From the NCBI GenBank assembly GCA_964522435.1, contig CAZFUL010000005.1, positions 21,568-85,567 of the forward strand: a stretch of 64,000 bases of DNA. The letters run 5' to 3'. Numbering within the stretch: the first letter of the stretch is position 1; the number at the start of each line of letters is the position of its first letter. The notes under the pieces are model-generated. The model searched no databases. It saw nothing but the letters and a program-made list of their open reading frames with translations, and was not told where the DNA came from. The position numbers and the translations under genes were made by a program. This document shows, piece by piece, positions 1-64,000 of this stretch. The stretch is from an uncultured Gammaproteobacteria bacterium. GTDB lineage: Bacteria > Patescibacteriota > Patescibacteriia > Magasanikbacterales > UBA922.

Positions 1-260
1 TTGTTGGGGAGGTGGCTATCGATTGCAGCCATAAGCACTTGGTGTACTTCCCATTCACCTGGGTGGCTGATAACAAAAGGCGTTCCTGAAATAGAGATGG
101 AACCAGCCTCTGTTTGGGTATATATAGCAATATCTGCCAATAAATTGCGCGGAAATGCGCCTAGGGCAGGTTTATAGGGGTCAATAATAATGGTAACGTC
201 GTTGTCAAAGGGTTTTACTTGCAATTTTACTGCGGTCGAACCAAGCCAAGAGATGTGCAT
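1..260 (-). CDS. MBL-fold metallo-hydrolase, partial at the window edge (N-terminus MHISWLGSTAVKLQVKPFDNDVTIIIDPYKP...)
   Basis: Translating the minus strand from the ATG at 258-260 gives an open frame running off the window start. The N-terminus resembles MBL-fold (UPF0173-like) hydrolases. It is missing from the ORF track because it is incomplete. Confidence 0.5.
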   Translation of the reverse strand, partial: MHISWLGSTAVKLQVKPFDNDVTIIIDPYKPALGAFPRNLLADIAIYTQTEAGSISISGTPFVISHPGEWEVHQVLMAAIDSHLPN

Positions 261-468
261 ATCGTAGGGGGGAATCAAAAATAACCAGAATAAAGGAAAT
301 TCAGGCATAGTATACCTTTTTTATCCTGGCGAGGCAAGTCTTGATTTTTTTTAGCGTTCTGCTATACTGGTCAAATCCTCATCCCAAAGGGATAGGGGAG
401 TACTTACTTAATCCCGACAACGTCGGGAAGCTTACAAGAGTTTCTTGTAGGATAATTATAGAGAGTTT

Positions 469-1668
469 ATGGCTGAAGAAAAAAAGCCAACATCATCGTT
501 TGCAACGCTTTTAGAAGATTTTTTTGCCCAATTACCAAAACCTGGTGAAATGGTAGAAGGAAGCGTTATTTCTGTACAAAATGGTGCTGTTCGTATTGAT
601 ATTAACGGCTTAGTAACCGGAGTTGTTCGCGGACGCGAATTATTTACTGAGTCTCATGAGTACAGTACTATTAAACCAGGAGATAAAGTTGCCGCAACCG
701 TATTAGAACAAGAAAATGAAAATGGAGAAATGGAATTATCTTTCCGTATCGCTGGCTTCCAACGTGTTTGGGAACGCCTTGCACAATACGTTAAAGAAGG
801 TGTGACGGTTCCTGCAAAAGTATTAAATGCCAATAAAGGTGGTTTAATGATGAAAGTGGACGCGGTAACCGGGTTTATGCCGGTGAGTCAGCTTGCTCCA
901 GATAATTACCCACGTGTTCCAGGTGGAGACAAAAATCGCATTTTAGAACATTTACAAAAATTAATTGGTACTACCTTACAAGTAAAAGTATTAGACGCAA
1001 ATCAACAAGATGATAAGTTGATTGTTTCTGAAAAAGCGGTGTGGGAAGATGACCAAAAAGCCGTTCTTGATTCATACAAGATTGGCGACGTGGTAAAAGG
1101 TGAAGTAAGTGCCTTAACCAGTTTTGGTGCCTTTATGAAATTTGGCGCTGGATTAGAAGGCTTGATCCACATTTCAGAAATTGTGTGGCAACGCATTGAC
1201 CATCCAAAGGATGTGCTCAAAACTGGTGATAAAGTAGAAGCGCAAATTATTGATTTGAACAAATCAAAAATTTACCTTTCTATGAAACGTTTAGTGGATG
1301 ATCCATGGAAAGCAGTAAAAGAAAAATATAAAACAGGTGATAAAGTAGAAGGAGAAATTCACAAAATTGAACCATTTGGATTAATGGTAAAATTAGATGA
1401 AGATATTCATGGACTTGCTCATATTTCAGAAGTATCAAACAAGCAAGTGACTGACGTAAAACAACTTCGTGAATTATTCACCTTAGGTGAAAAACGCACC
1501 TTTGAAGTGATTAACATTGAACCAGCTGAACACCGTTTAGGCTTGCGCTTAGATGGCGTGAAAGCAAAATCAGCACCTGCTGCAGAAAAGAAAGAAGCTT
1601 CTGTAACAGAAGCTGCCCCTGTTGCTGAAGAGAAAGCAGAAGAACCAGCGCCAGAAGCGACAGCATAA
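469..1668 (+). CDS. rpsA: ribosomal protein S1-like protein with multiple S1 RNA-binding domains
   Basis: 399 aa with repeated S1-domain blocks (GxVxG, IHISE motifs) and an acidic Lys/Glu/Ala-rich C-terminus. A terminator follows. Confidence 0.8.
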   Translation: MAEEKKPTSSFATLLEDFFAQLPKPGEMVEGSVISVQNGAVRIDINGLVTGVVRGRELFTESHEYSTIKPGDKVAATVLEQENENGEMELSFRIAGFQRVWERLAQYVKEGVTVPAKVLNANKGGLMMKVDAVTGFMPVSQLAPDNYPRVPGGDKNRILEHLQKLIGTTLQVKVLDANQQDDKLIVSEKAVWEDDQKAVLDSYKIGDVVKGEVSALTSFGAFMKFGAGLEGLIHISEIVWQRIDHPKDVLKTGDKVEAQIIDLNKSKIYLSMKRLVDDPWKAVKEKYKTGDKVEGEIHKIEPFGLMVKLDEDIHGLAHISEVSNKQVTDVKQLRELFTLGEKRTFEVINIEPAEHRLGLRLDGVKAKSAPAAEKKEASVTEAAPVAEEKAEEPAPEATA

Positions 1669-1683
1669 TACAACTTCGTTGAT

Positions 1684-1719
1684 AAAAAAACACCCCGATT
1701 ACATCGGGGTGTTTTTTCT
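1684..1719 (+). terminator. intrinsic terminator (caccccgattacatcggggtg followed by a T-run)
   Basis: GC-clamped hairpin plus T7 directly after the S1 stop. An identical 33-nt copy lies at 4976-5010. Confidence 0.8.
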
Positions 1720-1826
1720 TTGGAAAGAATAGCTTTTGGACGGTATGATGATGGTTGACAAATAGCCTGAGGCGTGATACAGAAAAGTGTCCTCGCGTTG
1801 AGGGCATAACCGCCTAAGGAGGCAAC

Positions 1827-2282
1827 ATGTTTCTTTGGTATATTCTCAATTTTTTTACTCTCACCATTTTCCGCCCTTTTACGGGAGGGTGGGTTCTGCT
1901 GAGCTGGGATGACCAGCGCTTTCTCCAGGCGCGCTCTCTTTGTGTGAACGGGCAGCCCGCCGAAAAGGACCGCGGGATCCTGTCCCGCCGTTCTGCCTGG
2001 AAGACCTACGTTATTTTTGAGGTGCAGGGGGGTGAGGGGATGCTTGTTTGTTTGGACTGCAAAAACAATCTTCTCGCTTGTTGGCGGGGCTGGACGCCTT
2101 GGAAGCCGCGGCTGTTCCAGCCTGGCGACCAAGTCGCTCTCCGTGTGGGGGAACATGACGCCGACTGGCGGTTGTTCTATCCAAAGGGGTGCCCCCCGCG
2201 GACTTCTCCTAGCCTAAAGGTGTTGGGTCGCTGCCACGAGCGGGAGCTTTTCAAGAAGTTCCCGAAGGCAGTGAAGTACTGA
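1827..2282 (+). CDS. hypothetical protein in a high-GC islet
   Basis: 151-aa ORF in a GC-rich ~1.1 kb segment that contrasts with its flanks. No recognisable domain. Confidence 0.35.
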   Translation: MFLWYILNFFTLTIFRPFTGGWVLLSWDDQRFLQARSLCVNGQPAEKDRGILSRRSAWKTYVIFEVQGGEGMLVCLDCKNNLLACWRGWTPWKPRLFQPGDQVALRVGEHDADWRLFYPKGCPPRTSPSLKVLGRCHERELFKKFPKAVKY

Positions 2283-2288
2283 AAATAA

Positions 2289-2747
2289 TTGACAACCCTC
2301 AGAACGACGCGGGCGGAGGAAAAAATGAGTGACGAACCATTGTTTATCGTGGTGGATGGACGATACTTTCTGACCAGCGCGGGAAATAAGTTGTCTTCTC
2401 GGCAGCTTGCTGCCAAGTTGCAAGCCCTGGGGCTGGAGGTGTCGCATTCGACGGTGGCTCGGGCCCGGGAAAAGCCAGACCGTTCCTTCATTCCTGGGTA
2501 TCGCAAGCCAGGTCAGCCATTGCGGCGTAGCCTGCCCTACGGCTACGTGAAGTTGGCTTGGCATGAAAAGCTGTTGTCGGTTGATACCCTTGCCCGCAAG
2601 TTTGGTATCAGTGGTGAAACAGCTCGGCGAGCAAAAAAGAAAGGGTGGTTTGAAATTCTGAGCACCGGCTCAGAATTTCATACCCAGATCACGAAGGAGC
2701 GGACACAGGGTGCGGGGCAGCGGCTGCCCCTTGATCTTGAAGATTGA
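2289..2747 (+). CDS. hypothetical protein, possibly DNA-binding (HTH-like segments)
   Basis: 152-aa ORF in the same high-GC islet. Segments such as LSSRQLAAKLQALGLEVSHSTVARAR and LARKFGISGETARRAKK look HTH-like. The start may be at the internal Met13. Confidence 0.4.
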   Translation: MTTLRTTRAEEKMSDEPLFIVVDGRYFLTSAGNKLSSRQLAAKLQALGLEVSHSTVARAREKPDRSFIPGYRKPGQPLRRSLPYGYVKLAWHEKLLSVDTLARKFGISGETARRAKKKGWFEILSTGSEFHTQITKERTQGAGQRLPLDLED

Positions 2748-2865
2748 ATCTTCCTCACATTATTGTCTCGCAATTCATTGAATTGCGACGACTCTTCTCC
2801 CGGAGGATCTCCTGCCCCAGCGGCAGTTGATGGTCCTCCGGAAATCCCACATCAATTAACAATGA

Positions 2866-2935
2866 ACAATTAGCAATGAACAAGTTTTCGAAGTTTTGTT
2901 AATTGTTCATTGCTAATTGCTCATTGATTATCACT
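2866..2935. repeat. near-perfect 24-bp inverted repeat (caatgaacaattagcaatgaacaa / ttgttcattgctaattgctcattg) with a ~20-nt spacer
   Basis: Read directly from the sequence, with one mismatch across 24 bp. Each arm contains a duplicated caatgaaca. It lies between the high-GC islet and the ftsH promoter region. Confidence 0.7.
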
Positions 2936-3092
2936 TCCATCCCCAGATTGACAATGTGGATTTTTTTTTATATAGTTAGATAATGAAAAATAGCGTGGAT
3001 TGACGTAAGCAGCGTAAGCCACTACTATATACCTGCTATACTAGAGACAACCACCTTAGAAAACTCAGTCACTCCACATAACTCAGAACCCT

Positions 3093-4967
3093 ATGACCAA
3101 AGAACCAAACAATAAAAAAACGACCCCTCCATCAACCACAGCGCTGTTGCGTAATTTTGTGTTGATTATTATTTCGTTATTTTGTATTGCTGCTCTGGTA
3201 AATACTCTTACCAATAAGCAAAAAACATACGAAGATGTGGCAATTACTCGTCTGGTAGAAGAGGTAAACAAGACGAATGTAGAAAAAGTGGATATTGAAG
3301 GCAGTACCTTGTTAGTCACTTTAAAAGAAGGGGAAAAACAACTGCGCGTGAAAAAAGAATACGGTGAATCATTTACCGAGCTCATGAGTAACTTAGGCGT
3401 GGCGCCAGAAACATTGCAAACAGTAATAGTCTCTGTAAAAGAAGCACCGGCATGGAAATCCGTTCTGTTATCTATTGCACCATTTTTACTTCCCTTTGTG
3501 TTGATTGTTGGAGCAATTTACTTTATGAGTCGTCAAGTGCAAGGCGTCAATAACCGTGCCATGAGTTTTGGATCAAACAGTGGCAAAATGGCAAAGCCAG
3601 ATGATAAAGATAAAAAAACATTTAAAGATGTTGCTGGGTCAACCGAAGCAAAACATGAGTTAGAAGAAATTGTTGACTTCTTAAAATCACCAAAGAAATT
3701 CGCAGACATGGGAGCAAAAATTCCTCGTGGGGTGTTACTCATGGGTTCTCCTGGAACCGGAAAAACCTTACTTGCCAAAGCGGTTGCTGGGGAAGCAAAT
3801 GTGCCATTCTTTCATATTAGCGGCTCTGAATTTGTGGAAATGTTTGTTGGTGTGGGGGCGAGTCGTGTGCGTGATTTATTTGCGAAAGCAAAAAAAGCCG
3901 CACCCGCGATTGTATTTATTGATGAAATTGATGCTGTTGGACGCAAGCGTGGAGCAGGACTCGGCGGTGGTCATGATGAACGAGAACAAACACTCAACCA
4001 AATTCTGGTTGAAATGGATGGCTTTGAACCCAATGCAGGGATTATTGTGATTGCGGCAACCAACCGCCCTGACGTATTAGATCAAGCCCTGTTACGCCCT
4101 GGTCGTTTTGATCGTCGCGTGGTAGTAAATTTGCCAGACATTAAAGAACGAGAAGAAATTTTACAGGTGCATGCTCGTAATAAACCATTGTCAAAAGATA
4201 TTCAATTAAAAACCTTAGCAGAAAGAACCCCAGGATTTTCTGGAGCAGACTTAGCGAATTTGTTAAACGAAGCCGCTATTTTGGCAGTACGAAAAACCCA
4301 AAAAGAAATTACCGAAGACTTGATTCGTGAAAGTATTGATAAAGTTATCTTAGGGCCAGAAAAACGTTCTCGGGTGATGAGTGAAGAAGATAAAAAAATG
4401 ACTGCCTATCATGAAGCAGGGCATGCGGTTGTTGGTCATTTTATGAAGTATTGTGATCCGGTAAGAAAAGTCTCTATTATTGGTCGTGGCTCTGCTGGTG
4501 GCTACACCTTGTCTATGCCAGAAAGTGATAAACATTATCAAAAAATTGTTGAATTTAAAGATGACATGGCCATGATGATGGGGGGCTATGTGGCAGAAAA
4601 AATGATTTATGGTGATGAACAATTAAGTACCGGACCTTCCAGTGATTTGAAAAAAGCAACCCAGCTCGCCCGCAGAATGGTCATGCAATATGGTATGAGT
4701 ACGGAACTTGGTCCACGCGTGTATTCTGAAAATGAAGAAATGATTTTCTTAGCACAAGAAATTCATGATAAGAAAAATTATAGTGAAAAAACCGCAGAAA
4801 AAATTGACGAAGAAATTACTGCCTTATTAAAACAAGCGCTCAAACGAGCAGAGCAGTTGTTACAAGAAAAGCGCAGCCTTATGGACAAACTCGTTGCCGT
4901 GTTAATGAAAGAAGAAACCGTGGAGCAAGAACGATTTAGAGAAATTATGGAAGGAAAAGCGGTGTAG
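3093..4967 (+). CDS. ftsH: ATP-dependent zinc metalloprotease FtsH
   Basis: N-terminal TM segments, AAA+ Walker A (GSPGTGKT), Walker B, the SRH region and the HEAGH zinc site. Confidence 0.95.
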
Positions 4968-4972
4968 TATCT

Positions 4973-5010
4973 ATAAAAAAACACCCCGATGTAATCGGGG
5001 TGTTTTTTCA
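4973..5010 (+). terminator. intrinsic terminator, identical to the hairpin after the S1 gene
   Basis: aaaaaaacaccccgatgtaatcggggtgttttttc. Confidence 0.8.
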
Positions 5011-5016
5011 TCTTTG

Positions 5017-5409
5017 TTATGTATGTAAGTTGTCAATTGCTGTATCAACTTCATCTTTTAACGCTTCCTCATCAAGAAGATTTCTTATCGCAGCTTCTGT
5101 GTTTGCAATATCTGCTTCACTTAATCCCGTTGTTGGATCAACAATACGTTCGCTTGCTTGTGTGGGGGGTTCTTCTCTGTCTAAAGGCATTCCATCACGC
5201 ATAAGCCGTTTTATCTCATTTGCCCTTGCAGCATCTTTTTGTTGTTCAATATTTCTATCGATCATCGCCATATCTGCCCGGTCGGCCGTTGTTCCAAAAT
5301 TTTTTTTTGGAGGTTTTTCATTTGTTGGAATAAATGATTCTTGGGATGCCTCTACATTTCTCATAGGATATATTATTAATAAATAATTTCTTTGTTCACA
5401 AGTTTCCAT
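5017..5409 (-). CDS. hypothetical protein
   Basis: 130-aa ORF with host-like composition and no recognisable domain. Confidence 0.45.
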   Translation of the reverse strand: METCEQRNYLLIIYPMRNVEASQESFIPTNEKPPKKNFGTTADRADMAMIDRNIEQQKDAARANEIKRLMRDGMPLDREEPPTQASERIVDPTTGLSEADIANTEAAIRNLLDEEALKDEVDTAIDNLHT

Positions 5410-6143
5410 CTGCCAACCGGCAAAGTACCTATAGTGAGTTTTCCAATGCGTATTCGTTTTAATGATATCACACGAAACCCGAGTCTCCCAAACATATTTC
5501 TAATTTGTCTGTTTTTTCCTTCTTTCAGTATCACGGTGACGAGGGTTCTTTTTCCTTTATTTACTCGGGATACAATAGTTATTCCTTGATAGAGCTCTTC
5601 TTCTACTCGCATGCCTTTTTGTAATATTGCTTCTGAGCCTCGATTAAGCGGTTTATCTATCGTCACTTCATACTCTTTTTCATGTTCATAGCGAGGATGG
5701 GTAAGCTCATTTGTCAGCTCTCCATCGTTGGTAAGCAGGAGTAAGCCTTCTGAATCTTTATCCAGCCGACCTACGGGGTACAGTCGTGTGTTTAGGATTG
5801 ATGCAATATATTCTTTTGGTTCTTTGCCTACATAATTTGCGGCGGTAATAAGTTCTAATACCGATGCGCCTTGTTCGTTAGAGGCACTCGAAATATAATC
5901 AATGGGTTTGTGTAGGGCAATATAGATGTTCTTTTTTTCTTCGGCGGTTGTTGGTTGAATAACTTTTGCAGAACCAGTGCCATCAATAATTTCTATGACG
6001 TCTGTTGTTGGATCTATTTTTGTTCCTTGTTCTACAACAAGAATACCGTTCACACGGATGTTTCTTTCAGCAATCAAGAGTTCGGCTTTTCTGCGTGAGC
6101 AGATACCCGCATCTGCGAGATATTTGTGGAGACGAATGAGCAT
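5376..6143 (-). CDS. pseudouridine synthase, RsuA/RluB family
   Basis: N-terminal S4 domain (RLHKYLADAGICSRRKAELLI) and the catalytic core (VGRLDKDSEGLLLLTND). Confidence 0.85.
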   Translation of the reverse strand: MLIRLHKYLADAGICSRRKAELLIAERNIRVNGILVVEQGTKIDPTTDVIEIIDGTGSAKVIQPTTAEEKKNIYIALHKPIDYISSASNEQGASVLELITAANYVGKEPKEYIASILNTRLYPVGRLDKDSEGLLLLTNDGELTNELTHPRYEHEKEYEVTIDKPLNRGSEAILQKGMRVEEELYQGITIVSRVNKGKRTLVTVILKEGKNRQIRNMFGRLGFRVISLKRIRIGKLTIGTLPVGRWKLVNKEIIY

Positions 6144-6146
6144 AGT

Positions 6147-7103
6147 CTATCGCATGCTTGCGTAGATAATATAGCCAACGTAGATGAGTAAGAAAACACT
6201 TCCTTCTATTTTGGTGAGACGTTGTTTTTGTCCAACAAATAACGCGATAAATAACAAGAATGATACGAAGGTCGTAAATAGCGCGTCGATTTGTGCTTCT
6301 GCACTCACAGGGAGTGGGGTAACGACCGCGGTAATCCCTAAAATCCAGAATACATTAAAAATGTTTGATCCAACAATATTCCCGATGGCAATATCACTGT
6401 GACCCTTTTTTGCGGCAACAATGCTGGTGGCAAGTTCTGGAAGAGAGGTCCCAATGGCGATAATCGTTAAGCCAATGAGTGTTTCGCTCAGGCCTGCTGC
6501 GGTGGCAAGAATAATAGCATTATCGACGATAAATTTTCCTCCAATGATAAGGCCAACAAGTCCTGCAATAAATAACAAAATAGATTTTTTCCATGAATAG
6601 CTGTCTATTTTTTCGTCGCTGCCTTTTATTTTACTGAGACCATAGGTGTAGTAAAGGAAAATAATGAAAAAGGCAATAAAAATAAATCCATCTGATCGCG
6701 TAAGGACATTGGTTGCTGCGCCAGTTAATAAAGTATCATAGCCGACAATAAGGACAATAATCATGGCGAGAATAGCGAAAGGAATTTCTTTGTATGCGGT
6801 GCTGTTTTTTACAATAAGTGGTCGTATGCAAGCGCTGATTCCCAATATCAATAAGATATTTGATAGGTTTGACCCAACAACATTCGCAATCGCAATATCT
6901 GTTGTGCCGTTCATTGCGGCTAAGAGACTCACCACCAGTTCTGGGGCAGAGGTGCCAAATGCAACAATGGTAAGCCCAATCACAATACTTGGTACGCGCC
7001 ATTTTGTTGCCATGGATGATGCGCCTTTTACCAAGGCATCTGCGCCATAAATAAGAATGGCTAAGCCACCAAGAATAAAGATACTACTGATGAGAATACT
7101 CAT
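6147..7103 (-). CDS. Ca2+/Na+ antiporter of the CaCA (YrbG-like) family
   Basis: Polytopic membrane protein with two alpha-repeat motifs (GTSAPEL, GTSLPEL). Confidence 0.85.
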   Translation of the reverse strand: MSILISSIFILGGLAILIYGADALVKGASSMATKWRVPSIVIGLTIVAFGTSAPELVVSLLAAMNGTTDIAIANVVGSNLSNILLILGISACIRPLIVKNSTAYKEIPFAILAMIIVLIVGYDTLLTGAATNVLTRSDGFIFIAFFIIFLYYTYGLSKIKGSDEKIDSYSWKKSILLFIAGLVGLIIGGKFIVDNAIILATAAGLSETLIGLTIIAIGTSLPELATSIVAAKKGHSDIAIGNIVGSNIFNVFWILGITAVVTPLPVSAEAQIDALFTTFVSFLLFIALFVGQKQRLTKIEGSVFLLIYVGYIIYASMR

Positions 7104-7594
7104 AGGTTAGGAGAATTTTTTTTGAGGCTGTACATACCCAAAATGAATAATAGCGTAGAACTTATTGCCGAACCTAAGCAATAGATGCAGAGGGCCTGAA
7201 TCACAAAGGCCATAAGAAAAACAAAATACGCAGAAGCTAAAAATCCGAGTGGGGTAAGTAAACAAGCGAGTCGAAACAGTGTTTCTTTTTTACTATCTAA
7301 AAATGCGATAGAGAGTAAAAGAATACTCAAGTAGTAGAGCGCTCCACCCAAGGCAACGGGAATGCCAGCTATTTCTGAATAGGGACTACTCGTGACTTCT
7401 GCACAGCCTTCTAAAAACGAACAATTTGGTGGTACTCCCCGCAGATGTTCTATGGTGAGGTAACTGGCGTCTGCAAACCCAAGAAAACTCACCACAATAC
7501 ATATCCAGGCAATCACTGTTTTATTGAGCGGCTTTTTCTGCGTCAATGCGTTGTTTGAGTTGGTCATACGAACTAATTTGATATTGCGTTCCAT
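7100..7594 (-). CDS. vitamin K epoxide reductase (VKOR) family membrane protein
   Basis: Four TM segments, conserved Cys pairs and a CIYC (CxxC) motif. The annotated start overlaps the upstream DsbA by 74 nt, so the real start may be the GTG at about 7512. Confidence 0.75.
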   Translation of the reverse strand: MERNIKLVRMTNSNNALTQKKPLNKTVIAWICIVVSFLGFADASYLTIEHLRGVPPNCSFLEGCAEVTSSPYSEIAGIPVALGGALYYLSILLLSIAFLDSKKETLFRLACLLTPLGFLASAYFVFLMAFVIQALCIYCLGSAISSTLLFILGMYSLKKNSPNL

Positions 7595-8174
7595 TGATAA
7601 AGGTGGTTGGCGTGCCGCTTAAGCGTAAGGCTGCAGCACTTGCAGCATCTTCATTTACTTTTGCCATAACCTCTTTACTCGTAAGGTCTTTGGTAAATTG
7701 TGCTTCATCTAAGCTAAGAGAGACGGCTAAACGAATAAAAAACGCTTCTGGATCTTGTTCTTTTACCCATTGCGCTTGGGTATTAAATATGGCGTCATGC
7801 ATATCCCAAAATTTTCCTTGCAATGCGGCTGCTTCTGAGGCTTGTGCTGCTAATTGGGCATGGTCATGAATCGCGCGAAGAGGAAAGTGACGATACACAA
7901 AGCGAACATCATCTGGATATTCTGCAACAATTTGTTTAAAGAACGGATACACATTTGCACAATAGGGGCATTCAAAATCACTGTACTCTACAATGGTAAT
8001 TGGTGCATTGGGGTTACCACTCACGTGCTCTTGTGTACTATCAATTTGTTCGTTGAGTGTTTTATTTCCTTGAGACGCTGGGGCCGTGCCCAGTTTGGTA
8101 AGGAGCCATAAAAAAGCCACGAGGCCAAGAATAATAGCAGTCCAGAGAACAATACGTTTGGTCGTTGGATTCAT
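7521..8174 (-). CDS. DsbA-like thiol:disulfide oxidoreductase
   Basis: Signal/TM anchor followed by a thioredoxin fold with a CPYC active site. Pairing with VKOR is the known DsbB-replacement arrangement. Confidence 0.85.
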   Translation of the reverse strand: MNPTTKRIVLWTAIILGLVAFLWLLTKLGTAPASQGNKTLNEQIDSTQEHVSGNPNAPITIVEYSDFECPYCANVYPFFKQIVAEYPDDVRFVYRHFPLRAIHDHAQLAAQASEAAALQGKFWDMHDAIFNTQAQWVKEQDPEAFFIRLAVSLSLDEAQFTKDLTSKEVMAKVNEDAASAAALRLSGTPTTFINGTQYQISSYDQLKQRIDAEKAAQ

Positions 8175-8208
8175 AATGAATAGGTAAATAATAATTTTTT
8201 CTATTGTA

Positions 8209-9507
8209 TCACAGCTTTTCTAAGACCACGAGCCCCTCCACATGCGGGGTGCGAGGAAAAAAATTATATAATTTGATATATATGGGGCGGTAGCTTTCTG
8301 ATAATAATCGCATATCTCGCGCTTGAGTAGAAATGTTACAAGAAAGATAGATAATCTTGGGTGGACGCGCTTTACGGAGTTGTTTTACAACGCTATCATG
8401 CAGGCCAGCTCTCGGAGGATCGACGATAATTTGGCGAGTGCTTGTAATATGTTCGAGCATGTTTTCTGCTGGAACAGCAAAGGCACTTGCTCCAGTAATG
8501 CTATTTTGTTCAATATTTGCTTTTGCAAAGTCTATTGCTTCTTTGCTGCTTTCTACTAAGATCGTTTCACTCCGAGATTTTGCCAGGGCTAAACCAATAG
8601 CACCCACACCAGAATAATAATCAACAAGAGGCATTTTTGGATCTAAAAATGCGGCAATATCTTTAAGTGCGCGCATAAAGATGGGCGGATTAATTTGAAA
8701 AAAACTCAACAGACCAAATTGTAATGAGGTGCCAAGAATATGCTCGCTCAGTGTGGTTCTTCCTGTGCTATAGAGAAGTTCTGTAGGGACGGATGCTGGG
8801 CTTTTGTGGGTTGAGTAATAGAGATCAAGACCAATACATGGCGTGCTAAGAGTTGGGTAAGAAGAAAAGGGTAATTTGTCTTTAATAAATAAGGCAGCAA
8901 TGGTTTCTGTCACTCCTGTTGCATTGGTTGCTGAGCGAACAATAAGACTTTTGAGGCTACGAATAGGAATGTGCATCTCATTTACCCATGCAAGTATATG
9001 GTTTGCTGTTTGCATGATGTGAGGGTTTGCCAAACAGGAATCAGTAATTGCGCTTCGAACATTTTTTCCTCGTTCAAAAAAAGCAAGATGAATTGTCCCT
9101 GTCTCATCTTCTGCAAAACTAAATTCCATTTTATTGCGATAGCCGTATTGTTGGCTTCTATCGTTTTCTAACACAATATCTGCGGGAGATACAATAAGAT
9201 TCGCTATTTTATTATAGGCCTCAACCGCAATGATTTTTTTTTCTTGTTCTTCTTGCTCAATACTCATCATATCCCAGGCCGCAGAAGAGAGATAATGAGT
9301 GTCTTTAGGCACAACACGGTGCGGAGAGGGCGTGATAATTTCGACAGCGGTTGCTTCGAGATGATCTTTTTTGTTTTTTATATAGTCCACCCGTACGGTT
9401 TCACCTGGTAACGCATTCCACACAAAAACGACCTTGCCGTCGGGGGTGCGCGCAAGGCCTTGGCCGCCAAAAACAAGTTTTTCTATGGTAAGAATAGAGG
9501 GGAACAT
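8209..9507 (-). CDS. 23S rRNA (uracil-5)-methyltransferase, RlmD/RumA family
   Basis: N-terminal TRAM domain and a C-terminal class I SAM methyltransferase fold of RumA type. Confidence 0.8.
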   Translation of the reverse strand: MFPSILTIEKLVFGGQGLARTPDGKVVFVWNALPGETVRVDYIKNKKDHLEATAVEIITPSPHRVVPKDTHYLSSAAWDMMSIEQEEQEKKIIAVEAYNKIANLIVSPADIVLENDRSQQYGYRNKMEFSFAEDETGTIHLAFFERGKNVRSAITDSCLANPHIMQTANHILAWVNEMHIPIRSLKSLIVRSATNATGVTETIAALFIKDKLPFSSYPTLSTPCIGLDLYYSTHKSPASVPTELLYSTGRTTLSEHILGTSLQFGLLSFFQINPPIFMRALKDIAAFLDPKMPLVDYYSGVGAIGLALAKSRSETILVESSKEAIDFAKANIEQNSITGASAFAVPAENMLEHITSTRQIIVDPPRAGLHDSVVKQLRKARPPKIIYLSCNISTQARDMRLLSESYRPIYIKLYNFFPRTPHVEGLVVLEKL

Positions 9508-9513
9508 GGAGTA

Positions 9514-10077
9514 TTATGAGGCTAATTCGCAGTGCGTATGGGTTGCGAGTTGGTGGATATGAGATTCGAGACGATTGGATGTTGAGCGAAGAGCTGTGAA
9601 TTCTGTATCGAGCTTAAGATGGAGAGACATAAATCCATCTATGGTATTCATGATATCATTTTTTACTGTAGAAAGTGCTTCTTTTGTTGCCATTCCCGAT
9701 ATTTCTTGACGGAGGTCTTCATTCAGTAAATAGATTTCTGTGCGCAACTCCTTTTTTGCATTGGTAATATCATCTTTCGTCGCGCCGTTCTCTTGAATAA
9801 ACTGAACCATAGTAAGAATGTCTTGCGTTGTTTGTTCGTTTGTTGTCATTCTGTCTGCCAACACAGCGATGTCTTGTTTGGTAGCGCTTGTTTGTTTTAA
9901 TACGGTGACATCTTGGTTCAAATCATTGATGTTTCCTTTCATCGTATGTATATCTTCTTTTATATCTCCAACATCTTCTTTTAAATAGCCGACGTCTTCT
10001 TGTACTTTCGTTAGATTTTCTTTTAACGATAGAACGATCGTGAGGATATCCTGCACTGTTTGTTCATTGGCTTGCAT
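9514..10077 (-). CDS. coiled-coil protein with 11-residue (hendecad) repeats, paralog of 15123..15590
   Basis: Repeats such as VQEDVGYLKED / VGDIKEDIHTM and an ATKDD motif. It has host-like low GC. The N-terminus is trimmed to Met31 (MQANEQTVQDILTIV), which aligns with the paralog's start. Confidence 0.55.
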   Translation of the reverse strand: MQANEQTVQDILTIVLSLKENLTKVQEDVGYLKEDVGDIKEDIHTMKGNINDLNQDVTVLKQTSATKQDIAVLADRMTTNEQTTQDILTMVQFIQENGATKDDITNAKKELRTEIYLLNEDLRQEISGMATKEALSTVKNDIMNTIDGFMSLHLKLDTEFTALRSTSNRLESHIHQLATHTHCELAS

Positions 10078-10344
10078 ACAACAAAAATTATGAATAAAGG
10101 TGGAGGATATAGAGCGATTATAGCAGGGAGGGTTTGTATAGGCAAGGAATCCTAAATCTAAAATCATAAATCAAAAGTCAACAATTGTAATATAGTTTTT
10201 ACTGGTTCAATAGACTATTTCATCTATATTACGATGGAGCCAAAGATTACTTAAGGTTTATTCTCCAATTTTGATTTATGACGTTAGATTTATAATTTTT
10301 TCTCTTATTTTAGCAAAATTTTGTTATTTATGAGGCTGATACAC

Positions 10345-10373
10345 TTGACAAAATTGTTTTTTTATGATATTAT
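10345..10373 (+). promoter_or_regulatory. sigma70-like promoter (TTGACA, 17 nt, TATTAT) pointing into the island
   Basis: cttgacaaaattgtttttttatgatattat read directly. The spacing is consensus. Confidence 0.5.
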
Positions 10374-10379
10374 CTCCCG

Positions 10380-10603
10380 TTCTGAAAATGAAAGCTACAG
10401 ATAGAACAACTGACAATTACATAACATATCACTCCGTTTGCCTATATCTCGTCTACCTACGCCCCTTGGGCTTCGGTAGACAAAGGCGGACAAAGGAAAG
10501 AGAGAGCCTTAACAGTGATAGTTCAAAGAAATCCAGCACCCACCTACGCTAAAGCTTCGGTGGGCAAGTCAACCACTCTCTCAAACAGAGTGGTTTTGTT
10601 TTG
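10380..10603 (+). ncRNA. candidate small structured RNA (~220 nt) between the promoter and an intrinsic terminator
   Basis: Two related hairpins, ccTACGC..CTTCGGTag and ccTACGC..CTTCGGTgg, then the terminator ccactctctcaaacagagtgg plus ttttgtttt. No ORF is present. Confidence 0.35.
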
Positions 10604-10827
10604 ACAAGCTAACGCATTAGAAACAACTATTGCAGTAGCTTCTCGAAATAAACTCGAGAATGGTAGCGGAGGTTGTAGGACCTATGAGTGAAAGCAATTT
10701 TGCTCGTTCTCCCTCGCGGCTGCTCTAGATATCTAGTACCGAGTGCGTCTTGCCATGTGGCGAAAGTCACGTGGACAGGACACTCTGTAGTAGTACAGAG
10801 ATAAGCGATCTTTATACATACTCTACC

Positions 10828-10900
10828 TTGTTGGTGGAACCACTGTCTTTCTCACGTGAATAATACGATTGGGAAAGAGAGTGGTTCCACCGACGTCAAG
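10828..10900 (+). other. long imperfect hairpin (ggtggaaccactgtctttc ... gaaagagagtggttccacc)
   Basis: Stem of about 19 bp. It shares an agagagtgg segment with the upstream terminator stem. Confidence 0.5.
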
Positions 10901-10991
10901 CTGTGCTGTCCAGCGTTACGCATCTGGGAATGGTTCTCAGTGCGTTAAAGACGTCATCCACATCTGTGGATGTTTGACAGAGGAGTGCCCC

Positions 10992-11255
10992 ATGAACGCC
11001 CCCGCGCTGACCGAGACGACCCCCGCCGCCAACGCCTACCGCCCCACCCTCGCCGAAGCTCGCCGCCGCGCCCGGAGCGCGGAGCGAAGTGGCCGTCCCC
11101 TCGAGCGGATCTACGCGATCCGGCTCGAGGAGGAGGAGACCCCCGCCCAGCCCGAGCGGGTGGTGGTGGCTCCGAAGAAGCCGGTCAGCCGTTCCAATCG
11201 GCGGTGCCCTGCTGAAAATCAGGGTGCGTTCGGCAAGGGACGACGCATCGACTAG
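10992..11255 (+). CDS. hypothetical small protein (Arg/Pro-rich)
   Basis: First gene of the high-GC island. The start is chosen at the internal Met (MNAPALTETT). Weak evidence. Confidence 0.3.
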   Translation: MNAPALTETTPAANAYRPTLAEARRRARSAERSGRPLERIYAIRLEEEETPAQPERVVVAPKKPVSRSNRRCPAENQGAFGKGRRID

Positions 11256-11735
11256 CCCCACTTCTGGGGTAACCATCCCTCAGCAAGGCTAGCTGAGGAT
11301 TACGATGGTCAACGATAGCCAAAAAAATGGAGGTACGTAACAATCACGTACCGTGATATAGCTTGGTGGAGAACGCTCCACCACCAGGCCCTGCGCAGCC
11401 CCCTCGGAGCGGGGGGCGAAAACGAAGATCGGTTGGGACTTCGCGTCTTTCCCAACCACGGCAGAGCAGGTGGCCAACTACCTGCAATCAAGCACTCGGA
11501 GTAAGGGAAGTATGCACATGCTTCCCACTCCACTATTCATCTCAAGTTTGTTGAGGTGAGTAGTGGAGGTTCCGTCTACTCCCGATTGAATCGGGATTTG
11601 ATGGATAAAACTGTTCATTAAAAATAACAGCCACACTCAGAAAAAGAGTTCTTTGAAAAAAGGAATGTTTTTCTGAGTGTGGTTTTTGCATTTCAACCAA
11701 CGCTGGAAATTCCAGCCGCAACCAGGAGGTGACTC

Positions 11736-12767
11736 ATGGACAAGGCGGCAGGGAATGTTCCAGGCTCGCCAAATATATTCCCGATCGGGGCCTGGAAATG
11801 GCTCGTGGTCGGGGAAAAAGTAGACCTCGACGCTATTCTGGCGTTGTACATTATGGGCATCCGCCCATGGTACGACATCCGGGTGGTGTCGGGGTCGGCG
11901 ACGGGTGCAGAGCTCGCGGATTCCCGCGTGCTCTGCATCGAAGTTGGAGGGAGCGGCCGGGTGGAAGAAGGAAACTTCGACCACCATGGTAGCTCCGGAG
12001 TTGTTGAATGCGCCAGCCGTCAGGCTTGGTGCATTTGGCAGAAAGAACAAGAACAGCGCGCGCGGATCCTCAACGGGTTGGTCGATTATGTCGGCCTCCT
12101 TGATGAAGGGCACCGTCGCGCCGAGTCCGGACAGGTTGCGTTTCCCTCGTTGACGCAACTCTTTTCCGGCATGCTCCTCTCTGTGCGTAAGCCTGAGGAG
12201 CAAATTCAACAGGGCTTGCTGTTGATCGACGCTGCTGTCCGCGTTGGTCTGAACCCGTTCCTTGAGAGCGGGAGCAAGTTGTTTGAGGTTCTGGACAGTG
12301 CCCGGCTGTGGGCTGCCACCAAGCGTGCGCATGAAAAGAATGGCGAAGCCATTCTGGCGAACGCAACGTGGCTCACCAGTCGGGAAGGGCGCCGGGTCGC
12401 GGTCATTGAGACCACCTGGTTCGGCGCCCCTGGTGCGTTGCAGGGGGCTGGGGCAGATCTCGTGATCGCCCTGAATCCTCGCCACTGTGTGAACGTAGCG
12501 GATTATTTTCGCAAGTTCACGGTGGCAGCGCATCGAGAAGCAGGCATTTCGGTTCTTCCTGCCCTGCCCGAGCTGAATCAGCTCGAGCTTGGATGGGACG
12601 GGCCTGGCCACGGCACAATCATCGGGTCACCCCGAGGAAAGAGCAGCTGCCTGAGTATGTCTCAGGTGGTAGCCGTGGTCTTTCGGCAAATTTTTGGGGA
12701 AGCGTTGCAGATCGATGAGATTTGCAACACCCCGGAAATTTTGCCGGAGGAATGCCTGGCGGCCTAA
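11736..12767 (+). CDS. DHH-superfamily phosphoesterase-like protein
   Basis: Strong RBS (AGGAGGT) 7 nt upstream and high GC3. Motifs DLDAILAL (DxDAxGS-like), NFDHHG (DHH) and GPGHG (GGGH-like) appear in DHH/DHHA1 order. Confidence 0.5.
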   Translation: MDKAAGNVPGSPNIFPIGAWKWLVVGEKVDLDAILALYIMGIRPWYDIRVVSGSATGAELADSRVLCIEVGGSGRVEEGNFDHHGSSGVVECASRQAWCIWQKEQEQRARILNGLVDYVGLLDEGHRRAESGQVAFPSLTQLFSGMLLSVRKPEEQIQQGLLLIDAAVRVGLNPFLESGSKLFEVLDSARLWAATKRAHEKNGEAILANATWLTSREGRRVAVIETTWFGAPGALQGAGADLVIALNPRHCVNVADYFRKFTVAAHREAGISVLPALPELNQLELGWDGPGHGTIIGSPRGKSSCLSMSQVVAVVFRQIFGEALQIDEICNTPEILPEECLAA

Positions 12768-12881
12768 CAGCCGCTCCCCATCTGGTTGGGGGTGAGGTAA
12801 TCAGACCCGTTTGCTTGCACGGGTAATGCAACAAGCACACGATGAATCTCCCAGCGCAAACAAAGTAGCGAAAACTGCGAA

Positions 12882-13433
12882 ATGATTGCCAAAATGTTTC
12901 CGGGTAAAAACTCCGCCCGGGAAGTTTACACACAGAGGCAACTCTGGCACATGCGTGCATATTGTGTAGACTGGCTCAATTACGAGCAACATTCCTCCTT
13001 TTCCTTTCCGGGCGGAGCGCCTGGAAGAGGAGGGGGAGCATGCGTCGTGCATACCTCTACTCAGGATGACATCTTGAATGCCACCCAACATATCCCGACC
13101 GCCGAGCAGTTCGCTGCCGGCGTGATCGAACCCTGTTCGGAGGTGAAGGAGCGTATCGTCGTGCTTCTTACCTTCAACAAAATCCCTTCGCAAACTGAGG
13201 TTCTCGATCGGGCGCGTGCTTTGGCCGCGCTTGTGAAAGAACAGGGGTACAACGCCGCCATGATTGGTGGCGTCGCCTACCTGATGCCTCCCTTTGAGCG
13301 GGAGCTGCGTCGGGTGGGCGTGATCCCGCTGCATGCGTTCACCGAACGACGTGCGGTGGAGAAGCACACCCCCGAAGGCGTGGTGAAGACGAACGTCTTC
13401 GTCCACGTCGGTTTTTTTGAGGGGATTGAGTAA
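12882..13433 (+). CDS. hypothetical protein
   Basis: 183-aa ORF in the island on the same strand as its neighbours. No motif recognised. The start is uncertain and may be Met24. Confidence 0.4.
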   Translation: MIAKMFPGKNSAREVYTQRQLWHMRAYCVDWLNYEQHSSFSFPGGAPGRGGGACVVHTSTQDDILNATQHIPTAEQFAAGVIEPCSEVKERIVVLLTFNKIPSQTEVLDRARALAALVKEQGYNAAMIGGVAYLMPPFERELRRVGVIPLHAFTERRAVEKHTPEGVVKTNVFVHVGFFEGIE

Positions 13434-13918
13434 AAAAAAAGAAAGGAAAAAAAGATGAGAAGATAGCGCGCCACTCACTTGGGCGCAAGGCATAAATACA
13501 ACTGAGGGGTGCCGTATCACCCCCTGCAAAACCATTCTCGTCTATACGGAGATAGAGCATGGCGATTGGTCCACGTTAAGGATGCACTCGGATTCGGCTT
13601 TGCACAAAGTCGATTCCACCGGAATATTTTTCTTAGACAGAAGAATATTGGGGTGGGATAGAATGCGACTGTTCTTTAAAAAATTATCCGCCTTCGTCAC
13701 CTTCTGGTGGCTACGGCGGACAAAGATAGCGTGTGCTCAAAAAGATTTTTGGCAAACAGAAATTTTTTTGAGCATACGCTCGTTTCCTACTCGGCAGGCA
13801 TGGTGTCTCGCCGGGTTAAACCAGGAACTGACCCCACTGAGTTGGGGAAAAAATGGGACAGCAACCCCATCAGTTCCCGCCGCATGTTCACGCGGCGTTA
13901 CTCTCTTTGGAGAGAAAC

Positions 13919-14857
13919 ATGAACAACTTCAAGACCTTGTCCTTCCTCCTGGGCCTCCAGCCCAGCGATCCGGCCTCCGTCATGGAGGTCGCCCCCACCC
14001 TCAACCTCGGGGCCGACGACAAGGTCGTGCCCCAGCTCGAGGCCGCCCTCCGGGCGGCCGGCCTCGAGGGCCTGGCCCTCGAGCGCATCGTGTTCCCCGG
14101 CAACGGGGCGGCGGCGATCGCCATGGTCGCCCTGTACGAGGGTGCGCAGGGGATGCAGCTGCCCACCCATGTGGTAGCGACGGCCCCCTTCAAGGGCAAC
14201 GCGGAGGTCGGTGAGTTCAACCTCGCCAACCTCCGTCACAACGAGGCCCGCAGCCTCCGGGACGAATTCGAGACCGACGAAGAGAATGCCACCGCCAACG
14301 GCGCGTGGCTCCTGCTCGACGGCTCGGGGCGCCCCGTGCCCAACCAGATCCTCCTGGATCTGATGCGGGAGACCGCCGGTGCCACCGACATCACGGTCGT
14401 GCCGTTGGGCATGCCCGCCCAGCGCAGCGTCACCGAGCCTTGGAAGGCCGCGGACGGTTCGACCACCACGGTCGACCGCCTGCGCGCCCTGCTCGCGGAC
14501 GGCGCCTTCACCCGCGCCGACCTGATGTCCGGGCGGGTGGCCTTCCTGCCCCCCGGGATGGGCACCGCGGCGCTCTGCGACGCGGCGATCATCTACGGCG
14601 TGGCCGAGTCCTGGCCCACCGTGGTACGGCAGGCTGGAACGGCGCCCTTCCCCTTCGCCGAGCTGGTGCGCGTGCACGAGCTGCGCCAGCTGGGCGCGCA
14701 GATCGCGGCCGAGCTGAAGACCGCCGAAGCCCCGGTGCTGGTGCCCCGTCACCTCCTGAACGAGGTGGTCGAGGCGCTGCAGACCCGCAACGAGGAGGGG
14801 GCGGACTACGGTGAGCTCCTCGACGAGCTCACCACCCTCCTCGCCCGCGGCCGCTAG
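13919..14857 (+). CDS. hypothetical protein (313 aa)
   Basis: A GGAGAG RBS precedes the ATG at 13919. High GC3 and no recognised domain. Confidence 0.55.
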   Translation: MNNFKTLSFLLGLQPSDPASVMEVAPTLNLGADDKVVPQLEAALRAAGLEGLALERIVFPGNGAAAIAMVALYEGAQGMQLPTHVVATAPFKGNAEVGEFNLANLRHNEARSLRDEFETDEENATANGAWLLLDGSGRPVPNQILLDLMRETAGATDITVVPLGMPAQRSVTEPWKAADGSTTTVDRLRALLADGAFTRADLMSGRVAFLPPGMGTAALCDAAIIYGVAESWPTVVRQAGTAPFPFAELVRVHELRQLGAQIAAELKTAEAPVLVPRHLLNEVVEALQTRNEEGADYGELLDELTTLLARGR

Positions 14858-15000
14858 CCCACATGGTTCCCCAACTGGAACCGCAGTAACGCCAAAATCC
14901 TTCGTGACATGAGTTGGCATGTTACAAGGTAGGATGGCTCTCCTGGAACTTCTCCAATGAGCCACGCAACGGAGAGCGGAAATCTCCATGCACTCGGGAC

Positions 15001-15067
15001 GGCTTGCAATGCACAACGCAAGCCATTCCCTTTATCGCTCTAAGAAATATCTTGGGTCGATAAAGGG
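15001..15067 (+). terminator. two consecutive perfect hairpins (ggcttgc..gcaagcc and ccctttatcg..cgataaaggg) at a GC transition
   Basis: Read directly. They sit where the high-GC DNA gives way to the AT-rich insert. Confidence 0.5.
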
Positions 15068-15122
15068 GATACAAAAAAACAATCCCTGTTGAGACTGTTC
15101 TTTAAAAAAATGTATTGAAACA

Positions 15123-15590
15123 TTAGACCCGCATGAGGTCGACTTTTTCTTCGACTCGCTGTTGACGTAAACTCACTGCGGCAAGGTCTGATTCTTGTTT
15201 TTGATAGAGGCCGATAAAGTCATCAACATGATTGTTGATTTCATGACGAAGGACAGCAATATCAGTTTTGAGTTCAGTTCTGACCAAAGTAATTTCTTGG
15301 TATAGCTCGGTTTTTGCTGATCGGATTTCTTTGTTCATATCCTTTCTTACCGATGTAATTTCTTGGCTGAGCTCCTTTTTTACCGATTGTATTTCTTGAT
15401 TGAGTTCTGTTCTTACTGATGTAATTTCTGTTTGTAATTCTTTTTGAAAGCGATTGATTTTTTTATCAAGTCTTTGTTCTACCTGAAAAAGATCGTCTTT
15501 GGTGGCAGCGTTATCTTTGAGAAAATCAATGGCTTCTCGATTTTCGTGAACGGCTTGGAGGATATCTCTGAGAGTTGGCTCGTGTTCCAT
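15123..15590 (-). CDS. coiled-coil hendecad-repeat protein, paralog of 9514..10077
   Basis: Repeats ELQTEITSVRT / ELNQEIQSVKK / ELSQEITSVRK, an ATKDD motif and an N-terminus MEHEPTLRDILQAV. It is low-GC and on the minus strand, embedded inside the high-GC island. Confidence 0.55.
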   Translation of the reverse strand: MEHEPTLRDILQAVHENREAIDFLKDNAATKDDLFQVEQRLDKKINRFQKELQTEITSVRTELNQEIQSVKKELSQEITSVRKDMNKEIRSAKTELYQEITLVRTELKTDIAVLRHEINNHVDDFIGLYQKQESDLAAVSLRQQRVEEKVDLMRV

Positions 15591-15954
15591 AGAAGAAGAC
15601 AGGTACCTAAATAATATATATACCATATCACAAACAAAAAAAAGAGACTATCAAAAAAATAAAAAAATTCGAAAATGCGCGATTGCTGATAGCTATTCAC
15701 GAGGAGTGGAATATTATCAGGAGTTGCGACAAGTATATACGGCAGTTCCTTACAAAAAAATATTTATGGTGAACAGCCTTCCACCACTCAATTAAGAGTA
15801 GAACAAGATAGATTACCCTATCTTGCTTTTTGCTTTTAGTTGAGTGGTGAAAGGGAAGAGAGACAAAAAAGCCGTCTCCCTCTAACACCATTAAACCGTC
15901 CCGCAAACTGGGGCGTCCGGCTGCTCGCCGGCTCTTTCAAAACGAGGAGGGGAA

Positions 15955-16509
15955 ATGAGCGCACATATGATGCGGTGGTTTGAGTTTTTGATGATCCCGC
16001 GCAACATGCTTGTGTTGGGATTGAGCGTCGGCCTCCTGGTCGCCATCATCGGCGGCTGGGACATTCTCGAGCCCACGAGCGGACTCGCCACCCTGGCCTT
16101 CGCTGCCGCCACCTGGTGGCAGACGAAGAAAAAGGCCAAGGCTCGCTACGCGAACATCGAGGGCGAGGATTTCATCATCGTTCTCGAGCTCAAAAGGACG
16201 GTGGTGGAGTCGATGACGAAGCAGTTTGGTCGGGCACCCGACCAGGTGCTCTTTGTCAAAAAATTGATCGGCACCATCGAGTTGACTACTGAAGAACACT
16301 GGGAAACACTCGTACGGGCTGTATGGGAGGTGATGTCCTCCCATCAGGATAAAAATATCTTATTTGCCAGTGACGTTCCCGGGCAACTCTGGGCATGTCT
16401 CGGACAGATGGCCGGGATGGACCGTCTCCGAGTCAAATGGCTCGGGTACTTCAATGGTCAAATCGATGAGAGCTGTCCTCGCCCCCGAGGTGATTGGATG
16501 TTGCCATGA
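15955..16509 (+). CDS. membrane-anchored hypothetical protein (N-terminal TM helices)
   Basis: GAGGAGG RBS and two predicted TM segments. It overlaps the next gene by 16 nt (ATGTTGCCATGA), suggesting translational coupling. Confidence 0.55.
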   Translation: MSAHMMRWFEFLMIPRNMLVLGLSVGLLVAIIGGWDILEPTSGLATLAFAAATWWQTKKKAKARYANIEGEDFIIVLELKRTVVESMTKQFGRAPDQVLFVKKLIGTIELTTEEHWETLVRAVWEVMSSHQDKNILFASDVPGQLWACLGQMAGMDRLRVKWLGYFNGQIDESCPRPRGDWMLP

Positions 16510-16976
16510 TTTGGTGCCTCCGCTCTGGCGAATCCGTGCGGGATCGGGATGATTCCCACCTGCACGGGGACGTCGTGAGGTACCTGCCCGAAGTGTTGGC
16601 TGCCACCAATTCGCGGGGGCAGGCAAGCATTGTTCGGGAGCACCGCTTTCCCAGGGTCGTTGGTGTGAAGAATGTGGTGCAGACCAACCAGTCTGACAGC
16701 ATTCTCTTCGCCCAACGGCCGGGGAGAGCGGGCTTATCGCGGTTCGTGTTGAACCGTCGCCCGGAACCCACCAATTGGGTTACGGTCATTCTGCGCCAGC
16801 AACCAACTGGCGAGTACATGATCGTATCTGCTTGGTGCGGACCGGCGACGACCCACGAACCGTGGGACAAGTACGCGACCCTGTCAGTCAGCCGCCGGTT
16901 CTGGAGCACCCACGCGATTGTGTGGGGCACCGAACCGGCGGACGAAGAAACCATAACCACAACCTGCCCCTGGTGA
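16494..16976 (+). CDS. hypothetical protein (160 aa)
   Basis: Coupled to the upstream gene and on the same strand as the MoxR/VWA pair. Confidence 0.45.
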   Translation: MDVAMIWCLRSGESVRDRDDSHLHGDVVRYLPEVLAATNSRGQASIVREHRFPRVVGVKNVVQTNQSDSILFAQRPGRAGLSRFVLNRRPEPTNWVTVILRQQPTGEYMIVSAWCGPATTHEPWDKYATLSVSRRFWSTHAIVWGTEPADEETITTTCPW

Positions 16977-17179
16977 ATGTGGGCAGAAAAAAGGAGGCAC
17001 TCGAGGCTCGTTATGATATGCACATTCATACGAGCCGGCTTCACGAGTAGTGATTGCAAATGCAATGACTACTGATGAAGCCGCAACAGTAGCAGACCTG
17101 CTGCTGTGTGGTGTGTTCTTGAAAATCGAAAACAGTTTTTTGACATCCTCGATTTGATCGGGGAGAGGAGGAAGAGGCC

Positions 17180-18448
17180 ATGAAGCCGGTAATCGCTACC
17201 ATTCTGACTGCGGCGCTTGCGCTGCGGACGAAGATTGTGGAAACTCAGCGCGCCCTTGCGGGGGCGCTGGTCGAGCGTGAGGACGAAGTCCTCGCCTGCC
17301 TGGTCGCCATGGTCTGCGATCAGGCGGTGTTCTTCTATGGCCCGCCCGGCGTGGCCAAGACCTTCGTGGCCGAGCTCTTGCTCAAGGCCATCGAAGGTGC
17401 CACGTACTACACTGCCCTCATGCCGGGCGTGGCCGACCCTGACGACCTGTTCGTCGAGGGGATCTCGGTGGTGAAAATCGATGAGGGTGGCGGCCATATC
17501 CGTACCATCATCGAAAAAACACCTGGCAGAGCGGCGCTCGTCAACGGTGTCCTGCTCGATGAGCTCTTCAAGGTGGACGATCCACGTGTCCTCCAGGCGC
17601 TCCTGGATTTGACCTTGTCGGACGGTGTGCGCCTGGAAGGCCGGCGTCTGGCCGACCAGGCGCACCTCGTGATGGGCATCTCGAACGAAACTCCCAATTC
17701 TGGGAGCGAGTTCGATGCCCTTTGGGCACGGTTCGTCCTGCGTTTGTCCGTCAAGCCCCTCGGGGCTGACGGGCGTAAGCGCATGATCCGTATCCAAGAG
17801 GCTGCGGCTCGTAATGGCGGAGCAGGAGTCGTCCGCCCAGCGAATCCACTCACGTTGCAGGACATCGCGACCCTGCAGCAGGCTGCGGCGCAGGTCGACA
17901 TCGGAGATGACATCCTCGACCTCATCGAGGAGACCATCGACGAACTGTTCAGCCAAGATGCGGATGCCTTCCGCTGGCTGAAGCAGGACGATCGCCGTCG
18001 TGGCCTGATGGTCAAGGCGTTGAAGGCGCACGCCTTGATCCACGGACGGACGGCCGTTTCCAAGGCCGACCTGGTCATTCTGAAATGGATGATGTGGAAT
18101 CATCCAGATCAAATCGAGCAGGTCGAGGAAAAGGTGAAGCCGCTTGCGGCGACACCTTTCTCCGAAGCCTTGGAGGAGATCGATGACCTCCTCGCCCCCA
18201 ACGGCAAGGTGTGGAGGGCGTTTGAGAAGCGGGAAATGACCTGCTTCACGGACGCCGCCGCTCAGATCAACCGTTTGAAGGACACCGTCCTTCCTCGGTT
18301 GATCAGCCAAGCCAGTGGGATTGAACTCAGCCGTCTGGAAGCCATGAAGAATGGTGTCCAACGGCTGTTCACGGGAGTGATGGCGCGCATCTCGGGCCAG
18401 GAGTCCGAGATGAGCTGGGACGCTTTCGTCCAGCTCCTCAAGAGCTGA
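17180..18448 (+). CDS. MoxR-family AAA+ ATPase
   Basis: Walker A GPPGVAKT, Walker B VLLDELF, a sensor-1 Asn region, an Arg-containing second region of homology (SRH) and a C-terminal helical lid. A GAGGAGG RBS is present. Confidence 0.8.
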   Translation: MKPVIATILTAALALRTKIVETQRALAGALVEREDEVLACLVAMVCDQAVFFYGPPGVAKTFVAELLLKAIEGATYYTALMPGVADPDDLFVEGISVVKIDEGGGHIRTIIEKTPGRAALVNGVLLDELFKVDDPRVLQALLDLTLSDGVRLEGRRLADQAHLVMGISNETPNSGSEFDALWARFVLRLSVKPLGADGRKRMIRIQEAAARNGGAGVVRPANPLTLQDIATLQQAAAQVDIGDDILDLIEETIDELFSQDADAFRWLKQDDRRRGLMVKALKAHALIHGRTAVSKADLVILKWMMWNHPDQIEQVEEKVKPLAATPFSEALEEIDDLLAPNGKVWRAFEKREMTCFTDAAAQINRLKDTVLPRLISQASGIELSRLEAMKNGVQRLFTGVMARISGQESEMSWDAFVQLLKS

Positions 18449-18458
18449 GGAGGGAGAC

Positions 18459-20192
18459 ATGTCTTCGTCCGAAAAAAGGCGAGGAGCCCCACCGCTCCGA
18501 AGGCAAGATCTCGAACCTGCTCTGGTCACTGATGCCGATTCCGTAACGGTACGGCGTTATTTGTCCAGGCGGTCTGAGACCCCTGCCATCTGGGGGCTCG
18601 AACAGAGCGCAAATATCTCGGGTGCTCCCGCTGCACTCGCAGATACCTTCAACGTCTTGCTGTCCTCAGCGGTCGGCGTCAAGCCAGAGGACAGTGTCAA
18701 ACCTGCGCAACGCTATTGGCGAGGGATCCTTGATCAATCAATGGAGACCTCGCCGTTCGAGGCGTTGCGTGGAAAAACCCGTGGCGATGAACTCTTGTCT
18801 ACGATTGGCACCTTGGAGGCGGCGAACACCGTCTTCGGTCTGGTGCCCAAACAGGACAAAGAGAAACTCGATAAGTTGGCCCAGGCGCAAGCCGAGGCTG
18901 ATGAATTCGAGGCTGATGCGCAAAAAGCAGAAATGGACGCGCAAGCGTTTCAAGATCTGCTCGCGCAGATGCAAGCCGCGGTACAAACCGAAGACGGGGC
19001 TGGTCAGGGAAGCGGACAACCGCAACCTGGTCAGCCTAGTGTTGGTCAAGCAGGAGGAAAAGCTTCGGGTAAGTCCTCCAGCGGATCGGCGCAGATGAGT
19101 GCTGAACAAGCACAACAAATCGCTGATCAATTGACCAAGGCGCAGAACAAAGCAGCAGAAGCCCGTGAATTGGCAGATGCTGCTCAAGAAGAGCTTCAGG
19201 CCAAAGCTGACGCATTGATGGGGAAACCCGGAACTGCAGAGGCAGAAGCCAAGCTCGACGAACTGCGTCGACTCGGTCGTGCGGCCATGCAACAGGCAAA
19301 CGAAACGGTCGGAGAAGTCCGAGATACCGTGGCGGCCTGGGGCGTGGAAGCTGGCGAGATTGCCAACCTGGATCCGACGGAAGCGATGGCGCTTCTCGAG
19401 CGCATGAAGAGCAATCAGCATTTCAAAAAATTTGCTGAGTTGCTTGGACGCTTGCGTCGGGCCGCGGAGAAAAAGGCTCGGATGGAAGAAAAGGGTAAAA
19501 GCACACGCGTGCCCCGAATCCATCTGGGTCGAGATATCGGCCGAGCACTGCTCAGTGAGGTCGCTGCCTTCGCGATGGGTGATATCCATGAGGATATGGT
19601 CACCGAGCGATGGGCACGCGGTACATTGCGACAGCGCGGAGCCGTGACCAAGCGCCAACAAAGCGCAAGCGAAGGCCCGATGGTGATCTGCGAAGATGCC
19701 TCGGGATCGATGGCTGGTGAGCCCTATCGCTGGGCAAAGGCCGTCACCTTGGCGCTGGCCACACTTGCTCGTGAAAAGAAGCGGGGCTACGGCTGGGTCA
19801 TGTTCGATGAACGCGTTCAGCGTTCGCGCGCATATCCTGCCGGAAAACTCGGAGCGCGTGACATCCTCGAAATTGCCGAAACGGCAGCAACCGGTGGTGG
19901 CACAAACTTTGAGGCACCGCTTCTCCAGGCAAAGAAAATGATCGACGAAGAAGGTCTTGAAAAAGCCGACATCGTTCTGATCACGGATGGGGACTGCGCG
20001 GTTTCGCAGCAGTTCCTCGAAAAATTCTTGGCCTGGAAGCAAGAACGGTCGGTGACAGTGATCTCCGTGGTTATCAATGTGGGAAGCTATGCTTGCTCCA
20101 CTGCCACGGTTGATAAATTCTCCGACCGCGTCGAGCGCGTCTCGAGCTTCACCGCGGAAGCGGCTGAAGCTCAGGTGTTCGCCCACCTCTGA
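18459..20192 (+). CDS. von Willebrand factor A (VWA/MIDAS) domain protein with a long N-terminal coiled-coil, Q/A/G-rich region
   Basis: C-terminal VWA with MIDAS DASGSM, GGGTNF and LITDGD motifs. It is the obligate partner type for MoxR ATPases, as in RavA-ViaA, CoxD-CoxE and NorQ-NorD. Confidence 0.8.
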   Translation: MSSSEKRRGAPPLRRQDLEPALVTDADSVTVRRYLSRRSETPAIWGLEQSANISGAPAALADTFNVLLSSAVGVKPEDSVKPAQRYWRGILDQSMETSPFEALRGKTRGDELLSTIGTLEAANTVFGLVPKQDKEKLDKLAQAQAEADEFEADAQKAEMDAQAFQDLLAQMQAAVQTEDGAGQGSGQPQPGQPSVGQAGGKASGKSSSGSAQMSAEQAQQIADQLTKAQNKAAEARELADAAQEELQAKADALMGKPGTAEAEAKLDELRRLGRAAMQQANETVGEVRDTVAAWGVEAGEIANLDPTEAMALLERMKSNQHFKKFAELLGRLRRAAEKKARMEEKGKSTRVPRIHLGRDIGRALLSEVAAFAMGDIHEDMVTERWARGTLRQRGAVTKRQQSASEGPMVICEDASGSMAGEPYRWAKAVTLALATLAREKKRGYGWVMFDERVQRSRAYPAGKLGARDILEIAETAATGGGTNFEAPLLQAKKMIDEEGLEKADIVLITDGDCAVSQQFLEKFLAWKQERSVTVISVVINVGSYACSTATVDKFSDRVERVSSFTAEAAEAQVFAHL

Positions 20193-20199
20193 AAACCAA

Positions 20200-20400
20200 A
20201 AACTCCCCCAGCATTGCTGACAACTGGGGGAGCCTGAAAAACAGTCAGTCAGTGTTTCTCGCCTGGCAATGAGAAAACACTGTCAAAAAGTTACGCCAAA
20301 GGAGATTCGTGGTGACTCCAAATAATTTCATCACACAACCGGTCGTTTGTTTTGCTGCACACACTGCAAACGACCCTTCAACTTTCTTTCTGATAGGAAT
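20200..20400 (+). repeat. structured intergenic element, copy 1 (three hairpins), paralogous to 23233..23428
   Basis: The 3' core of ~105 nt is ~96% identical between the copies. The upstream hairpins are diverged with compensatory changes. Confidence 0.6.
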
Positions 20401-20527
20401 GTCGGGGAGAAAGAGAAGAGATTCCTGGAATCGGACGCTGCAACCGATTCACACACAAAACCGTTCCAGTATGGAAAGCTCTATCCGTACTACGCAGAAG
20501 GAACAAGCCTCTTGAAAGGAGGAGAGC

Positions 20528-20839
20528 ATGCAGTGGACTATTGTATTTTTTTCATCGTGGGATCACCCCGTCGATGAACGCCCTGGCCTGGTGCCCGAAG
20601 GGTGTCTGGGTCTGTACCTCATTGATGTGAGGCACGATTCCGAAGAATTCTTGCTCGAGGGGTATCTTCCTATGGGGCAAGAAGTCGACGCACAGGTCTG
20701 CTTCGACTTGAAAAGTACGGAGCAGGTGTACCGAGGGGTGGGGGCAGAGTCTCCCATCGCGGAGTTCCGCAACGCCCAAGGTGAGGTGGTCGTCCGCCTC
20801 ATCTGGGATCAGGAGACGGGGGAGTACCGGCGGGAGTGA
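20528..20839 (+). CDS. hypothetical small protein (103 aa)
   Basis: GGAGGAG RBS, downstream of repeat copy 1. Confidence 0.45.
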   Translation: MQWTIVFFSSWDHPVDERPGLVPEGCLGLYLIDVRHDSEEFLLEGYLPMGQEVDAQVCFDLKSTEQVYRGVGAESPIAEFRNAQGEVVVRLIWDQETGEYRRE

Positions 20840-21117
20840 TCTCGCCGTAGCCATAGAAAAAGAAAGGGGGAACAGTGGTGATCTCGTGCCCTCCGAGATC
20901 GCCTTCCCAAACCACTTCCACAGACAGGTTCTGATAGATATGTACTCTCTCTCATATCTGTTACGAAATTATCTGTATGGGGAAGTGATTTGGGGAAACC
21001 CTAAAATTCGTTTTTCGCTCTAACAATCCTGTTGGCACGAAAAACATTGGTCTTTCAAATCAAAAATAAACCAGCCCCCCGACTTTAGGTCGGGGGGTGT
21101 AGACAAGGAGATTTGCG

Positions 21118-23223
21118 ATGTCGACCACCACCCCAGCTCCGGAAAAGATCATTTCCCTCATCACTTCTGAAGAGGGAAAAGATTTTAAGACAAATGGGGA
21201 AGTGGTGGGAAACTATCGCTACTCCATTGTTTTTTTCCCGCGCGGGGAAAAGTGTGAGCCGGGGAAAGAATACCGGCTTGAGCTGACTCCTTTACGGGGT
21301 CAAGACGGAAACCCTCGAACCGACAAGCGCGGAAAGGTGATGTACACATCACGCCCCGCTGCCGTGGAGATCACCGAGACCTGGGAATCCTTGCCCGACG
21401 GCAATATCCAGCAGCTGCAAGTCCGCACGGACTGGCGCTTGCAGGAAGTTGGTCGCCGGGTCATCGACGGCCCCCGCCCACCTGCGGCGCGCGAAGCTGC
21501 CGAGTTGTTCCCCACCACCCGAAAGGAGTTGGTGTTTGGCAGCTCGGTTGCCGACACGCACCTGGCAGAGGTTGTCGTGCACACCTTTCCCATCGAACAG
21601 GAAGAGGTGAAGGCCGGCAAAATCAGCTGGGTGCGCAGCGGGGAACGCCAGGTGGAGGACTCTCCCGTCCTCTACCTGGTGGACAGCCTTGTAGGCGTGC
21701 TGTATACCGGCACGCTCGACCTGGTGTACCCGCCGGAGCGTGACTGCTCCGTTGAGGTACGATTTACCGGAGGAAAATCCGGCACCCGCCTGTCGCTGCG
21801 CTGGGATGCTCTCCCGGCCTGGTTTCAGGCAGAGGTGCAGCGGCCGTATCCCGTCTGCCCCTGCGGCCGCAAGCGCGTGGGCTCCAACTCAGATGGCTAC
21901 GCCAAGTGCGAAAGCTGTCGGGACGAGGAAACCTGCGTGCGTTGCAACCAAGAGCGGCGCATCAACCTCATTGAGGGGCTCGCGATCTGCAAGGGTTGCG
22001 AGCCCATGGCTCGGCTTGAGGCGGAGGTACATATCCATGTGCCACAGTCCAAGCGAGCTGAGCTGGCTGCGCAAGCGGCTCGGCTCATGTCGGCGAATGC
22101 GCTTCCTGGTGATGTCGGCTACTCCCTGCTCAAAGAATTGTTGAGCGCTGAGGGGGTGGAAGGCGAAACCCAGGAAGTGTTGCTGCGGCGAGCAGATCAT
22201 GCCTGGCTCTACTTCTTCCCTACGGGAGAAGTATGGGCCAGCCACCTGCCTCTGGTGGCGCTGCAGATTTTGGCAACAGCGCTCGGCGCGGCGCAGGGCA
22301 ACGGCCTGGTCACCTTGGTGGCCTGGATGGTTAGCCCGACCTACTTTGTGGCCACGCAAGTGGAACACAAAGAGCTCTCCCTGTATTGGGAGACGCCGCT
22401 GCACAGCGTGCAGCTCGCCAAGCGGGTGCGCCAGGCGCATGCCGAGCGGCAACGCCGCCTCGATCAGATTGACGTGTTGATGGCAGGGCTCATGAACACT
22501 GATTTCAATGACGAGTGGCGGCTCAAACAGCTCCGCTCGGCGACGCTTCTTGATCAAGAGGATGGGGCTAGCGATAGCCAAATCCTCTTGGAAATAGAAA
22601 GCACGCAGGCGAAGCGGAAGGCGGAACGCGAGGAGCTCGTGGCAGTGAAAGCTGCGGCAAAGCCGATCGCGGAGAAGATCTTTGCTGAGGAGCATGATCT
22701 TCCCAAGGCCTGCCGCAAGGCCAACCGCGACAGCCAAGCCGAGGCGGTTGAGCACGCCTATGGCTGGATCACCAGCCGTCGTCGCTGGGAGCACGATGAG
22801 CCGGTCGTCCAGAATTGGCTGGACTGGGAAAATCTTGAGCGCCTCCGGGAGTTTGTACAAAAGTACTCCTGGGTGCTCGAGCCCATCCGTCCGCTCGTTG
22901 TGCCGCCTCGCCCTCGTTGGGGCGATCTCCCGAACCCGAGCGCCGTCCCGACCCCTGCTCGCCAGAGCAACGGTACTGTGGCCACCTTCACCGATACTGG
23001 TGATGGTCGACACTTCCGTTGTTCTGCTTGTAACGGTACCCATCGGGTAACAAAAGCAGAACAGCGCAGCTACAAAGATGGCGAAGAAATTCACCTGATC
23101 TGTGGCTGTAGTGCCGAAGGAAGGGTACGGCAGGTTGTTGCTCCCGTGTCTCCCAGCACCGCTGGTGCTGGAGACATGGCTGATCAACTGGCCGCTTTGC
23201 GCAGCAAGTGGGGTGGCTCCTAG
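21118..23223 (+). CDS. large hypothetical protein (701 aa) with multiple CxxC zinc-ribbon-like clusters
   Basis: Cys clusters CPCGRK..CESC..CVRC..CKGC mid-protein and CSACNG..CGC near the C-terminus. A GC hairpin and an AAGGAG RBS lie upstream. No known catalytic motif. Confidence 0.65.
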   Translation: MSTTTPAPEKIISLITSEEGKDFKTNGEVVGNYRYSIVFFPRGEKCEPGKEYRLELTPLRGQDGNPRTDKRGKVMYTSRPAAVEITETWESLPDGNIQQLQVRTDWRLQEVGRRVIDGPRPPAAREAAELFPTTRKELVFGSSVADTHLAEVVVHTFPIEQEEVKAGKISWVRSGERQVEDSPVLYLVDSLVGVLYTGTLDLVYPPERDCSVEVRFTGGKSGTRLSLRWDALPAWFQAEVQRPYPVCPCGRKRVGSNSDGYAKCESCRDEETCVRCNQERRINLIEGLAICKGCEPMARLEAEVHIHVPQSKRAELAAQAARLMSANALPGDVGYSLLKELLSAEGVEGETQEVLLRRADHAWLYFFPTGEVWASHLPLVALQILATALGAAQGNGLVTLVAWMVSPTYFVATQVEHKELSLYWETPLHSVQLAKRVRQAHAERQRRLDQIDVLMAGLMNTDFNDEWRLKQLRSATLLDQEDGASDSQILLEIESTQAKRKAEREELVAVKAAAKPIAEKIFAEEHDLPKACRKANRDSQAEAVEHAYGWITSRRRWEHDEPVVQNWLDWENLERLREFVQKYSWVLEPIRPLVVPPRPRWGDLPNPSAVPTPARQSNGTVATFTDTGDGRHFRCSACNGTHRVTKAEQRSYKDGEEIHLICGCSAEGRVRQVVAPVSPSTAGAGDMADQLAALRSKWGGS

Positions 23224-23232
23224 AACTAAACC

Positions 23233-23428
23233 TTTCCCGGTTGATGCTGGTATCCCGGGGGAGTCTGAAAAAATTTACCAGTGCGTGTCTCTTGCTTGGC
23301 AACAGGAAGACACGGAAAAAAAGAAACGCCAAGGGAGATTCGTGGTGACTCCAAATAATTTCATCACACAACCGGTCGTTTGTGTTGCTGCACACACTGC
23401 AAACGACCCTTCCACATTCTTTCTGTCA
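23233..23428 (+). repeat. structured intergenic element, copy 2
   Basis: See copy 1. It follows the 701-aa gene by ~10 nt and precedes the next gene. Confidence 0.6.
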
Positions 23429-23575
23429 CAACGCAGTTTGGTACGGAGAGAATGAGAAGTGTTTCCGCCCGAGAGAAGAACGGGCGGTGTGTGTGGTCTC
23501 GTCAGTGGGTTACTGATTGAGGCCTTTCCAACCCAGTCCCCGCTACCGTGGGAGAAAACGGAGAAGGAGAAGATC

Positions 23576-24109
23576 ATGGCTCGTCGTGATGAGCCCATGT
23601 CGCGTGAGAAGTGGCTCGCGCAGCGAAACAATGGACGAATCTTTGAGAGCTGGGAGGATTTCCTCTCGGCCATCAAAGAGGCACCCACGGTATCCATGGG
23701 GAACGAGCCGGAGGGGACCATTCGTTTCTCCTCGTGCTTCGTTCTCGCACACGGTCCGACCCGCTATGTGGTGTACACGCTCGGCACCCCAATCTTTGGG
23801 GTGAGCGTGGGGCAACAAGGCGTTTCTGAGCTCTCCTGGTTCCCTCTGGAGCCGGTCGAGTTCACGCCCGAAATGCTTCTCACCCTCGTTGGGGTGGGGT
23901 GTAAGTTCAACGACACTGGGAGCGAGATTCGCTCCCTCACGGGCTGGGAAGCCATGCTCCACCTGGAGCAGCGCTACAACTGGCTCGTGCAATCCGGCAA
24001 GGTGGATCCTCGCGGTGGTGGGCTGCTCTCACCGAGTTCGGCCTTCTTCCGTGAAGGCGAAGACATGGCCGATCTCGAACAGCAGATCGCTGCGCTCGAG
24101 ATCGCCTGA
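23576..24109 (+). CDS. hypothetical protein (178 aa from the RBS-supported start)
   Basis: GGAGAAGGAG RBS. The C-terminus GEDMADLEQQIAALEIA resembles the C-terminus of the 701-aa protein (GAGDMADQLAALRSKWGGS). Confidence 0.5.
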   Translation: MARRDEPMSREKWLAQRNNGRIFESWEDFLSAIKEAPTVSMGNEPEGTIRFSSCFVLAHGPTRYVVYTLGTPIFGVSVGQQGVSELSWFPLEPVEFTPEMLLTLVGVGCKFNDTGSEIRSLTGWEAMLHLEQRYNWLVQSGKVDPRGGGLLSPSSAFFREGEDMADLEQQIAALEIA

Positions 24110-24671
24110 AGCGTGTAACCAAAAACAAAGGAGAAAATAGCAAAAAATAAAAAAGCTGCGCCATAATTCAAAGGCGTAGAGGTGGGTGACCTCGCGGGAT
24201 TCCTAAAATTCCCAACAGAGCCAACCCCGACGAGGTCGGGGAGAATTGCGCCCATGCTATCACGGGCGCGGACTAGAGAGTCCGAAGTGCGCAAGCACAA
24301 GTCAAGCATCTGGAGCAGTTGCTCCTCGTGCGATAGTTGCTGAGCTTATCCTATTCCAATCGAGAATGCCCAAAACGGTCACGTATGTGACTTCTCGATA
24401 TACAAGCGCTTGTATAGGCTTGTCGGAGTACCCGGGGTAGGCCAGTACCAATTTAGGGTACTGTTCTTTTTCTCTTCCGCTTCACGCCAAGGGGGGTGGG
24501 CGGAGTGATGAACTGTTGCTACAAGCGACAATTCGTCCAATAACGACGGGAGTGTTTATTGCAAACACCCCCGGTTCGACTATCATTTTCTTTTTTATAA
24601 AAGGAAGTGATTGAGAATATATATAATCAATCAGCTGCCCCACCAGCGGATTTTTTATTTTCCAAAATTAC

Positions 24672-25316
24672 TTAGTTCTTCAACAACAGCGAAATAGGAT
24701 CACTCTCATCCAGCACTTTTCTCGCCGGCGAATATTGTCTGCCATATTCAATCATACGCACGGTAAATAAAAACCATTCTTCTTTTGGTAATAATTGCAT
24801 CAGCTCTTGCTCAATTTTTTTTGGATCACTGTGTGTGGTTAATCCAAATTTTTGTGCCAGGCGTGTGACATGCGTATCAACCGCAATCCCTTCTGCAATA
24901 CCGTAGGCTTGCCCCAACACAACATTTGCGGTTTTTCTTCCCACGCCTGGAAGGAGCCTCAACTCGGTAATTGTTTTTGGGAGCACACGATTGAATTGCT
25001 CATCAAATATCTTTGCGGCTGCCAAAATATGTTTTGCTTTTGTTTTGTAAAAACTTACTGAATGCATGTCTTCTGCAAATACGTCCAACTCAGCAGTTAA
25101 ATAATCATCGAGTGTTTTATATGTTTGAAATAAGGTCTTGGTTACCACATTTACTTGTTTGTCCGTTGTTTGCGCGGAGAGCACCACGGCGACAACGAGT
25201 TCCCAATCATTACTAAAATTGAGGCTGGGTGTTGGTGCAGGGAATAATTTTTTTAGTGTATCGAGAACGATAGTTGCACGCTGTTGCGTAGTCATATGAA
25301 GGGGGGAGTATATCAC
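24672..25316 (-). CDS. nth: endonuclease III-like DNA glycosylase (HhH-GPD)
   Basis: HhH-GPD motif LPGVGRKTANVVL and a catalytic Asp region. No C-terminal Fe-S cysteine cluster is seen. Confidence 0.8.
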   Translation of the reverse strand: MIYSPLHMTTQQRATIVLDTLKKLFPAPTPSLNFSNDWELVVAVVLSAQTTDKQVNVVTKTLFQTYKTLDDYLTAELDVFAEDMHSVSFYKTKAKHILAAAKIFDEQFNRVLPKTITELRLLPGVGRKTANVVLGQAYGIAEGIAVDTHVTRLAQKFGLTTHSDPKKIEQELMQLLPKEEWFLFTVRMIEYGRQYSPARKVLDESDPISLLLKN

Positions 25317-26428
25317 GCTGGCCGAAACACTTCATCACTTTCAATAAGCCGAATATATTTTCCTTGTTCTAACAAATACTTAATACCTTCGCCATAAATG
25401 CGTTCATCTGCCGCATCTTTACTGCCAATAATTACCCATTTACAATTTTTGAGTTCAGCAATGTGCTCTGCACAGGGAATGTGTCCTGCGTCATTTCTAT
25501 AAATACAGGGCTCCATGGTCGAATACACGGTTAATTGTCGTGTTGACCAATCAGGACAGTTTTGTTTTAACATCGTGACGGCATCTTGTTCGGCATGCAG
25601 TTTGCCACGGCGAAAGCCCCAGGCAAGAATATCAAAATTTTGTGCGTCTACAATAATACTCCCCACACCATAGCCACGTTTTGATACATTAGAAAAGGTA
25701 GAACAGGTTTCGGTAATATCAAAAAAACGTTCATCCATGGCTTTCCAAAAGGCATGTTTTAGGTCATAGGATAACTCTGCGTTTACCTTGCCAGTTTCTG
25801 GAGTAATGTGCGTAGTAATAAGATATTTGTAAGGATATCCGTACAATGTTTTATCTGTTTCACGATAATTATGTTTATCGTTCACACAGTAAATGCCCAT
25901 AATCTCTGTTTGGGGAAGGGATTCAATAGCCGCAACCAGTGCTTTTACCGTACCACCTGTAGAGACCATACAATCCACAATCGCTACTTTTTTTCCTTCT
26001 ATCACTTTTGATAAATACATGTCTCGTTTATGGTAGCCAGCTTCTTGCACGAGTTGTACACAAGGGACATTATAGTGAAATGATTTGCTAATAATAAGTG
26101 GAAGCGCTAGTTCTCCAGCAACAAAGGTGGCAATACCAATACCATCCGACTCAATAGACACAATCACTTCTGTTTCTTTGGGAATCATGCCAGCCAAATA
26201 GCGTCCCAATAGTTTATAGTGTTTGGTATTTGCCAGGGTAAATCCTTTAAAGGGATACAAAAAATACCAATAGTCTTCAATACTTCCATTATTTCCACTC
26301 ACTTTATACGTTTGTGCTTCTGTAAATAAATCAACGGCTTCATCTAAGAGTCGCTTTTCTTGCATCACGTCGCTACTGATGCGTTGAATATCCTCTTCGA
26401 GTGTTTGATACAGCACGGGTTGTTTCAT
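25313..26428 (-). CDS. fusion protein: N-terminal phosphoribosyltransferase-like domain plus C-terminal cytidine/deoxycytidylate-deaminase-like zinc-binding domain
   Basis: PRPP-binding loop VAIVDCMVSTGGT. Deaminase HAE motif followed by PC...C (HAEQDAV ... EPCIYRNDAGHIPC) with atypical Cys spacing. Confidence 0.6.
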   Translation of the reverse strand: MKQPVLYQTLEEDIQRISSDVMQEKRLLDEAVDLFTEAQTYKVSGNNGSIEDYWYFLYPFKGFTLANTKHYKLLGRYLAGMIPKETEVIVSIESDGIGIATFVAGELALPLIISKSFHYNVPCVQLVQEAGYHKRDMYLSKVIEGKKVAIVDCMVSTGGTVKALVAAIESLPQTEIMGIYCVNDKHNYRETDKTLYGYPYKYLITTHITPETGKVNAELSYDLKHAFWKAMDERFFDITETCSTFSNVSKRGYGVGSIIVDAQNFDILAWGFRRGKLHAEQDAVTMLKQNCPDWSTRQLTVYSTMEPCIYRNDAGHIPCAEHIAELKNCKWVIIGSKDAADERIYGEGIKYLLEQGKYIRLIESDEVFRPA

Positions 26429-26542
26429 ACAATGATCTCTGGTTATAGCATATATAGCATTGTAGCATGCGCCTCGTCACCTTGACAAAAGGTCAAAAAT
26501 ATGCTACATTATGCGGCTTTCTACTTTTAATCGGAGGTACTT

Positions 26543-29026
26543 ATGAATCGATTACGATGTTCCTATATTGTGTTATTTTTCGCTGTATTCAGCCTATTTT
26601 TTGCATTTCCTTCTCTGGCACAAGCAGATAATGCCGTTATAGACGGGGATATGGAAATAGAAGGGCTCCCAGAATGGCGTCGCTATGGGAATCCTGATTC
26701 CTGGACTAAAAACACCACGACGGTGTTTGAGGGACAACAAAGTATGCAAATTATCACGAATGGGACCGGTGGTCGTGGGGGCATACAAAAATTTTTTATT
26801 TCGAATAGCCCTATTTTGCTCTATCCTGATACTCCCTATATCTATCGATTTCGCTATCATTTTACCGGGACTCGTATTACGAGTTATTTAGGTATTACTG
26901 ACTCGAATAGTGATTTTCAAAACATGGTATTTACTACCACTACTGCTTCTCAAGGCTGGCAAACCTATACCCGTGAATTTACTATTTCTTCAGATCGTGG
27001 GTATGCCCTGAATGATGATGGGACGGTATTTGATGTTCGGCTTATTATTACGACACAAAATGCAGAGCTGTACGTTGATAACGTAGAAATTATTGAGAAA
27101 AAAGACATTACGATTACCACACCACAGACATTATTTATTACGCAACGAGATGAAGATAATACGGGTGATATCTTGGTTGAGGGAACCTATGTAGGGACAG
27201 CAGAACAGATTGAGGCCCGCTTTAATGGTGGTGCGTGGACCGTTATCGAAGATATGCCAGAAAACGGCGTATTTTCTGCGGTCTTAGAAGATCAACCCGT
27301 GGGACAAGGAGTACTTGAAGTACGTTTTAGTAATGATGAAGAAGTTGTTGATAGTGTTGAGCAGGTAGGTGTTGGCGATTTGTTTGTCATTGCCGGATCG
27401 AGCAATGCAGAAGGGCAATTACTTGAGCTCACTGAATTTAATCATGAATTTCTTCAGGCAACCGTGTACACCGAAGCGGATGTGTGGCAACTCGCCAACG
27501 GTGCCATTGATAGTGATACGGTCTTTGGTTCATTTTGGCCATTGTTTGCCAGCCGCATCATGACAGAACAACATATTCCTATTGGTTTTATTACTACAGC
27601 TGATCAAAACACAGGTGTGTTGACTGGTGATTGGATACCGGGCGGCGCCGCGTACGTTCAGATGATAGAACAGATCCAAGAAGCAACACAACAACAGCAA
27701 CGCGTTGCTGGCGTACTCTTTATGGGAGGAGAACAAGAGTTGCGGGATCAGATTGATTCTGTTGCCTATGCACTTTCGTTACAAGATGTTGCAATTGGTA
27801 TACAACAAGAGACTGGCAATAGTATTCCAGTATTTATTGGTCAAACTCCCGGTATTATTTTTGGTATTGCAGATGCACAAACAGAAGCAGGGTATCTTAC
27901 GGCTATTCGTGTAGGAGAAAAAATCGCCGTGGATAATATTGAAGGACAAGCGCCACTCTATCTAGGGCCTGAGCTCTATGACATTGGACCATTACGAGAC
28001 AATCAATTTATTACCAATGAGCAAGCGGCTCTTGTTGCCAATCGTTGGGCTCTGCGAGTAAGTGATCAATTATATGCCGAGCAAGATTCAGCTGGTCCAC
28101 TTCTGCTTACCGCCACAAGCACGAGTAGTACACTTACGCTTACCTTTGAAGAAGAAACACTTCCATTGATTATTCAAAACAGCGATGCATTTTTGGTACG
28201 CGATGATCAGGGAAGGGTTGGGATTATTTCTGCGGTGATTGATGCAGAGAACCCACTCATTATTCGTATTGTTCTTGAGCGCGCACTAACGCATCCTGCG
28301 TTTATTTCTTTTGGCACCGGCATAGAAGAAGTCGCCTTGACCGATAGTACCCCAGAAGCCTTTGCTGCTCAGTTTGTTGCGCAAGGAGAGATTGTTCTTA
28401 TTGAACCAGAGGTCGTTGAAGAACCAGAAGATAATGGTGGTGGGGGAGATAACCCCGCAGATGGCGAAGAACCGGAAGAGGATAATGACAATAATCCAGA
28501 GGAAGAACCTGTTGATGACGAACAACAAGAAGAGAATAATCCACCACAAGAACAACCTTTAGGCGCGTATTATTATTTTTCACCAAATAGTCAAAAACCA
28601 GCTTCAGAACAATATATTGATCCAGCGCTCTGTCCACTTCCTATTGATTACAGCTTTTTGGAGCCTAGCACGGGTGAGATTTATTATGTAACCGACCGTT
28701 GTGAAAAACGTCGTTATGCATCCTACGAGGTGTATCGATCATATCAGTACAACTACCGAGAACCGTTTATTGACACAAAAGAACGCTTAGCAGATATTCC
28801 TGATGCAAAAGACGCTACCTTATATTGGGGACCCTATACCAAACTTAAAGGAAATCGGTTAGTAACAAGTATCGCAGATGGAAAGATCTATATTGTATTA
28901 GGAAATAAAAAACATTGGCTTCCCAATAAACAAACCTTTGATGCCTTAGGCTTTCGTCTGGATCAGGTCCTTGTGGTGAGTACTGATTTTCTTTTGTCAC
29001 TTGAGCAAGGAGTCACTATACCTTAA
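26543..29026 (+). CDS. large secreted protein with an SGNH/sialate-esterase-like segment and an acidic linker
   Basis: Signal peptide, a GDLFVIAGSSNAEGQ block resembling the GQSNM esterase motif, and a D/E/N/P-rich low-complexity linker before the C-terminal domain. Confidence 0.6.
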   Translation: MNRLRCSYIVLFFAVFSLFFAFPSLAQADNAVIDGDMEIEGLPEWRRYGNPDSWTKNTTTVFEGQQSMQIITNGTGGRGGIQKFFISNSPILLYPDTPYIYRFRYHFTGTRITSYLGITDSNSDFQNMVFTTTTASQGWQTYTREFTISSDRGYALNDDGTVFDVRLIITTQNAELYVDNVEIIEKKDITITTPQTLFITQRDEDNTGDILVEGTYVGTAEQIEARFNGGAWTVIEDMPENGVFSAVLEDQPVGQGVLEVRFSNDEEVVDSVEQVGVGDLFVIAGSSNAEGQLLELTEFNHEFLQATVYTEADVWQLANGAIDSDTVFGSFWPLFASRIMTEQHIPIGFITTADQNTGVLTGDWIPGGAAYVQMIEQIQEATQQQQRVAGVLFMGGEQELRDQIDSVAYALSLQDVAIGIQQETGNSIPVFIGQTPGIIFGIADAQTEAGYLTAIRVGEKIAVDNIEGQAPLYLGPELYDIGPLRDNQFITNEQAALVANRWALRVSDQLYAEQDSAGPLLLTATSTSSTLTLTFEEETLPLIIQNSDAFLVRDDQGRVGIISAVIDAENPLIIRIVLERALTHPAFISFGTGIEEVALTDSTPEAFAAQFVAQGEIVLIEPEVVEEPEDNGGGGDNPADGEEPEEDNDNNPEEEPVDDEQQEENNPPQEQPLGAYYYFSPNSQKPASEQYIDPALCPLPIDYSFLEPSTGEIYYVTDRCEKRRYASYEVYRSYQYNYREPFIDTKERLADIPDAKDATLYWGPYTKLKGNRLVTSIADGKIYIVLGNKKHWLPNKQTFDALGFRLDQVLVVSTDFLLSLEQGVTIP

Positions 29027-29284
29027 TCCAAGCGACAGTGATACCTGATACCAAAAAAACAGAGAAGAGAGACTCTGTTTTTTTGTGCTACTTTCTTTTT
29101 TTCTCGATCCATTCTTGTACGGTGATATATTCTTGTTGTTCCATAAAATAATTGCCGTCTGGTGAAAATACTTCATACGCTACGGTATGGGGAATAATGG
29201 CTGCCCTGGTAATTATATAGACGGTTAGGAACAGAGCCGGCAGAACAACGACTGTTAGTAATATGGAAATACCTATGCTTTTTT

Positions 29285-30604
29285 TCATAGAGAGGATGAT
29301 GGTTTCTGTGATTGTGTGTGCATGAGTAAAAGCGCGAACAGGCTCCACCAGAGAATGCTCCAATCATTTTTACTATAGGGACTATCAACAAAGCCGGTAA
29401 TAATCCAGGTGGTCATACTAGCGAGTAAATATATCGGCAGGAGATTATTCTTTTTTTGTATTGCTGTGAGAGAGACGCGGATAAACCAGACAAGAAGCCA
29501 GGTAAAGGCAATCATTCCCAAGAGACCCAGGTTCATCCACATGGTTAAAAAGATATTGTGTGGATGGTGAAACACTTCAATCCATTTATCAATACGATAG
29601 GGATAAATGCGTTGTTGATATGAGGCAAGACCTGCTCCAACAACCGGATGTTCGCTAATATATTGTACGGCTTCTCCCCACATGTCAACACGAATTTGAC
29701 CAGAACGATCTTGAGCAAGCAGTTCTTGTTTTATTGGGTGCGTTGCTGGCATGGCAATGAGGATTGCCAAACCCAGCATACCAAGAATAACCGCAGGAAT
29801 GCGTGTTTTTTTATAACACAGCAGCAGGATACCTATTCCTCCTGTTACGCCAATTATTGCGCCGGTTGATTGAGCAAAAAGAATCGCAAACGGGGCGGTG
29901 AGCAAAAAGAGTGCGGAAATAATCGCCGTAGTGATTGATAGGGGGAGGAACTTCTTTCCTTTGTTTTTCCACACGGTTGCAATAACAAATAGCGCAAGAG
30001 GAATAAGTGGGGCTAAAAATAACCCAACCCCATTCGGGAAACCGTACCAACCGGTTATTCGGTAGGTATTACGATTTTCCCAAAAATCCCAGGGCACCAT
30101 CCATCCCGTTTGTTGTTGATAGAGAGAGAGCATTGCCGTAATCAGACCAAGTGTGAGGAGTGGTAAAAAAATGGTATGAGTGATTGCTGATTCTTGTGTC
30201 TGTTTTTTTGTTTTTGTAAACGCTGTTATAAGTATGAGTGCAAACAGTATTGGTTCAATATAAAACGCTTTCCATTCGCCGAGCGCCGCGCGTGTATTGA
30301 TGCTGGTGATGACACTTATCGTTGCGGCAATAATAAAGAGCAGTGTTCCCATACACAAAGAAGGGTGTGTCCGCCAAAGATCCTGAACCGTATGACGAAT
30401 TGTTTGTATGATATGCTTTCGTTCGTGTATTCCCCAGGTGATAATAAGAATCAACAACAATATTTCTAAAAAGGTTGTGGAGATTGGTCCAATGCTAAAA
30501 CGGACCAGGTAACTAGGAAGAAGGAAAAAAAATACCGCAAGCGCAATACGCCAACGAAGCAGAGCGATCGTGGTAAAGCAGAGAAAAGAAATCGTGAGGA
30601 GCAT
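29285..30604 (-). CDS. O-antigen ligase/polymerase-like polytopic membrane protein
   Basis: About 10-12 TM helices with a Wzy/WaaL-like large periplasmic loop. It is adjacent to the flippase. Confidence 0.6.
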   Translation of the reverse strand: MLLTISFLCFTTIALLRWRIALAVFFFLLPSYLVRFSIGPISTTFLEILLLILIITWGIHERKHIIQTIRHTVQDLWRTHPSLCMGTLLFIIAATISVITSINTRAALGEWKAFYIEPILFALILITAFTKTKKQTQESAITHTIFLPLLTLGLITAMLSLYQQQTGWMVPWDFWENRNTYRITGWYGFPNGVGLFLAPLIPLALFVIATVWKNKGKKFLPLSITTAIISALFLLTAPFAILFAQSTGAIIGVTGGIGILLLCYKKTRIPAVILGMLGLAILIAMPATHPIKQELLAQDRSGQIRVDMWGEAVQYISEHPVVGAGLASYQQRIYPYRIDKWIEVFHHPHNIFLTMWMNLGLLGMIAFTWLLVWFIRVSLTAIQKKNNLLPIYLLASMTTWIITGFVDSPYSKNDWSILWWSLFALLLMHTQSQKPSSSL

Positions 30605-30609
30605 AGCAA

Positions 30610-32028
30610 TTAGGAGCGTGAAAAAATTTCAACAAGGGTTTGTTTTTTTATTCCTCCCAGGGCATAGAGGACGACCGCATATATGGCTATTGCCATACCA
30701 ATACGCATGAGTGTATGCAGATGGGCAAAGAACCACAGGGCAACACACATAAGAGCTGTTGCCATACATACTTTGAAAAAGGTTTTATAGGATAAGCGTT
30801 CTCCCAATATACGATGCACGACAATAAATAATAATACCCCAACAAGCAGTTCAGAAAACACACTCATCCATGCGGCGCCAAGCATCCCAAATCGGGGAAT
30901 AAAATAGAGGTATCCAATAAGGGTAATCCCTGCCCCAAGGATATAAATCCACATGGTTTTTTTTTGCTGATCAATAGCCACCGCAACATGGCCAAAAATG
31001 GAGCCAAGGTATAATCCAAATATGGCAAGAGAAAGAATTTGTAATGGGACACCAGCTGCAGAAAATTCTGCGCCAGCAACCAAGGTCATGATGGGTGTTG
31101 CGAGCATATATAAGCCCGCAACCATAGGAATCGCCATCATCATCATGCCATCAAACGATTGTTGATAGCGCTTACTAAAAAGGCTATGGTCTGATTGCGC
31201 ATAGGCGAATCCGAGTAATGGGAGGAGTAGTCCCATAAGGAGCATGGCGGTTTGAGAAACTAAATCAATAACTCGGTAGGCTGCTCCGTAGAGCCCTACT
31301 TCACTCGCGCTTCGCACCAGAGAGAGAATAATCGCGTCACCTTTAAGGTACATCACATTAAATATAATAGAGATGGCAATAGGCCACATTTTTACCATAA
31401 TCGCTTTCCATATGAGCCGATCATAGGAAAAACGCAGCGGTTGTATCTTATTGACGCCATAGAGAAGGTACGCGGTGTGTGCGATGCTTGCCACAGTGAT
31501 TACCCACATAAGCGGGAGAAATCCGTAGGATCCTTTGATAACTGCCCAGAGACCTACGACGAGGACAATACGGCTCATAACTTCTGCAATCGCCTGAATA
31601 TGCATGTTGAGTTTATATTGGAGCAATCCCGTTGCTACTTGGTTGAGGGCAATAGCAATAAAAGAAATAGTAATAATACTTACCGCATGACGAATTTCTG
31701 TCGTATAGGGAAATAAGAGAATGACAAATGGAACCGTTGCTAAACACAGACAGGCCGTGACTAAGCGGAAGGTGAAAATATTTTGAAAAAGTGTTGTTTT
31801 TTCAAATCGTCCTTCGCTTAACATCTGCGCCGTTACCGGGATCATGCCAAAGTCAATGAGAATACCAACAAATTGTAAAAAATAAATTGCTGTCGTATAC
31901 CAGCCAAATTGTTCTTGCCCTAAGTAGCGAGTCATCATGCCAATCGCAATCAAACCTAAAAAGGTAGAAATAATTTTTCCAATCAGTTGAATAATGGTAT
32001 TGTGGGCAATTTTTTTTGTGGTTGACAT
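30610..32028 (-). CDS. polysaccharide biosynthesis flippase (Wzx/MOP superfamily)
   Basis: 472 aa with about 12-14 TM helices and an N-terminus typical of Wzx/MurJ-like exporters. Confidence 0.75.
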   Translation of the reverse strand: MSTTKKIAHNTIIQLIGKIISTFLGLIAIGMMTRYLGQEQFGWYTTAIYFLQFVGILIDFGMIPVTAQMLSEGRFEKTTLFQNIFTFRLVTACLCLATVPFVILLFPYTTEIRHAVSIITISFIAIALNQVATGLLQYKLNMHIQAIAEVMSRIVLVVGLWAVIKGSYGFLPLMWVITVASIAHTAYLLYGVNKIQPLRFSYDRLIWKAIMVKMWPIAISIIFNVMYLKGDAIILSLVRSASEVGLYGAAYRVIDLVSQTAMLLMGLLLPLLGFAYAQSDHSLFSKRYQQSFDGMMMMAIPMVAGLYMLATPIMTLVAGAEFSAAGVPLQILSLAIFGLYLGSIFGHVAVAIDQQKKTMWIYILGAGITLIGYLYFIPRFGMLGAAWMSVFSELLVGVLLFIVVHRILGERLSYKTFFKVCMATALMCVALWFFAHLHTLMRIGMAIAIYAVVLYALGGIKKQTLVEIFSRS

Positions 32029-32138
32029 AGGAAAACACTATGCAAAATATATCACTGTTTCTTGCTTTATTCAATTGTTTCGTTTCGCATATTTTGCTAT
32101 ACTAAAAAACACTTCCTTCTCTTTATCTTGTTAGTATT

Positions 32139-33950
32139 ATGAATAAAGCCTATTATTTTTTTCTCTCACTCGTCGTGATTTTTTTTGCTTGTGTGAGTAC
32201 TGCTCCCGTACAGGCGGCTGATCCAAAACCGACCATCCGCGATGCCCAAGCCTATCAAGCCAAATATGTTTCTCAAAGCGTTGCTGATCCTATTGTTATT
32301 GAGGCAGGGGAAAGTAAGGTGGTGGATATTACCTTTAAAAATACCGGAACCGCAACCTGGAATACCAGCGGTTCTCGCTATATTTCTGCCTACACCATGG
32401 AACCCCGAGAACGGGTATCTGTGTTTTTGAATGCAAAACAGACGAAACCAATTCTTAAACCCGCTAAGCCCGGAGAAAACGCTGTATTACGGTTAACGCT
32501 TACGGCGCCAGAAAAAGTTGGCGAGTATACAGAAGAATTTTATTTAGCTGCAGAAAATTATTCTTGGCTCCAAGGGGGATATTTTTTCTTAAAAATAGTG
32601 GTTGTCCCCAAAAAAACACTGACGGTACAACATACTACCACAACCCCGGTTGCTGCCAGCGGAACACCAGCATCTGCCGCAGATGCAAAGCTCATGGGGC
32701 AAAGCATAAAAACTGTGACAACCAAAGGTGGGGAGCCAGTATCACTTAAAGTGTTGTTTCAACACACAGGCAAAGAGGCGTGGAAAGGCTACAATCTTAT
32801 TGCAAAAGAAGGCTCTGGTGCCGTAATTGCCGATGACTCTTGGAAAGACGCTCGTACTATTGTTGATCGCAGTAGTACGGCAGTGGCGGCGGGAAGTATT
32901 GTAAAAGAGACCATAACCTTTCGAGCGCCATCAAAAGTCGGAAGCTATGAAGCACAATTTTTTCTCGAAGGAAAAGAGCAATCAGCCGCGATTGTCATGA
33001 TACAGGTAACAGAAGATGCAAAGAGCGATACATTGCCATTTGCTCCTGTGGATTCAGAGGTGTCTGAGGAGACCCCGCGTGTGGCAGAGGAACCACGGAT
33101 ACGTGTGGGACTGGTAGGAGAAGGGACGACGGTGCAATTTGTTTCCTATGACGATGAGTATGCCGTACTTGTTGATGGGTTGTCTGAAGGAACATTGCCA
33201 AAAAGAAAAGTAGCTATTGTTATCTATGACAATGGAATTTATCGAGTGCGAGGTGCAGGATTAGACATAAACACGAGCGGCGTGGTTCGCTTTGAACCAA
33301 TGAATAATCCGCATGCCATTATCGAAGTCATGAATGGATTAAAAGATCGTAGTATTGGTTGGGTGGGACCAAGTCGCTTCATCCGCTATCATGGAGCGGT
33401 AGAATATCGTCGTGGGGTAAAAGATGGAGAAATGTATGTGGTAAATGATCTGTTACTTGAGGATTATGTAAAAGGTATTGCGGAAACAGGCAAAGAGGTG
33501 CATGAAGAAGCCGTGAAAGCAAATATTATTGCTGCAAGAACCTATGCCTATTTGAGTAAAGGAAAATATGCGTTTTTTGATGTCTTGGGCAGTACCTATG
33601 ATCAGTTATATTTAGGGGCGGATGTCGCACAGTTTTTAACAAAAGTGCCGCTCGCTACCCAAGCGACACGTGGACAAATGGTGACCTATAATGATGAGAT
33701 TGTTACCACGCCCTATTTTGGCAATTCTAACGGGAAGACAAAAAGTTGGAGTAGTGTGTGGGGAGGGGCAAATAAACCATGGCTTGTTCCCGTCAGTGCT
33801 GCCTATGATGCGGGGCGAAAACAATTTGGTCATGGCGTAGGCATGAGTCAACGCGATGCGGCGCTGAAAGCAGCAAAAGATGCTTGGGATTATAAACAAA
33901 TTTTAGGACATTATTATACCAATACAGACGTTACCCTCATTTATCGCTAG
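32139..33950 (+). CDS. secreted SpoIID/LytB-domain protein with N-terminal Ig-like repeats
   Basis: Signal peptide, and a C-terminal SpoIID-like region (ANIIAARTYAY). Confidence 0.75.
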   Translation: MNKAYYFFLSLVVIFFACVSTAPVQAADPKPTIRDAQAYQAKYVSQSVADPIVIEAGESKVVDITFKNTGTATWNTSGSRYISAYTMEPRERVSVFLNAKQTKPILKPAKPGENAVLRLTLTAPEKVGEYTEEFYLAAENYSWLQGGYFFLKIVVVPKKTLTVQHTTTTPVAASGTPASAADAKLMGQSIKTVTTKGGEPVSLKVLFQHTGKEAWKGYNLIAKEGSGAVIADDSWKDARTIVDRSSTAVAAGSIVKETITFRAPSKVGSYEAQFFLEGKEQSAAIVMIQVTEDAKSDTLPFAPVDSEVSEETPRVAEEPRIRVGLVGEGTTVQFVSYDDEYAVLVDGLSEGTLPKRKVAIVIYDNGIYRVRGAGLDINTSGVVRFEPMNNPHAIIEVMNGLKDRSIGWVGPSRFIRYHGAVEYRRGVKDGEMYVVNDLLLEDYVKGIAETGKEVHEEAVKANIIAARTYAYLSKGKYAFFDVLGSTYDQLYLGADVAQFLTKVPLATQATRGQMVTYNDEIVTTPYFGNSNGKTKSWSSVWGGANKPWLVPVSAAYDAGRKQFGHGVGMSQRDAALKAAKDAWDYKQILGHYYTNTDVTLIYR

Positions 33951-34008
33951 AGCTTGAAATAAAAAACAGAGTGTTTCCACTCTGTTTTTATGTTGATAGC
34001 TATATTTT

Positions 34009-35076
34009 TTATTGTGTTTCTTCTACATCTTCTGCTTCTCCACTTTTACCACCTTCTTCGTCAGGAGCTTGACCACGGTCAACGGCTTCCCAAATTTTTT
34101 CGGTAATTTGTTTCATCAGTTTTGGATTTTCTTTTAAGTGCATTTTTACTTTTTCTCTTCCAACGCCCAATTTTTCTTCACCAAAGCTATAACTGTTTCC
34201 TGATTTTTGTACCACTTTTTCTTGCACCGCAACATCTAACACGTCACCGGCAACAGAAATACCTTCATTATACATAATATCAAATTCGGTCGTTCTAAAT
34301 GGGGCAGCTACTTTATTTTTTACAATTTTTACTTTTACGCGGTTTCCAATAATTTTTTCTGCTTGTTTAATTTGCGCACTTCTGCGAATTTCAATACGAA
34401 CAGAAGAGTAAAATTTTAAGGCGTTTCCACCCGTTGTTGTTTCTGGATTGCCAAAAAAGACCCCAATTTTATTTCGTGTTTGGTTGATAAAGACCACAAT
34501 CGTATTTGTTTTACTCACAATACCCGTTAACTTGCGTAATGCTTGACTCATAAGACGTGCTTGTAGTCCCATGTGTGAGTCACCCATTTCTCCTTCAATT
34601 TCTGCTTTTGGCACTAAGGCCGCAACAGAGTCGATAACCACAACGTCAACCGCATTAGAGCGCACTAAGGTTTCTAAAATTTCTAATGCTTGTTCTCCGG
34701 TGTCTGGTTGAGAAATAAGTAAATTATCAACATCGACGCCAATTTTGCGTGCATAGTCTGGATCAAGTGCATGTTCTGCGTCAATAAACGCAGCAATACC
34801 GCCCTTTTTTTGCACCTCAGCAACAATGTGTTGCGCGAGGGTTGTTTTACCACTGGATTCTGGTCCAAAGATTTCAATAACACGTCCACGTGGGACACCA
34901 CGCACGCCAAGAGCAATATCTAAAGAAATACTTCCTGTTGGAACAACGTCAACATTGGTTGCACGCGCTTCGCCAAATTTCATAATAGAGCCAGCGCCAA
35001 AGCGTTGTTTAATTTGCTCTACGGCGCTTTGTGCTGCGTCTAATTTTGCTGTTACCTGTTCGCTTTGTTTTGCCAT
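34009..35076 (-). CDS. recA: recombinase RecA
   Basis: Walker [10 protein letters not shown] plus the L1/L2 loops, with an acidic C-terminus. Unmistakable. Confidence 0.97.
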
Positions 35077-35267
35077 AACATATCAAATAATAACCCCAGT
35101 GATTGGGGCGAAGGTTTCCCTTCATTACCAAAAACGTTTCTCTCGTATTGGCGCGCGGTACAGGCACGTCACGTCCAATAATCAATAAATAGTTACATAT
35201 AGATCCCCCCCCTTGTGACCTATAGAATACGTGGTTTTGAAAGCGGTGTCAAACAAAATATATCTGC

Positions 35268-35975
35268 TTATAACTCATTGCTTTGGTGCGCAGAAACAGT
35301 GAGTTGTTGTTCTTTTTTATACACAATATGGCGTGTTTCACTCGTCATTTTTCCGTGTTTTTTTTGAGCAGAAAATATAAGGGTATTTACCCCTTCAGAA
35401 AGACTTATTTCTTCATCAAAGAATCCTTCTTTTGAATTCATAATGGGTTTGCCATTAATATGCACTTGTACCTCAGATTCTGTTTTGCCTTGTACGCGAA
35501 TGAGTGGTGCGCGCGTTACCATACCGTCATAAGGGGCATACACCGCAAGATTGGGTGGCTCAACAATATGTTTTACCTGTAATGCCAAGTACCCGACAAC
35601 GGTGATGAGCAGAAGCATAACCACACTAAAGCGGGCAATAAGCGGAATGTCAGACAAATACGAAAGGAAGGGTTTTTTTTGCTGTTTCTTTTTTTGCGCA
35701 TTCTGGCCCCGGAGTTCCTCAAAGACAAATTGATCAATAAAATGTTTTGGGTGTAAGCCGAGGATTTTTATATAGGAACGAATGAAATTTTTTTGATATA
35801 TTTCAGAAAAAGGAAGATTGTCAAACTGACAGGATTCAAGAGCGGTAATATGGTCTTCGCTGGTGCGCAATTTTTTTGCCATATGTGCCAAAGAAATGCC
35901 ACGCGTTTCGCGAGCTTCTTTAAGACGAAAGCACACTCTCTTTGGGGGAGTAATTTTTTTTGTTGTTAACTCCAT
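35268..35975 (-). CDS. HTH-domain membrane protein (RodZ-like)
   Basis: N-terminal XRE-type HTH, a basic linker, one TM helix and a C-terminal periplasmic domain. Confidence 0.55.
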   Translation of the reverse strand: MELTTKKITPPKRVCFRLKEARETRGISLAHMAKKLRTSEDHITALESCQFDNLPFSEIYQKNFIRSYIKILGLHPKHFIDQFVFEELRGQNAQKKKQQKKPFLSYLSDIPLIARFSVVMLLLITVVGYLALQVKHIVEPPNLAVYAPYDGMVTRAPLIRVQGKTESEVQVHINGKPIMNSKEGFFDEEISLSEGVNTLIFSAQKKHGKMTSETRHIVYKKEQQLTVSAHQSNEL

Positions 35976-35993
35976 ATCGGGGCAACAGAATAA

Positions 35994-38537
35994 TTATGGG
36001 CTGATGCGGGGGATAGTATTGGTATCTTTTTCTTCATCTATTTCCTCCTCATCAGGATAGGCATCTTCTTCATCACTGTCTTCTTCAGCCTCATCATCAA
36101 GCGGTTCATCGTCTCGGTCATCTGCAGTATCATCAGCATCAGTGTTGTCATCTTGTTCTTCCTCGGTATGCATATCGTCTTCGTCTTCCTCATCGAGGGC
36201 ATCATCTTCCTCAGGTTCTTCCTCATCAATTTCTTCTGTGTCTAATTGAGCAGGAGTAACTGGTTTTCGCTCATCTCTTTGTTTATATACATTTAATGAT
36301 TGTCCGGCATCCATGCTATGCATGTCTTTTTCTGAAAGCAAAATATCTCTGGGTTTTGCCCCATTTGCTGGACCAATAACACCTGCTTCTTCTAATTCAT
36401 CGAGTAAGCGCGCAGCGCGGGCATAACCCACTTTTAATTTTCTTTGTAAAAAGGAAGCACTTGCTTTTTTCGATTCAATAATAGCATGTTTCGCTTCTTC
36501 AAACAATGAATCTTGGTCATCATCTGGTCCACCAAACATGCTGGGCGTACTGCCAGATGATTGTTTGTCTGTAATAGATTCATCGTATACCGGTTCGTCG
36601 TCTCCGCGCAGATAATCAATAATATCTTTTGTTTCTTTTTCAGAAATATAGGCCCCCTGAATACGCACGGGTTTTGAAAAATCAGAGGTCATGAGTAACA
36701 TGTCTCCTTTTCCAATAAGTTTTTCTGCACCAGAGGTATCAAGAATGGTTCGAGAGTCAGTAAGGGAAGCGACCGAAAAAGCAATACGCGCAGGGATATT
36801 TGCTTTCATGAGCCCGGTAATCACGTCAACACTTGGTCGTTGTGTGGCAACAATTAAATGAATACCAACGGCGCGAGCCATTTGTGCAATACGAATAATC
36901 CCTGTTTCCACATCCGCAGAAGCGGTGACCATTAAGTCTGCTAATTCATCAATGATAAAAATAATATGTGGTAGTTTTTCTTTGGGGTGCGCTTGATTAT
37001 ACGAACCAATATCACGGTTTCCTGCTTTGCTCAGGACATCAAACCGTCTATCCATTTCTGCAATAGTCCAACGCAGGGCATTAATGGTTTTTTTCGTGTC
37101 GGTAATAACCGGCGTTAATAAGTGGGGGATACCATTATACAAGGTTAACTCAACGCGTTTCGGGTCAACCATAATAAAGCGTAACTCCTGTGCTGTATTT
37201 TGGTAGAGCAAACTGGTGATAATGGTATTCATACACACTGTTTTTCCAGAACCTGTTGAACCAGCAATAAGCAAGTGGGGCATGCGGGGTAAGTCCGCAA
37301 ACCACACCGTGCCAGCAACGTCTTTGCCTAAGCCAATCATCAGGTTGTGTTTGCGCTTTTTGTATTCTTTACTTTCAATTAATTCTCTCAGTGATACCAC
37401 GGCAGTCTTATTATTTGGTACCTCAATACCCACCAATGATTTTCCGGGGATAGGTGCTTCAATACGAATAGGGTGGGCAGCTAAGGCAAGAGCCAAGTCA
37501 TTGCCAAGGGTCGTAATACGGGTGAGTTTTACGCCACGCGCAGGTTTCATGGTGTATTGGGTCACTGTTGGTCCAACACGCACGTCTTGCATTTCTACCT
37601 CAATCTTAAATTCTCTAAAGGTATCTTTAATAATGCGTTGATTATCATCAATGTCTCCGCTCGTTGGTTTATCTTTGCGTACTTCTAATAAGGAAACAGA
37701 AGGTGGTTTACGAATAATTACGTGTTGTTGCCAAAAAGGCATGGTTGGTTCTGCAGGAATAAGGTGTGTTTTGGGATCACTGTCATCAGCACTTTCCTCA
37801 GTCTCTTCTTCCTCTTCTGTGTCATCTTCTTCACTTAGTTCTTCATCGTCCTCTTGAACCCGTTTTCGGGTAAAGCTGCGTTCTTCTTCCTCTGTGGTGT
37901 CTTCCTCGTTGTCTTCTTCGTCTGCTTCATCAATACGGCGTTCCTCTTCTTCTTGCTCTACAAATAGGGTATCCACACTTTGTTTTATGCCGCTGCCCAC
38001 AAAGCCCATTTTTTCCATGAGGCGTTTGTGGATGGTAACAAAGTGCGCAATAGAGGTGTTAAACATTAAAATAAGAGAAATAACGATAAGTCCAATCAAG
38101 ACCACAACGGATGCAATTGATCCTAAATAGGTTTTTAGAAGCCACGCAAGCATGCCAAATACGCCACCACCATTACCATCCAATGCCTGTTGCCACATGG
38201 TTTCTAGGGGAAAATGAAGATGCAGCAGGCTGGATGTTGTGAGAAAAAATAATAAGGCGCCAATACCATGGGTAGGGCGGTAGTTATATTTTTTGTCTGT
38301 AACCAAATACCAGGCTAATACAATAATAACAACAGGAACCACAAAGCGGATGCTTCCAAAAAAGAAGCTCAGGATCCATTCATTAATAATAATCCCTAAG
38401 GTGCCTGCTTGATTAAAGAAACTTAAAAAAGAAATGATTGCAAATAATAACAAAAGAATAGCAATCACTCCTCGTGATACTTCGTGTTGTTCTCTTTCCT
38501 TACGGCGGCGACTCATAGTGGAAATAGTATAGCACAC
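35994..38537 (-). CDS. ftsK: DNA translocase FtsK/SpoIIIE
   Basis: N-terminal TM domain, an acidic linker, motor Walker A GSTGSGKT, and a gamma-like winged-helix segment. It ends in an unusually long poly-acidic tail. Confidence 0.93.
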   Translation of the reverse strand: MCYTISTMSRRRKEREQHEVSRGVIAILLLLFAIISFLSFFNQAGTLGIIINEWILSFFFGSIRFVVPVVIIVLAWYLVTDKKYNYRPTHGIGALLFFLTTSSLLHLHFPLETMWQQALDGNGGGVFGMLAWLLKTYLGSIASVVVLIGLIVISLILMFNTSIAHFVTIHKRLMEKMGFVGSGIKQSVDTLFVEQEEEERRIDEADEEDNEEDTTEEEERSFTRKRVQEDDEELSEEDDTEEEEETEESADDSDPKTHLIPAEPTMPFWQQHVIIRKPPSVSLLEVRKDKPTSGDIDDNQRIIKDTFREFKIEVEMQDVRVGPTVTQYTMKPARGVKLTRITTLGNDLALALAAHPIRIEAPIPGKSLVGIEVPNNKTAVVSLRELIESKEYKKRKHNLMIGLGKDVAGTVWFADLPRMPHLLIAGSTGSGKTVCMNTIITSLLYQNTAQELRFIMVDPKRVELTLYNGIPHLLTPVITDTKKTINALRWTIAEMDRRFDVLSKAGNRDIGSYNQAHPKEKLPHIIFIIDELADLMVTASADVETGIIRIAQMARAVGIHLIVATQRPSVDVITGLMKANIPARIAFSVASLTDSRTILDTSGAEKLIGKGDMLLMTSDFSKPVRIQGAYISEKETKDIIDYLRGDDEPVYDESITDKQSSGSTPSMFGGPDDDQDSLFEEAKHAIIESKKASASFLQRKLKVGYARAARLLDELEEAGVIGPANGAKPRDILLSEKDMHSMDAGQSLNVYKQRDERKPVTPAQLDTEEIDEEEPEEDDALDEEDEDDMHTEEEQDDNTDADDTADDRDDEPLDDEAEEDSDEEDAYPDEEEIDEEKDTNTIPRISP

Positions 38538-38929
38538 TTTTTATTCGGGATATACCCGACGTCACTGCGCTCGGCTCGAGATGACATAATTTATGGTATG
38601 CTGACAGAGGTGGGCTAACTGTCCACATTATTCATTTGACAATTACGCTATAATCTATTATTATAGAGCAGCTTATAGATTACAGCGAAACGTCTTGATT
38701 TTTTGCTAAGTATAGCGGAATTCTGGATGTTAGACGCGCATGCGACGGTTTTTGCTCTTTGATTGCATCTTGCATATATACATTCTTCTCTAAGCGTATA
38801 CGCATGCATGAGAACATTATTAACAAGTAAATAAAAAGACGGATTTTCATAAAAGCCGCTTTTTTGTATTTTACACACAGATTTATCTATATTCAACTGG
38901 TATCACAATGTAATACCAATTGACTATAG

Positions 38930-41900
38930 ATGAATCGTTTAACTTTTTTTTCTCGCCCTATGCCTATCTACAAGCGTCAACCTACGACACAAAAGGAGCG
39001 AAAGTTCTTTACCCAACGTGCGCAAACCGCACAGCTCCCTGACTTAATTGGGACACAAAAATCATCATACCAATGGTTTTTGAATCAAGGGATTAAGGAT
39101 TTGTTTGAAGAAATTTCTCCGATCACCGACTTTACCGGGCGAGATTTGGAGCTCTATTTAGAAGACTATAGTATTGATGAGCCAAAATTTGATGAGCGCA
39201 CCAGTCGTGAAAAAAATATTTCATTTGAGGCACCATTACGGGTAAAAGCACGATTGATTAACAAACGAACCAAAGAAGAACAACTCCAAGAAATTTATTT
39301 GGGCGACATGCCAGTCATGACCGATCGCGGAACGTTTGTGGTAAATGGTATTGAACGGGTTATTATTTCTCAGCTTATTCGTAGTCCTGGCGCGTACTTT
39401 ACGGCAGAAAATGTTCGTGGTCGTCGTTACTATGGGGCAAAAATTATCCCTAACCGTGGGGCGTGGATTGAAATTGAAACAGACCAAAATAATGTTTTGT
39501 GGATTAAAGTAGACAGAAAACGCAAAGTAGCGGCAACAGCACTGTTGCGTGCCTTTGGTCATGGAAACAATGACGTGATTCTTGACTTGTTTAAAGAGGT
39601 AAATAATCACCCAAATATTGATTTTATTGAAGCGACTTTGAAAAAAGATATTTCTACCACAGAAGATGAAGGGTTGATTGAAGTATATAAACGTATTCGT
39701 CCGGGTGACCTTGCTACTGCAGATAATGCCCGTGGGTTAATTCACTCCATGTTTTTTAACTTTGATCGCTACGATTTGAGTCGTGTTGGGGTGTACAAAT
39801 TAGATGCAAAATTTGATTTGCATTTAGCTGACACAGATTTTGATAGTAAAGAACACCGTGTTCTTTCTCCAGAAAAACTAATTGCCGTCTTAAAAGAAGT
39901 GGTGCGCTTAAACGTGACCCAAGAAGAACCAGATGATATTGATCATTTGGGAAATCGTCGTATTCGTGCGATTGGAGAATTGGTACAAGACCGATTCCGC
40001 ATTGGGTTAGCCCGCATGGAACGTATTATTAAAGACCGCATGAGCACCTATGAATTAGAAGGATTGGTGCCAAATAAATTGATTAATGCACGACCCGTTA
40101 TTGGTGCGGTGCGAGAATTTTTCATGAGTTCTCAGTTGTCACAATTCATGGATCAAATTAATCCGCTTGCAGAATTGGAACATAAACGTCGTGTGTCTGC
40201 GCTTGGGCCAGGGGGGTTATCTCGTGACCGCGCAGGATTCGAAGTTCGTGACGTACATACCACTCACTATGGTCGTATTTGTCCCATTGCTACTCCAGAA
40301 GGACCAAACATCGGGTTGGTTGGCCACATGGCAAGTTATTCAAAAATTAACAGTTTTGGCTTTTTAGAAACTCCCTACCGTAAAGTGATTCACCGTGTAC
40401 CAAATGAAGCGCGCTTTACCGAAGGCGAAATTGCAGGAGAAGATATTGCGGGAGTCGTAAAGATGGGAGAAGATATTACTGCAGCCGTTGCGAAAAAATT
40501 AGAAGCAAAAAAAGAGCTGACAGAAGTACGCGTAAAACCTCGTGTATCAGATGAAGTGTTGTATTTAAATGCAACGCAAGAAGAACGATCGATTACCGCA
40601 AGTGCAACCACACCAATCGATGCGCGCGGCTACTTTTTGGTAGACAGAACACCAGCACGTATTCATGGAAAACCAGCACCAGCGGACATTGTTGATATTC
40701 AATATATCGACGTTGCGTCAAATCAAATTTTAAGTATTGCAACCAGTTTAATTCCATTTTTGGAACACGACGATGCGACCCGTGCGTTGATGGGAACAAA
40801 CATGCAGCGCCAAGCGGTTCCTTGTATTAATCCAGATGCACCACTTGTTGGAACTGGGGTAGAAAAAGCAGCAGCAGCCTATAGTGGGCATGTATTTTTT
40901 GCAGAAGAAGATGCAGAAGTAACCTATGTTGATGGTGGTCGTATTGAATTAACCGGAAAAAAAGGAAAAGTATACACCTATCAATTAAATAAATTTATTC
41001 GATCAAATGCGTCTAGTTGTATTAACCAACGTCCTACGGTGAGCCTTGGTCAAAAAGTGAAAAAAGGTGAACCGTTGTGTGATGGACCAAGTATTCAACA
41101 TGGTGAGTTAGCGCTTGGACAAAATGTGTTGGTTGCCTACATGGTATGGGATGGATACAACTACGAAGATGCGATTATTTTATCAGAACGCATGGTGCAA
41201 CGAGATCGCTACACCTCTGTTCAGATTGAAAATTATGTTACCGATGTTCGCGAAACAAAACTTGGACCGGAAGTCGTAACGAGTGATATTCCAAATGTTG
41301 CGGAAGAAAAATTAAAAAATCTTGACTCTGAAGGAATTGTGCGTGTTGGAGCTGAAGTAAAATCTGGAGACATTTTGGTTGGAAAAATTACGCCAAAAGG
41401 AGAAACCGAATTAACTCCAGAAGAACGCTTATTGCGCGCGATCTTTGGAGAAAAAGCACGCGATGTCCGTGATTCTTCATTGTATTTAGAACATGGTGAA
41501 CATGGAAAAGTTATTGATGTAAAAGTATTCTCAGCAGACGAAGGTGATAAATTGCAACCTGGGGTAAACAAACAAGTACAAGTAACGGTTGCCGACATGC
41601 GTAAAATTCAAGTCGGAGATAAAATGGCAGGACGTCATGGAAACAAAGGGGTTATTTCTCGTGTTGTTCCGGTAGAAGACATGCCATTTTTAGATGATGG
41701 AACACCCGTGGATATTATTCTTTCTCCACTCGGGGTTATTTCTCGTATGAACTTGGGGCAATTGCTCGAAACCCATCTTGGGTTAGCAGCAAATGCGTTA
41801 GGATACCGTATCGCTACCCCCGTGTTAGATGGTATTACCGAAGAACAAATTAAAGGAGAATTAGCAGCAGCAGGATTTACGACTGATGGACAATTACAAT

Positions 41901-42400
41901 TGTTTGATGGAAGAACAGGCGAACCGTTTGATAGTAAAACTACCGTGGGGTATAACTATATGTTAAAACTCAACCATATGGTTGAAGATAAAATGCACCA
42001 ACGGTCTATTGGTCCATACTCATTAATTACCCAACAACCGTTGGGAGGAAAAGCCCAATTTGGTGGACAACGGTTTGGGGAAATGGAAGTGTGGGCGCTA
42101 GAAGCATATGGCGCGGCACATACCTTGCAAGAAATTTTGACAATCAAATCAGATGATGTTCCTGGTCGGTCAAAAGCCTATGAATCTATTATTAAAGGTG
42201 AAGCAATTACCAGAGTAAACTTACCAGAATCCTTTAATGTGTTAGTGCGTGAATTGAAAGGGTTAGCCCTTGACGTAGAAGTGTTAAAAGAACACCAAGG
42301 ACAATACTTACCCGTAGAAGAGGCAAAAGCGCTTAGTCGAGAAGACGCGTCTCTTGATCCGAAAAAAGAGGGAGCGCCAGAAGAAGCTGCGTCATTTTAG
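38930..42400 (+). CDS. rpoB: DNA-directed RNA polymerase subunit beta
   Basis: Canonical RpoB blocks throughout. The start may be at Met11 (38960). Confidence 0.97.
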   Translation: MNRLTFFSRPMPIYKRQPTTQKERKFFTQRAQTAQLPDLIGTQKSSYQWFLNQGIKDLFEEISPITDFTGRDLELYLEDYSIDEPKFDERTSREKNISFEAPLRVKARLINKRTKEEQLQEIYLGDMPVMTDRGTFVVNGIERVIISQLIRSPGAYFTAENVRGRRYYGAKIIPNRGAWIEIETDQNNVLWIKVDRKRKVAATALLRAFGHGNNDVILDLFKEVNNHPNIDFIEATLKKDISTTEDEGLIEVYKRIRPGDLATADNARGLIHSMFFNFDRYDLSRVGVYKLDAKFDLHLADTDFDSKEHRVLSPEKLIAVLKEVVRLNVTQEEPDDIDHLGNRRIRAIGELVQDRFRIGLARMERIIKDRMSTYELEGLVPNKLINARPVIGAVREFFMSSQLSQFMDQINPLAELEHKRRVSALGPGGLSRDRAGFEVRDVHTTHYGRICPIATPEGPNIGLVGHMASYSKINSFGFLETPYRKVIHRVPNEARFTEGEIAGEDIAGVVKMGEDITAAVAKKLEAKKELTEVRVKPRVSDEVLYLNATQEERSITASATTPIDARGYFLVDRTPARIHGKPAPADIVDIQYIDVASNQILSIATSLIPFLEHDDATRALMGTNMQRQAVPCINPDAPLVGTGVEKAAAAYSGHVFFAEEDAEVTYVDGGRIELTGKKGKVYTYQLNKFIRSNASSCINQRPTVSLGQKVKKGEPLCDGPSIQHGELALGQNVLVAYMVWDGYNYEDAIILSERMVQRDRYTSVQIENYVTDVRETKLGPEVVTSDIPNVAEEKLKNLDSEGIVRVGAEVKSGDILVGKITPKGETELTPEERLLRAIFGEKARDVRDSSLYLEHGEHGKVIDVKVFSADEGDKLQPGVNKQVQVTVADMRKIQVGDKMAGRHGNKGVISRVVPVEDMPFLDDGTPVDIILSPLGVISRMNLGQLLETHLGLAANALGYRIATPVLDGITEEQIKGELAAAGFTTDGQLQLFDGRTGEPFDSKTTVGYNYMLKLNHMVEDKMHQRSIGPYSLITQQPLGGKAQFGGQRFGEMEVWALEAYGAAHTLQEILTIKSDDVPGRSKAYESIIKGEAITRVNLPESFNVLVRELKGLALDVEVLKEHQGQYLPVEEAKALSREDASLDPKKEGAPEEAASF

Positions 42401-42421
42401 TCATCACTCACTTATCTTTCC

Positions 42422-45400
42422 TTGCATATGAGCCGTCAACAACACATTAGTCTCAAGGATTTTGATGCATTAGCGCTGCGCGTTGCATCTCCTGAGGTTA
42501 TTCGTCGCTGGTCACATGGTGAAATTACCAAACCAGAAACTATTAATTATCGTACACAAAAACCAGAAAAAGCTGGGTTATTTGCCGAAGAAATTTTTGG
42601 GCCTACCAAAGATTGGGAATGTTATTGTGGAAAATATAAAAAAATTCGATATAAAGGAATTGTCTGTGATAAATGTGGCGTAGAAGTAACCCATTCACTC
42701 GTTCGTCGTGAACGCATGGGACATATTGAACTCTCTAGTCCAGTAAGTCACATTTGGTTTTTTCGCTCTATTCCATCAAAGATTGGTTTGGTATTGGATT
42801 TATCAATTCAGTCATTAGAAAAAGTTATTTACTTTGCGTCTTTTATTATTACGCAAGTGGATGAAGAAGAAAAAGCAACGATTGAACAAGCCTTGAAAGA
42901 AGAATATAAACAAAAGAAAAAACAATTAGAAAAAGAATCAGAAAAGCGTATTGCTGATTTAGGAGAGGGTGCAAAGAAAGCGGACATCAAAGCAGTAGAA
43001 GATGTTCGTGATGAAAAATTGGCAGCGCTTGACGCTGACATGGAAAGTGCCTCTGAAGAATTAAAAGATATTCACATGTTGAATATTATTTCAGAAGCGC
43101 GCTATCAAGAATTGGCATTACGCTATGGCCACATGTTTGAAGCAGAAATTGGTGCAGAAGCCATTCGTCGCTTGCTTGAAAAAATTGATTTGGATCAAAC
43201 CATTGAACGATTAAGTGTTGAATCTGAAAAAAGCAAAGGAGCAAAACGAGAACGTTTGGTGCGCCGCTTAAAATTGTTAAAAAGTTTCAACAAAAATGAT
43301 ATTCGTCCAGAATGGATGGTGTTAACTGCGATTCCTGTTATTCCACCAGATTTACGTCCTATGGTGGCACTCGATGGTGGTCGTTTTGCAACCAGTGATT
43401 TAAACGATTTATATCGTCGCGTAATTAACAGAAACAATCGGTTAAAACGGTTACAAACATTAAATGCACCAGAAGTTATTTGCCGAAATGAAAAACGCAT
43501 GTTGCAAGAAGCAGTCGATGCATTAATTGATAACAATGCTCGTGCAACCAAAACCGTGACTGCGTCAACCGGACAAAAACGTCAGTTGCGTTCATTGGCA
43601 GATATTTTGAAAGGAAAACAAGGTCGTTTCCGCCAAAACTTACTTGGAAAACGCGTGGATTATTCTGGTCGTTCTGTTATTGTGGTTGGACCACGCTTGA
43701 ATATTGATGAATGTGGCTTGCCAAAGAAAATGGCACTTGAGTTGTTCAAACCCTTTGTCATGGCAGAAATTATTAAACGGGAATTAGCGCACAATGTTCG
43801 GAGTGCATCTCGGTTTATTGAAACCAACGCACCAGAAGTGTGGGATATTTTGGAAGATTTGATTAAAACCCGCCGTGTGTTATTAAACCGTGCACCTACC
43901 TTGCACCGTTTAGGTATTCAAGCATTTAAACCAACATTGGTTGAAGGAAAAGCAATTCGTCTTCATCCATTGGTTACTCCACCATTTAATGCGGACTTTG
44001 ACGGAGATCAAATGGCCGTGCATCTTCCATTAACAGAAGAGTCTGTTTGGGAAGCAGAAAATTTAATGGCGGCAGAAAAAAATATTTTAAAACCAGCAAC
44101 CGGAAAACCAGCGATTACCCCACAACAAGACGTTGCGCTTGGTTGTTATTACTTAACCAAGTATGTGGAAACAGATAAAGCAGAAGTAACAAGAGTATTT
44201 GCAAATGTTACCGAAGCAAAATATGCGTACAAAACACGCCATATTGGGTTAAAAGATCGTATTAAAATTCGTTTTGCTGATCTCACAAAATTTGAAAAAG
44301 GAACACCATCAATTGTCGAAACTTCTATTGGTCGTGTGTTCTTTAATGAAATTCTTCCAGAAAAACTTCCCTTCTATAATGAAACCATTACCAAAAAACA
44401 TTTGGGCATTATCATTGGATTGTTACTCGAGTTATACGGACAAGAAGAAACCGCGTACGTTCTTGATAAAATGAAATCTCTTGGATTTAAATATGTTACC
44501 AAATCAGGATACTCATTGGGTATGGACCAATTTGGTCGTATTGAAGAGAAAAAAGCATTGCTCGAAAAAGGGGATGCAGAAGTACAAATGGTAGAAGAAC
44601 AATATCAAGAAGGGTTATTAACCGATTCTGAACGTCATGCAAAAATTCTTGAAATTTGGACCGATATTAAAGAACGCGTTATTTCTCATAACAAAGAAGC
44701 AATTGATAAAGACGGCTCTGTATTTGCCATGATCGACTCTGGTGCTCGTGGAAGTTGGGGACAATTAGGGCAGGTTATTGGTATGAAAGGGTTGGTTGCC
44801 TCTCCAACCGGAGATATTATCGAATTGCCGGTAAAAGGAAACTTTAAAGAAGGGTTCGATGTATTGGAATTCTTTATTTCTAGTCATGGTACCAGAAAAG
44901 GGTTATCCGACACCGCGCTTCGTACCGCAAACGCAGGATACTTAACACGTCGTTTGGTGGATGTTGCACAAGATGTGGTGGTGCGAGAAGACGATTGTGG
45001 CGATAAGCAAGGAGAAGTCATTACCAAAGCGCAAAGTGAACACATGGGCAAAAAATTATCAGAACGCGTTGTGGGTCGCTTTGTGTTAGCAGATGTTGTT
45101 GGTAAAGACGGCAATGTTATTTTAAAGAAAAAAGAACTCGTTACTCAAGCAGCCTCACGCGATATTGATGACATGGGTGTTGAAGACGTGCATGTACGCA
45201 GTGTGTTGCAATGTAAACTTGCAAAAGGAATTTGTATTAAATGTTACGGCGCGGATTTAAGTACCAATGATGTGGTAGAAAAAGGGATGGCCGCTGGAGT
45301 TATTGCTGCACAATCTATTGGGGAACCTGGTACTCAGCTTACCATGCGTACCTTCCATCTTGGGGGGGTTGCTGGTGGTGGAGATATTACCCAAGGGTTG

Positions 45401-46312
45401 CCTCGTGTAGAAGAATTATTTGAAGCACGTACTCCAAAACGTAAAGCAATTCTTGCCGAAGTTGGTGGAACCGTAGAAGTAGAAGATGCGGATGGGAAAA
45501 TTATCACCAGCCCGTCTGGAAGAAAAGTATTTGAAGGTCGTCGAGGACAAAAAATCGTTAAAGTGCATTTTGATGGCATTGATGAAATGGAAATCAAAAT
45601 TAGCAAAGCCGATGATATTAAAGTTGCGGATGGTGATAAAGTGAAAAAAGACGAAATACTCGTTATCCTTGGTTCTTCTGGAGAAAAAGTATTGGCAGAG
45701 TACAACGGAACAGTGCGTGTTGAAAAACGTCGTATTGTCTTAAACTACGAAGGTCGCCATACCAAAGAATATATTATTCCAATTGGATATAAATTGTGGG
45801 TAAAAAATGGAGATGTTATTGAAAAAGGTGCGCAGCTCAGTGAAGGAAGTATTGATTTGAAAGAATTGTTCTTGTTAAAAGGACGAGATGCGGTACAACG
45901 CTATGTCTTGGAAGAAATTCAATATATCTATTCTTCACAAGGGCAAACCTTAAATGATAAACATATTGAAATTATCATTAAACAACTCTTCTCTCGTGTG
46001 TATATTGAAGATCCAGGAGATACTGATTTACTCCCAGGTGAGGTGTTAGAAAAAACACAATGGATGCTTGCAAATCAAGAAGTAGAAGCGGAAGGCAAAA
46101 CCCCAGCAAACGCACGCGAATTGTTCTTGGGTATTAGTAAAGTTGCGTTGTCTACACAAAGTTTCTTGTCAGCAGCAAGTTTCCAAGAAACATCAAAAGT
46201 GTTGATCAACGCCGCGATCACTGGAAAAGTAGACTTCTTAGAAGGGTTAAAAGAAAATGTGATTATTGGTCGCTTGATTCCTGTAGGAACAGGATTCAAG
46301 AGTCGAGAATAA
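42422..46312 (+). CDS. rpoC: DNA-directed RNA polymerase subunit beta'
   Basis: Zn-binding Cys cluster and NADFDGD catalytic motif. Confidence 0.97.
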   Translation: MHMSRQQHISLKDFDALALRVASPEVIRRWSHGEITKPETINYRTQKPEKAGLFAEEIFGPTKDWECYCGKYKKIRYKGIVCDKCGVEVTHSLVRRERMGHIELSSPVSHIWFFRSIPSKIGLVLDLSIQSLEKVIYFASFIITQVDEEEKATIEQALKEEYKQKKKQLEKESEKRIADLGEGAKKADIKAVEDVRDEKLAALDADMESASEELKDIHMLNIISEARYQELALRYGHMFEAEIGAEAIRRLLEKIDLDQTIERLSVESEKSKGAKRERLVRRLKLLKSFNKNDIRPEWMVLTAIPVIPPDLRPMVALDGGRFATSDLNDLYRRVINRNNRLKRLQTLNAPEVICRNEKRMLQEAVDALIDNNARATKTVTASTGQKRQLRSLADILKGKQGRFRQNLLGKRVDYSGRSVIVVGPRLNIDECGLPKKMALELFKPFVMAEIIKRELAHNVRSASRFIETNAPEVWDILEDLIKTRRVLLNRAPTLHRLGIQAFKPTLVEGKAIRLHPLVTPPFNADFDGDQMAVHLPLTEESVWEAENLMAAEKNILKPATGKPAITPQQDVALGCYYLTKYVETDKAEVTRVFANVTEAKYAYKTRHIGLKDRIKIRFADLTKFEKGTPSIVETSIGRVFFNEILPEKLPFYNETITKKHLGIIIGLLLELYGQEETAYVLDKMKSLGFKYVTKSGYSLGMDQFGRIEEKKALLEKGDAEVQMVEEQYQEGLLTDSERHAKILEIWTDIKERVISHNKEAIDKDGSVFAMIDSGARGSWGQLGQVIGMKGLVASPTGDIIELPVKGNFKEGFDVLEFFISSHGTRKGLSDTALRTANAGYLTRRLVDVAQDVVVREDDCGDKQGEVITKAQSEHMGKKLSERVVGRFVLADVVGKDGNVILKKKELVTQAASRDIDDMGVEDVHVRSVLQCKLAKGICIKCYGADLSTNDVVEKGMAAGVIAAQSIGEPGTQLTMRTFHLGGVAGGGDITQGLPRVEELFEARTPKRKAILAEVGGTVEVEDADGKIITSPSGRKVFEGRRGQKIVKVHFDGIDEMEIKISKADDIKVADGDKVKKDEILVILGSSGEKVLAEYNGTVRVEKRRIVLNYEGRHTKEYIIPIGYKLWVKNGDVIEKGAQLSEGSIDLKELFLLKGRDAVQRYVLEEIQYIYSSQGQTLNDKHIEIIIKQLFSRVYIEDPGDTDLLPGEVLEKTQWMLANQEVEAEGKTPANARELFLGISKVALSTQSFLSAASFQETSKVLINAAITGKVDFLEGLKENVIIGRLIPVGTGFKSRE

Positions 46313-46325
46313 TCCAATAGTTGAA

Positions 46326-46358
46326 TTAAAAAATCCCGATTACATCGGGATTTTTTTA
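46326..46358 (+). terminator. intrinsic terminator after rpoC
   Basis: aatcccgattacatcgggatttttttat. Confidence 0.8.
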
Positions 46359-46428
46359 TAGTTGACAGAGCTTTCTTTTTTAGGATAGTCTATGAACGTT
46401 CTCATCACTGAAACAAAAGGAATACACC

Positions 46429-46848
46429 ATGCTCATTTTCGTGTTAAGCGCAGAAATGCACGGCATTGTGGCAATCCGTGCCATCCTGAACGGGGTGGAA
46501 GCACCGCTCCAATTCAATGTGGATCCTCTTGCGATTATGGAACAAGTGGTACGTGACCGAGATTATACCGAAGACCGACCCATCATCATCGCGGCGACGC
46601 ATTTTGAGGTCAATGATCATGTGGCGCTCAGTATCTTCGCCATGGCCGTGAAGCGCATGGATCCGCGTGCGTGGGTGTTTGCCTATTCTATGATGGCCTT
46701 GAGCTCCGAAGACCGAGGGGAACACCTCGACGGTGTTATCCCCAAGGGGGTAGAAGGAGTAGACAAGCTTATCGAGTTTCTCCAGGCCGATCCTCAAAAG
46801 GCAAAAACCTTGGCAGAGCTCAAAGCGCAGTTTCCTTGGCTGAAGTAG
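46429..46848 (+). CDS. hypothetical protein in a small high-GC islet
   Basis: 139 aa. GC is clearly above the flanks, and hairpins/terminators lie on both sides (46326-46358, 46868-46905, 46921-46950). Confidence 0.4.
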   Translation: MLIFVLSAEMHGIVAIRAILNGVEAPLQFNVDPLAIMEQVVRDRDYTEDRPIIIAATHFEVNDHVALSIFAMAVKRMDPRAWVFAYSMMALSSEDRGEHLDGVIPKGVEGVDKLIEFLQADPQKAKTLAELKAQFPWLK

Positions 46849-46920
46849 CCAAGAAAGGAGAAAAAATCCCTTTGCCTGTGTTGTTCCTTTAACACCAGCA
46901 AAGGGAATGACACACAATAT

Positions 46921-46950
46921 AAAAAACCCCGATTAGCTCGGGGTTTTTTT
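46921..46950 (+). terminator. intrinsic terminator
   Basis: aaaaaaccccgattagctcggggttttttt. Confidence 0.75.
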
Positions 46951-46974
46951 AGTATGGTTGAAAAAGCGTATTGA

Positions 46975-47427
46975 TTATGTCTCTACATGGAGCATCCATT
47001 TTTGTATGCTGCCATCAGAAGAATGCCAGGCCGCAATAAATTGAGGGATGGGTAATTCGTAGCCATCACCATTTTTTGGATCAGCAAATATAATATGTGC
47101 TTCTGTGATGCCTTTTACCACCGCAAAATGACCCACGCCAGAAACAGGATTAAGATAATTAACGATTACCGGTGCATTGTTTTGTAAGGCGGCAATAATA
47201 TCTGTCGTATCTGCGGGGTAGGTGACCTTTGCCTGTAGGCCATATGTTTGTAGGGCAAGGGGCATGCGCGCATTGTCTGTGCCTTTGCCTGGTTGCGCAT
47301 CACACATGTTTTGAATTGTTTCAACATCAAAAGGAATACGGTAGTACAACAACAGCATTTCAATACACACTGGCCCGCAAGAATAATTATCTTGTTGGGC
47401 AATATACGGCAGGGATAACAATAGCAT
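46975..47427 (-). CDS. papain-like cysteine peptidase (C39-like)
   Basis: N-terminal catalytic Cys in QQDNYSCGPVC, and a His in GVGHFAVV. Confidence 0.55.
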   Translation of the reverse strand: MLLLSLPYIAQQDNYSCGPVCIEMLLLYYRIPFDVETIQNMCDAQPGKGTDNARMPLALQTYGLQAKVTYPADTTDIIAALQNNAPVIVNYLNPVSGVGHFAVVKGITEAHIIFADPKNGDGYELPIPQFIAAWHSSDGSIQKWMLHVET

Positions 47428-47544
47428 ACCGAAGCTATGTATAAAAAAATAATATATCTCATGGAAGAGATATATTATGAATGTGCAATAGAATACGGGT
47501 TTTTTTGCTTTTTGTCAATCAGGGGCCTATCAATTAAGTAAGAA

Positions 47545-47940
47545 TTATCGATTTAAATAGGTAATGGTTATTTGCAATATAGTGGCAAAGGTGCCCCAAA
47601 GGAGATAGGGGATATTTATATAGACCACCCAACGAGCACGTGGCCATATTGCATAAAACGCCCAAATGAGTGTGCCAACCACGAGCAGAATATCAACACA
47701 GGCCAAAAGGTTGTTTTTTAATACAAATTGAATTGGGGTAAACATGGCATTAAAAAACAGGTTTAACACAAATGGTAAGGCAATGCGCGAGGGAATTTTT
47801 TTTGTGATTGCTTGATAAAAAACAAAGCCAAATGAAATAACAATTAAGATATACAGTATGGTCCAGACCGGACCAAAAAGCCATGCGGGTGGTGCCCATA
47901 ACGGCTTTATGAGGTCGCTATAGTAGGTGAGTTCGTTCAT
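47545..47940 (-). CDS. tspO: TspO/MBR family tryptophan-rich sensory protein
   Basis: Five TM helices with Trp-rich motifs (PPAWLFGPVWTILY). Confidence 0.8.
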   Translation of the reverse strand: MNELTYYSDLIKPLWAPPAWLFGPVWTILYILIVISFGFVFYQAITKKIPSRIALPFVLNLFFNAMFTPIQFVLKNNLLACVDILLVVGTLIWAFYAIWPRARWVVYINIPYLLWGTFATILQITITYLNR

Positions 47941-48004
47941 AGGAGTGTTACATTACTAAAGCATCGATGAGAGAAATTGCTCGGGGAAAGAGTTTCTTGG
48001 CTAT

Positions 48005-48280
48005 TTACTGTTCCCAACTGTTTTTTTGTTCGCCGTATTCTTCGCAGCCAATTTCAGTACCCACGAAGCTTCCATCATCTTGGCAGGTATGCCAGTTACA
48101 GCCGTCGTAATATGATTCGTCTGGTTTATATGATACGTCATTATACATGCATACGTTATCATTATACGCAGGGGCTTTATCACCTAACATTGGTGTTGTT
48201 TGACAGCCCACTACTGTTGCTAAGCAACATAGCGAAAAACATAGTTGTAAAAATTTTTTCATAGGTAGAAAGCGTAGCAT
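48005..48280 (-). CDS. small Cys-rich secreted protein or lipoprotein
   Basis: Signal peptide with a lipobox-like LATVVGC, and 8 Cys in the mature part. Confidence 0.45.
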   Translation of the reverse strand: MLRFLPMKKFLQLCFSLCCLATVVGCQTTPMLGDKAPAYNDNVCMYNDVSYKPDESYYDGCNWHTCQDDGSFVGTEIGCEEYGEQKNSWEQ

Positions 48281-48460
48281 TGATTGTTATTTCGTACAAC
48301 GTTGGTGTATATGCGATGTTTGCCGTAGCGTAGCGGAAGAAAAATTTGGCTGAGCCACGAGCCGAGGGACGAACCTTTTATCGCGTGCTGTGCGAGGGTT
48401 CTTTTTGGCTTCCTTATTATATTATTTTTTGCCAAAAAGAAAGTGAAACGACCCCTTGAG

Positions 48461-49324
48461 TTATTTTGTGACAATTTTACCTTTTGATTTAGCAATTAAA
48501 AAATCTATCATTTGCCCTGAAATATCAATATTTGTTAAATGTTGAGTAGTTGGGAAATAACAAGGGAAATTTACTTCTGCAATATAGGGATTGTTTGTTT
48601 CTTCCTCAAAAAGTATATCCACTCCTCCAAAGTCTAAACCAATAGATTGTACAGCTTTTACGGCAATTTGCTGTACATTTTCTGGGAAAACCATCGCCTC
48701 TCTCATTCTTTCTTGATTACTGCCTACATTCGACCTAAAATCTTTATTGCAGTAATTCAAATGACTTGCAATTACCTTATCTCCAAGAACAATTAATCTT
48801 CCTTGTTTTTTATGTTTAATAAATTTACGCAAAATAATATTTTTTGAGGTTGTTTTTAAATAGTCACTAAATGATTTAAGGGATTCAATCGAATCAATTT
48901 TAATAACTCCAACACCATGACTTCCTCCAGTAATTTTAATTATTAGAGGAAATCCTCCAACAAAATTTACATAATTATCTATTTGATCAAAATTACTAAA
49001 GAAATCAGGTATGGTTTGAATAATCGGAAGACCACTCGCTCTGTTAGAAAAAAAACTTGATGATCTATCATTTAATAAGTAAAAATTATCCTTATAAAAA
49101 GTTGTTGAATTACCCGCAATCCACTTTTCGATTACTCTACTTTTAGTTCCAGGTGTTGCTCTATAGAGAATTGAATCCTCTTCTATATAAGAATTTATAT
49201 AGTTAAATTCTTCTGGAATGATTTTTATAAAATCAATATTTTTATTTATACAAGATTCCTCTAATAGTGCATATCTTTTTTGACTATCTTCGTTATCTTT
49301 TTCAATAATACAATAGAACTTCAT
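48461..49324 (-). CDS. ATP-grasp domain protein (RimK/glutathione-synthetase-like)
   Basis: Segments GGSHGVGV and DFGGVDIL. The gene is very AT-rich, below backbone GC. Confidence 0.65.
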   Translation of the reverse strand: MKFYCIIEKDNEDSQKRYALLEESCINKNIDFIKIIPEEFNYINSYIEEDSILYRATPGTKSRVIEKWIAGNSTTFYKDNFYLLNDRSSSFFSNRASGLPIIQTIPDFFSNFDQIDNYVNFVGGFPLIIKITGGSHGVGVIKIDSIESLKSFSDYLKTTSKNIILRKFIKHKKQGRLIVLGDKVIASHLNYCNKDFRSNVGSNQERMREAMVFPENVQQIAVKAVQSIGLDFGGVDILFEEETNNPYIAEVNFPCYFPTTQHLTNIDISGQMIDFLIAKSKGKIVTK

Positions 49325-49406
49325 AGTTTTATCATTAAATAATAAAAATTGTCACAAAATAATTTCACATAAGGTTCGGGCGTGTCTGTTTTTTGCTGAC
49401 TCTATA

Positions 49407-49700
49407 CTATCCCAAAGCGCTAGAGCGTGCAAGTATGCACGTAGCAACAGGAAGTAGCTCTTCGGCGATAGATTTTGTGATACGACCTGGGCCACAACCA
49501 AGGTCTAGAACGCGAAATTCATGATTTAATGTTTCTTGAATTTTCTCACGGATAACGGTTTGGCGCTTGGCGAAGAAGCGGATTTCGATGCACTAAACTG
49601 TCTGCCAGCACTGAACTTGATACGAAGCACAAAGCTTCATTTAAGCACTGTACCCGCTTTTTTGCCAAACGCCTGTTAGCAGTATGTGCTTTCATTTTTC
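49407..49700 (-). pseudogene. remnant of a class I SAM-dependent methyltransferase
   Basis: Minus-strand translation gives ...FAKRQTVIREKIQETLNHEFRVLDLGCGPGRITKSIAEELLPVATC... bounded by stops, with no start codon. It contains MTase motif I (VLDLGCGPG) only. Confidence 0.45.
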
Positions 49701-50335
49701 TAAAATTTACAATTGCCATCTGTCCAAATAGCACTTAAGGATTCAAGCGGAACAATACTACAATCATAAAATGTACCTGTTGTGGTAAATTTAGTGTCAC
49801 CGTTACGTCTAAATTCTAGAAGTCTTTTTGGTGTTAGAAATTCCATTAATTCTAGAAAGAAGTTTATGTCTGTTTCGGTTAAGTCAATTTGAATTGTTTG
49901 ACCACGTTTTAAAGCAGGTATTAATTGATTGTGATAATTATTAATTTTTTCTAGATGACGGTTTAATTCGTCCCAATAAGTATATTTTGTTTCAAGTTCC
50001 TTTACAGTTTGTGTAAAGTTTGAAAAGTCAATGTCAGGGGTCTTTGAACCAAGTGCTTGGGCTAAGACTGGGAATAATAGTTTTAAACTTGAAACTTCAC
50101 TTGCAGTTGCTGCTTGTAAAAAATTTAACGGCATTGGTAGTTTGGATGGAGTCATCCCAGAATGGCAGAAGGGAATAACAGGAATGTCTCTAATCCAACC
50201 TGCACCAGCTTCAAAGTTTATCCACGGTCTTGTTATTGATTTTGGACTGCACAAGATAATTTCAATCGCGCAAGTCTTGAGTGATTGAGTAATATTGTCC
50301 AACCATTTTTGTCCATATGGTTTGTCTTTAAGCAT
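49700..50335 (-). CDS. hypothetical protein with a weak resemblance to the C-terminal half of a TIR-like fold
   Basis: Segment IILCSPKSITRPWINFEAGAGW..IPVIPF resembles the TIR betaD-alphaD-betaE region. No N-terminal TIR part is present. Low confidence. Confidence 0.3.
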   Translation of the reverse strand: MLKDKPYGQKWLDNITQSLKTCAIEIILCSPKSITRPWINFEAGAGWIRDIPVIPFCHSGMTPSKLPMPLNFLQAATASEVSSLKLLFPVLAQALGSKTPDIDFSNFTQTVKELETKYTYWDELNRHLEKINNYHNQLIPALKRGQTIQIDLTETDINFFLELMEFLTPKRLLEFRRNGDTKFTTTGTFYDCSIVPLESLSAIWTDGNCKF

Positions 50336-50621
50336 TACTGCTAACTCGCTCTTATCCGAAATGTTTTCGTATAAACAGCAATATACTGCCTTATTAGGCT
50401 ATGTGTGTATCTGTATAGGATAAATATATATTCATCATAATCTAAATAAGGGGGGTATGCAATATTCCATTAATCAGCTCGAATATGATTGATTCCTCTC
50501 GGATATTCCGCTACACTAGCTCTATTATGATGATATATACCTATTATGTACCCATTGCCGCGCCACCGCCGTTTTTGATTGATGTATAAGGGCGGTATTA
50601 TGTTTAATAATATAGTATTCT

Positions 50622-51353
50622 ATGTCAGGACATTCAAAATGGCACAATATACAAGGCCGCAAAGGCAAAGCAGATAAAGCAAAAAGTGGGCAATTTACGC
50701 GTGCGTCACGCATGATTACGGTTGCCACAAGAGAAGGTGGGGCTGATCCAGAAACAAATTTTTCGTTGCGTTTAGCAATTACCAAAGCAAAAGAAGTAAA
50801 CATGCCCAAAGACACGATTGAGCGGGCAATAAAAAAAGGCAGTGGTGAGCTAAAAGACGGCGAACAATTAGAAACATTATTATATGAAGGCTTTGGTCCA
50901 GGCGGTGTTGCCATATTAATTGATGTCTTAACAGATAATCGGAATCGTTCAGCATCAGATATTAAGCATATGGTCTCCAAACTCGGGGGCACGCTTGGTG
51001 CTCCTGGGAGTGTACAATGGCAGTTTGAAAAACGAGCGGTTATTCGTATTACGGCAGAAGTAAAACAACAGGTAGCGTCTTGGGACAGTGCTGAACTGGC
51101 GTTTATGGATGCTGGGGTATTGGATATTCAAGAATCTCAAGAAGGGGTGGTATTATTGGCAGAGCAACACGACTTTGCTCGTGTGGTTCATGCCGCCGAA
51201 AAGTTGAACATTCCGTTATCAGAATCCGGTATTGAGTGGCTACCAAAAGATACCCTGACGATAGATGACGCATCTCGTGCCGCACTCGATACATTTATGG
51301 ATACGCTCTACGATATGGATGATGTGAATACGGTCTATACCAATGCTGAATAA
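50622..51353 (+). CDS. yebC: YebC/PmpR family transcriptional regulator
   Basis: N-terminus MSGHSKWHNIQGRKG, typical of the family. Confidence 0.9.
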   Translation: MSGHSKWHNIQGRKGKADKAKSGQFTRASRMITVATREGGADPETNFSLRLAITKAKEVNMPKDTIERAIKKGSGELKDGEQLETLLYEGFGPGGVAILIDVLTDNRNRSASDIKHMVSKLGGTLGAPGSVQWQFEKRAVIRITAEVKQQVASWDSAELAFMDAGVLDIQESQEGVVLLAEQHDFARVVHAAEKLNIPLSESGIEWLPKDTLTIDDASRAALDTFMDTLYDMDDVNTVYTNAE

Positions 51354-51364
51354 TAACCGCGTAT

Positions 51365-51850
51365 ATGGCAACAACGCCAATAACAATTTTAGGTATTGAT
51401 CCGGGATATGGTCGTATTGGCTGGGGAGTAATTGAAGGAGCTCGCAATACCTGGGTGCATAAAGCCCATGGTTGTATTATGACTGACCCAAAACAATCGC
51501 TATCTGAGCGGCTCTGCGTTATTCAAGAAGATTTGCAAGAAATCATTACACGCTATAGCCCGCAAGTAGCAGGGGTAGAGTCCTTGTTTTTTAAAAAAAA
51601 TGTCACGACCGCATTACAAGTTGCGCATGCCCGTGGGGTTATGTTAGTGCTGTTGCAGCAACAGGGAATTATCCTGCATGAAATCACTCCCTTGCAGGTA
51701 AAGCAGTCAATTACTGGTTATGGCAAAGCAGATAAACTTCAGGTACAGCATATGGTGTCCTTGTTATTGGGATTAAAAGAACGGCGCTTTCAGGATGACG
51801 CTGCGGATGCCTTGGCAGTTGCGTTTGCTACTACTGCGTTTATTAGGTAG
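51365..51850 (+). CDS. ruvC: Holliday junction resolvase RuvC
   Basis: ILGIDPGYGRIGWGVIE with catalytic Asp/Glu residues. It follows yebC as in many bacteria. Confidence 0.9.
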   Translation: MATTPITILGIDPGYGRIGWGVIEGARNTWVHKAHGCIMTDPKQSLSERLCVIQEDLQEIITRYSPQVAGVESLFFKKNVTTALQVAHARGVMLVLLQQQGIILHEITPLQVKQSITGYGKADKLQVQHMVSLLLGLKERRFQDDAADALAVAFATTAFIR

Positions 51851-52010
51851 TAGTAGGTAATGATTGTATCGTACAAAAATTATTTAAAGATAGTGGTGAA
51901 GTAAGTTCTTAACAGAATTTTTTTCCCTTCTTTCACCCACAATATACATTGAGAAGGAAAGAAGGGGATGCGAGCTCAACCCAGAGGGAACTCGCGAATA
52001 GAGGGAGGTT

Positions 52011-52301
52011 TTACTCTATGTCAGTCTCCTTGAAAAAATGCTCTTTAAGGTGTGCGATGATTGCCTCCAGGTGATGTTGGTGGAGCATATAGTGATACCC
52101 CCCTGTGATGTCCTCAAGCAGTTGCACAGCAGCTGCAATGTAGGCTTTTTGCAGCTCTGTTCGCCCCGGCCCTGGCCATACAGATTCCAGAAAAATGATA
52201 AGCGTTTGTACAATCGGGATTGGGCTGTACTGTTCGAGCCCTTGTCGCTTGTTGTTATCATAGATCCAATTATGGAGTTGGGTGTATTCTTGGCTATGCA
52301 T
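52011..52301 (-). CDS. hypothetical protein
   Basis: 96-aa ORF with no domain. Confidence 0.35.
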   Translation of the reverse strand: MHSQEYTQLHNWIYDNNKRQGLEQYSPIPIVQTLIIFLESVWPGPGRTELQKAYIAAAVQLLEDITGGYHYMLHQHHLEAIIAHLKEHFFKETDIE

Positions 52302-52498
52302 GTTGTCTCCTGTACGATGTAGATCGAATGTATAGTAGCGGGTATAGTCTTGTCAAGAGTAATCTCGCCTATTGCCTATGATTGACAAATTGAATGAGTC
52401 ATGATAGTATGAACAGGTCATTAATTCTTCCCAAATACCATTGGGAGCGGACGCGGCAGGACATGCCCGGCTGATCGCCCGTTGATATATATGCATGT

Positions 52499-52837
52499 AT
52501 GTTAAGTAAACAAAAAAAGAAGAACGTCATCAAAAAGTTTCAACAACATGAAGGTGACACCGGGTCTAGCGAAGTACAAATCGCTATCCTTTCAACCGAG
52601 ATTAATGAGTTGGTTGGGCATTTAAAAATGCACCACAAAGACCATTCATCACGCCGCGGGTTACTCCGAAAAGTTGGTGAACGTCGACGTTTATTGCGTT
52701 TCTTGAAAAAAGAAAACGCAGCATCATATGAATCATTGGTACAAAAACTCAAATTAAAACAAGCTAAACAATTTGAGACAAAAGAAGAAGCACCTATCGA
52801 TGAACCAGAAGATATCATCGAAGAAGTGATTGAATAA
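52499..52837 (+). CDS. rpsO: ribosomal protein S15 with an acidic C-terminal extension
   Basis: Core GDTGSSEVQIAILSTEINELVGHLKMHHKDHSSRRGLL. A terminator lies at 52841-52868. Confidence 0.85.
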   Translation: MLSKQKKKNVIKKFQQHEGDTGSSEVQIAILSTEINELVGHLKMHHKDHSSRRGLLRKVGERRRLLRFLKKENAASYESLVQKLKLKQAKQFETKEEAPIDEPEDIIEEVIE

Positions 52838-52993
52838 CAAAAAAATCCCGACTCAGTCGGGGTTTTTTAATTAATAATGAATAACTTAAAATAACCACGC
52901 CTTGCCCGTCCTTAAAAAGGAGGGGAGGATCGCCTATTGTATTGTTTCTGTTTGACAATATAGCATTTTTGTGCTAGTATAAGCGTATCTTTT

Positions 52994-53542
52994 ATGCCAT
53001 CTTCTCAACAACTACCACTCAATCCTCTTAAACGACCAGACCAACGGGTTGGTATTTTTATTGATGTACAAAATTTATACTATAGTGCCAAGAATTTATT
53101 TGGAAAAAAAGTAAATTTTGGTCAAATTGTGAAAGAAGCCGTCGCTGGCCGTAAGTTAATTCGGGCGATTGCCTATGTGGTGCGCACCGAAACCAATGAA
53201 GAGCAACCGTTTATTGAAGCCTTGTATAATTCTGGTATTGAAACACGAGAAAAAGATTTACAAATCTATCATGGAGGTAACAAAAAAGCAGATTGGGATG
53301 TTGGCTTAACCGTTGATGCGATTCGCTTAGCCAGTAGTTTAGATGTGATTGTGCTTGTGTCTGGAGACGGTGATTATCTGCCATTGGTAGAATATTTGCA
53401 AAAAAGTAGTGGCAAACAAGTAGAATTAGTCTCATTTCGCGAAACCACCTCTAGCCGTTTGTTAGAAGAAGTGGATGATTTTATGGACGTGAGCGATGAT
53501 AGACGAAAATTTTTGATTCCGACAAAAAGAAGTAAAGCCTAA
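52994..53542 (+). CDS. NYN/LabA-like (PIN-related) domain protein
   Basis: VGIFIDVQNLYYSAK and VLVSGDGDY, which are NYN-domain acidic residues. Confidence 0.75.
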   Translation: MPSSQQLPLNPLKRPDQRVGIFIDVQNLYYSAKNLFGKKVNFGQIVKEAVAGRKLIRAIAYVVRTETNEEQPFIEALYNSGIETREKDLQIYHGGNKKADWDVGLTVDAIRLASSLDVIVLVSGDGDYLPLVEYLQKSSGKQVELVSFRETTSSRLLEEVDDFMDVSDDRRKFLIPTKRSKA

Positions 53543-53686
53543 GCGCCTGAGTTTTCTTTGTTATCTCAATTCCTTGAGTCAACGAAGAAAGCTCAGACAA
53601 CTGAGTATTATTAATCATCGTGGTCTTGAGCCATCTAGATCTTTCAAGAGATCTATCGTATCAAGATCACGGGTAACAACAGCTAT

Positions 53687-55963
53687 ATGTTGAACACCAA
53701 ACGTTGGTCTACCTCTTGGGGCGGCCGTGAACTTATTATCGAAACAGGACGCTATGCCTTATTAACGGATGCAAGCTGTACCGTGCAATACGGAGATACG
53801 GTTATTTTAGCAACCGTTGCGAAAAGTGATAGTATTCGCGAAGGCATGGATTATTTTCCCCTTACCGTGAGTTTTGAAGAAAAATTGTACGCTGCCGGAA
53901 AAATTAAAGGCAGCCGATTTATGAAACGAGAAGGACGTCCAAGTGATGAAGCGATTCTTACTGGCCGTTTGATTGATCGTGCTATCCGTCCATTATTTGA
54001 TGATAGTATCCGTCAAGAAGTGCAAGTGATTTTAACACCACTTTCAGTAGATGGTGAAAATGATGCGTCTATTACGGCATTGATTGCGGCGAGCGCTGCA
54101 CTGGCTATTTCAACGATTCCTTGGAAAGGTCCTATTGGCGCAGTGCGTGTTGGACAAACAGAAACAGGAGAATTTATTTTAAACGCGACCCTTGCAGAAT
54201 TAAAAGCAGGCGCGCTTGATTTAGTGGTTGCAGGAACACCAGAAAAATTAGTGATGGTAGAGTCTGGTGCAAAAGAAATTCCTGAACAAAAAATGATTGA
54301 CGCAATGATGTGGGGAGCAGAACAAACAAAACCGGTTATTGACTTGATTACCCGCATGCAGCAAGAGTTGGTTATTGTGAAAAAAGCACCAGAATCAGTG
54401 GTGAGTGAAGAACAAGCACAAGCAAATATGGCAGTGCGTGCGTTTGTGTCCTCTGTTGCGGACTCTATGATTTTTAATAGCGCAAAAATATCTCGTACCG
54501 AACGTAATACCATGGTTGCGGATATCAAAACTGCGGCAAAAGAAAAGTTGCTTGCGGATGGGATGGATGAAGCACTCGTGAGTAAAGCACTTGGACAAAT
54601 AAAATTATATGTAAGTGAAGAAGTGAGTAAACGTATTTTAGAAAAAAAACAACGTCTTGATGGCCGTTCAATGACAGATATTCGTGAATTGGTTATTGAT
54701 GTAGACTTACTTCCTCGTGTGCATGGTTCTGCCATGTTTATGCGTGGAGATACCCAAGCCTTATCTATTGTTACTTTAGGGGCGCCAGGGGACGTACAAA
54801 CATTAGACACCATGGAAGAAGAAGGAACAAAACGCTATATGCATCACTATAATGATGCACCATATACCTATGGTGAAGCGGGGATGATGCGTGGTCCAGG
54901 ACGCCGTGCCATTGGGCACGGAGCACTTGCGGAACGAGCGATTGAACCAGTGTTACCGGATGAAGAAACTTTCCCATACGCGATTCGTGTGGTATCTGAA
55001 GTATTAGGATCAAACGGATCAAGTTCTATGGCTTCTACCTGTGGCTCTAGTTTGTCTTTAATGGCAGCTGGTGTACCCTTGCGTACTGCTGTTGCAGGAA
55101 TTGCTATGGGATTAGCGACAAATAGTAGTGGGCAATGGGAAGTGCTCACTGATTTACAAGATGTAGAAGATGGTCCAGGTGGAATGGATTTTAAAATTGC
55201 CGGAACAATGCAGGGGATTACTGCCATGCAAATGGATACCAAAACAGAAGGATTGTCTTGGGACATTGTGAAAAAAACCATTATCCAGTCATACGAAGCG
55301 CGTGTCCGTATTTTAAAAAGCATGACGGATGTGATTGCAGAACCTCGTGCAGATTTATCTCCATATGCGCCTCGTATTGAAACCATCCGTATTGATCCAG
55401 AAAAAATTGGTGATGTTATTGGACCTGGTGGAAAAACCATTAAAAAGATTATTGAAGAAACTGGTGTTAACATTGATATTGAACAAGATGGTCGTGTCAT
55501 GATTACCTCAAACGATGCTGAAGCAATGAAAAAAGCACGCGAATGGGTGGAATTACTCACTAAAGAAGTGCAAGCAGGAGAAGTGTACGAAGGAAAAGTA
55601 GTGCGCTTAGAAGATTTTGGTGCCTTCGTGAACTTAATTCCAGGAAAAGATGGTTTGGTCCATGTCAGTGAAGTTGCTTGGGCACGTACGAATAAACCGA
55701 GTGATGTATTAAAAATGGGTGATACCGTAAAAGTGGTGGTAAAAGAAATTGATAATTTAGGACGCGTGAATTTGTCTATCAAAGCGCTTTTACCAAAACC
55801 AGAAAACATGCCAGAACAATCGTTTTCTCCTCGTCCACCAAGAAGTAATACTGGTGGCGGTGGATCTCATTCACCTCGACCGTATCAAGATCGCGGTGGT
55901 GCTGCAAGTGGCGGCGGAGACGCAGCCCCTAAAAAAAGAGGATTCTTCCGTAGAGATTCATAA
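53687..55963 (+). CDS. pnp: polynucleotide phosphorylase
   Basis: Two RNase PH domains plus KH and S1, with a Gly/Arg tail. Terminator at 55977-56004. Confidence 0.95.
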   Translation: MLNTKRWSTSWGGRELIIETGRYALLTDASCTVQYGDTVILATVAKSDSIREGMDYFPLTVSFEEKLYAAGKIKGSRFMKREGRPSDEAILTGRLIDRAIRPLFDDSIRQEVQVILTPLSVDGENDASITALIAASAALAISTIPWKGPIGAVRVGQTETGEFILNATLAELKAGALDLVVAGTPEKLVMVESGAKEIPEQKMIDAMMWGAEQTKPVIDLITRMQQELVIVKKAPESVVSEEQAQANMAVRAFVSSVADSMIFNSAKISRTERNTMVADIKTAAKEKLLADGMDEALVSKALGQIKLYVSEEVSKRILEKKQRLDGRSMTDIRELVIDVDLLPRVHGSAMFMRGDTQALSIVTLGAPGDVQTLDTMEEEGTKRYMHHYNDAPYTYGEAGMMRGPGRRAIGHGALAERAIEPVLPDEETFPYAIRVVSEVLGSNGSSSMASTCGSSLSLMAAGVPLRTAVAGIAMGLATNSSGQWEVLTDLQDVEDGPGGMDFKIAGTMQGITAMQMDTKTEGLSWDIVKKTIIQSYEARVRILKSMTDVIAEPRADLSPYAPRIETIRIDPEKIGDVIGPGGKTIKKIIEETGVNIDIEQDGRVMITSNDAEAMKKAREWVELLTKEVQAGEVYEGKVVRLEDFGAFVNLIPGKDGLVHVSEVAWARTNKPSDVLKMGDTVKVVVKEIDNLGRVNLSIKALLPKPENMPEQSFSPRPPRSNTGGGGSHSPRPYQDRGGAASGGGDAAPKKRGFFRRDS

Positions 55964-56017
55964 GTATAGATAAATAAAATCCGCTTCATCAGCGGATTTT
56001 TTTATTATTGTGCAGAG

Positions 56018-56057
56018 GTGCGGATCCCTTGGAGATACCTCTCCTTTGGATCCGCAC
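56018..56057 (-). terminator. palindromic hairpin gtgcggatcc-N20-ggatccgcac, 3' of the membrane-protein gene
   Basis: Read directly. A second copy lies at 56591-56629. Confidence 0.6.
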
Positions 56058-56065
56058 ACTGCTGT

Positions 56066-56434
56066 TCAGTTTCCTTCGCTTTTTGGCATTTTTTTGTGCG
56101 ATGTTTCCCAACAAAACGTTGTTGTGAGAAGCAGGTACAGTGTGCTATGGATTGCACAGCTGCTAGAAGGCACATTGGGGAGTGCTGTGATGAACAAAAA
56201 CCGTTGAAGGTAGAGAAGCATGAGAAACGCAGCCAACGCTATTCCCATATACCATTCACGCGTTTTGTTTTTGATGGCGAGAACCAGCAATGCACCCATG
56301 ATGAAGTGCAGAATAGTGTCTACACTACGATGGAGTGCTCCCCATCGAATCCCCATCACCCGCCATTCAAAGAGAAACATCATGAATGTAACACTCATAA
56401 AAAGAAACACTGGGTGAACAGCGAACTTCCTCAT
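56066..56434 (-). CDS. small polytopic membrane protein (paralog A)
   Basis: 122 aa with four TM helices. Paralogous to 56640..57038 (MRK..VHP.F start and an HxxxGA.L core). Confidence 0.5.
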   Translation of the reverse strand: MRKFAVHPVFLFMSVTFMMFLFEWRVMGIRWGALHRSVDTILHFIMGALLVLAIKNKTREWYMGIALAAFLMLLYLQRFLFITALPNVPSSSCAIHSTLYLLLTTTFCWETSHKKMPKSEGN

Positions 56435-56590
56435 ATATCCCCCGTATGCAAGAGAAAGGTTTGGTATATATAAGCGCGAATAGACTAATTTGTCAATAAA
56501 TTCGGGTTAGATAGAAGTGTTTGAGTATATAAAAAACCCGATACTATCGGGGGGGTGAGTTCATAGAAAGTAACGATAGGGGGGCGGCAG

Positions 56591-56629
56591 GTGCGGATCC
56601 GGGGAGATGTGTCTCTTTTGGATCCGCAC
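56591..56629 (-). terminator. second copy of the gtgcggatcc palindromic hairpin
   Basis: Same 10-bp arms as at 56018-56057, with a different loop. Confidence 0.6.
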
Positions 56630-56639
56630 GAGTCGCTGT

Positions 56640-57038
56640 TCATCGGGTGATTGGGTTTTTTTGCTCCTGGCGCAAACCGGTTAACCACCAGAACACCATC
56701 CCAACCACAATGAACATCATCGTGTGGACGAGCGCCTGAGAGGCAGTAGCCTCTGGGAACACGCTGCTGAACAGGAAGCGTTGAAACGTCAGCAGCATGA
56801 TGATGACTGCAATCGCCATCACGCTGCGCCATTGCTCACGGTTGTTTTTCATCAGGAAGACGAACAATGCACCTACGATCAGGTGCAGAATCGTATTCAT
56901 GATCATGAGGAGGGTGTTGATTTTCCCCCAGTGAAGGCCGATCAGGTAGTGATCGATGGCATGGAAGAGTACTACTCCTGCGACCAGCAGCAGGGGAAAC
57001 AGGGGATGAACAACGATCTTTCTCATAGAAGCCTCCAT
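56640..57038 (-). CDS. small polytopic membrane protein (paralog B, higher GC)
   Basis: 132 aa. See paralog A. Confidence 0.5.
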   Translation of the reverse strand: MEASMRKIVVHPLFPLLLVAGVVLFHAIDHYLIGLHWGKINTLLMIMNTILHLIVGALFVFLMKNNREQWRSVMAIAVIIMLLTFQRFLFSSVFPEATASQALVHTMMFIVVGMVFWWLTGLRQEQKNPITR

Positions 57039-57120
57039 TTCGCTGAGAGAAAGTAGGAGTATATAAACTCAAAAAGAAGGAACTGTCAATCATGTATCAT
57101 GTTGTGATATAGAAAACAAT

Positions 57121-57240
57121 AGATCCTTTTGTCATTCCGAGCGGAGCCCGCAGGGCATAGTCGAGGAATCTTTAATAGATGGTTTGTTATATAAAGAATA
57201 TATTATAGATCCCTCGACTCCCTTTGGTCGCTCGGGATGA
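57121..57240. repeat. long imperfect inverted repeat (tgtcattccgagcg...cgctcgggatgaca) around an AT-rich core
   Basis: Arms of about 35 bp with several mismatches, 3' of the NUDIX gene. Confidence 0.5.
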
Positions 57241-57274
57241 CAATATAATTGATGTTAATTTATTAGTGGTAGAT

Positions 57275-57685
57275 TTATACACCCAAAGGAGAATAGCCTT
57301 GTGTAAGTAAATTTTGTATAGGAATAAATAATTGTTCGGGTAAGTTGTTCCAGTCAAACCATTCCCAGGTTTCACATTTATCTGGTTCCATAATCGTGAC
57401 GTCACCAGCGTCATAGTCGCAGACCATAGAAATAGTAATATAGTGTTTTTGTTCATCTAAAAAAATATCATTTGTTGCCGTACCAAATCGGATATTTTTC
57501 ACCGTAATGCCTGTTTCTTCCATTACTTCTCGCTTCACACAGTCTTCCCAAGATTCACCATATTCAAGATGTCCTCCTGGAAATGCCCATGAGCCAGTAC
57601 CGTGCGCATTTTTTCTTTTTCCAAGTAGCACTTTTCCATTTTTTATAATGGCAACGCCTATGCCTACTTTTGGTCTGTCGGTCAT
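57275..57685 (-). CDS. NUDIX hydrolase
   Basis: Nudix box GGHLEYGESWEDCVKREVMEETGI. Confidence 0.85.
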   Translation of the reverse strand: MTDRPKVGIGVAIIKNGKVLLGKRKNAHGTGSWAFPGGHLEYGESWEDCVKREVMEETGITVKNIRFGTATNDIFLDEQKHYITISMVCDYDAGDVTIMEPDKCETWEWFDWNNLPEQLFIPIQNLLTQGYSPLGV

Positions 57686-57850
57686 ATAATATTCTCTATT
57701 TTTTATAAGTTATGAGCGCAAAAAAACTATAGCAACCCTGGAGGGATTTATCAAGAAATATATTTTGCCTATCAGGGTGTCCTAATTGACAGAACCTAGC
57801 GAATATGCTAGGTTTTTTTGTTCATCTGACGGAATAACAGGAGGTACAGC

Positions 57851-58639
57851 ATGAACATGGAGATCCTGACCAACTTCGTTCTTGGGATCGGGCTTATCGT
57901 TAGCTCGGTCATCGTCTTTTTTGTTCTGCGCTTTTGCGCTCACACTCTGCTGAGGCTGTTTACGTCCTCGCAGCTGAAGACGCTCATCTTCGACATCGAT
58001 CGGACCTTGCATCTTTCTACAGCATTCAAGGATTATTGGATCGGTGAAGACTTGATCCTCATCAACAAGCTGCGTCGACGCCATGGGAAAGCTGCTCTCA
58101 CTGCGGCTGAATATGGCAATAGTGTTGATGATATTGGGCCAGACGAGGCATTTCGGGACGCGTGGTCGGATGCGTCTGGACAATGGCTTTCCGACAAGGC
58201 CTTGTGTCGTCTTCGTAGACGTGGACGGCGGGCGCAAGGGATCGAGCAGAACAGGAATCTGATCACCACCTTTTCCTGTCTGCGTGAGCAGGGGTATACG
58301 ATTGTGGCCTACAGCGACAATCCGATTTCCCTCAAGATGCTCAAAGCGCTGGGCATTGCGAAGTACGTTCATCGGGTGGTAGTCGCACCTGCTCGCTTTG
58401 GGAAGCTGAAACACAAGCTTCGCTTCATTCATGTGTTGCGGAGCACCTGGAGTTTTCCCACGCAAACAGCCATGTTTGGTGATTCTCAGGTATCAGACAT
58501 TGCACCTGCCCAAAAGTATCTGCCCAACAATCGTTGCTGTCGCGTCGTAGGGCCAGGCCAGTTGATTGAAGCGCTGCTTCGAGTTCTTCCTCACGAAGAG
58601 TCCAAGGAGTTGAAGCAGAAACTTACGGTTCGGCAATAA
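57851..58639 (+). CDS. HAD-superfamily hydrolase with an N-terminal TM anchor (higher GC)
   Basis: Motif I FDIDRTL and motif IV FGDSQVSD. Confidence 0.65.
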   Translation: MNMEILTNFVLGIGLIVSSVIVFFVLRFCAHTLLRLFTSSQLKTLIFDIDRTLHLSTAFKDYWIGEDLILINKLRRRHGKAALTAAEYGNSVDDIGPDEAFRDAWSDASGQWLSDKALCRLRRRGRRAQGIEQNRNLITTFSCLREQGYTIVAYSDNPISLKMLKALGIAKYVHRVVVAPARFGKLKHKLRFIHVLRSTWSFPTQTAMFGDSQVSDIAPAQKYLPNNRCCRVVGPGQLIEALLRVLPHEESKELKQKLTVRQ

Positions 58640-58791
58640 TTTAGGAGCAGGCGGTATGCAGGAAGAATACCGCCGCAAAAGAAAGAAGCGTATGCCATGC
58701 ATAGGCTTTTTTCTTTTAGTTGCACCCGAATAAAAACTAGGCTACACTAAATACGATTATATTCCATTTTCTTGATATTGATGAACTCTCT

Positions 58792-59775
58792 ATGAATAAA
58801 CAAATTATTGTTTCTGGTATTCAGCCTACGGGAAACCAGCATGTTGGAAATTATCTTGGCGCTGTAAAAAATTGGGTTGATCTTCAAGCAACTGGTGAAT
58901 ACGACATGTATATTTTTATTGCCGATCTCCATTCTCTTACGGGGGACATGGATGCTGATACACGCAGAGCCTGCATTATCCGTACTGCGGCAGAACTGTT
59001 AGCCATTGGCATTGACCCACATAAAACAACGCTATTTGTTCAATCAACTATTCCTGAACATACCGAATTGGCTTGGGTGTTTAATACGATTACTCCACTA
59101 GCAGAATTAGAACGGATGACACAGTTTAAAGACAAATCGCAACGACAGGCAAAAAACATTAATACGGGGTTATTAACATACCCAGTGTTACAAGCCGCTG
59201 ATATTTTACTCTATCGCGGGACACATGTCCCTGTTGGGATTGATCAAGTGCAACATGTTGAGTTAACGCGCGATTGTGCTCGTTGGTTTAATAATCGCTA
59301 CGGAGAATATTTTAAAGAAGTAGCGCCACTGCTTACCGACACGCCTAAAATTATGAGTTTGTTAGAACCAGAGAAAAAAATGAGTAAAAGTCATGGTCTT
59401 GATTCTGTTATTGAACTAGCAGATGAGCCAGACGTGATTACAAAAAAATTAAAAAAAGCGGTTACAGCGACAGAAGGAGGTACTGGATCAGTTGGCGCCC
59501 AAAACCTTATTCAATTGCTGAAGTATGTTGGCAATCAAGAAGCCTACACTCGCTACACGCAAGAAGAAAAAGATGGGACTATTCGGTATGGAGAATTAAA
59601 AACAGAGTTAGGAAATACACTGAGCACGGCATTTGCTGCATTTCGTGAGAGACGTCGTGAGTTGTTAGAACAGCATGACGAAATTGCCGCACTATTAAGT
59701 ATTGGTACAAAAAAAGCACAACAGGTTGCGAGTGACACCATGCAGCATGTTCGTAACGCGGTTGGTATTCGCTAA
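58792..59775 (+). CDS. trpS: tryptophan--tRNA ligase
   Basis: Class I HIGH-type region (GNQHVGNYLG) and KMSKS. Confidence 0.95.
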   Translation: MNKQIIVSGIQPTGNQHVGNYLGAVKNWVDLQATGEYDMYIFIADLHSLTGDMDADTRRACIIRTAAELLAIGIDPHKTTLFVQSTIPEHTELAWVFNTITPLAELERMTQFKDKSQRQAKNINTGLLTYPVLQAADILLYRGTHVPVGIDQVQHVELTRDCARWFNNRYGEYFKEVAPLLTDTPKIMSLLEPEKKMSKSHGLDSVIELADEPDVITKKLKKAVTATEGGTGSVGAQNLIQLLKYVGNQEAYTRYTQEEKDGTIRYGELKTELGNTLSTAFAAFRERRRELLEQHDEIAALLSIGTKKAQQVASDTMQHVRNAVGIR

Positions 59776-59834
59776 TTATTGTTTTTTTGCTATACTGACA
59801 CTAGTCACTTGGATGAAATAATTTTTTTAGATAT

Positions 59835-60077
59835 ATGAAATTTATTCTTGGCTTTTTGGTGATTGGGATTGGTGTATTCATGGTAGTAAAGACAGAGTGG
59901 ATGGTAGAAAATTTTGGAAGAAGCGCGTGGGCTGAAGAAAAATTTGTTACGAGTGGGGGGACACGGTTACTCTATAAACTCATCGGTATTGTTGCCATTT
60001 TCCTTACCTTTATGGTATGGACAGGGGGATTTCAACGACTCTTGTTGGGAACCTTTGGATCGTTATTTGGATTATAA
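59835..60077 (+). CDS. small membrane protein
   Basis: 80 aa with two TM helices. It overlaps the next ORF's unlikely N-terminal extension. Confidence 0.35.
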   Translation: MKFILGFLVIGIGVFMVVKTEWMVENFGRSAWAEEKFVTSGGTRLLYKLIGIVAIFLTFMVWTGGFQRLLLGTFGSLFGL

Positions 60078-60081
60078 TTGT

Positions 60082-60636
60082 ATGTCGTATCACAGCGGGA
60101 ATCAACTTGTTGATCCGCACATGTTATTTGATAAATTGCCATTGCAACCAGGGATGCATGTGGCAGATTTTGGTTGTGGAAGAACGGGACATATTGTATT
60201 CCCGGCGGCATTAATTGTGGGAGAGCGAGGATTGATTTTTGCGGTTGATATTTTAAAAGATGTATTAGACAATATTCAAAAGCGAGCAAAAATTGAATCC
60301 TTACATCAAATACAAACCATTTGGTCTAACATAGAATATGTTGGAAAAACGGCTATTCCTGATGAATCTCTTGATGTGGTATTTATTGTTAACGTGCTTT
60401 CTCAATCAGATAATCGCCACGGGGTGTTAGAAGAAGCAAAACGCTTATTAAAAAAGAAAGGCAGAATTGTTGTCGTAGATTGGAATAAACAAGGGTTGAG
60501 TTTTTGTCCAGACCATACCCGGTTTGTGAATTTTGATGATGTGATTCAGTGGGGAAGAGTGCAAGGATTTGGGGTTCAAGAAGAGTGTATTGTTGGGCCC
60601 TATCATCGCGGAGTTATTTTATATAGAAATAGTTAG
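60082..60636 (+). CDS. class I SAM-dependent methyltransferase
   Basis: Motif I VADFGCGRTG. The start is trimmed to the Met at 60082 to avoid the overlap. Confidence 0.65.
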   Translation: MSYHSGNQLVDPHMLFDKLPLQPGMHVADFGCGRTGHIVFPAALIVGERGLIFAVDILKDVLDNIQKRAKIESLHQIQTIWSNIEYVGKTAIPDESLDVVFIVNVLSQSDNRHGVLEEAKRLLKKKGRIVVVDWNKQGLSFCPDHTRFVNFDDVIQWGRVQGFGVQEECIVGPYHRGVILYRNS

Positions 60637-60660
60637 GGACTCGCCGTCGCCCTTTGGGCT

Positions 60661-61062
60661 ATGGCGAGCGAGGGGGGAAATATGATATCTCAAAATAGAC
60701 GCCTAGGAAACTGGGGCGAGCACGTTGCGGTACGATTTTTAGAAAAAAAACAGTATCAGATCATACAAAAAAACTTTACGACTCGTGTGGGGGAAATAGA
60801 TATTATCGCCTACCGCGAGTACCCCATCCATGGGCGTACGCTCTGTTTTATTGAAGTAAAAACGCGTTCTTCTCCATTGGATGCCGCATCACGCGCAACC
60901 GGATTTCGCAAACAGCAGCATATGCAAGCGGCAGCTCGCATATTTTGCTTACAGCAGCGGATTCCTATGGACAGAGTCCCTATACAATTTGAACACGTGA
61001 GTATCTATTCATTAGCGAAAGAAACCGCCAAAATATATCACTATGTGGTACCCATCTCTTGA
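60661..61062 (+). CDS. yraN: YraN/UPF0102 family endonuclease
   Basis: [17 protein letters not shown] ... [10 protein letters not shown] ... IEVKTRS. Confidence 0.8.
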
Positions 61063-61155
61063 CAAACGGACATATGTATGGTATAGTCTTTTTATATAAA
61101 GTAGCTTGACAATCAAGCTGCTTTTTTTATTCTTACTTAATATACTCTTATATAT

Positions 61156-62418
61156 ATGTCTGAAATAACCAAACAGATTCAATTTATTTGTGATGAAAAG
61201 GGCATTGATTATGCGACCGTGATGAACGCTCTTGAGAGTGCTCTTGGTGCAGCGTACAGAAAAGATTTTGGGAATCGTCAACAAAATATTAAAGTAAAAT
61301 TTGACCCAGAAACCGGCAGTATGCAAATGTGGGATGTAAAAGAAGTTGTTGCGGATATAGAGGAAGATGTTTTGGAACAAGCCCAAGAAGAACTCACCAA
61401 ACGCCGAGAACAATTTATGGCAGAAGGACGCGAGTTAACAGAAGAAGATGTGGCAGACCTTCCTCGATTTAATCCAAAAAACGACATGATGCTTCGCGAT
61501 GCCGTGCTTATTAAACCTAAAGCAAAAGTGGGTGATATCTTGGAAATTGAGTTAACTATTCCGAGTGATTTTGGACGCATGGCAGCCCAAACCGCAAAAC
61601 AGGTGATTATCCAAAAATTGCGTGAAGCAGAGCGAAATAGTGTATTTGAAGATTTTAAACGTCAAGAAAAACAAATTGTGCAAGGGGTTATTCAACGCCG
61701 AGACCGTAGTGGCAATGTGGTGGTTGATTTAGGAAAAATTACCGGTACTTTGCCACAACGACAACAAATTGCTCGTGAATTTTATAAACCAGGAAGCAAA
61801 TTTCGTTTTTATGTTGTTTCTGTTGGCTTAGAAGCACGCGGTCCTGAGATTGTGTTATCTCGTTCTCATGAAGATATGGTACGAACCGTATTTGAACAAG
61901 AAATTCCTGAAATTGAAAACGGGGAAGTGATTATTAAAGCCATTGCCCGAGACGCAGGGAATCGATCGAAAGTAGCCGTGTCTACTGATGATCAAAATAT
62001 TGATCCTATTGGCTCTTGTATTGGACAACGAGGGAGTCGTATTACCACTATTATTGAAGAATTAGGTGGTGAAAAAGTAGATATTATCCAATACACCGAG
62101 AATGCTGCGGATTTTATTAAACAAGCGCTTTCGCCGGCAAAAGTGGATAAAGTAGAATTAAACGAAGAAGAAAAACTCGCAACGGTTCATGTGGCGGAAG
62201 ATCAATTTTCTTTAGCCATTGGCCGCGGGGGACAAAATGTTCGTTTAGCAGCAGCCTTGACTGGTTGGCAAATTAACGTTGTTCAACTCAATGATCCAGA
62301 AAAATTAGTGAGTAGTGAAGACGCTCTGCCTGTTGTTGAGGAAGTGTTAGCATCAGAAGAAAACAGCCCGTCTGTAGAAGCAGAGCAAACTGCTCAAGAA
62401 GAACTACCAAAAGAATAA
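61156..62418 (+). CDS. nusA: transcription termination/antitermination factor NusA
   Basis: N-terminal domain, S1 and two KH domains. A terminator hairpin lies at 62425-62460. Confidence 0.93.
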   Translation: MSEITKQIQFICDEKGIDYATVMNALESALGAAYRKDFGNRQQNIKVKFDPETGSMQMWDVKEVVADIEEDVLEQAQEELTKRREQFMAEGRELTEEDVADLPRFNPKNDMMLRDAVLIKPKAKVGDILEIELTIPSDFGRMAAQTAKQVIIQKLREAERNSVFEDFKRQEKQIVQGVIQRRDRSGNVVVDLGKITGTLPQRQQIAREFYKPGSKFRFYVVSVGLEARGPEIVLSRSHEDMVRTVFEQEIPEIENGEVIIKAIARDAGNRSKVAVSTDDQNIDPIGSCIGQRGSRITTIIEELGGEKVDIIQYTENAADFIKQALSPAKVDKVELNEEEKLATVHVAEDQFSLAIGRGGQNVRLAAALTGWQINVVQLNDPEKLVSSEDALPVVEEVLASEENSPSVEAEQTAQEELPKE

Positions 62419-62514
62419 GTTTCGCAACTATACCATAAAACCCTGCACCAGAACGCTGCAGGGTTTTGTTTTTATTCATTGTAAGAATATGCTATACTTT
62501 GCTTTCAATAGCAT

Positions 62515-64000
62515 ATGGATGAATACGTTATCTCAGTAGAAGAAAAACAGACCAAAAACCGGCGCTGTTCTTTTTGTCATACCCTGGGACATACCAAACG
62601 ACAGTGTGGGGTATATAAAGAGCATCTGCGTATTATTCCTATTCAATCTCAAACACCACAAAGACAATCCGTGCATATTATTAATTTACGAGAACGAGAG
62701 CCGCAACAGACCATAACAGAGGACATACCGGTGTTTATTGAACCAAAAATAGCGACCACACGCTCAGAAGTTATATCCTTTGCTGCGCTTATTAACGAGC
62801 AGCAGACAAGCCGGGTGCAAAAAGAATCATCTATCTCTGCAAAAGAGAAAAATAGACCGGCTTTTTCCTTGCGCGTGCTAGGAAAAAAGACAATAACATC
62901 GATGCAAGAACAGTTTTCTCGCTTTCAACGAGGATCTGCGGGCATACTATTTCGTCCGAGCATTGCCATGGTGCTTGTATTACTCATAATTTCTTTTCCC
63001 CTGAGTAAATATATTTCTTCGGTAAAAGCAGATACAGAAAAAATTGCACAAATAAGTACTCATGCTTTTACCTCGCTTGGGGATGCTACCTTTGCTGCAT
63101 TTCAGTCTGATATGGGGAAGGCAGAAGCGTCGTTAAGTGATGCGCTGCAAGCATTTTTTGACGCCAGTGTGTTGATTGAAGAAAAACATCCTCTATTGCA
63201 GTCTATTGCTCGTGTGTTACCTGTGATTGGGAAAGATATTAATGGAAAATATCACTTGCTTGAAGCAGGACAACACATGAGCATTGGAAATACCTATTTA
63301 TTAAAAGGAGTAAAAGAAGCGCAGACAGCGACGTCTTTAAGTACCTCTAACCAGTTAGAATTACTCATTCAACATTTACGAGCGGCAAAACCGCAATATC
63401 AAGCAGCACTGCTGTCACTTGCTGCTGTCGATGCTGAGATATTGCCGTTAGCATATCAAAAACAATTTCGAGATCTCCAAGTATTATTTACGGCCTTTGT
63501 TGATGATATTGATGATATCACGACGCTTGCCGACACCATGAATACTATTGTGGGTTCTAATGGGTTTCGTCGTTACATTGTGGTAACACAAAATTCGGCT
63601 GAAATTCGTGCAACGGGAGGATTTTGGGGAGCAGCAGCACTCTGTGATTTTCAACAAGGAAACTTTTTAGGCTGCGAGGTATTAGGCGGAGGGTTATATG
63701 ATCTACAAGGACAATACGGAGAATATATTGCTCCTCCTGCGCCATTGCAAATCGTTAATAAACGCTGGGAATGTCATGATATGAATTGGTGGCCTGATTT
63801 TGCGTCGTCTGCAGAATTATTAGCCAATTGTTTTCAAAAAAGTCGTGGGATAACGGTTGATGGGGTGATTGCCGTAAATGCCTCTGTACTAGAAAAGATA
63901 TTGTCCATCACTGGTCCGATTATAAATGAAGAACATGATGTTGTCCTTACGGCAGAAACTGCGCTTGAGGTACTTCAGAAAAAAGTTGAGGTAGATTATG
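62515..64000 (+). CDS. DUF4012-domain protein, 3'-partial, with an N-terminal CCHC zinc knuckle
   Basis: The frame stays open from the ATG at 62515 to the window end. It has CSFCHTLGHTKRQC (CX2CX4HX4C), a TM segment, and YIVVTQNSAEIRATGGFWGAAA, typical of DUF4012. Confidence 0.7.
   Translation, partial: MDEYVISVEEKQTKNRRCSFCHTLGHTKRQCGVYKEHLRIIPIQSQTPQRQSVHIINLREREPQQTITEDIPVFIEPKIATTRSEVISFAALINEQQTSRVQKESSISAKEKNRPAFSLRVLGKKTITSMQEQFSRFQRGSAGILFRPSIAMVLVLLIISFPLSKYISSVKADTEKIAQISTHAFTSLGDATFAAFQSDMGKAEASLSDALQAFFDASVLIEEKHPLLQSIARVLPVIGKDINGKYHLLEAGQHMSIGNTYLLKGVKEAQTATSLSTSNQLELLIQHLRAAKPQYQAALLSLAAVDAEILPLAYQKQFRDLQVLFTAFVDDIDDITTLADTMNTIVGSNGFRRYIVVTQNSAEIRATGGFWGAAALCDFQQGNFLGCEVLGGGLYDLQGQYGEYIAPPAPLQIVNKRWECHDMNWWPDFASSAELLANCFQKSRGITVDGVIAVNASVLEKILSITGPIINEEHDVVLTAETALEVLQKKVEVDY

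What the first reader, a model, noticed from the sequence alone, without database searches (positions are those of the whole stretch)
21118..24109. A 701-aa multi-zinc-ribbon protein and a downstream protein that shares its C-terminal DMAD...AAL tail
The 701-aa ORF has at least three CxxC...CxxC clusters (CPCGRK/CESC, CVRC/CKGC, CSACNG/CGC) and no recognisable enzymatic motif. Its C-terminus (GAGDMADQLAALRSKWGGS) resembles the C-terminus of the next gene product (GEDMADLEQQIAALEIA). A shared short C-terminal tail could be a recognition or degron motif. One candidate reader is the adjacent MoxR/VWA machinery, but that is speculative. Each of the two genes is preceded by a copy of the same structured intergenic element, which suggests co-regulation.
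Basis: seen in the sequence. Interest (0 to 1): 0.65.

Follow-up and report, generated by a model that had tools for sequence, protein, structure and literature searches.

The report
Third partner of a MoxR–VWA operon
The 701-aa zinc-ribbon protein belongs to an undescribed protein family that always sits right after a MoxR ATPase and a VWA protein on GC-rich islands of Patescibacteria genomes; its C-terminal tail is a real family motif, but the downstream 177-aa protein does not share it.

Summary
The ORFs, the cysteine clusters, both C-termini and a repeated structured intergenic element are all present.

The 701-aa protein ("X") has no Pfam, PHROG, PADLOC, NCBIfam, PDB-sequence or Foldseek match. 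An exhaustive HMMER search nevertheless found 118 relatives. They share residues ~9-450, including eight invariant cysteines that form two zinc ribbons.

In every locus where it could be assessed, gene order is MoxR, VWA, X. This holds for 11/11 loci found through X and 22/22 found through VWA, mostly Patescibacteria MAGs. The operon always lies in DNA about 13 GC points richer than its flanks.

The 701-aa tail (…QLAALRSKWGGS) ranks 1 of 1982 ORF C-termini against a profile built from other family members. About three quarters of full-length relatives end in a similar basic helix on a disordered linker, resembling the MinD membrane-targeting sequence.

The 177-aa protein's tail is acidic and ranks 600/1982. 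Its only homologue lies in an island with no MoxR, VWA or X. The resemblance is most likely chance.

The repeat has only two copies. The first precedes a 103-aa cassette ORF inserted between VWA and X, not X itself.

Neighbouring island genes are ring-nuclease-like or SAVED-like, which points to a conflict or counter-defence context.

The parts
17180..18448 (+). MoxR-class AAA+ ATPase (422 aa), first gene of the conserved triad
   Evidence: Pfam bpMoxR 7.8e-14, AAA_lid_8 2.3e-11 and AAA_5 2.6e-8. NCBIfam RavA 1e-26, far below the equivalog cut-off. phrog_19600 ATPase. Walker A GPPGVAKT and Walker B LLDE are visible in the translation. It precedes VWA in 7/7 metagenome and 21/21 GTDB loci with enough upstream DNA.
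18459..20192 (+). VWA protein (577 aa, ViaA/CoxE-like), second gene of the triad. The MIDAS residues are intact and the C-terminus is conserved (…FSDRVERVSxFTAEEAExxxFxHL).
   Evidence: Pfam VWA_2 4.5e-9 and VWA_CoxE 1.4e-6. NCBIfam ViaA 1.3e-14. D413, S415, S417, T482 and D510 are invariant in 7 homologues. It lies directly upstream of X in all assessable loci.
20193..20400 (+). Repeat copy A: a terminator-like hairpin followed by the ~170-nt structured element, right after the VWA stop
   Evidence: covariance-model score 211 bits; only two copies in 589 kb searched.
20528..20839 (+). 103-aa cassette ORF inserted between VWA and X. This insertion is specific to the window.
   Evidence: It is 57% identical to a 101-aa ORF in L001 (6024-6326), which lies in a different order there. 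No family hit. In the other loci the VWA-to-X spacing is 8-570 nt, against 925 nt here.
21118..23223 (+). X: 701-aa third component of the triad and the subject of the finding
   Evidence: 118 relatives at E<=1e-3, 77 at E<=1e-30. AF2 model has pLDDT 82, above 90 for residues 10-450. No Pfam in 40 members. No PDB sequence match. No PDB or BFVD fold match.
21856..21999 (+). Two zinc ribbons of X (C247/C249…C264/C267 and C273/C276…C291/C294), flanked by conserved basic residues (R251, R253, K263, R268, R275)
   Evidence: All eight Cys are invariant in 40 sequences. Coordinates.
22987..23109 (+). Third zinc ribbon of X (FTDTGDGRHFRCSAC…ICGC), a mobile C-terminal module
   Evidence: It matches independently the C-termini of P0098, P0105, P0108, P0116, P0117, P0119 and P0120 at 43-49% identity. 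It is present in only some X homologues.
23173..23220 (+). C-terminal tail of X (DMADQLAALRSKWGGS): a predicted helix on a disordered linker
   Evidence: AF2 predicts helix 686-698 after a segment at 666-684 with pLDDT <50. PSSM built without this sequence gives 29.6 bits, rank 1/1982. Tails of the same type occur in about three quarters of full-length relatives.
23224..23433 (+). Repeat copy B, right after the X stop
   Evidence: 217 bits.
23576..24109 (+). 177-aa cassette ORF (the 'downstream protein'), not a conserved partner of X
   Evidence: A single homologue, P0003 (77% identical), lies on L001/L002 without MoxR, VWA or X. No family hit. AF2 model is unusable, pLDDT 44. Its leader (23407-23569) precedes a different gene in L001.
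24117..24626 (+). Conserved, densely structured non-coding stretch that travels with the 177-aa cassette
   Evidence: 93.6% identical to L001/L002 over 512 nt. Fold z = -6.4 on the + strand and -5.3 on the - strand. No Rfam match.

Best explanation
The 701-aa ORF (X) is the system-specific third subunit of a three-gene operon, MoxR AAA+ ATPase - VWA protein - X. The operon is carried on GC-rich genomic islands of Patescibacteria (CPR bacteria).

Shown:
- The gene order is invariant.
- X has a conserved core of ~450 residues: an all-beta N-terminal part, two invariant zinc ribbons ringed by basic residues, and a helical domain.
- X has a variable, module-shuffled C-terminal half.
- Most full-length members end in a short basic helix at the end of a disordered linker.

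Inferred:
- MoxR-VWA is a remodelling pair of the NorQ/NorD and RavA/ViaA kind: a hexameric ATPase, plus a VWA adaptor whose intact MIDAS site grips a carboxylate on the target. X is the partner or client it acts on.
- The zinc ribbons probably bind nucleic acid.
- The C-terminal tail (…[LM]xxAL[RK]xK[WF]GG, with variants …DLSxLFGG+basic and …MAxAxRKAGL) most likely works as a MinD-type membrane-targeting amphipathic helix that tethers X, and with it the complex, to the membrane.
- The neighbouring genes are ring-nuclease-like (AAA-Csx3, Csx15-like, Csx20-like) and SAVED-only. This suggests the island serves cyclic-oligonucleotide-based conflict, either defence or counter-defence by a mobile element.

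The 177-aa gene and the 103-aa gene are separate, shuffled cassettes. The similarity of the 177-aa tail to X is coincidental.
For: Family and core:
- There is no known domain or fold.

Synteny, tested in both directions:
- Loci found with X have VWA directly upstream in 11/11 cases and MoxR upstream of that in 7/7.
- Loci found with VWA have X directly downstream in 22/22 cases and MoxR upstream in 21/21.
- The hosts are labelled Patescibacteria lineages in 16/22.

Machinery:
- MIDAS is intact and invariant.
- The general MoxR/VWA mechanism is taken from PMC9976466 and PMC13036017.

Tail:
- It is family-specific (nearly all top scores are X homologues).
- It is basic: net charge +1.9 against +0.5 for controls, p = 8e-7.
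- It is a helix after a low-confidence linker.
- The E. coli MinD MTS is KGFLKRLFGG (PMC5471200). It scores in the top ~1% against the tail profile.
- The ZnR3+tail module occurs on P0119, and the related P0116 carries ZnR3 but ends …GWVKK with no tail. Neither has VWA directly upstream. This favours a generic target such as membrane over a VWA-specific one.

Conflict context:
- AAA-Csx3 1e-47 to 1e-49, SAVED 1e-11 to 1e-15, Csx15 about 1e-7 in island homologues.
- The window's own genes give weaker hits.
- Csx3, Csx15 and Csx20 are cOA ring nucleases, also used by mobile elements as anti-CRISPRs.
- A large serine recombinase lies next to X in L009 and L003.

177-aa protein as an unrelated cassette.
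Against: - No physical or co-folding evidence links X to MoxR or VWA. The tools give no multimer model.
- The membrane-helix reading rests on resemblance. The hydrophobic-moment test was only marginal (p = 0.027), and the window's own tail scored low, as did MinD's. The MinD similarity is modest (4.8 bits).
- Nucleic-acid binding by the zinc ribbons is inferred only from conserved basic residues.
- About a quarter of full-length relatives, and all ~220-aa short forms, lack the tail. The tail is therefore not essential to the triad.
- No cyclase, Cas10 or obvious effector was found in the islands, so the conflict role is contextual only.
- Six of the 22 genome loci carry 'Gammaproteobacteria/Pseudomonadales' labels in third-party assemblies.
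Confidence: 0.5

Rival explanations
1. The X tail is a docking or recognition peptide for the operon's own machinery. Its near-universal acidic residue (D/E four to five residues before the AL) would ligate the VWA MIDAS metal, or the tail would enter the MoxR pore.
For: Synteny with MoxR-VWA is strict. MIDAS is intact. Known MoxR/VWA targets are engaged through surface carboxylates (PMC9976466). Type 1, 3 and 4 tails carry a conserved D/E. The tail is a tethered helix, typical of short linear motifs.
Against: Type 2 tails (TAMAQAMRKAGLL) often have no acidic residue. Tail-less long and short X forms still follow MoxR-VWA. The tail module occurs on P0119 without an adjacent VWA gene. The four tail flavours share physicochemistry rather than sequence, which fits a lipid target better than a protein pocket.
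Confidence: 0.25
2. MoxR-VWA is an assembly chaperone of a mobile element or virus, and X is its structural client, for example a coiled-coil or filament-forming protein. The model is Acidianus two-tailed virus, whose MoxR-VWA pair is needed for tail assembly.
For: MoxR and VWA hit phage families phrog_19600 and phrog_24053. They resemble pairs in Bacillus jumbo phage 0305phi8-36 and Moorella phage MTATph1. X has a long helical/coiled-coil region at 441-587. Serine recombinases sit beside X in two loci. The virion-assembly precedent is cited in PMC7824862.
Against: No X or VWA relatives were found in IMG/VR contigs or GenBank phages. The phage MoxR-VWA pairs have no X-like neighbour. The islands are 8-14 kb and show no capsid, portal or terminase hits. 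The X C-terminal half is module-shuffled, which is unusual for a structural protein.
Confidence: 0.15
3. One reading: the 701-aa and 177-aa proteins share a functional C-terminal recognition or degron motif and are co-regulated by the repeated upstream element.
For: Both end in a predicted helix containing DMAD…AAL. A copy of the repeat lies upstream of the 177-aa gene, and another lies upstream of the 103-aa/701-aa stretch.
Against: BLASTP gives E = 0.79. PSSM rank is 600/1982. The net charges are opposite. The orthologue changes DMAD to DMAA and AAL to AAT. The 177-aa homologue occurs without MoxR, VWA or X. The extreme C-terminus is not conserved (LEIA versus TENA), as a degron would require. 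Repeat copy A precedes another ORF.
Confidence: 0.05

Closest known systems
MoxR-vWA-centric ternary conflict systems (VMAP, iSTAND, FtsH, beta-propeller types; Kaur, Burroughs, Iyer & Aravind 2020, PMC7159879)
   Same: An adjacent MoxR AAA+ gene and a vWA gene plus a conserved, system-specific third protein. The third protein has one conserved part and a highly variable, module-shuffled part. The systems sit among nucleotide-signalling domains, and Csx3 fusions are reported there too. The top Pfam hit of the MoxR here is bpMoxR.
   Different: The third component is none of the four described. No VMAP, STAND, FtsH, TPR or propeller hit was found in 40 members. The VWA protein carries no C-terminal effector or propeller and ends in a conserved 25-residue tail. 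The hosts are reduced, unicellular Patescibacteria rather than multicellular bacteria. The operon lies in GC-rich islands.
RavA-ViaA, NorQ-NorD and CbbQ-CbbO MoxR/VWA remodelling pairs
   Same: The same two-protein engine with an intact MIDAS. The weak best NCBIfam hits are RavA and ViaA. The mechanism of VWA finger in the ATPase pore plus carboxylate capture of the target is the template for how this system probably works.
   Different: Scores are far below the equivalog cut-offs: 94 against 681 bits and 54 against 500 bits. No metalloenzyme client gene (Nor, Rubisco, Cox, LdcI) is nearby. The conserved neighbour is X instead.
MinD C-terminal membrane-targeting sequence (KGFLKRLFGG)
   Same: A short basic amphipathic helix at the extreme C-terminus ending in an aromatic residue followed by G-G. 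X-family tails read …ALRAKFGG, …DLSKLFGG and …ALRSKWGGS.
   Different: There is no homology of the proteins. The similarity is modest (4.8 bits). Many X tails continue with a Lys/Arg-rich extension. Membrane binding is untested.
Effector-associated domains (EADs) of conflict systems (PMC7159879)
   Same: A small module sits on the core component and also on otherwise unrelated proteins. Here the module is ZnR3, with or without the tail, found on X and on P0116, P0117, P0119 and P0120.
   Different: Homotypic interaction is untested. The module is a zinc ribbon rather than one of the ten described EADs.
Type III CRISPR ring nucleases (Csx3/Crn3, Csx15, Csx20) and SAVED sensors
   Same: The island neighbours of the triad match these families. 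Such proteins degrade or sponge cyclic oligoadenylates and are used by mobile elements as anti-CRISPRs.
   Different: These are neighbours, not the finding itself. No Cas10, CRISPR array or effector was seen. The window's own hits are weak (E 1e-4 to 5e-6).

Membership tests
MoxR-vWA ternary conflict systems (Kaur et al. 2020) | Adjacent MoxR-clade AAA+ and vWA genes | tested here: met
   Pfam and NCBIfam hits. Adjacency holds in all loci.
MoxR-vWA ternary conflict systems (Kaur et al. 2020) | A conserved third component encoded in the same gene neighbourhood | tested here: met
   X follows VWA in 11/11 loci found through X and 22/22 loci found through VWA.
MoxR-vWA ternary conflict systems (Kaur et al. 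2020) | The third component is VMAP, inactive STAND or FtsH, or the vWA is fused to a beta-propeller | tested here: not met
   No Pfam family in 40 X homologues apart from one weak zinc-finger hit. The VWA protein has only VWA_2/VWA_CoxE. The X model has no propeller-like fold match.
MoxR-vWA ternary conflict systems (Kaur et al. 2020) | Variable effector domains fused C-terminally to the vWA component | tested here: not met
   The VWA protein ends right after the VWA domain with a conserved tail in 7/7 aligned homologues.
MoxR-vWA ternary conflict systems (Kaur et al. 2020) | Concentration in bacteria with multicellular habit | tested here: not met
   The genome loci are Patescibacteria MAGs: Paceibacterota, Saccharibacteria, WWE3, Doudna-, Harrison- and Adlerbacteria.
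RavA-ViaA (equivalogs) | Score above the NCBIfam equivalog cut-offs | tested here: not met
   RavA scores 93.9 bits against a cut-off of 681. ViaA scores 54.3 bits against 500.
Zinc-ribbon (4-Cys) modules | Two CxxC/CxC pairs spaced by 10-25 residues and conserved across homologues | tested here: met
   C247/249, C264/267, C273/276 and C291/294 are invariant in 40 sequences. The third ribbon, C635/638 and C662/664, is conserved in 7 independent C-terminal matches. Metal binding itself is not testable here.
MinD-type membrane-targeting sequence (functional class, not a homology family) | Extreme C-terminal, basic, amphipathic helix that binds anionic membrane | tested here: inconclusive
   The position, the helix and the basic charge are met. 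The hydrophobic moment is only marginally above controls. The resemblance to KGFLKRLFGG is modest. Membrane binding is not testable with these tools.
Shared C-terminal motif between X and the 177-aa protein (the finding's claim) | The 177-aa tail matches the X-family tail profile and is conserved beyond background in its orthologue | tested here: not met
   It scores -7.6 bits, rank 600/1982. The tail of P0003 is 17/21 identical, against 77% overall identity, with changes in both 'shared' elements.
TRAM domain (for the N-terminus of X) | Profile similarity to a TRAM domain | tested here: not met
   No Pfam TRAM hit. hhalign against the TRAM-bearing N-terminus of the window's RumA-like gene gives probability 3%.

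The most novel reading that the evidence does not exclude
MoxR-VWA-X is a fifth, Patescibacteria-specific type of MoxR-vWA ternary conflict system. It would be a membrane-tethered, zinc-ribbon (nucleic-acid-sensing) third component remodelled by MoxR-VWA. It is carried with a battery of cyclic-oligoadenylate ring nucleases and sponges and with large structured RNAs. The islands keep a GC content about 13 points above their hosts across the whole radiation. This would be a conserved defence or counter-defence module of episymbiotic bacteria that has not been described.
Probability: 0.3. Interest if true: 0.75.

Novelty: new variant of a known kind. Interest (0 to 1): 0.58.

Why it matters
Patescibacteria have tiny genomes and few recognised defence or regulatory systems. 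An 8-14 kb module that recurs across many of their lineages is therefore likely to matter for their biology or for their mobile elements. This one has a dedicated AAA+ remodelling engine, an uncharacterised 450-residue core fold and ring-nuclease-like neighbours. It adds a new third component to the MoxR-vWA ternary theme. It also gives a concrete, testable handle: the tail, the MIDAS site and the zinc ribbons. Finally, it exposes an unexplained compositional anomaly, with GC elevated in 22/22 loci and tracking host GC. That anomaly bears on how such islands are inherited or exchanged. For the scan itself, the lesson is that the 'shared tail' was a chance resemblance, while the real signal was the protein family and its operon.

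Tried and rejected
- Word-indexed homology searches for X, both as a single sequence and as a 40-sequence profile, returned only the query itself. Only the exhaustive HMMER search found the family.
- Pfam, PHROGs, PADLOC and NCBIfam gave nothing on X, the 177-aa ORF or the 103-aa ORF. Pfam on 40 X homologues gave nothing useful. Pfam on the other ZnR3-bearing proteins and their upstream ORF fragments gave nothing, so an initial guess that those fragments were helicase C-termini is dropped.
- The TRAM-domain idea for the N-terminus is rejected.
- X and the island DNA have no match in GenBank phages or PLSDB plasmids. X and VWA have no match in IMG/VR. Pattern search found no X in GTDB representatives, although the VWA route then found 22 loci.
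- Rfam found nothing at gathering thresholds in the whole window, and only noise at E<=1 in the island. There are no tRNA or tmRNA genes.
- A covariance model of the repeat found no further copies in 589 kb of related loci. Exact-core scans of IMG/VR for the repeat and for the 510-nt element found nothing.
- The AF2 model of the 177-aa protein is too poor to use.
- The hydrophobic-moment test of the tails was not discriminating.
- Look-ups of the source contig by exact protein failed, and cluster look-up gave no names. The window's organism is therefore inferred only from its relatives.
- A fused VWA-linker-tail AF2 run was considered and dropped, because the tool returns no inter-residue confidence or coordinates to judge an interface.


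Full report
**1. What is in the window**

The window is a low-GC (~41%) bacterial chromosome segment with rpoB/rpoC, recA, PNPase, nusA and similar genes. It carries a GC-rich island (55-70% GC) from about 10.7 to 24.6 kb. All island genes read on the + strand. A low-GC coiled-coil gene on the - strand (15123-15626) splits the island. That gene is a paralogue of the one flanking the island on the left (9514-10167). The right flank is an endonuclease-III-like gene.

The finding covers the last part of the island:
- MoxR-class ATPase, 17180-18448
- VWA protein, 18459-20192
- a 103-aa ORF, 20528-20839
- the 701-aa ORF, 21118-23223
- a 177-aa ORF, 23576-24109

**2. Checking the observation**

So are both C-termini.

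The downstream gene starts at ATG 23576 behind a GGAGAAGGAG site. This gives 177 aa, identical to the deposited product P0002. It does not start at GTG 23459.

The repeated intergenic element is real. It is 147 nt at 88% identity, or about 170 nt at 86% with gaps. It is structured:
- One hairpin keeps its pairing through three double substitutions between the copies.
- The whole first intergenic region folds with z = -3.7.

Copy A lies directly after the VWA stop codon and in front of the 103-aa ORF. The 701-aa gene has its own, different 278-nt upstream region. A covariance model found only these two copies in 589 kb of related DNA. The element is therefore not a general feature of the system.

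**3. The 701-aa protein belongs to a real, undescribed family**

No domain library recognises it. The word-indexed search found only the protein itself. The exhaustive HMMER search found 118 relatives, 77 of them at E<=1e-30, aligned over residues ~9-450.

In a 40-sequence alignment the eight cysteines of the first two clusters are invariant. So are R253 and R275, and R251, K263 and R268 are nearly so. None of the 40 has a Pfam domain.

An AlphaFold2 model built on that alignment is confident, with pLDDT above 90 for residues 10-450. It shows:
- an all-beta N-terminal part
- the double zinc ribbon
- a helical domain
- long helices over 441-587
- a third small zinc ribbon
- a low-confidence linker at 666-684
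- a terminal helix at 686-698

Foldseek found no significant match in the PDB or in BFVD. A profile search of PDB sequences found none either. A TRAM-like look of the N-terminus is not supported.

**4. The conserved context is MoxR-VWA-X**

Thirteen metagenome loci were retrieved with X. In all 11 with upstream sequence the gene directly before X is a homologue of the window's VWA protein (40-51% identity). In all 7 with more upstream sequence, MoxR precedes VWA.

The reciprocal test used VWA to query one genome per GTDB species and gave 22 loci. In 22/22 an X homologue follows VWA, and in 21/21 assessable loci MoxR precedes it. Sixteen of the 22 records are labelled as Patescibacteria lineages. 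The other six carry third-party 'Gammaproteobacteria/Pseudomonadales' labels. Two of those six (L018, L023) share the same flanking gene pair as the Patescibacteria loci, and two more (L016, L017) share one of the pair.

Other features of the pair:
- The VWA MIDAS residues are invariant.
- MoxR has intact Walker motifs.
- VWA-to-X spacing is 8-570 nt elsewhere and 925 nt in the window, because the 103-aa cassette and repeat copy A are inserted there.
- Similar MoxR-VWA pairs in two jumbo phages have no X-like neighbour.

**5. The tail**

The C-terminal 80-100 residues of X (third zinc ribbon plus tail) match the C-termini of several proteins independently of the core. Among them, P0098 ends …DLMAALRAKFGG, P0105 …DLKAALMAKWGK and P0119 …ALDALKRKWGH.

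Reading the C-termini of all relatives, about three quarters of full-length members end in a short helix-forming basic peptide. It comes in four flavours:
- …[LM]xxAL[RK]xK[WF]GG
- …TAMAxAxRKAGL[LIV]
- …DLSxLFGG followed by Lys/Arg
- …SLADVLGDLKL

Some members end at the zinc ribbon instead. The ~220-aa short forms have no tail.

A position matrix was built from 31 type-1 tails, without the window sequence. It scores the window's tail at 29.6 bits, the best of 1982 ORF C-termini from all loci. Almost all other high scorers are X homologues.

The tails are more basic than control C-termini: +1.9 against +0.5, p = 8e-7. The hydrophobic-moment test was only marginal.

The pattern resembles the E. 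coli MinD membrane-targeting sequence KGFLKRLFGG (PMC5471200). That sequence scores in the top ~1% against the tail matrix.

The zinc-ribbon module, with the tail on P0119 but without it on P0116 (which ends …GWVKK), also occurs in other GC-rich islets, next to ATP synthase genes and rpoB respectively. No VWA gene lies directly upstream in either case.

**6. The 177-aa protein does not share the motif**

- Pairwise BLASTP gives E = 0.79 for the tail segment.
- The tail scores -7.6 bits, rank 600/1982.
- Its net charge is -4.
- The only homologue (P0003, 77% identical) changes DMAD to DMAA and AAL to AAT. Its tail is no better conserved than the rest of the protein.

That homologue lies on L001/L002. 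L001 is the same chromosomal locus of a related organism: the coiled-coil gene is on the left and the endonuclease III gene on the right, at 68-80% DNA identity. Its island has other cassettes in another order and no MoxR, VWA or X.

The 177-aa gene travels with its 510-nt downstream non-coding stretch, which is 93.6% identical. Its leader stands in front of a different gene in L001. It is an independent cassette. The AF2 model of it is unusable.

**7. Wider context**

The operon's GC exceeds that of its flanks in 22/22 loci. The mean excess is 12.7 points and the minimum 5.1. Operon GC correlates with host GC at r = 0.70.

Other island genes recur:
- AAA-Csx3 fusions (PADLOC 1e-47 to 1e-49), whose C-terminal domain is the window's 160-aa ORF
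- SAVED-only proteins (1e-11 to 1e-15), the family of the window's 184-aa ORF
- Csx15-like proteins (about 1e-7), the family of the window's 334-aa ORF
- an HD_4 protein

The window's 183-aa ORF hits Csx20 weakly. Csx3, Csx15 and Csx20 are cyclic-oligoadenylate ring nucleases or sponges, and mobile elements use such proteins as anti-CRISPRs (PMC13148439; bioRxiv 10.1101/2024.09.24.614671).

A large serine recombinase follows X in two loci. Eleven loci share the same host-GC flanking pair, a GNAT-containing large protein and a TrmB-like regulator. No relatives were found in IMG/VR, GenBank phages or PLSDB plasmids.

**8. How it most likely works**

Shown:
- a strictly conserved MoxR-VWA-X triad
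- intact ATPase and MIDAS motifs
- a conserved X core with two zinc ribbons and a variable C-terminal half
- a family-specific basic terminal helix

Inferred from NorQ/NorD and related pairs (PMC9976466, PMC13036017): VWA docks on the MoxR hexamer and uses MIDAS to seize a carboxylate on a target, which is then remodelled. X is the obvious partner or client.

Inferred from the MinD resemblance, from the tail's generic physicochemistry and from its occurrence away from VWA: the tail tethers X to the membrane. The alternative, that the tail is the handle seized by VWA or MoxR, cannot be excluded. Tail-less members and acid-free type-2 tails weaken it.

The neighbours and the module shuffling fit the 'conflict system' pattern described for MoxR-vWA ternary systems (PMC7159879). 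No effector or cyclase was identified.

**9. Comparison and novelty**

The system works like a MoxR-vWA ternary system but fails the membership tests for all four described types:
- no VMAP, iSTAND or FtsH third component, and no propeller
- no effector fused to vWA
- hosts that are not multicellular

It is not a RavA-ViaA equivalog. Full-text searches found no description of a MoxR-VWA system in Patescibacteria. I classify it as a new variant of a known kind. The specific claim that drew attention, a tail shared by two neighbouring proteins, is best explained as chance.

Noticed in passing
window 24117-24626: A ~510-nt non-coding stretch between the 177-aa gene and the endonuclease III gene. 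It is 93.6% identical to L001/L002, better conserved than host genes (68-80%) and than the adjacent CDS. It is packed with hairpins: a GCAA tetraloop stem, and CCCCGAC-loop-GTCGGGG where only the loop differs between organisms. Fold z = -6.4 on the + strand. No Rfam hit. This is a candidate large structured RNA.
   Followed up: partly
window 10700-24600; loci L004-L037: The MoxR-VWA-X operon is GC-richer than its flanks in 22/22 loci (mean +12.7 points), and its GC tracks host GC (r = 0.70). Eleven loci share the same host-GC flanking genes, a GNAT-containing ~740-925-aa protein and a TrmB-like regulator. It is unresolved whether this reflects a mobile island, site-specific insertion, or a vertically inherited locus with a local GC-raising process.
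   Followed up: partly
window 11736-16976; L018, L020, L023, L026, L029: The island genes upstream of MoxR form a set related to cyclic-oligoadenylate ring nucleases and sensors. These are Csx15-like (334 aa, 13853-14857), Csx20-like (183 aa, 12882-13433, weak), SAVED-only (184 aa, 15955-16509), and the C-terminal domain of AAA-Csx3 fusions (160 aa, 16494-16976, phrog_23674). No Cas10 or CRISPR array was seen. This may be a counter-defence arsenal.
   Followed up: partly
window 9514-10167 (-) and 15123-15626 (-): Two low-GC paralogous coiled-coil genes with 33-nt periodic internal repeats. One flanks the island and one splits it. Homologues sit next to the islands in L001, L017 and L030.
   Followed up: no
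window 20306-20395 and 23339-23428 (inside the repeat): The repeat contains a possible 29-codon micro-ORF (VVTPNNFITQPVVC[F/V]AAHTANDPSTFFL) behind AAGGAG. The three differences between the copies in this stretch are two synonymous changes and one F/V change. That is too few to judge whether it is coding.
   Followed up: no
window 1827-2747, 46444-46917, 56640-57038, 57851-58639: Further small GC-rich islets (51-57% GC, GC3 up to 0.70) with short ORFs lie scattered in the low-GC chromosome. They suggest that GC-rich cassettes are inserted at many sites.
   Followed up: no
L001 1-7794 versus window 8600-25200: This is the same chromosomal locus in a related organism, holding a different cassette set and order. 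The shared cassettes (177-aa gene plus RNA-like element, and the 103-aa gene) are 87-94% identical in DNA while the flanking host genes are 68-80% identical. This points to recent exchange of cassettes.
   Followed up: partly
window 21075-21097 and 24223-24241: A GC-rich hairpin, CCCCCCGAC-loop-GTCGGGGGG, sits 5 nt before the ribosome-binding site of the 701-aa gene. A related CCCCGAC…GTCGGGG hairpin sits in the downstream structured element. A similar terminator-like hairpin follows both the VWA and the X stop codons.
   Followed up: no
L040 431-2047 (P0116); L041 478-2478 (P0119): The third zinc ribbon of X, with or without the tail, also ends unrelated large proteins. These lie in other GC-rich islets next to rpoB and next to the ATP synthase operon of low-GC hosts. 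The X C-terminal half shares further shuffled modules with these proteins (for example …YGRARRQ…, …GGHFRVMG…).
   Followed up: partly
L009 12809-14599; L003 3450-4868: A large serine recombinase (Resolvase + Recombinase + Zn_ribbon_recom) is encoded directly downstream of X in two loci. This fits an integrative mobile element in at least some lineages.
   Followed up: partly
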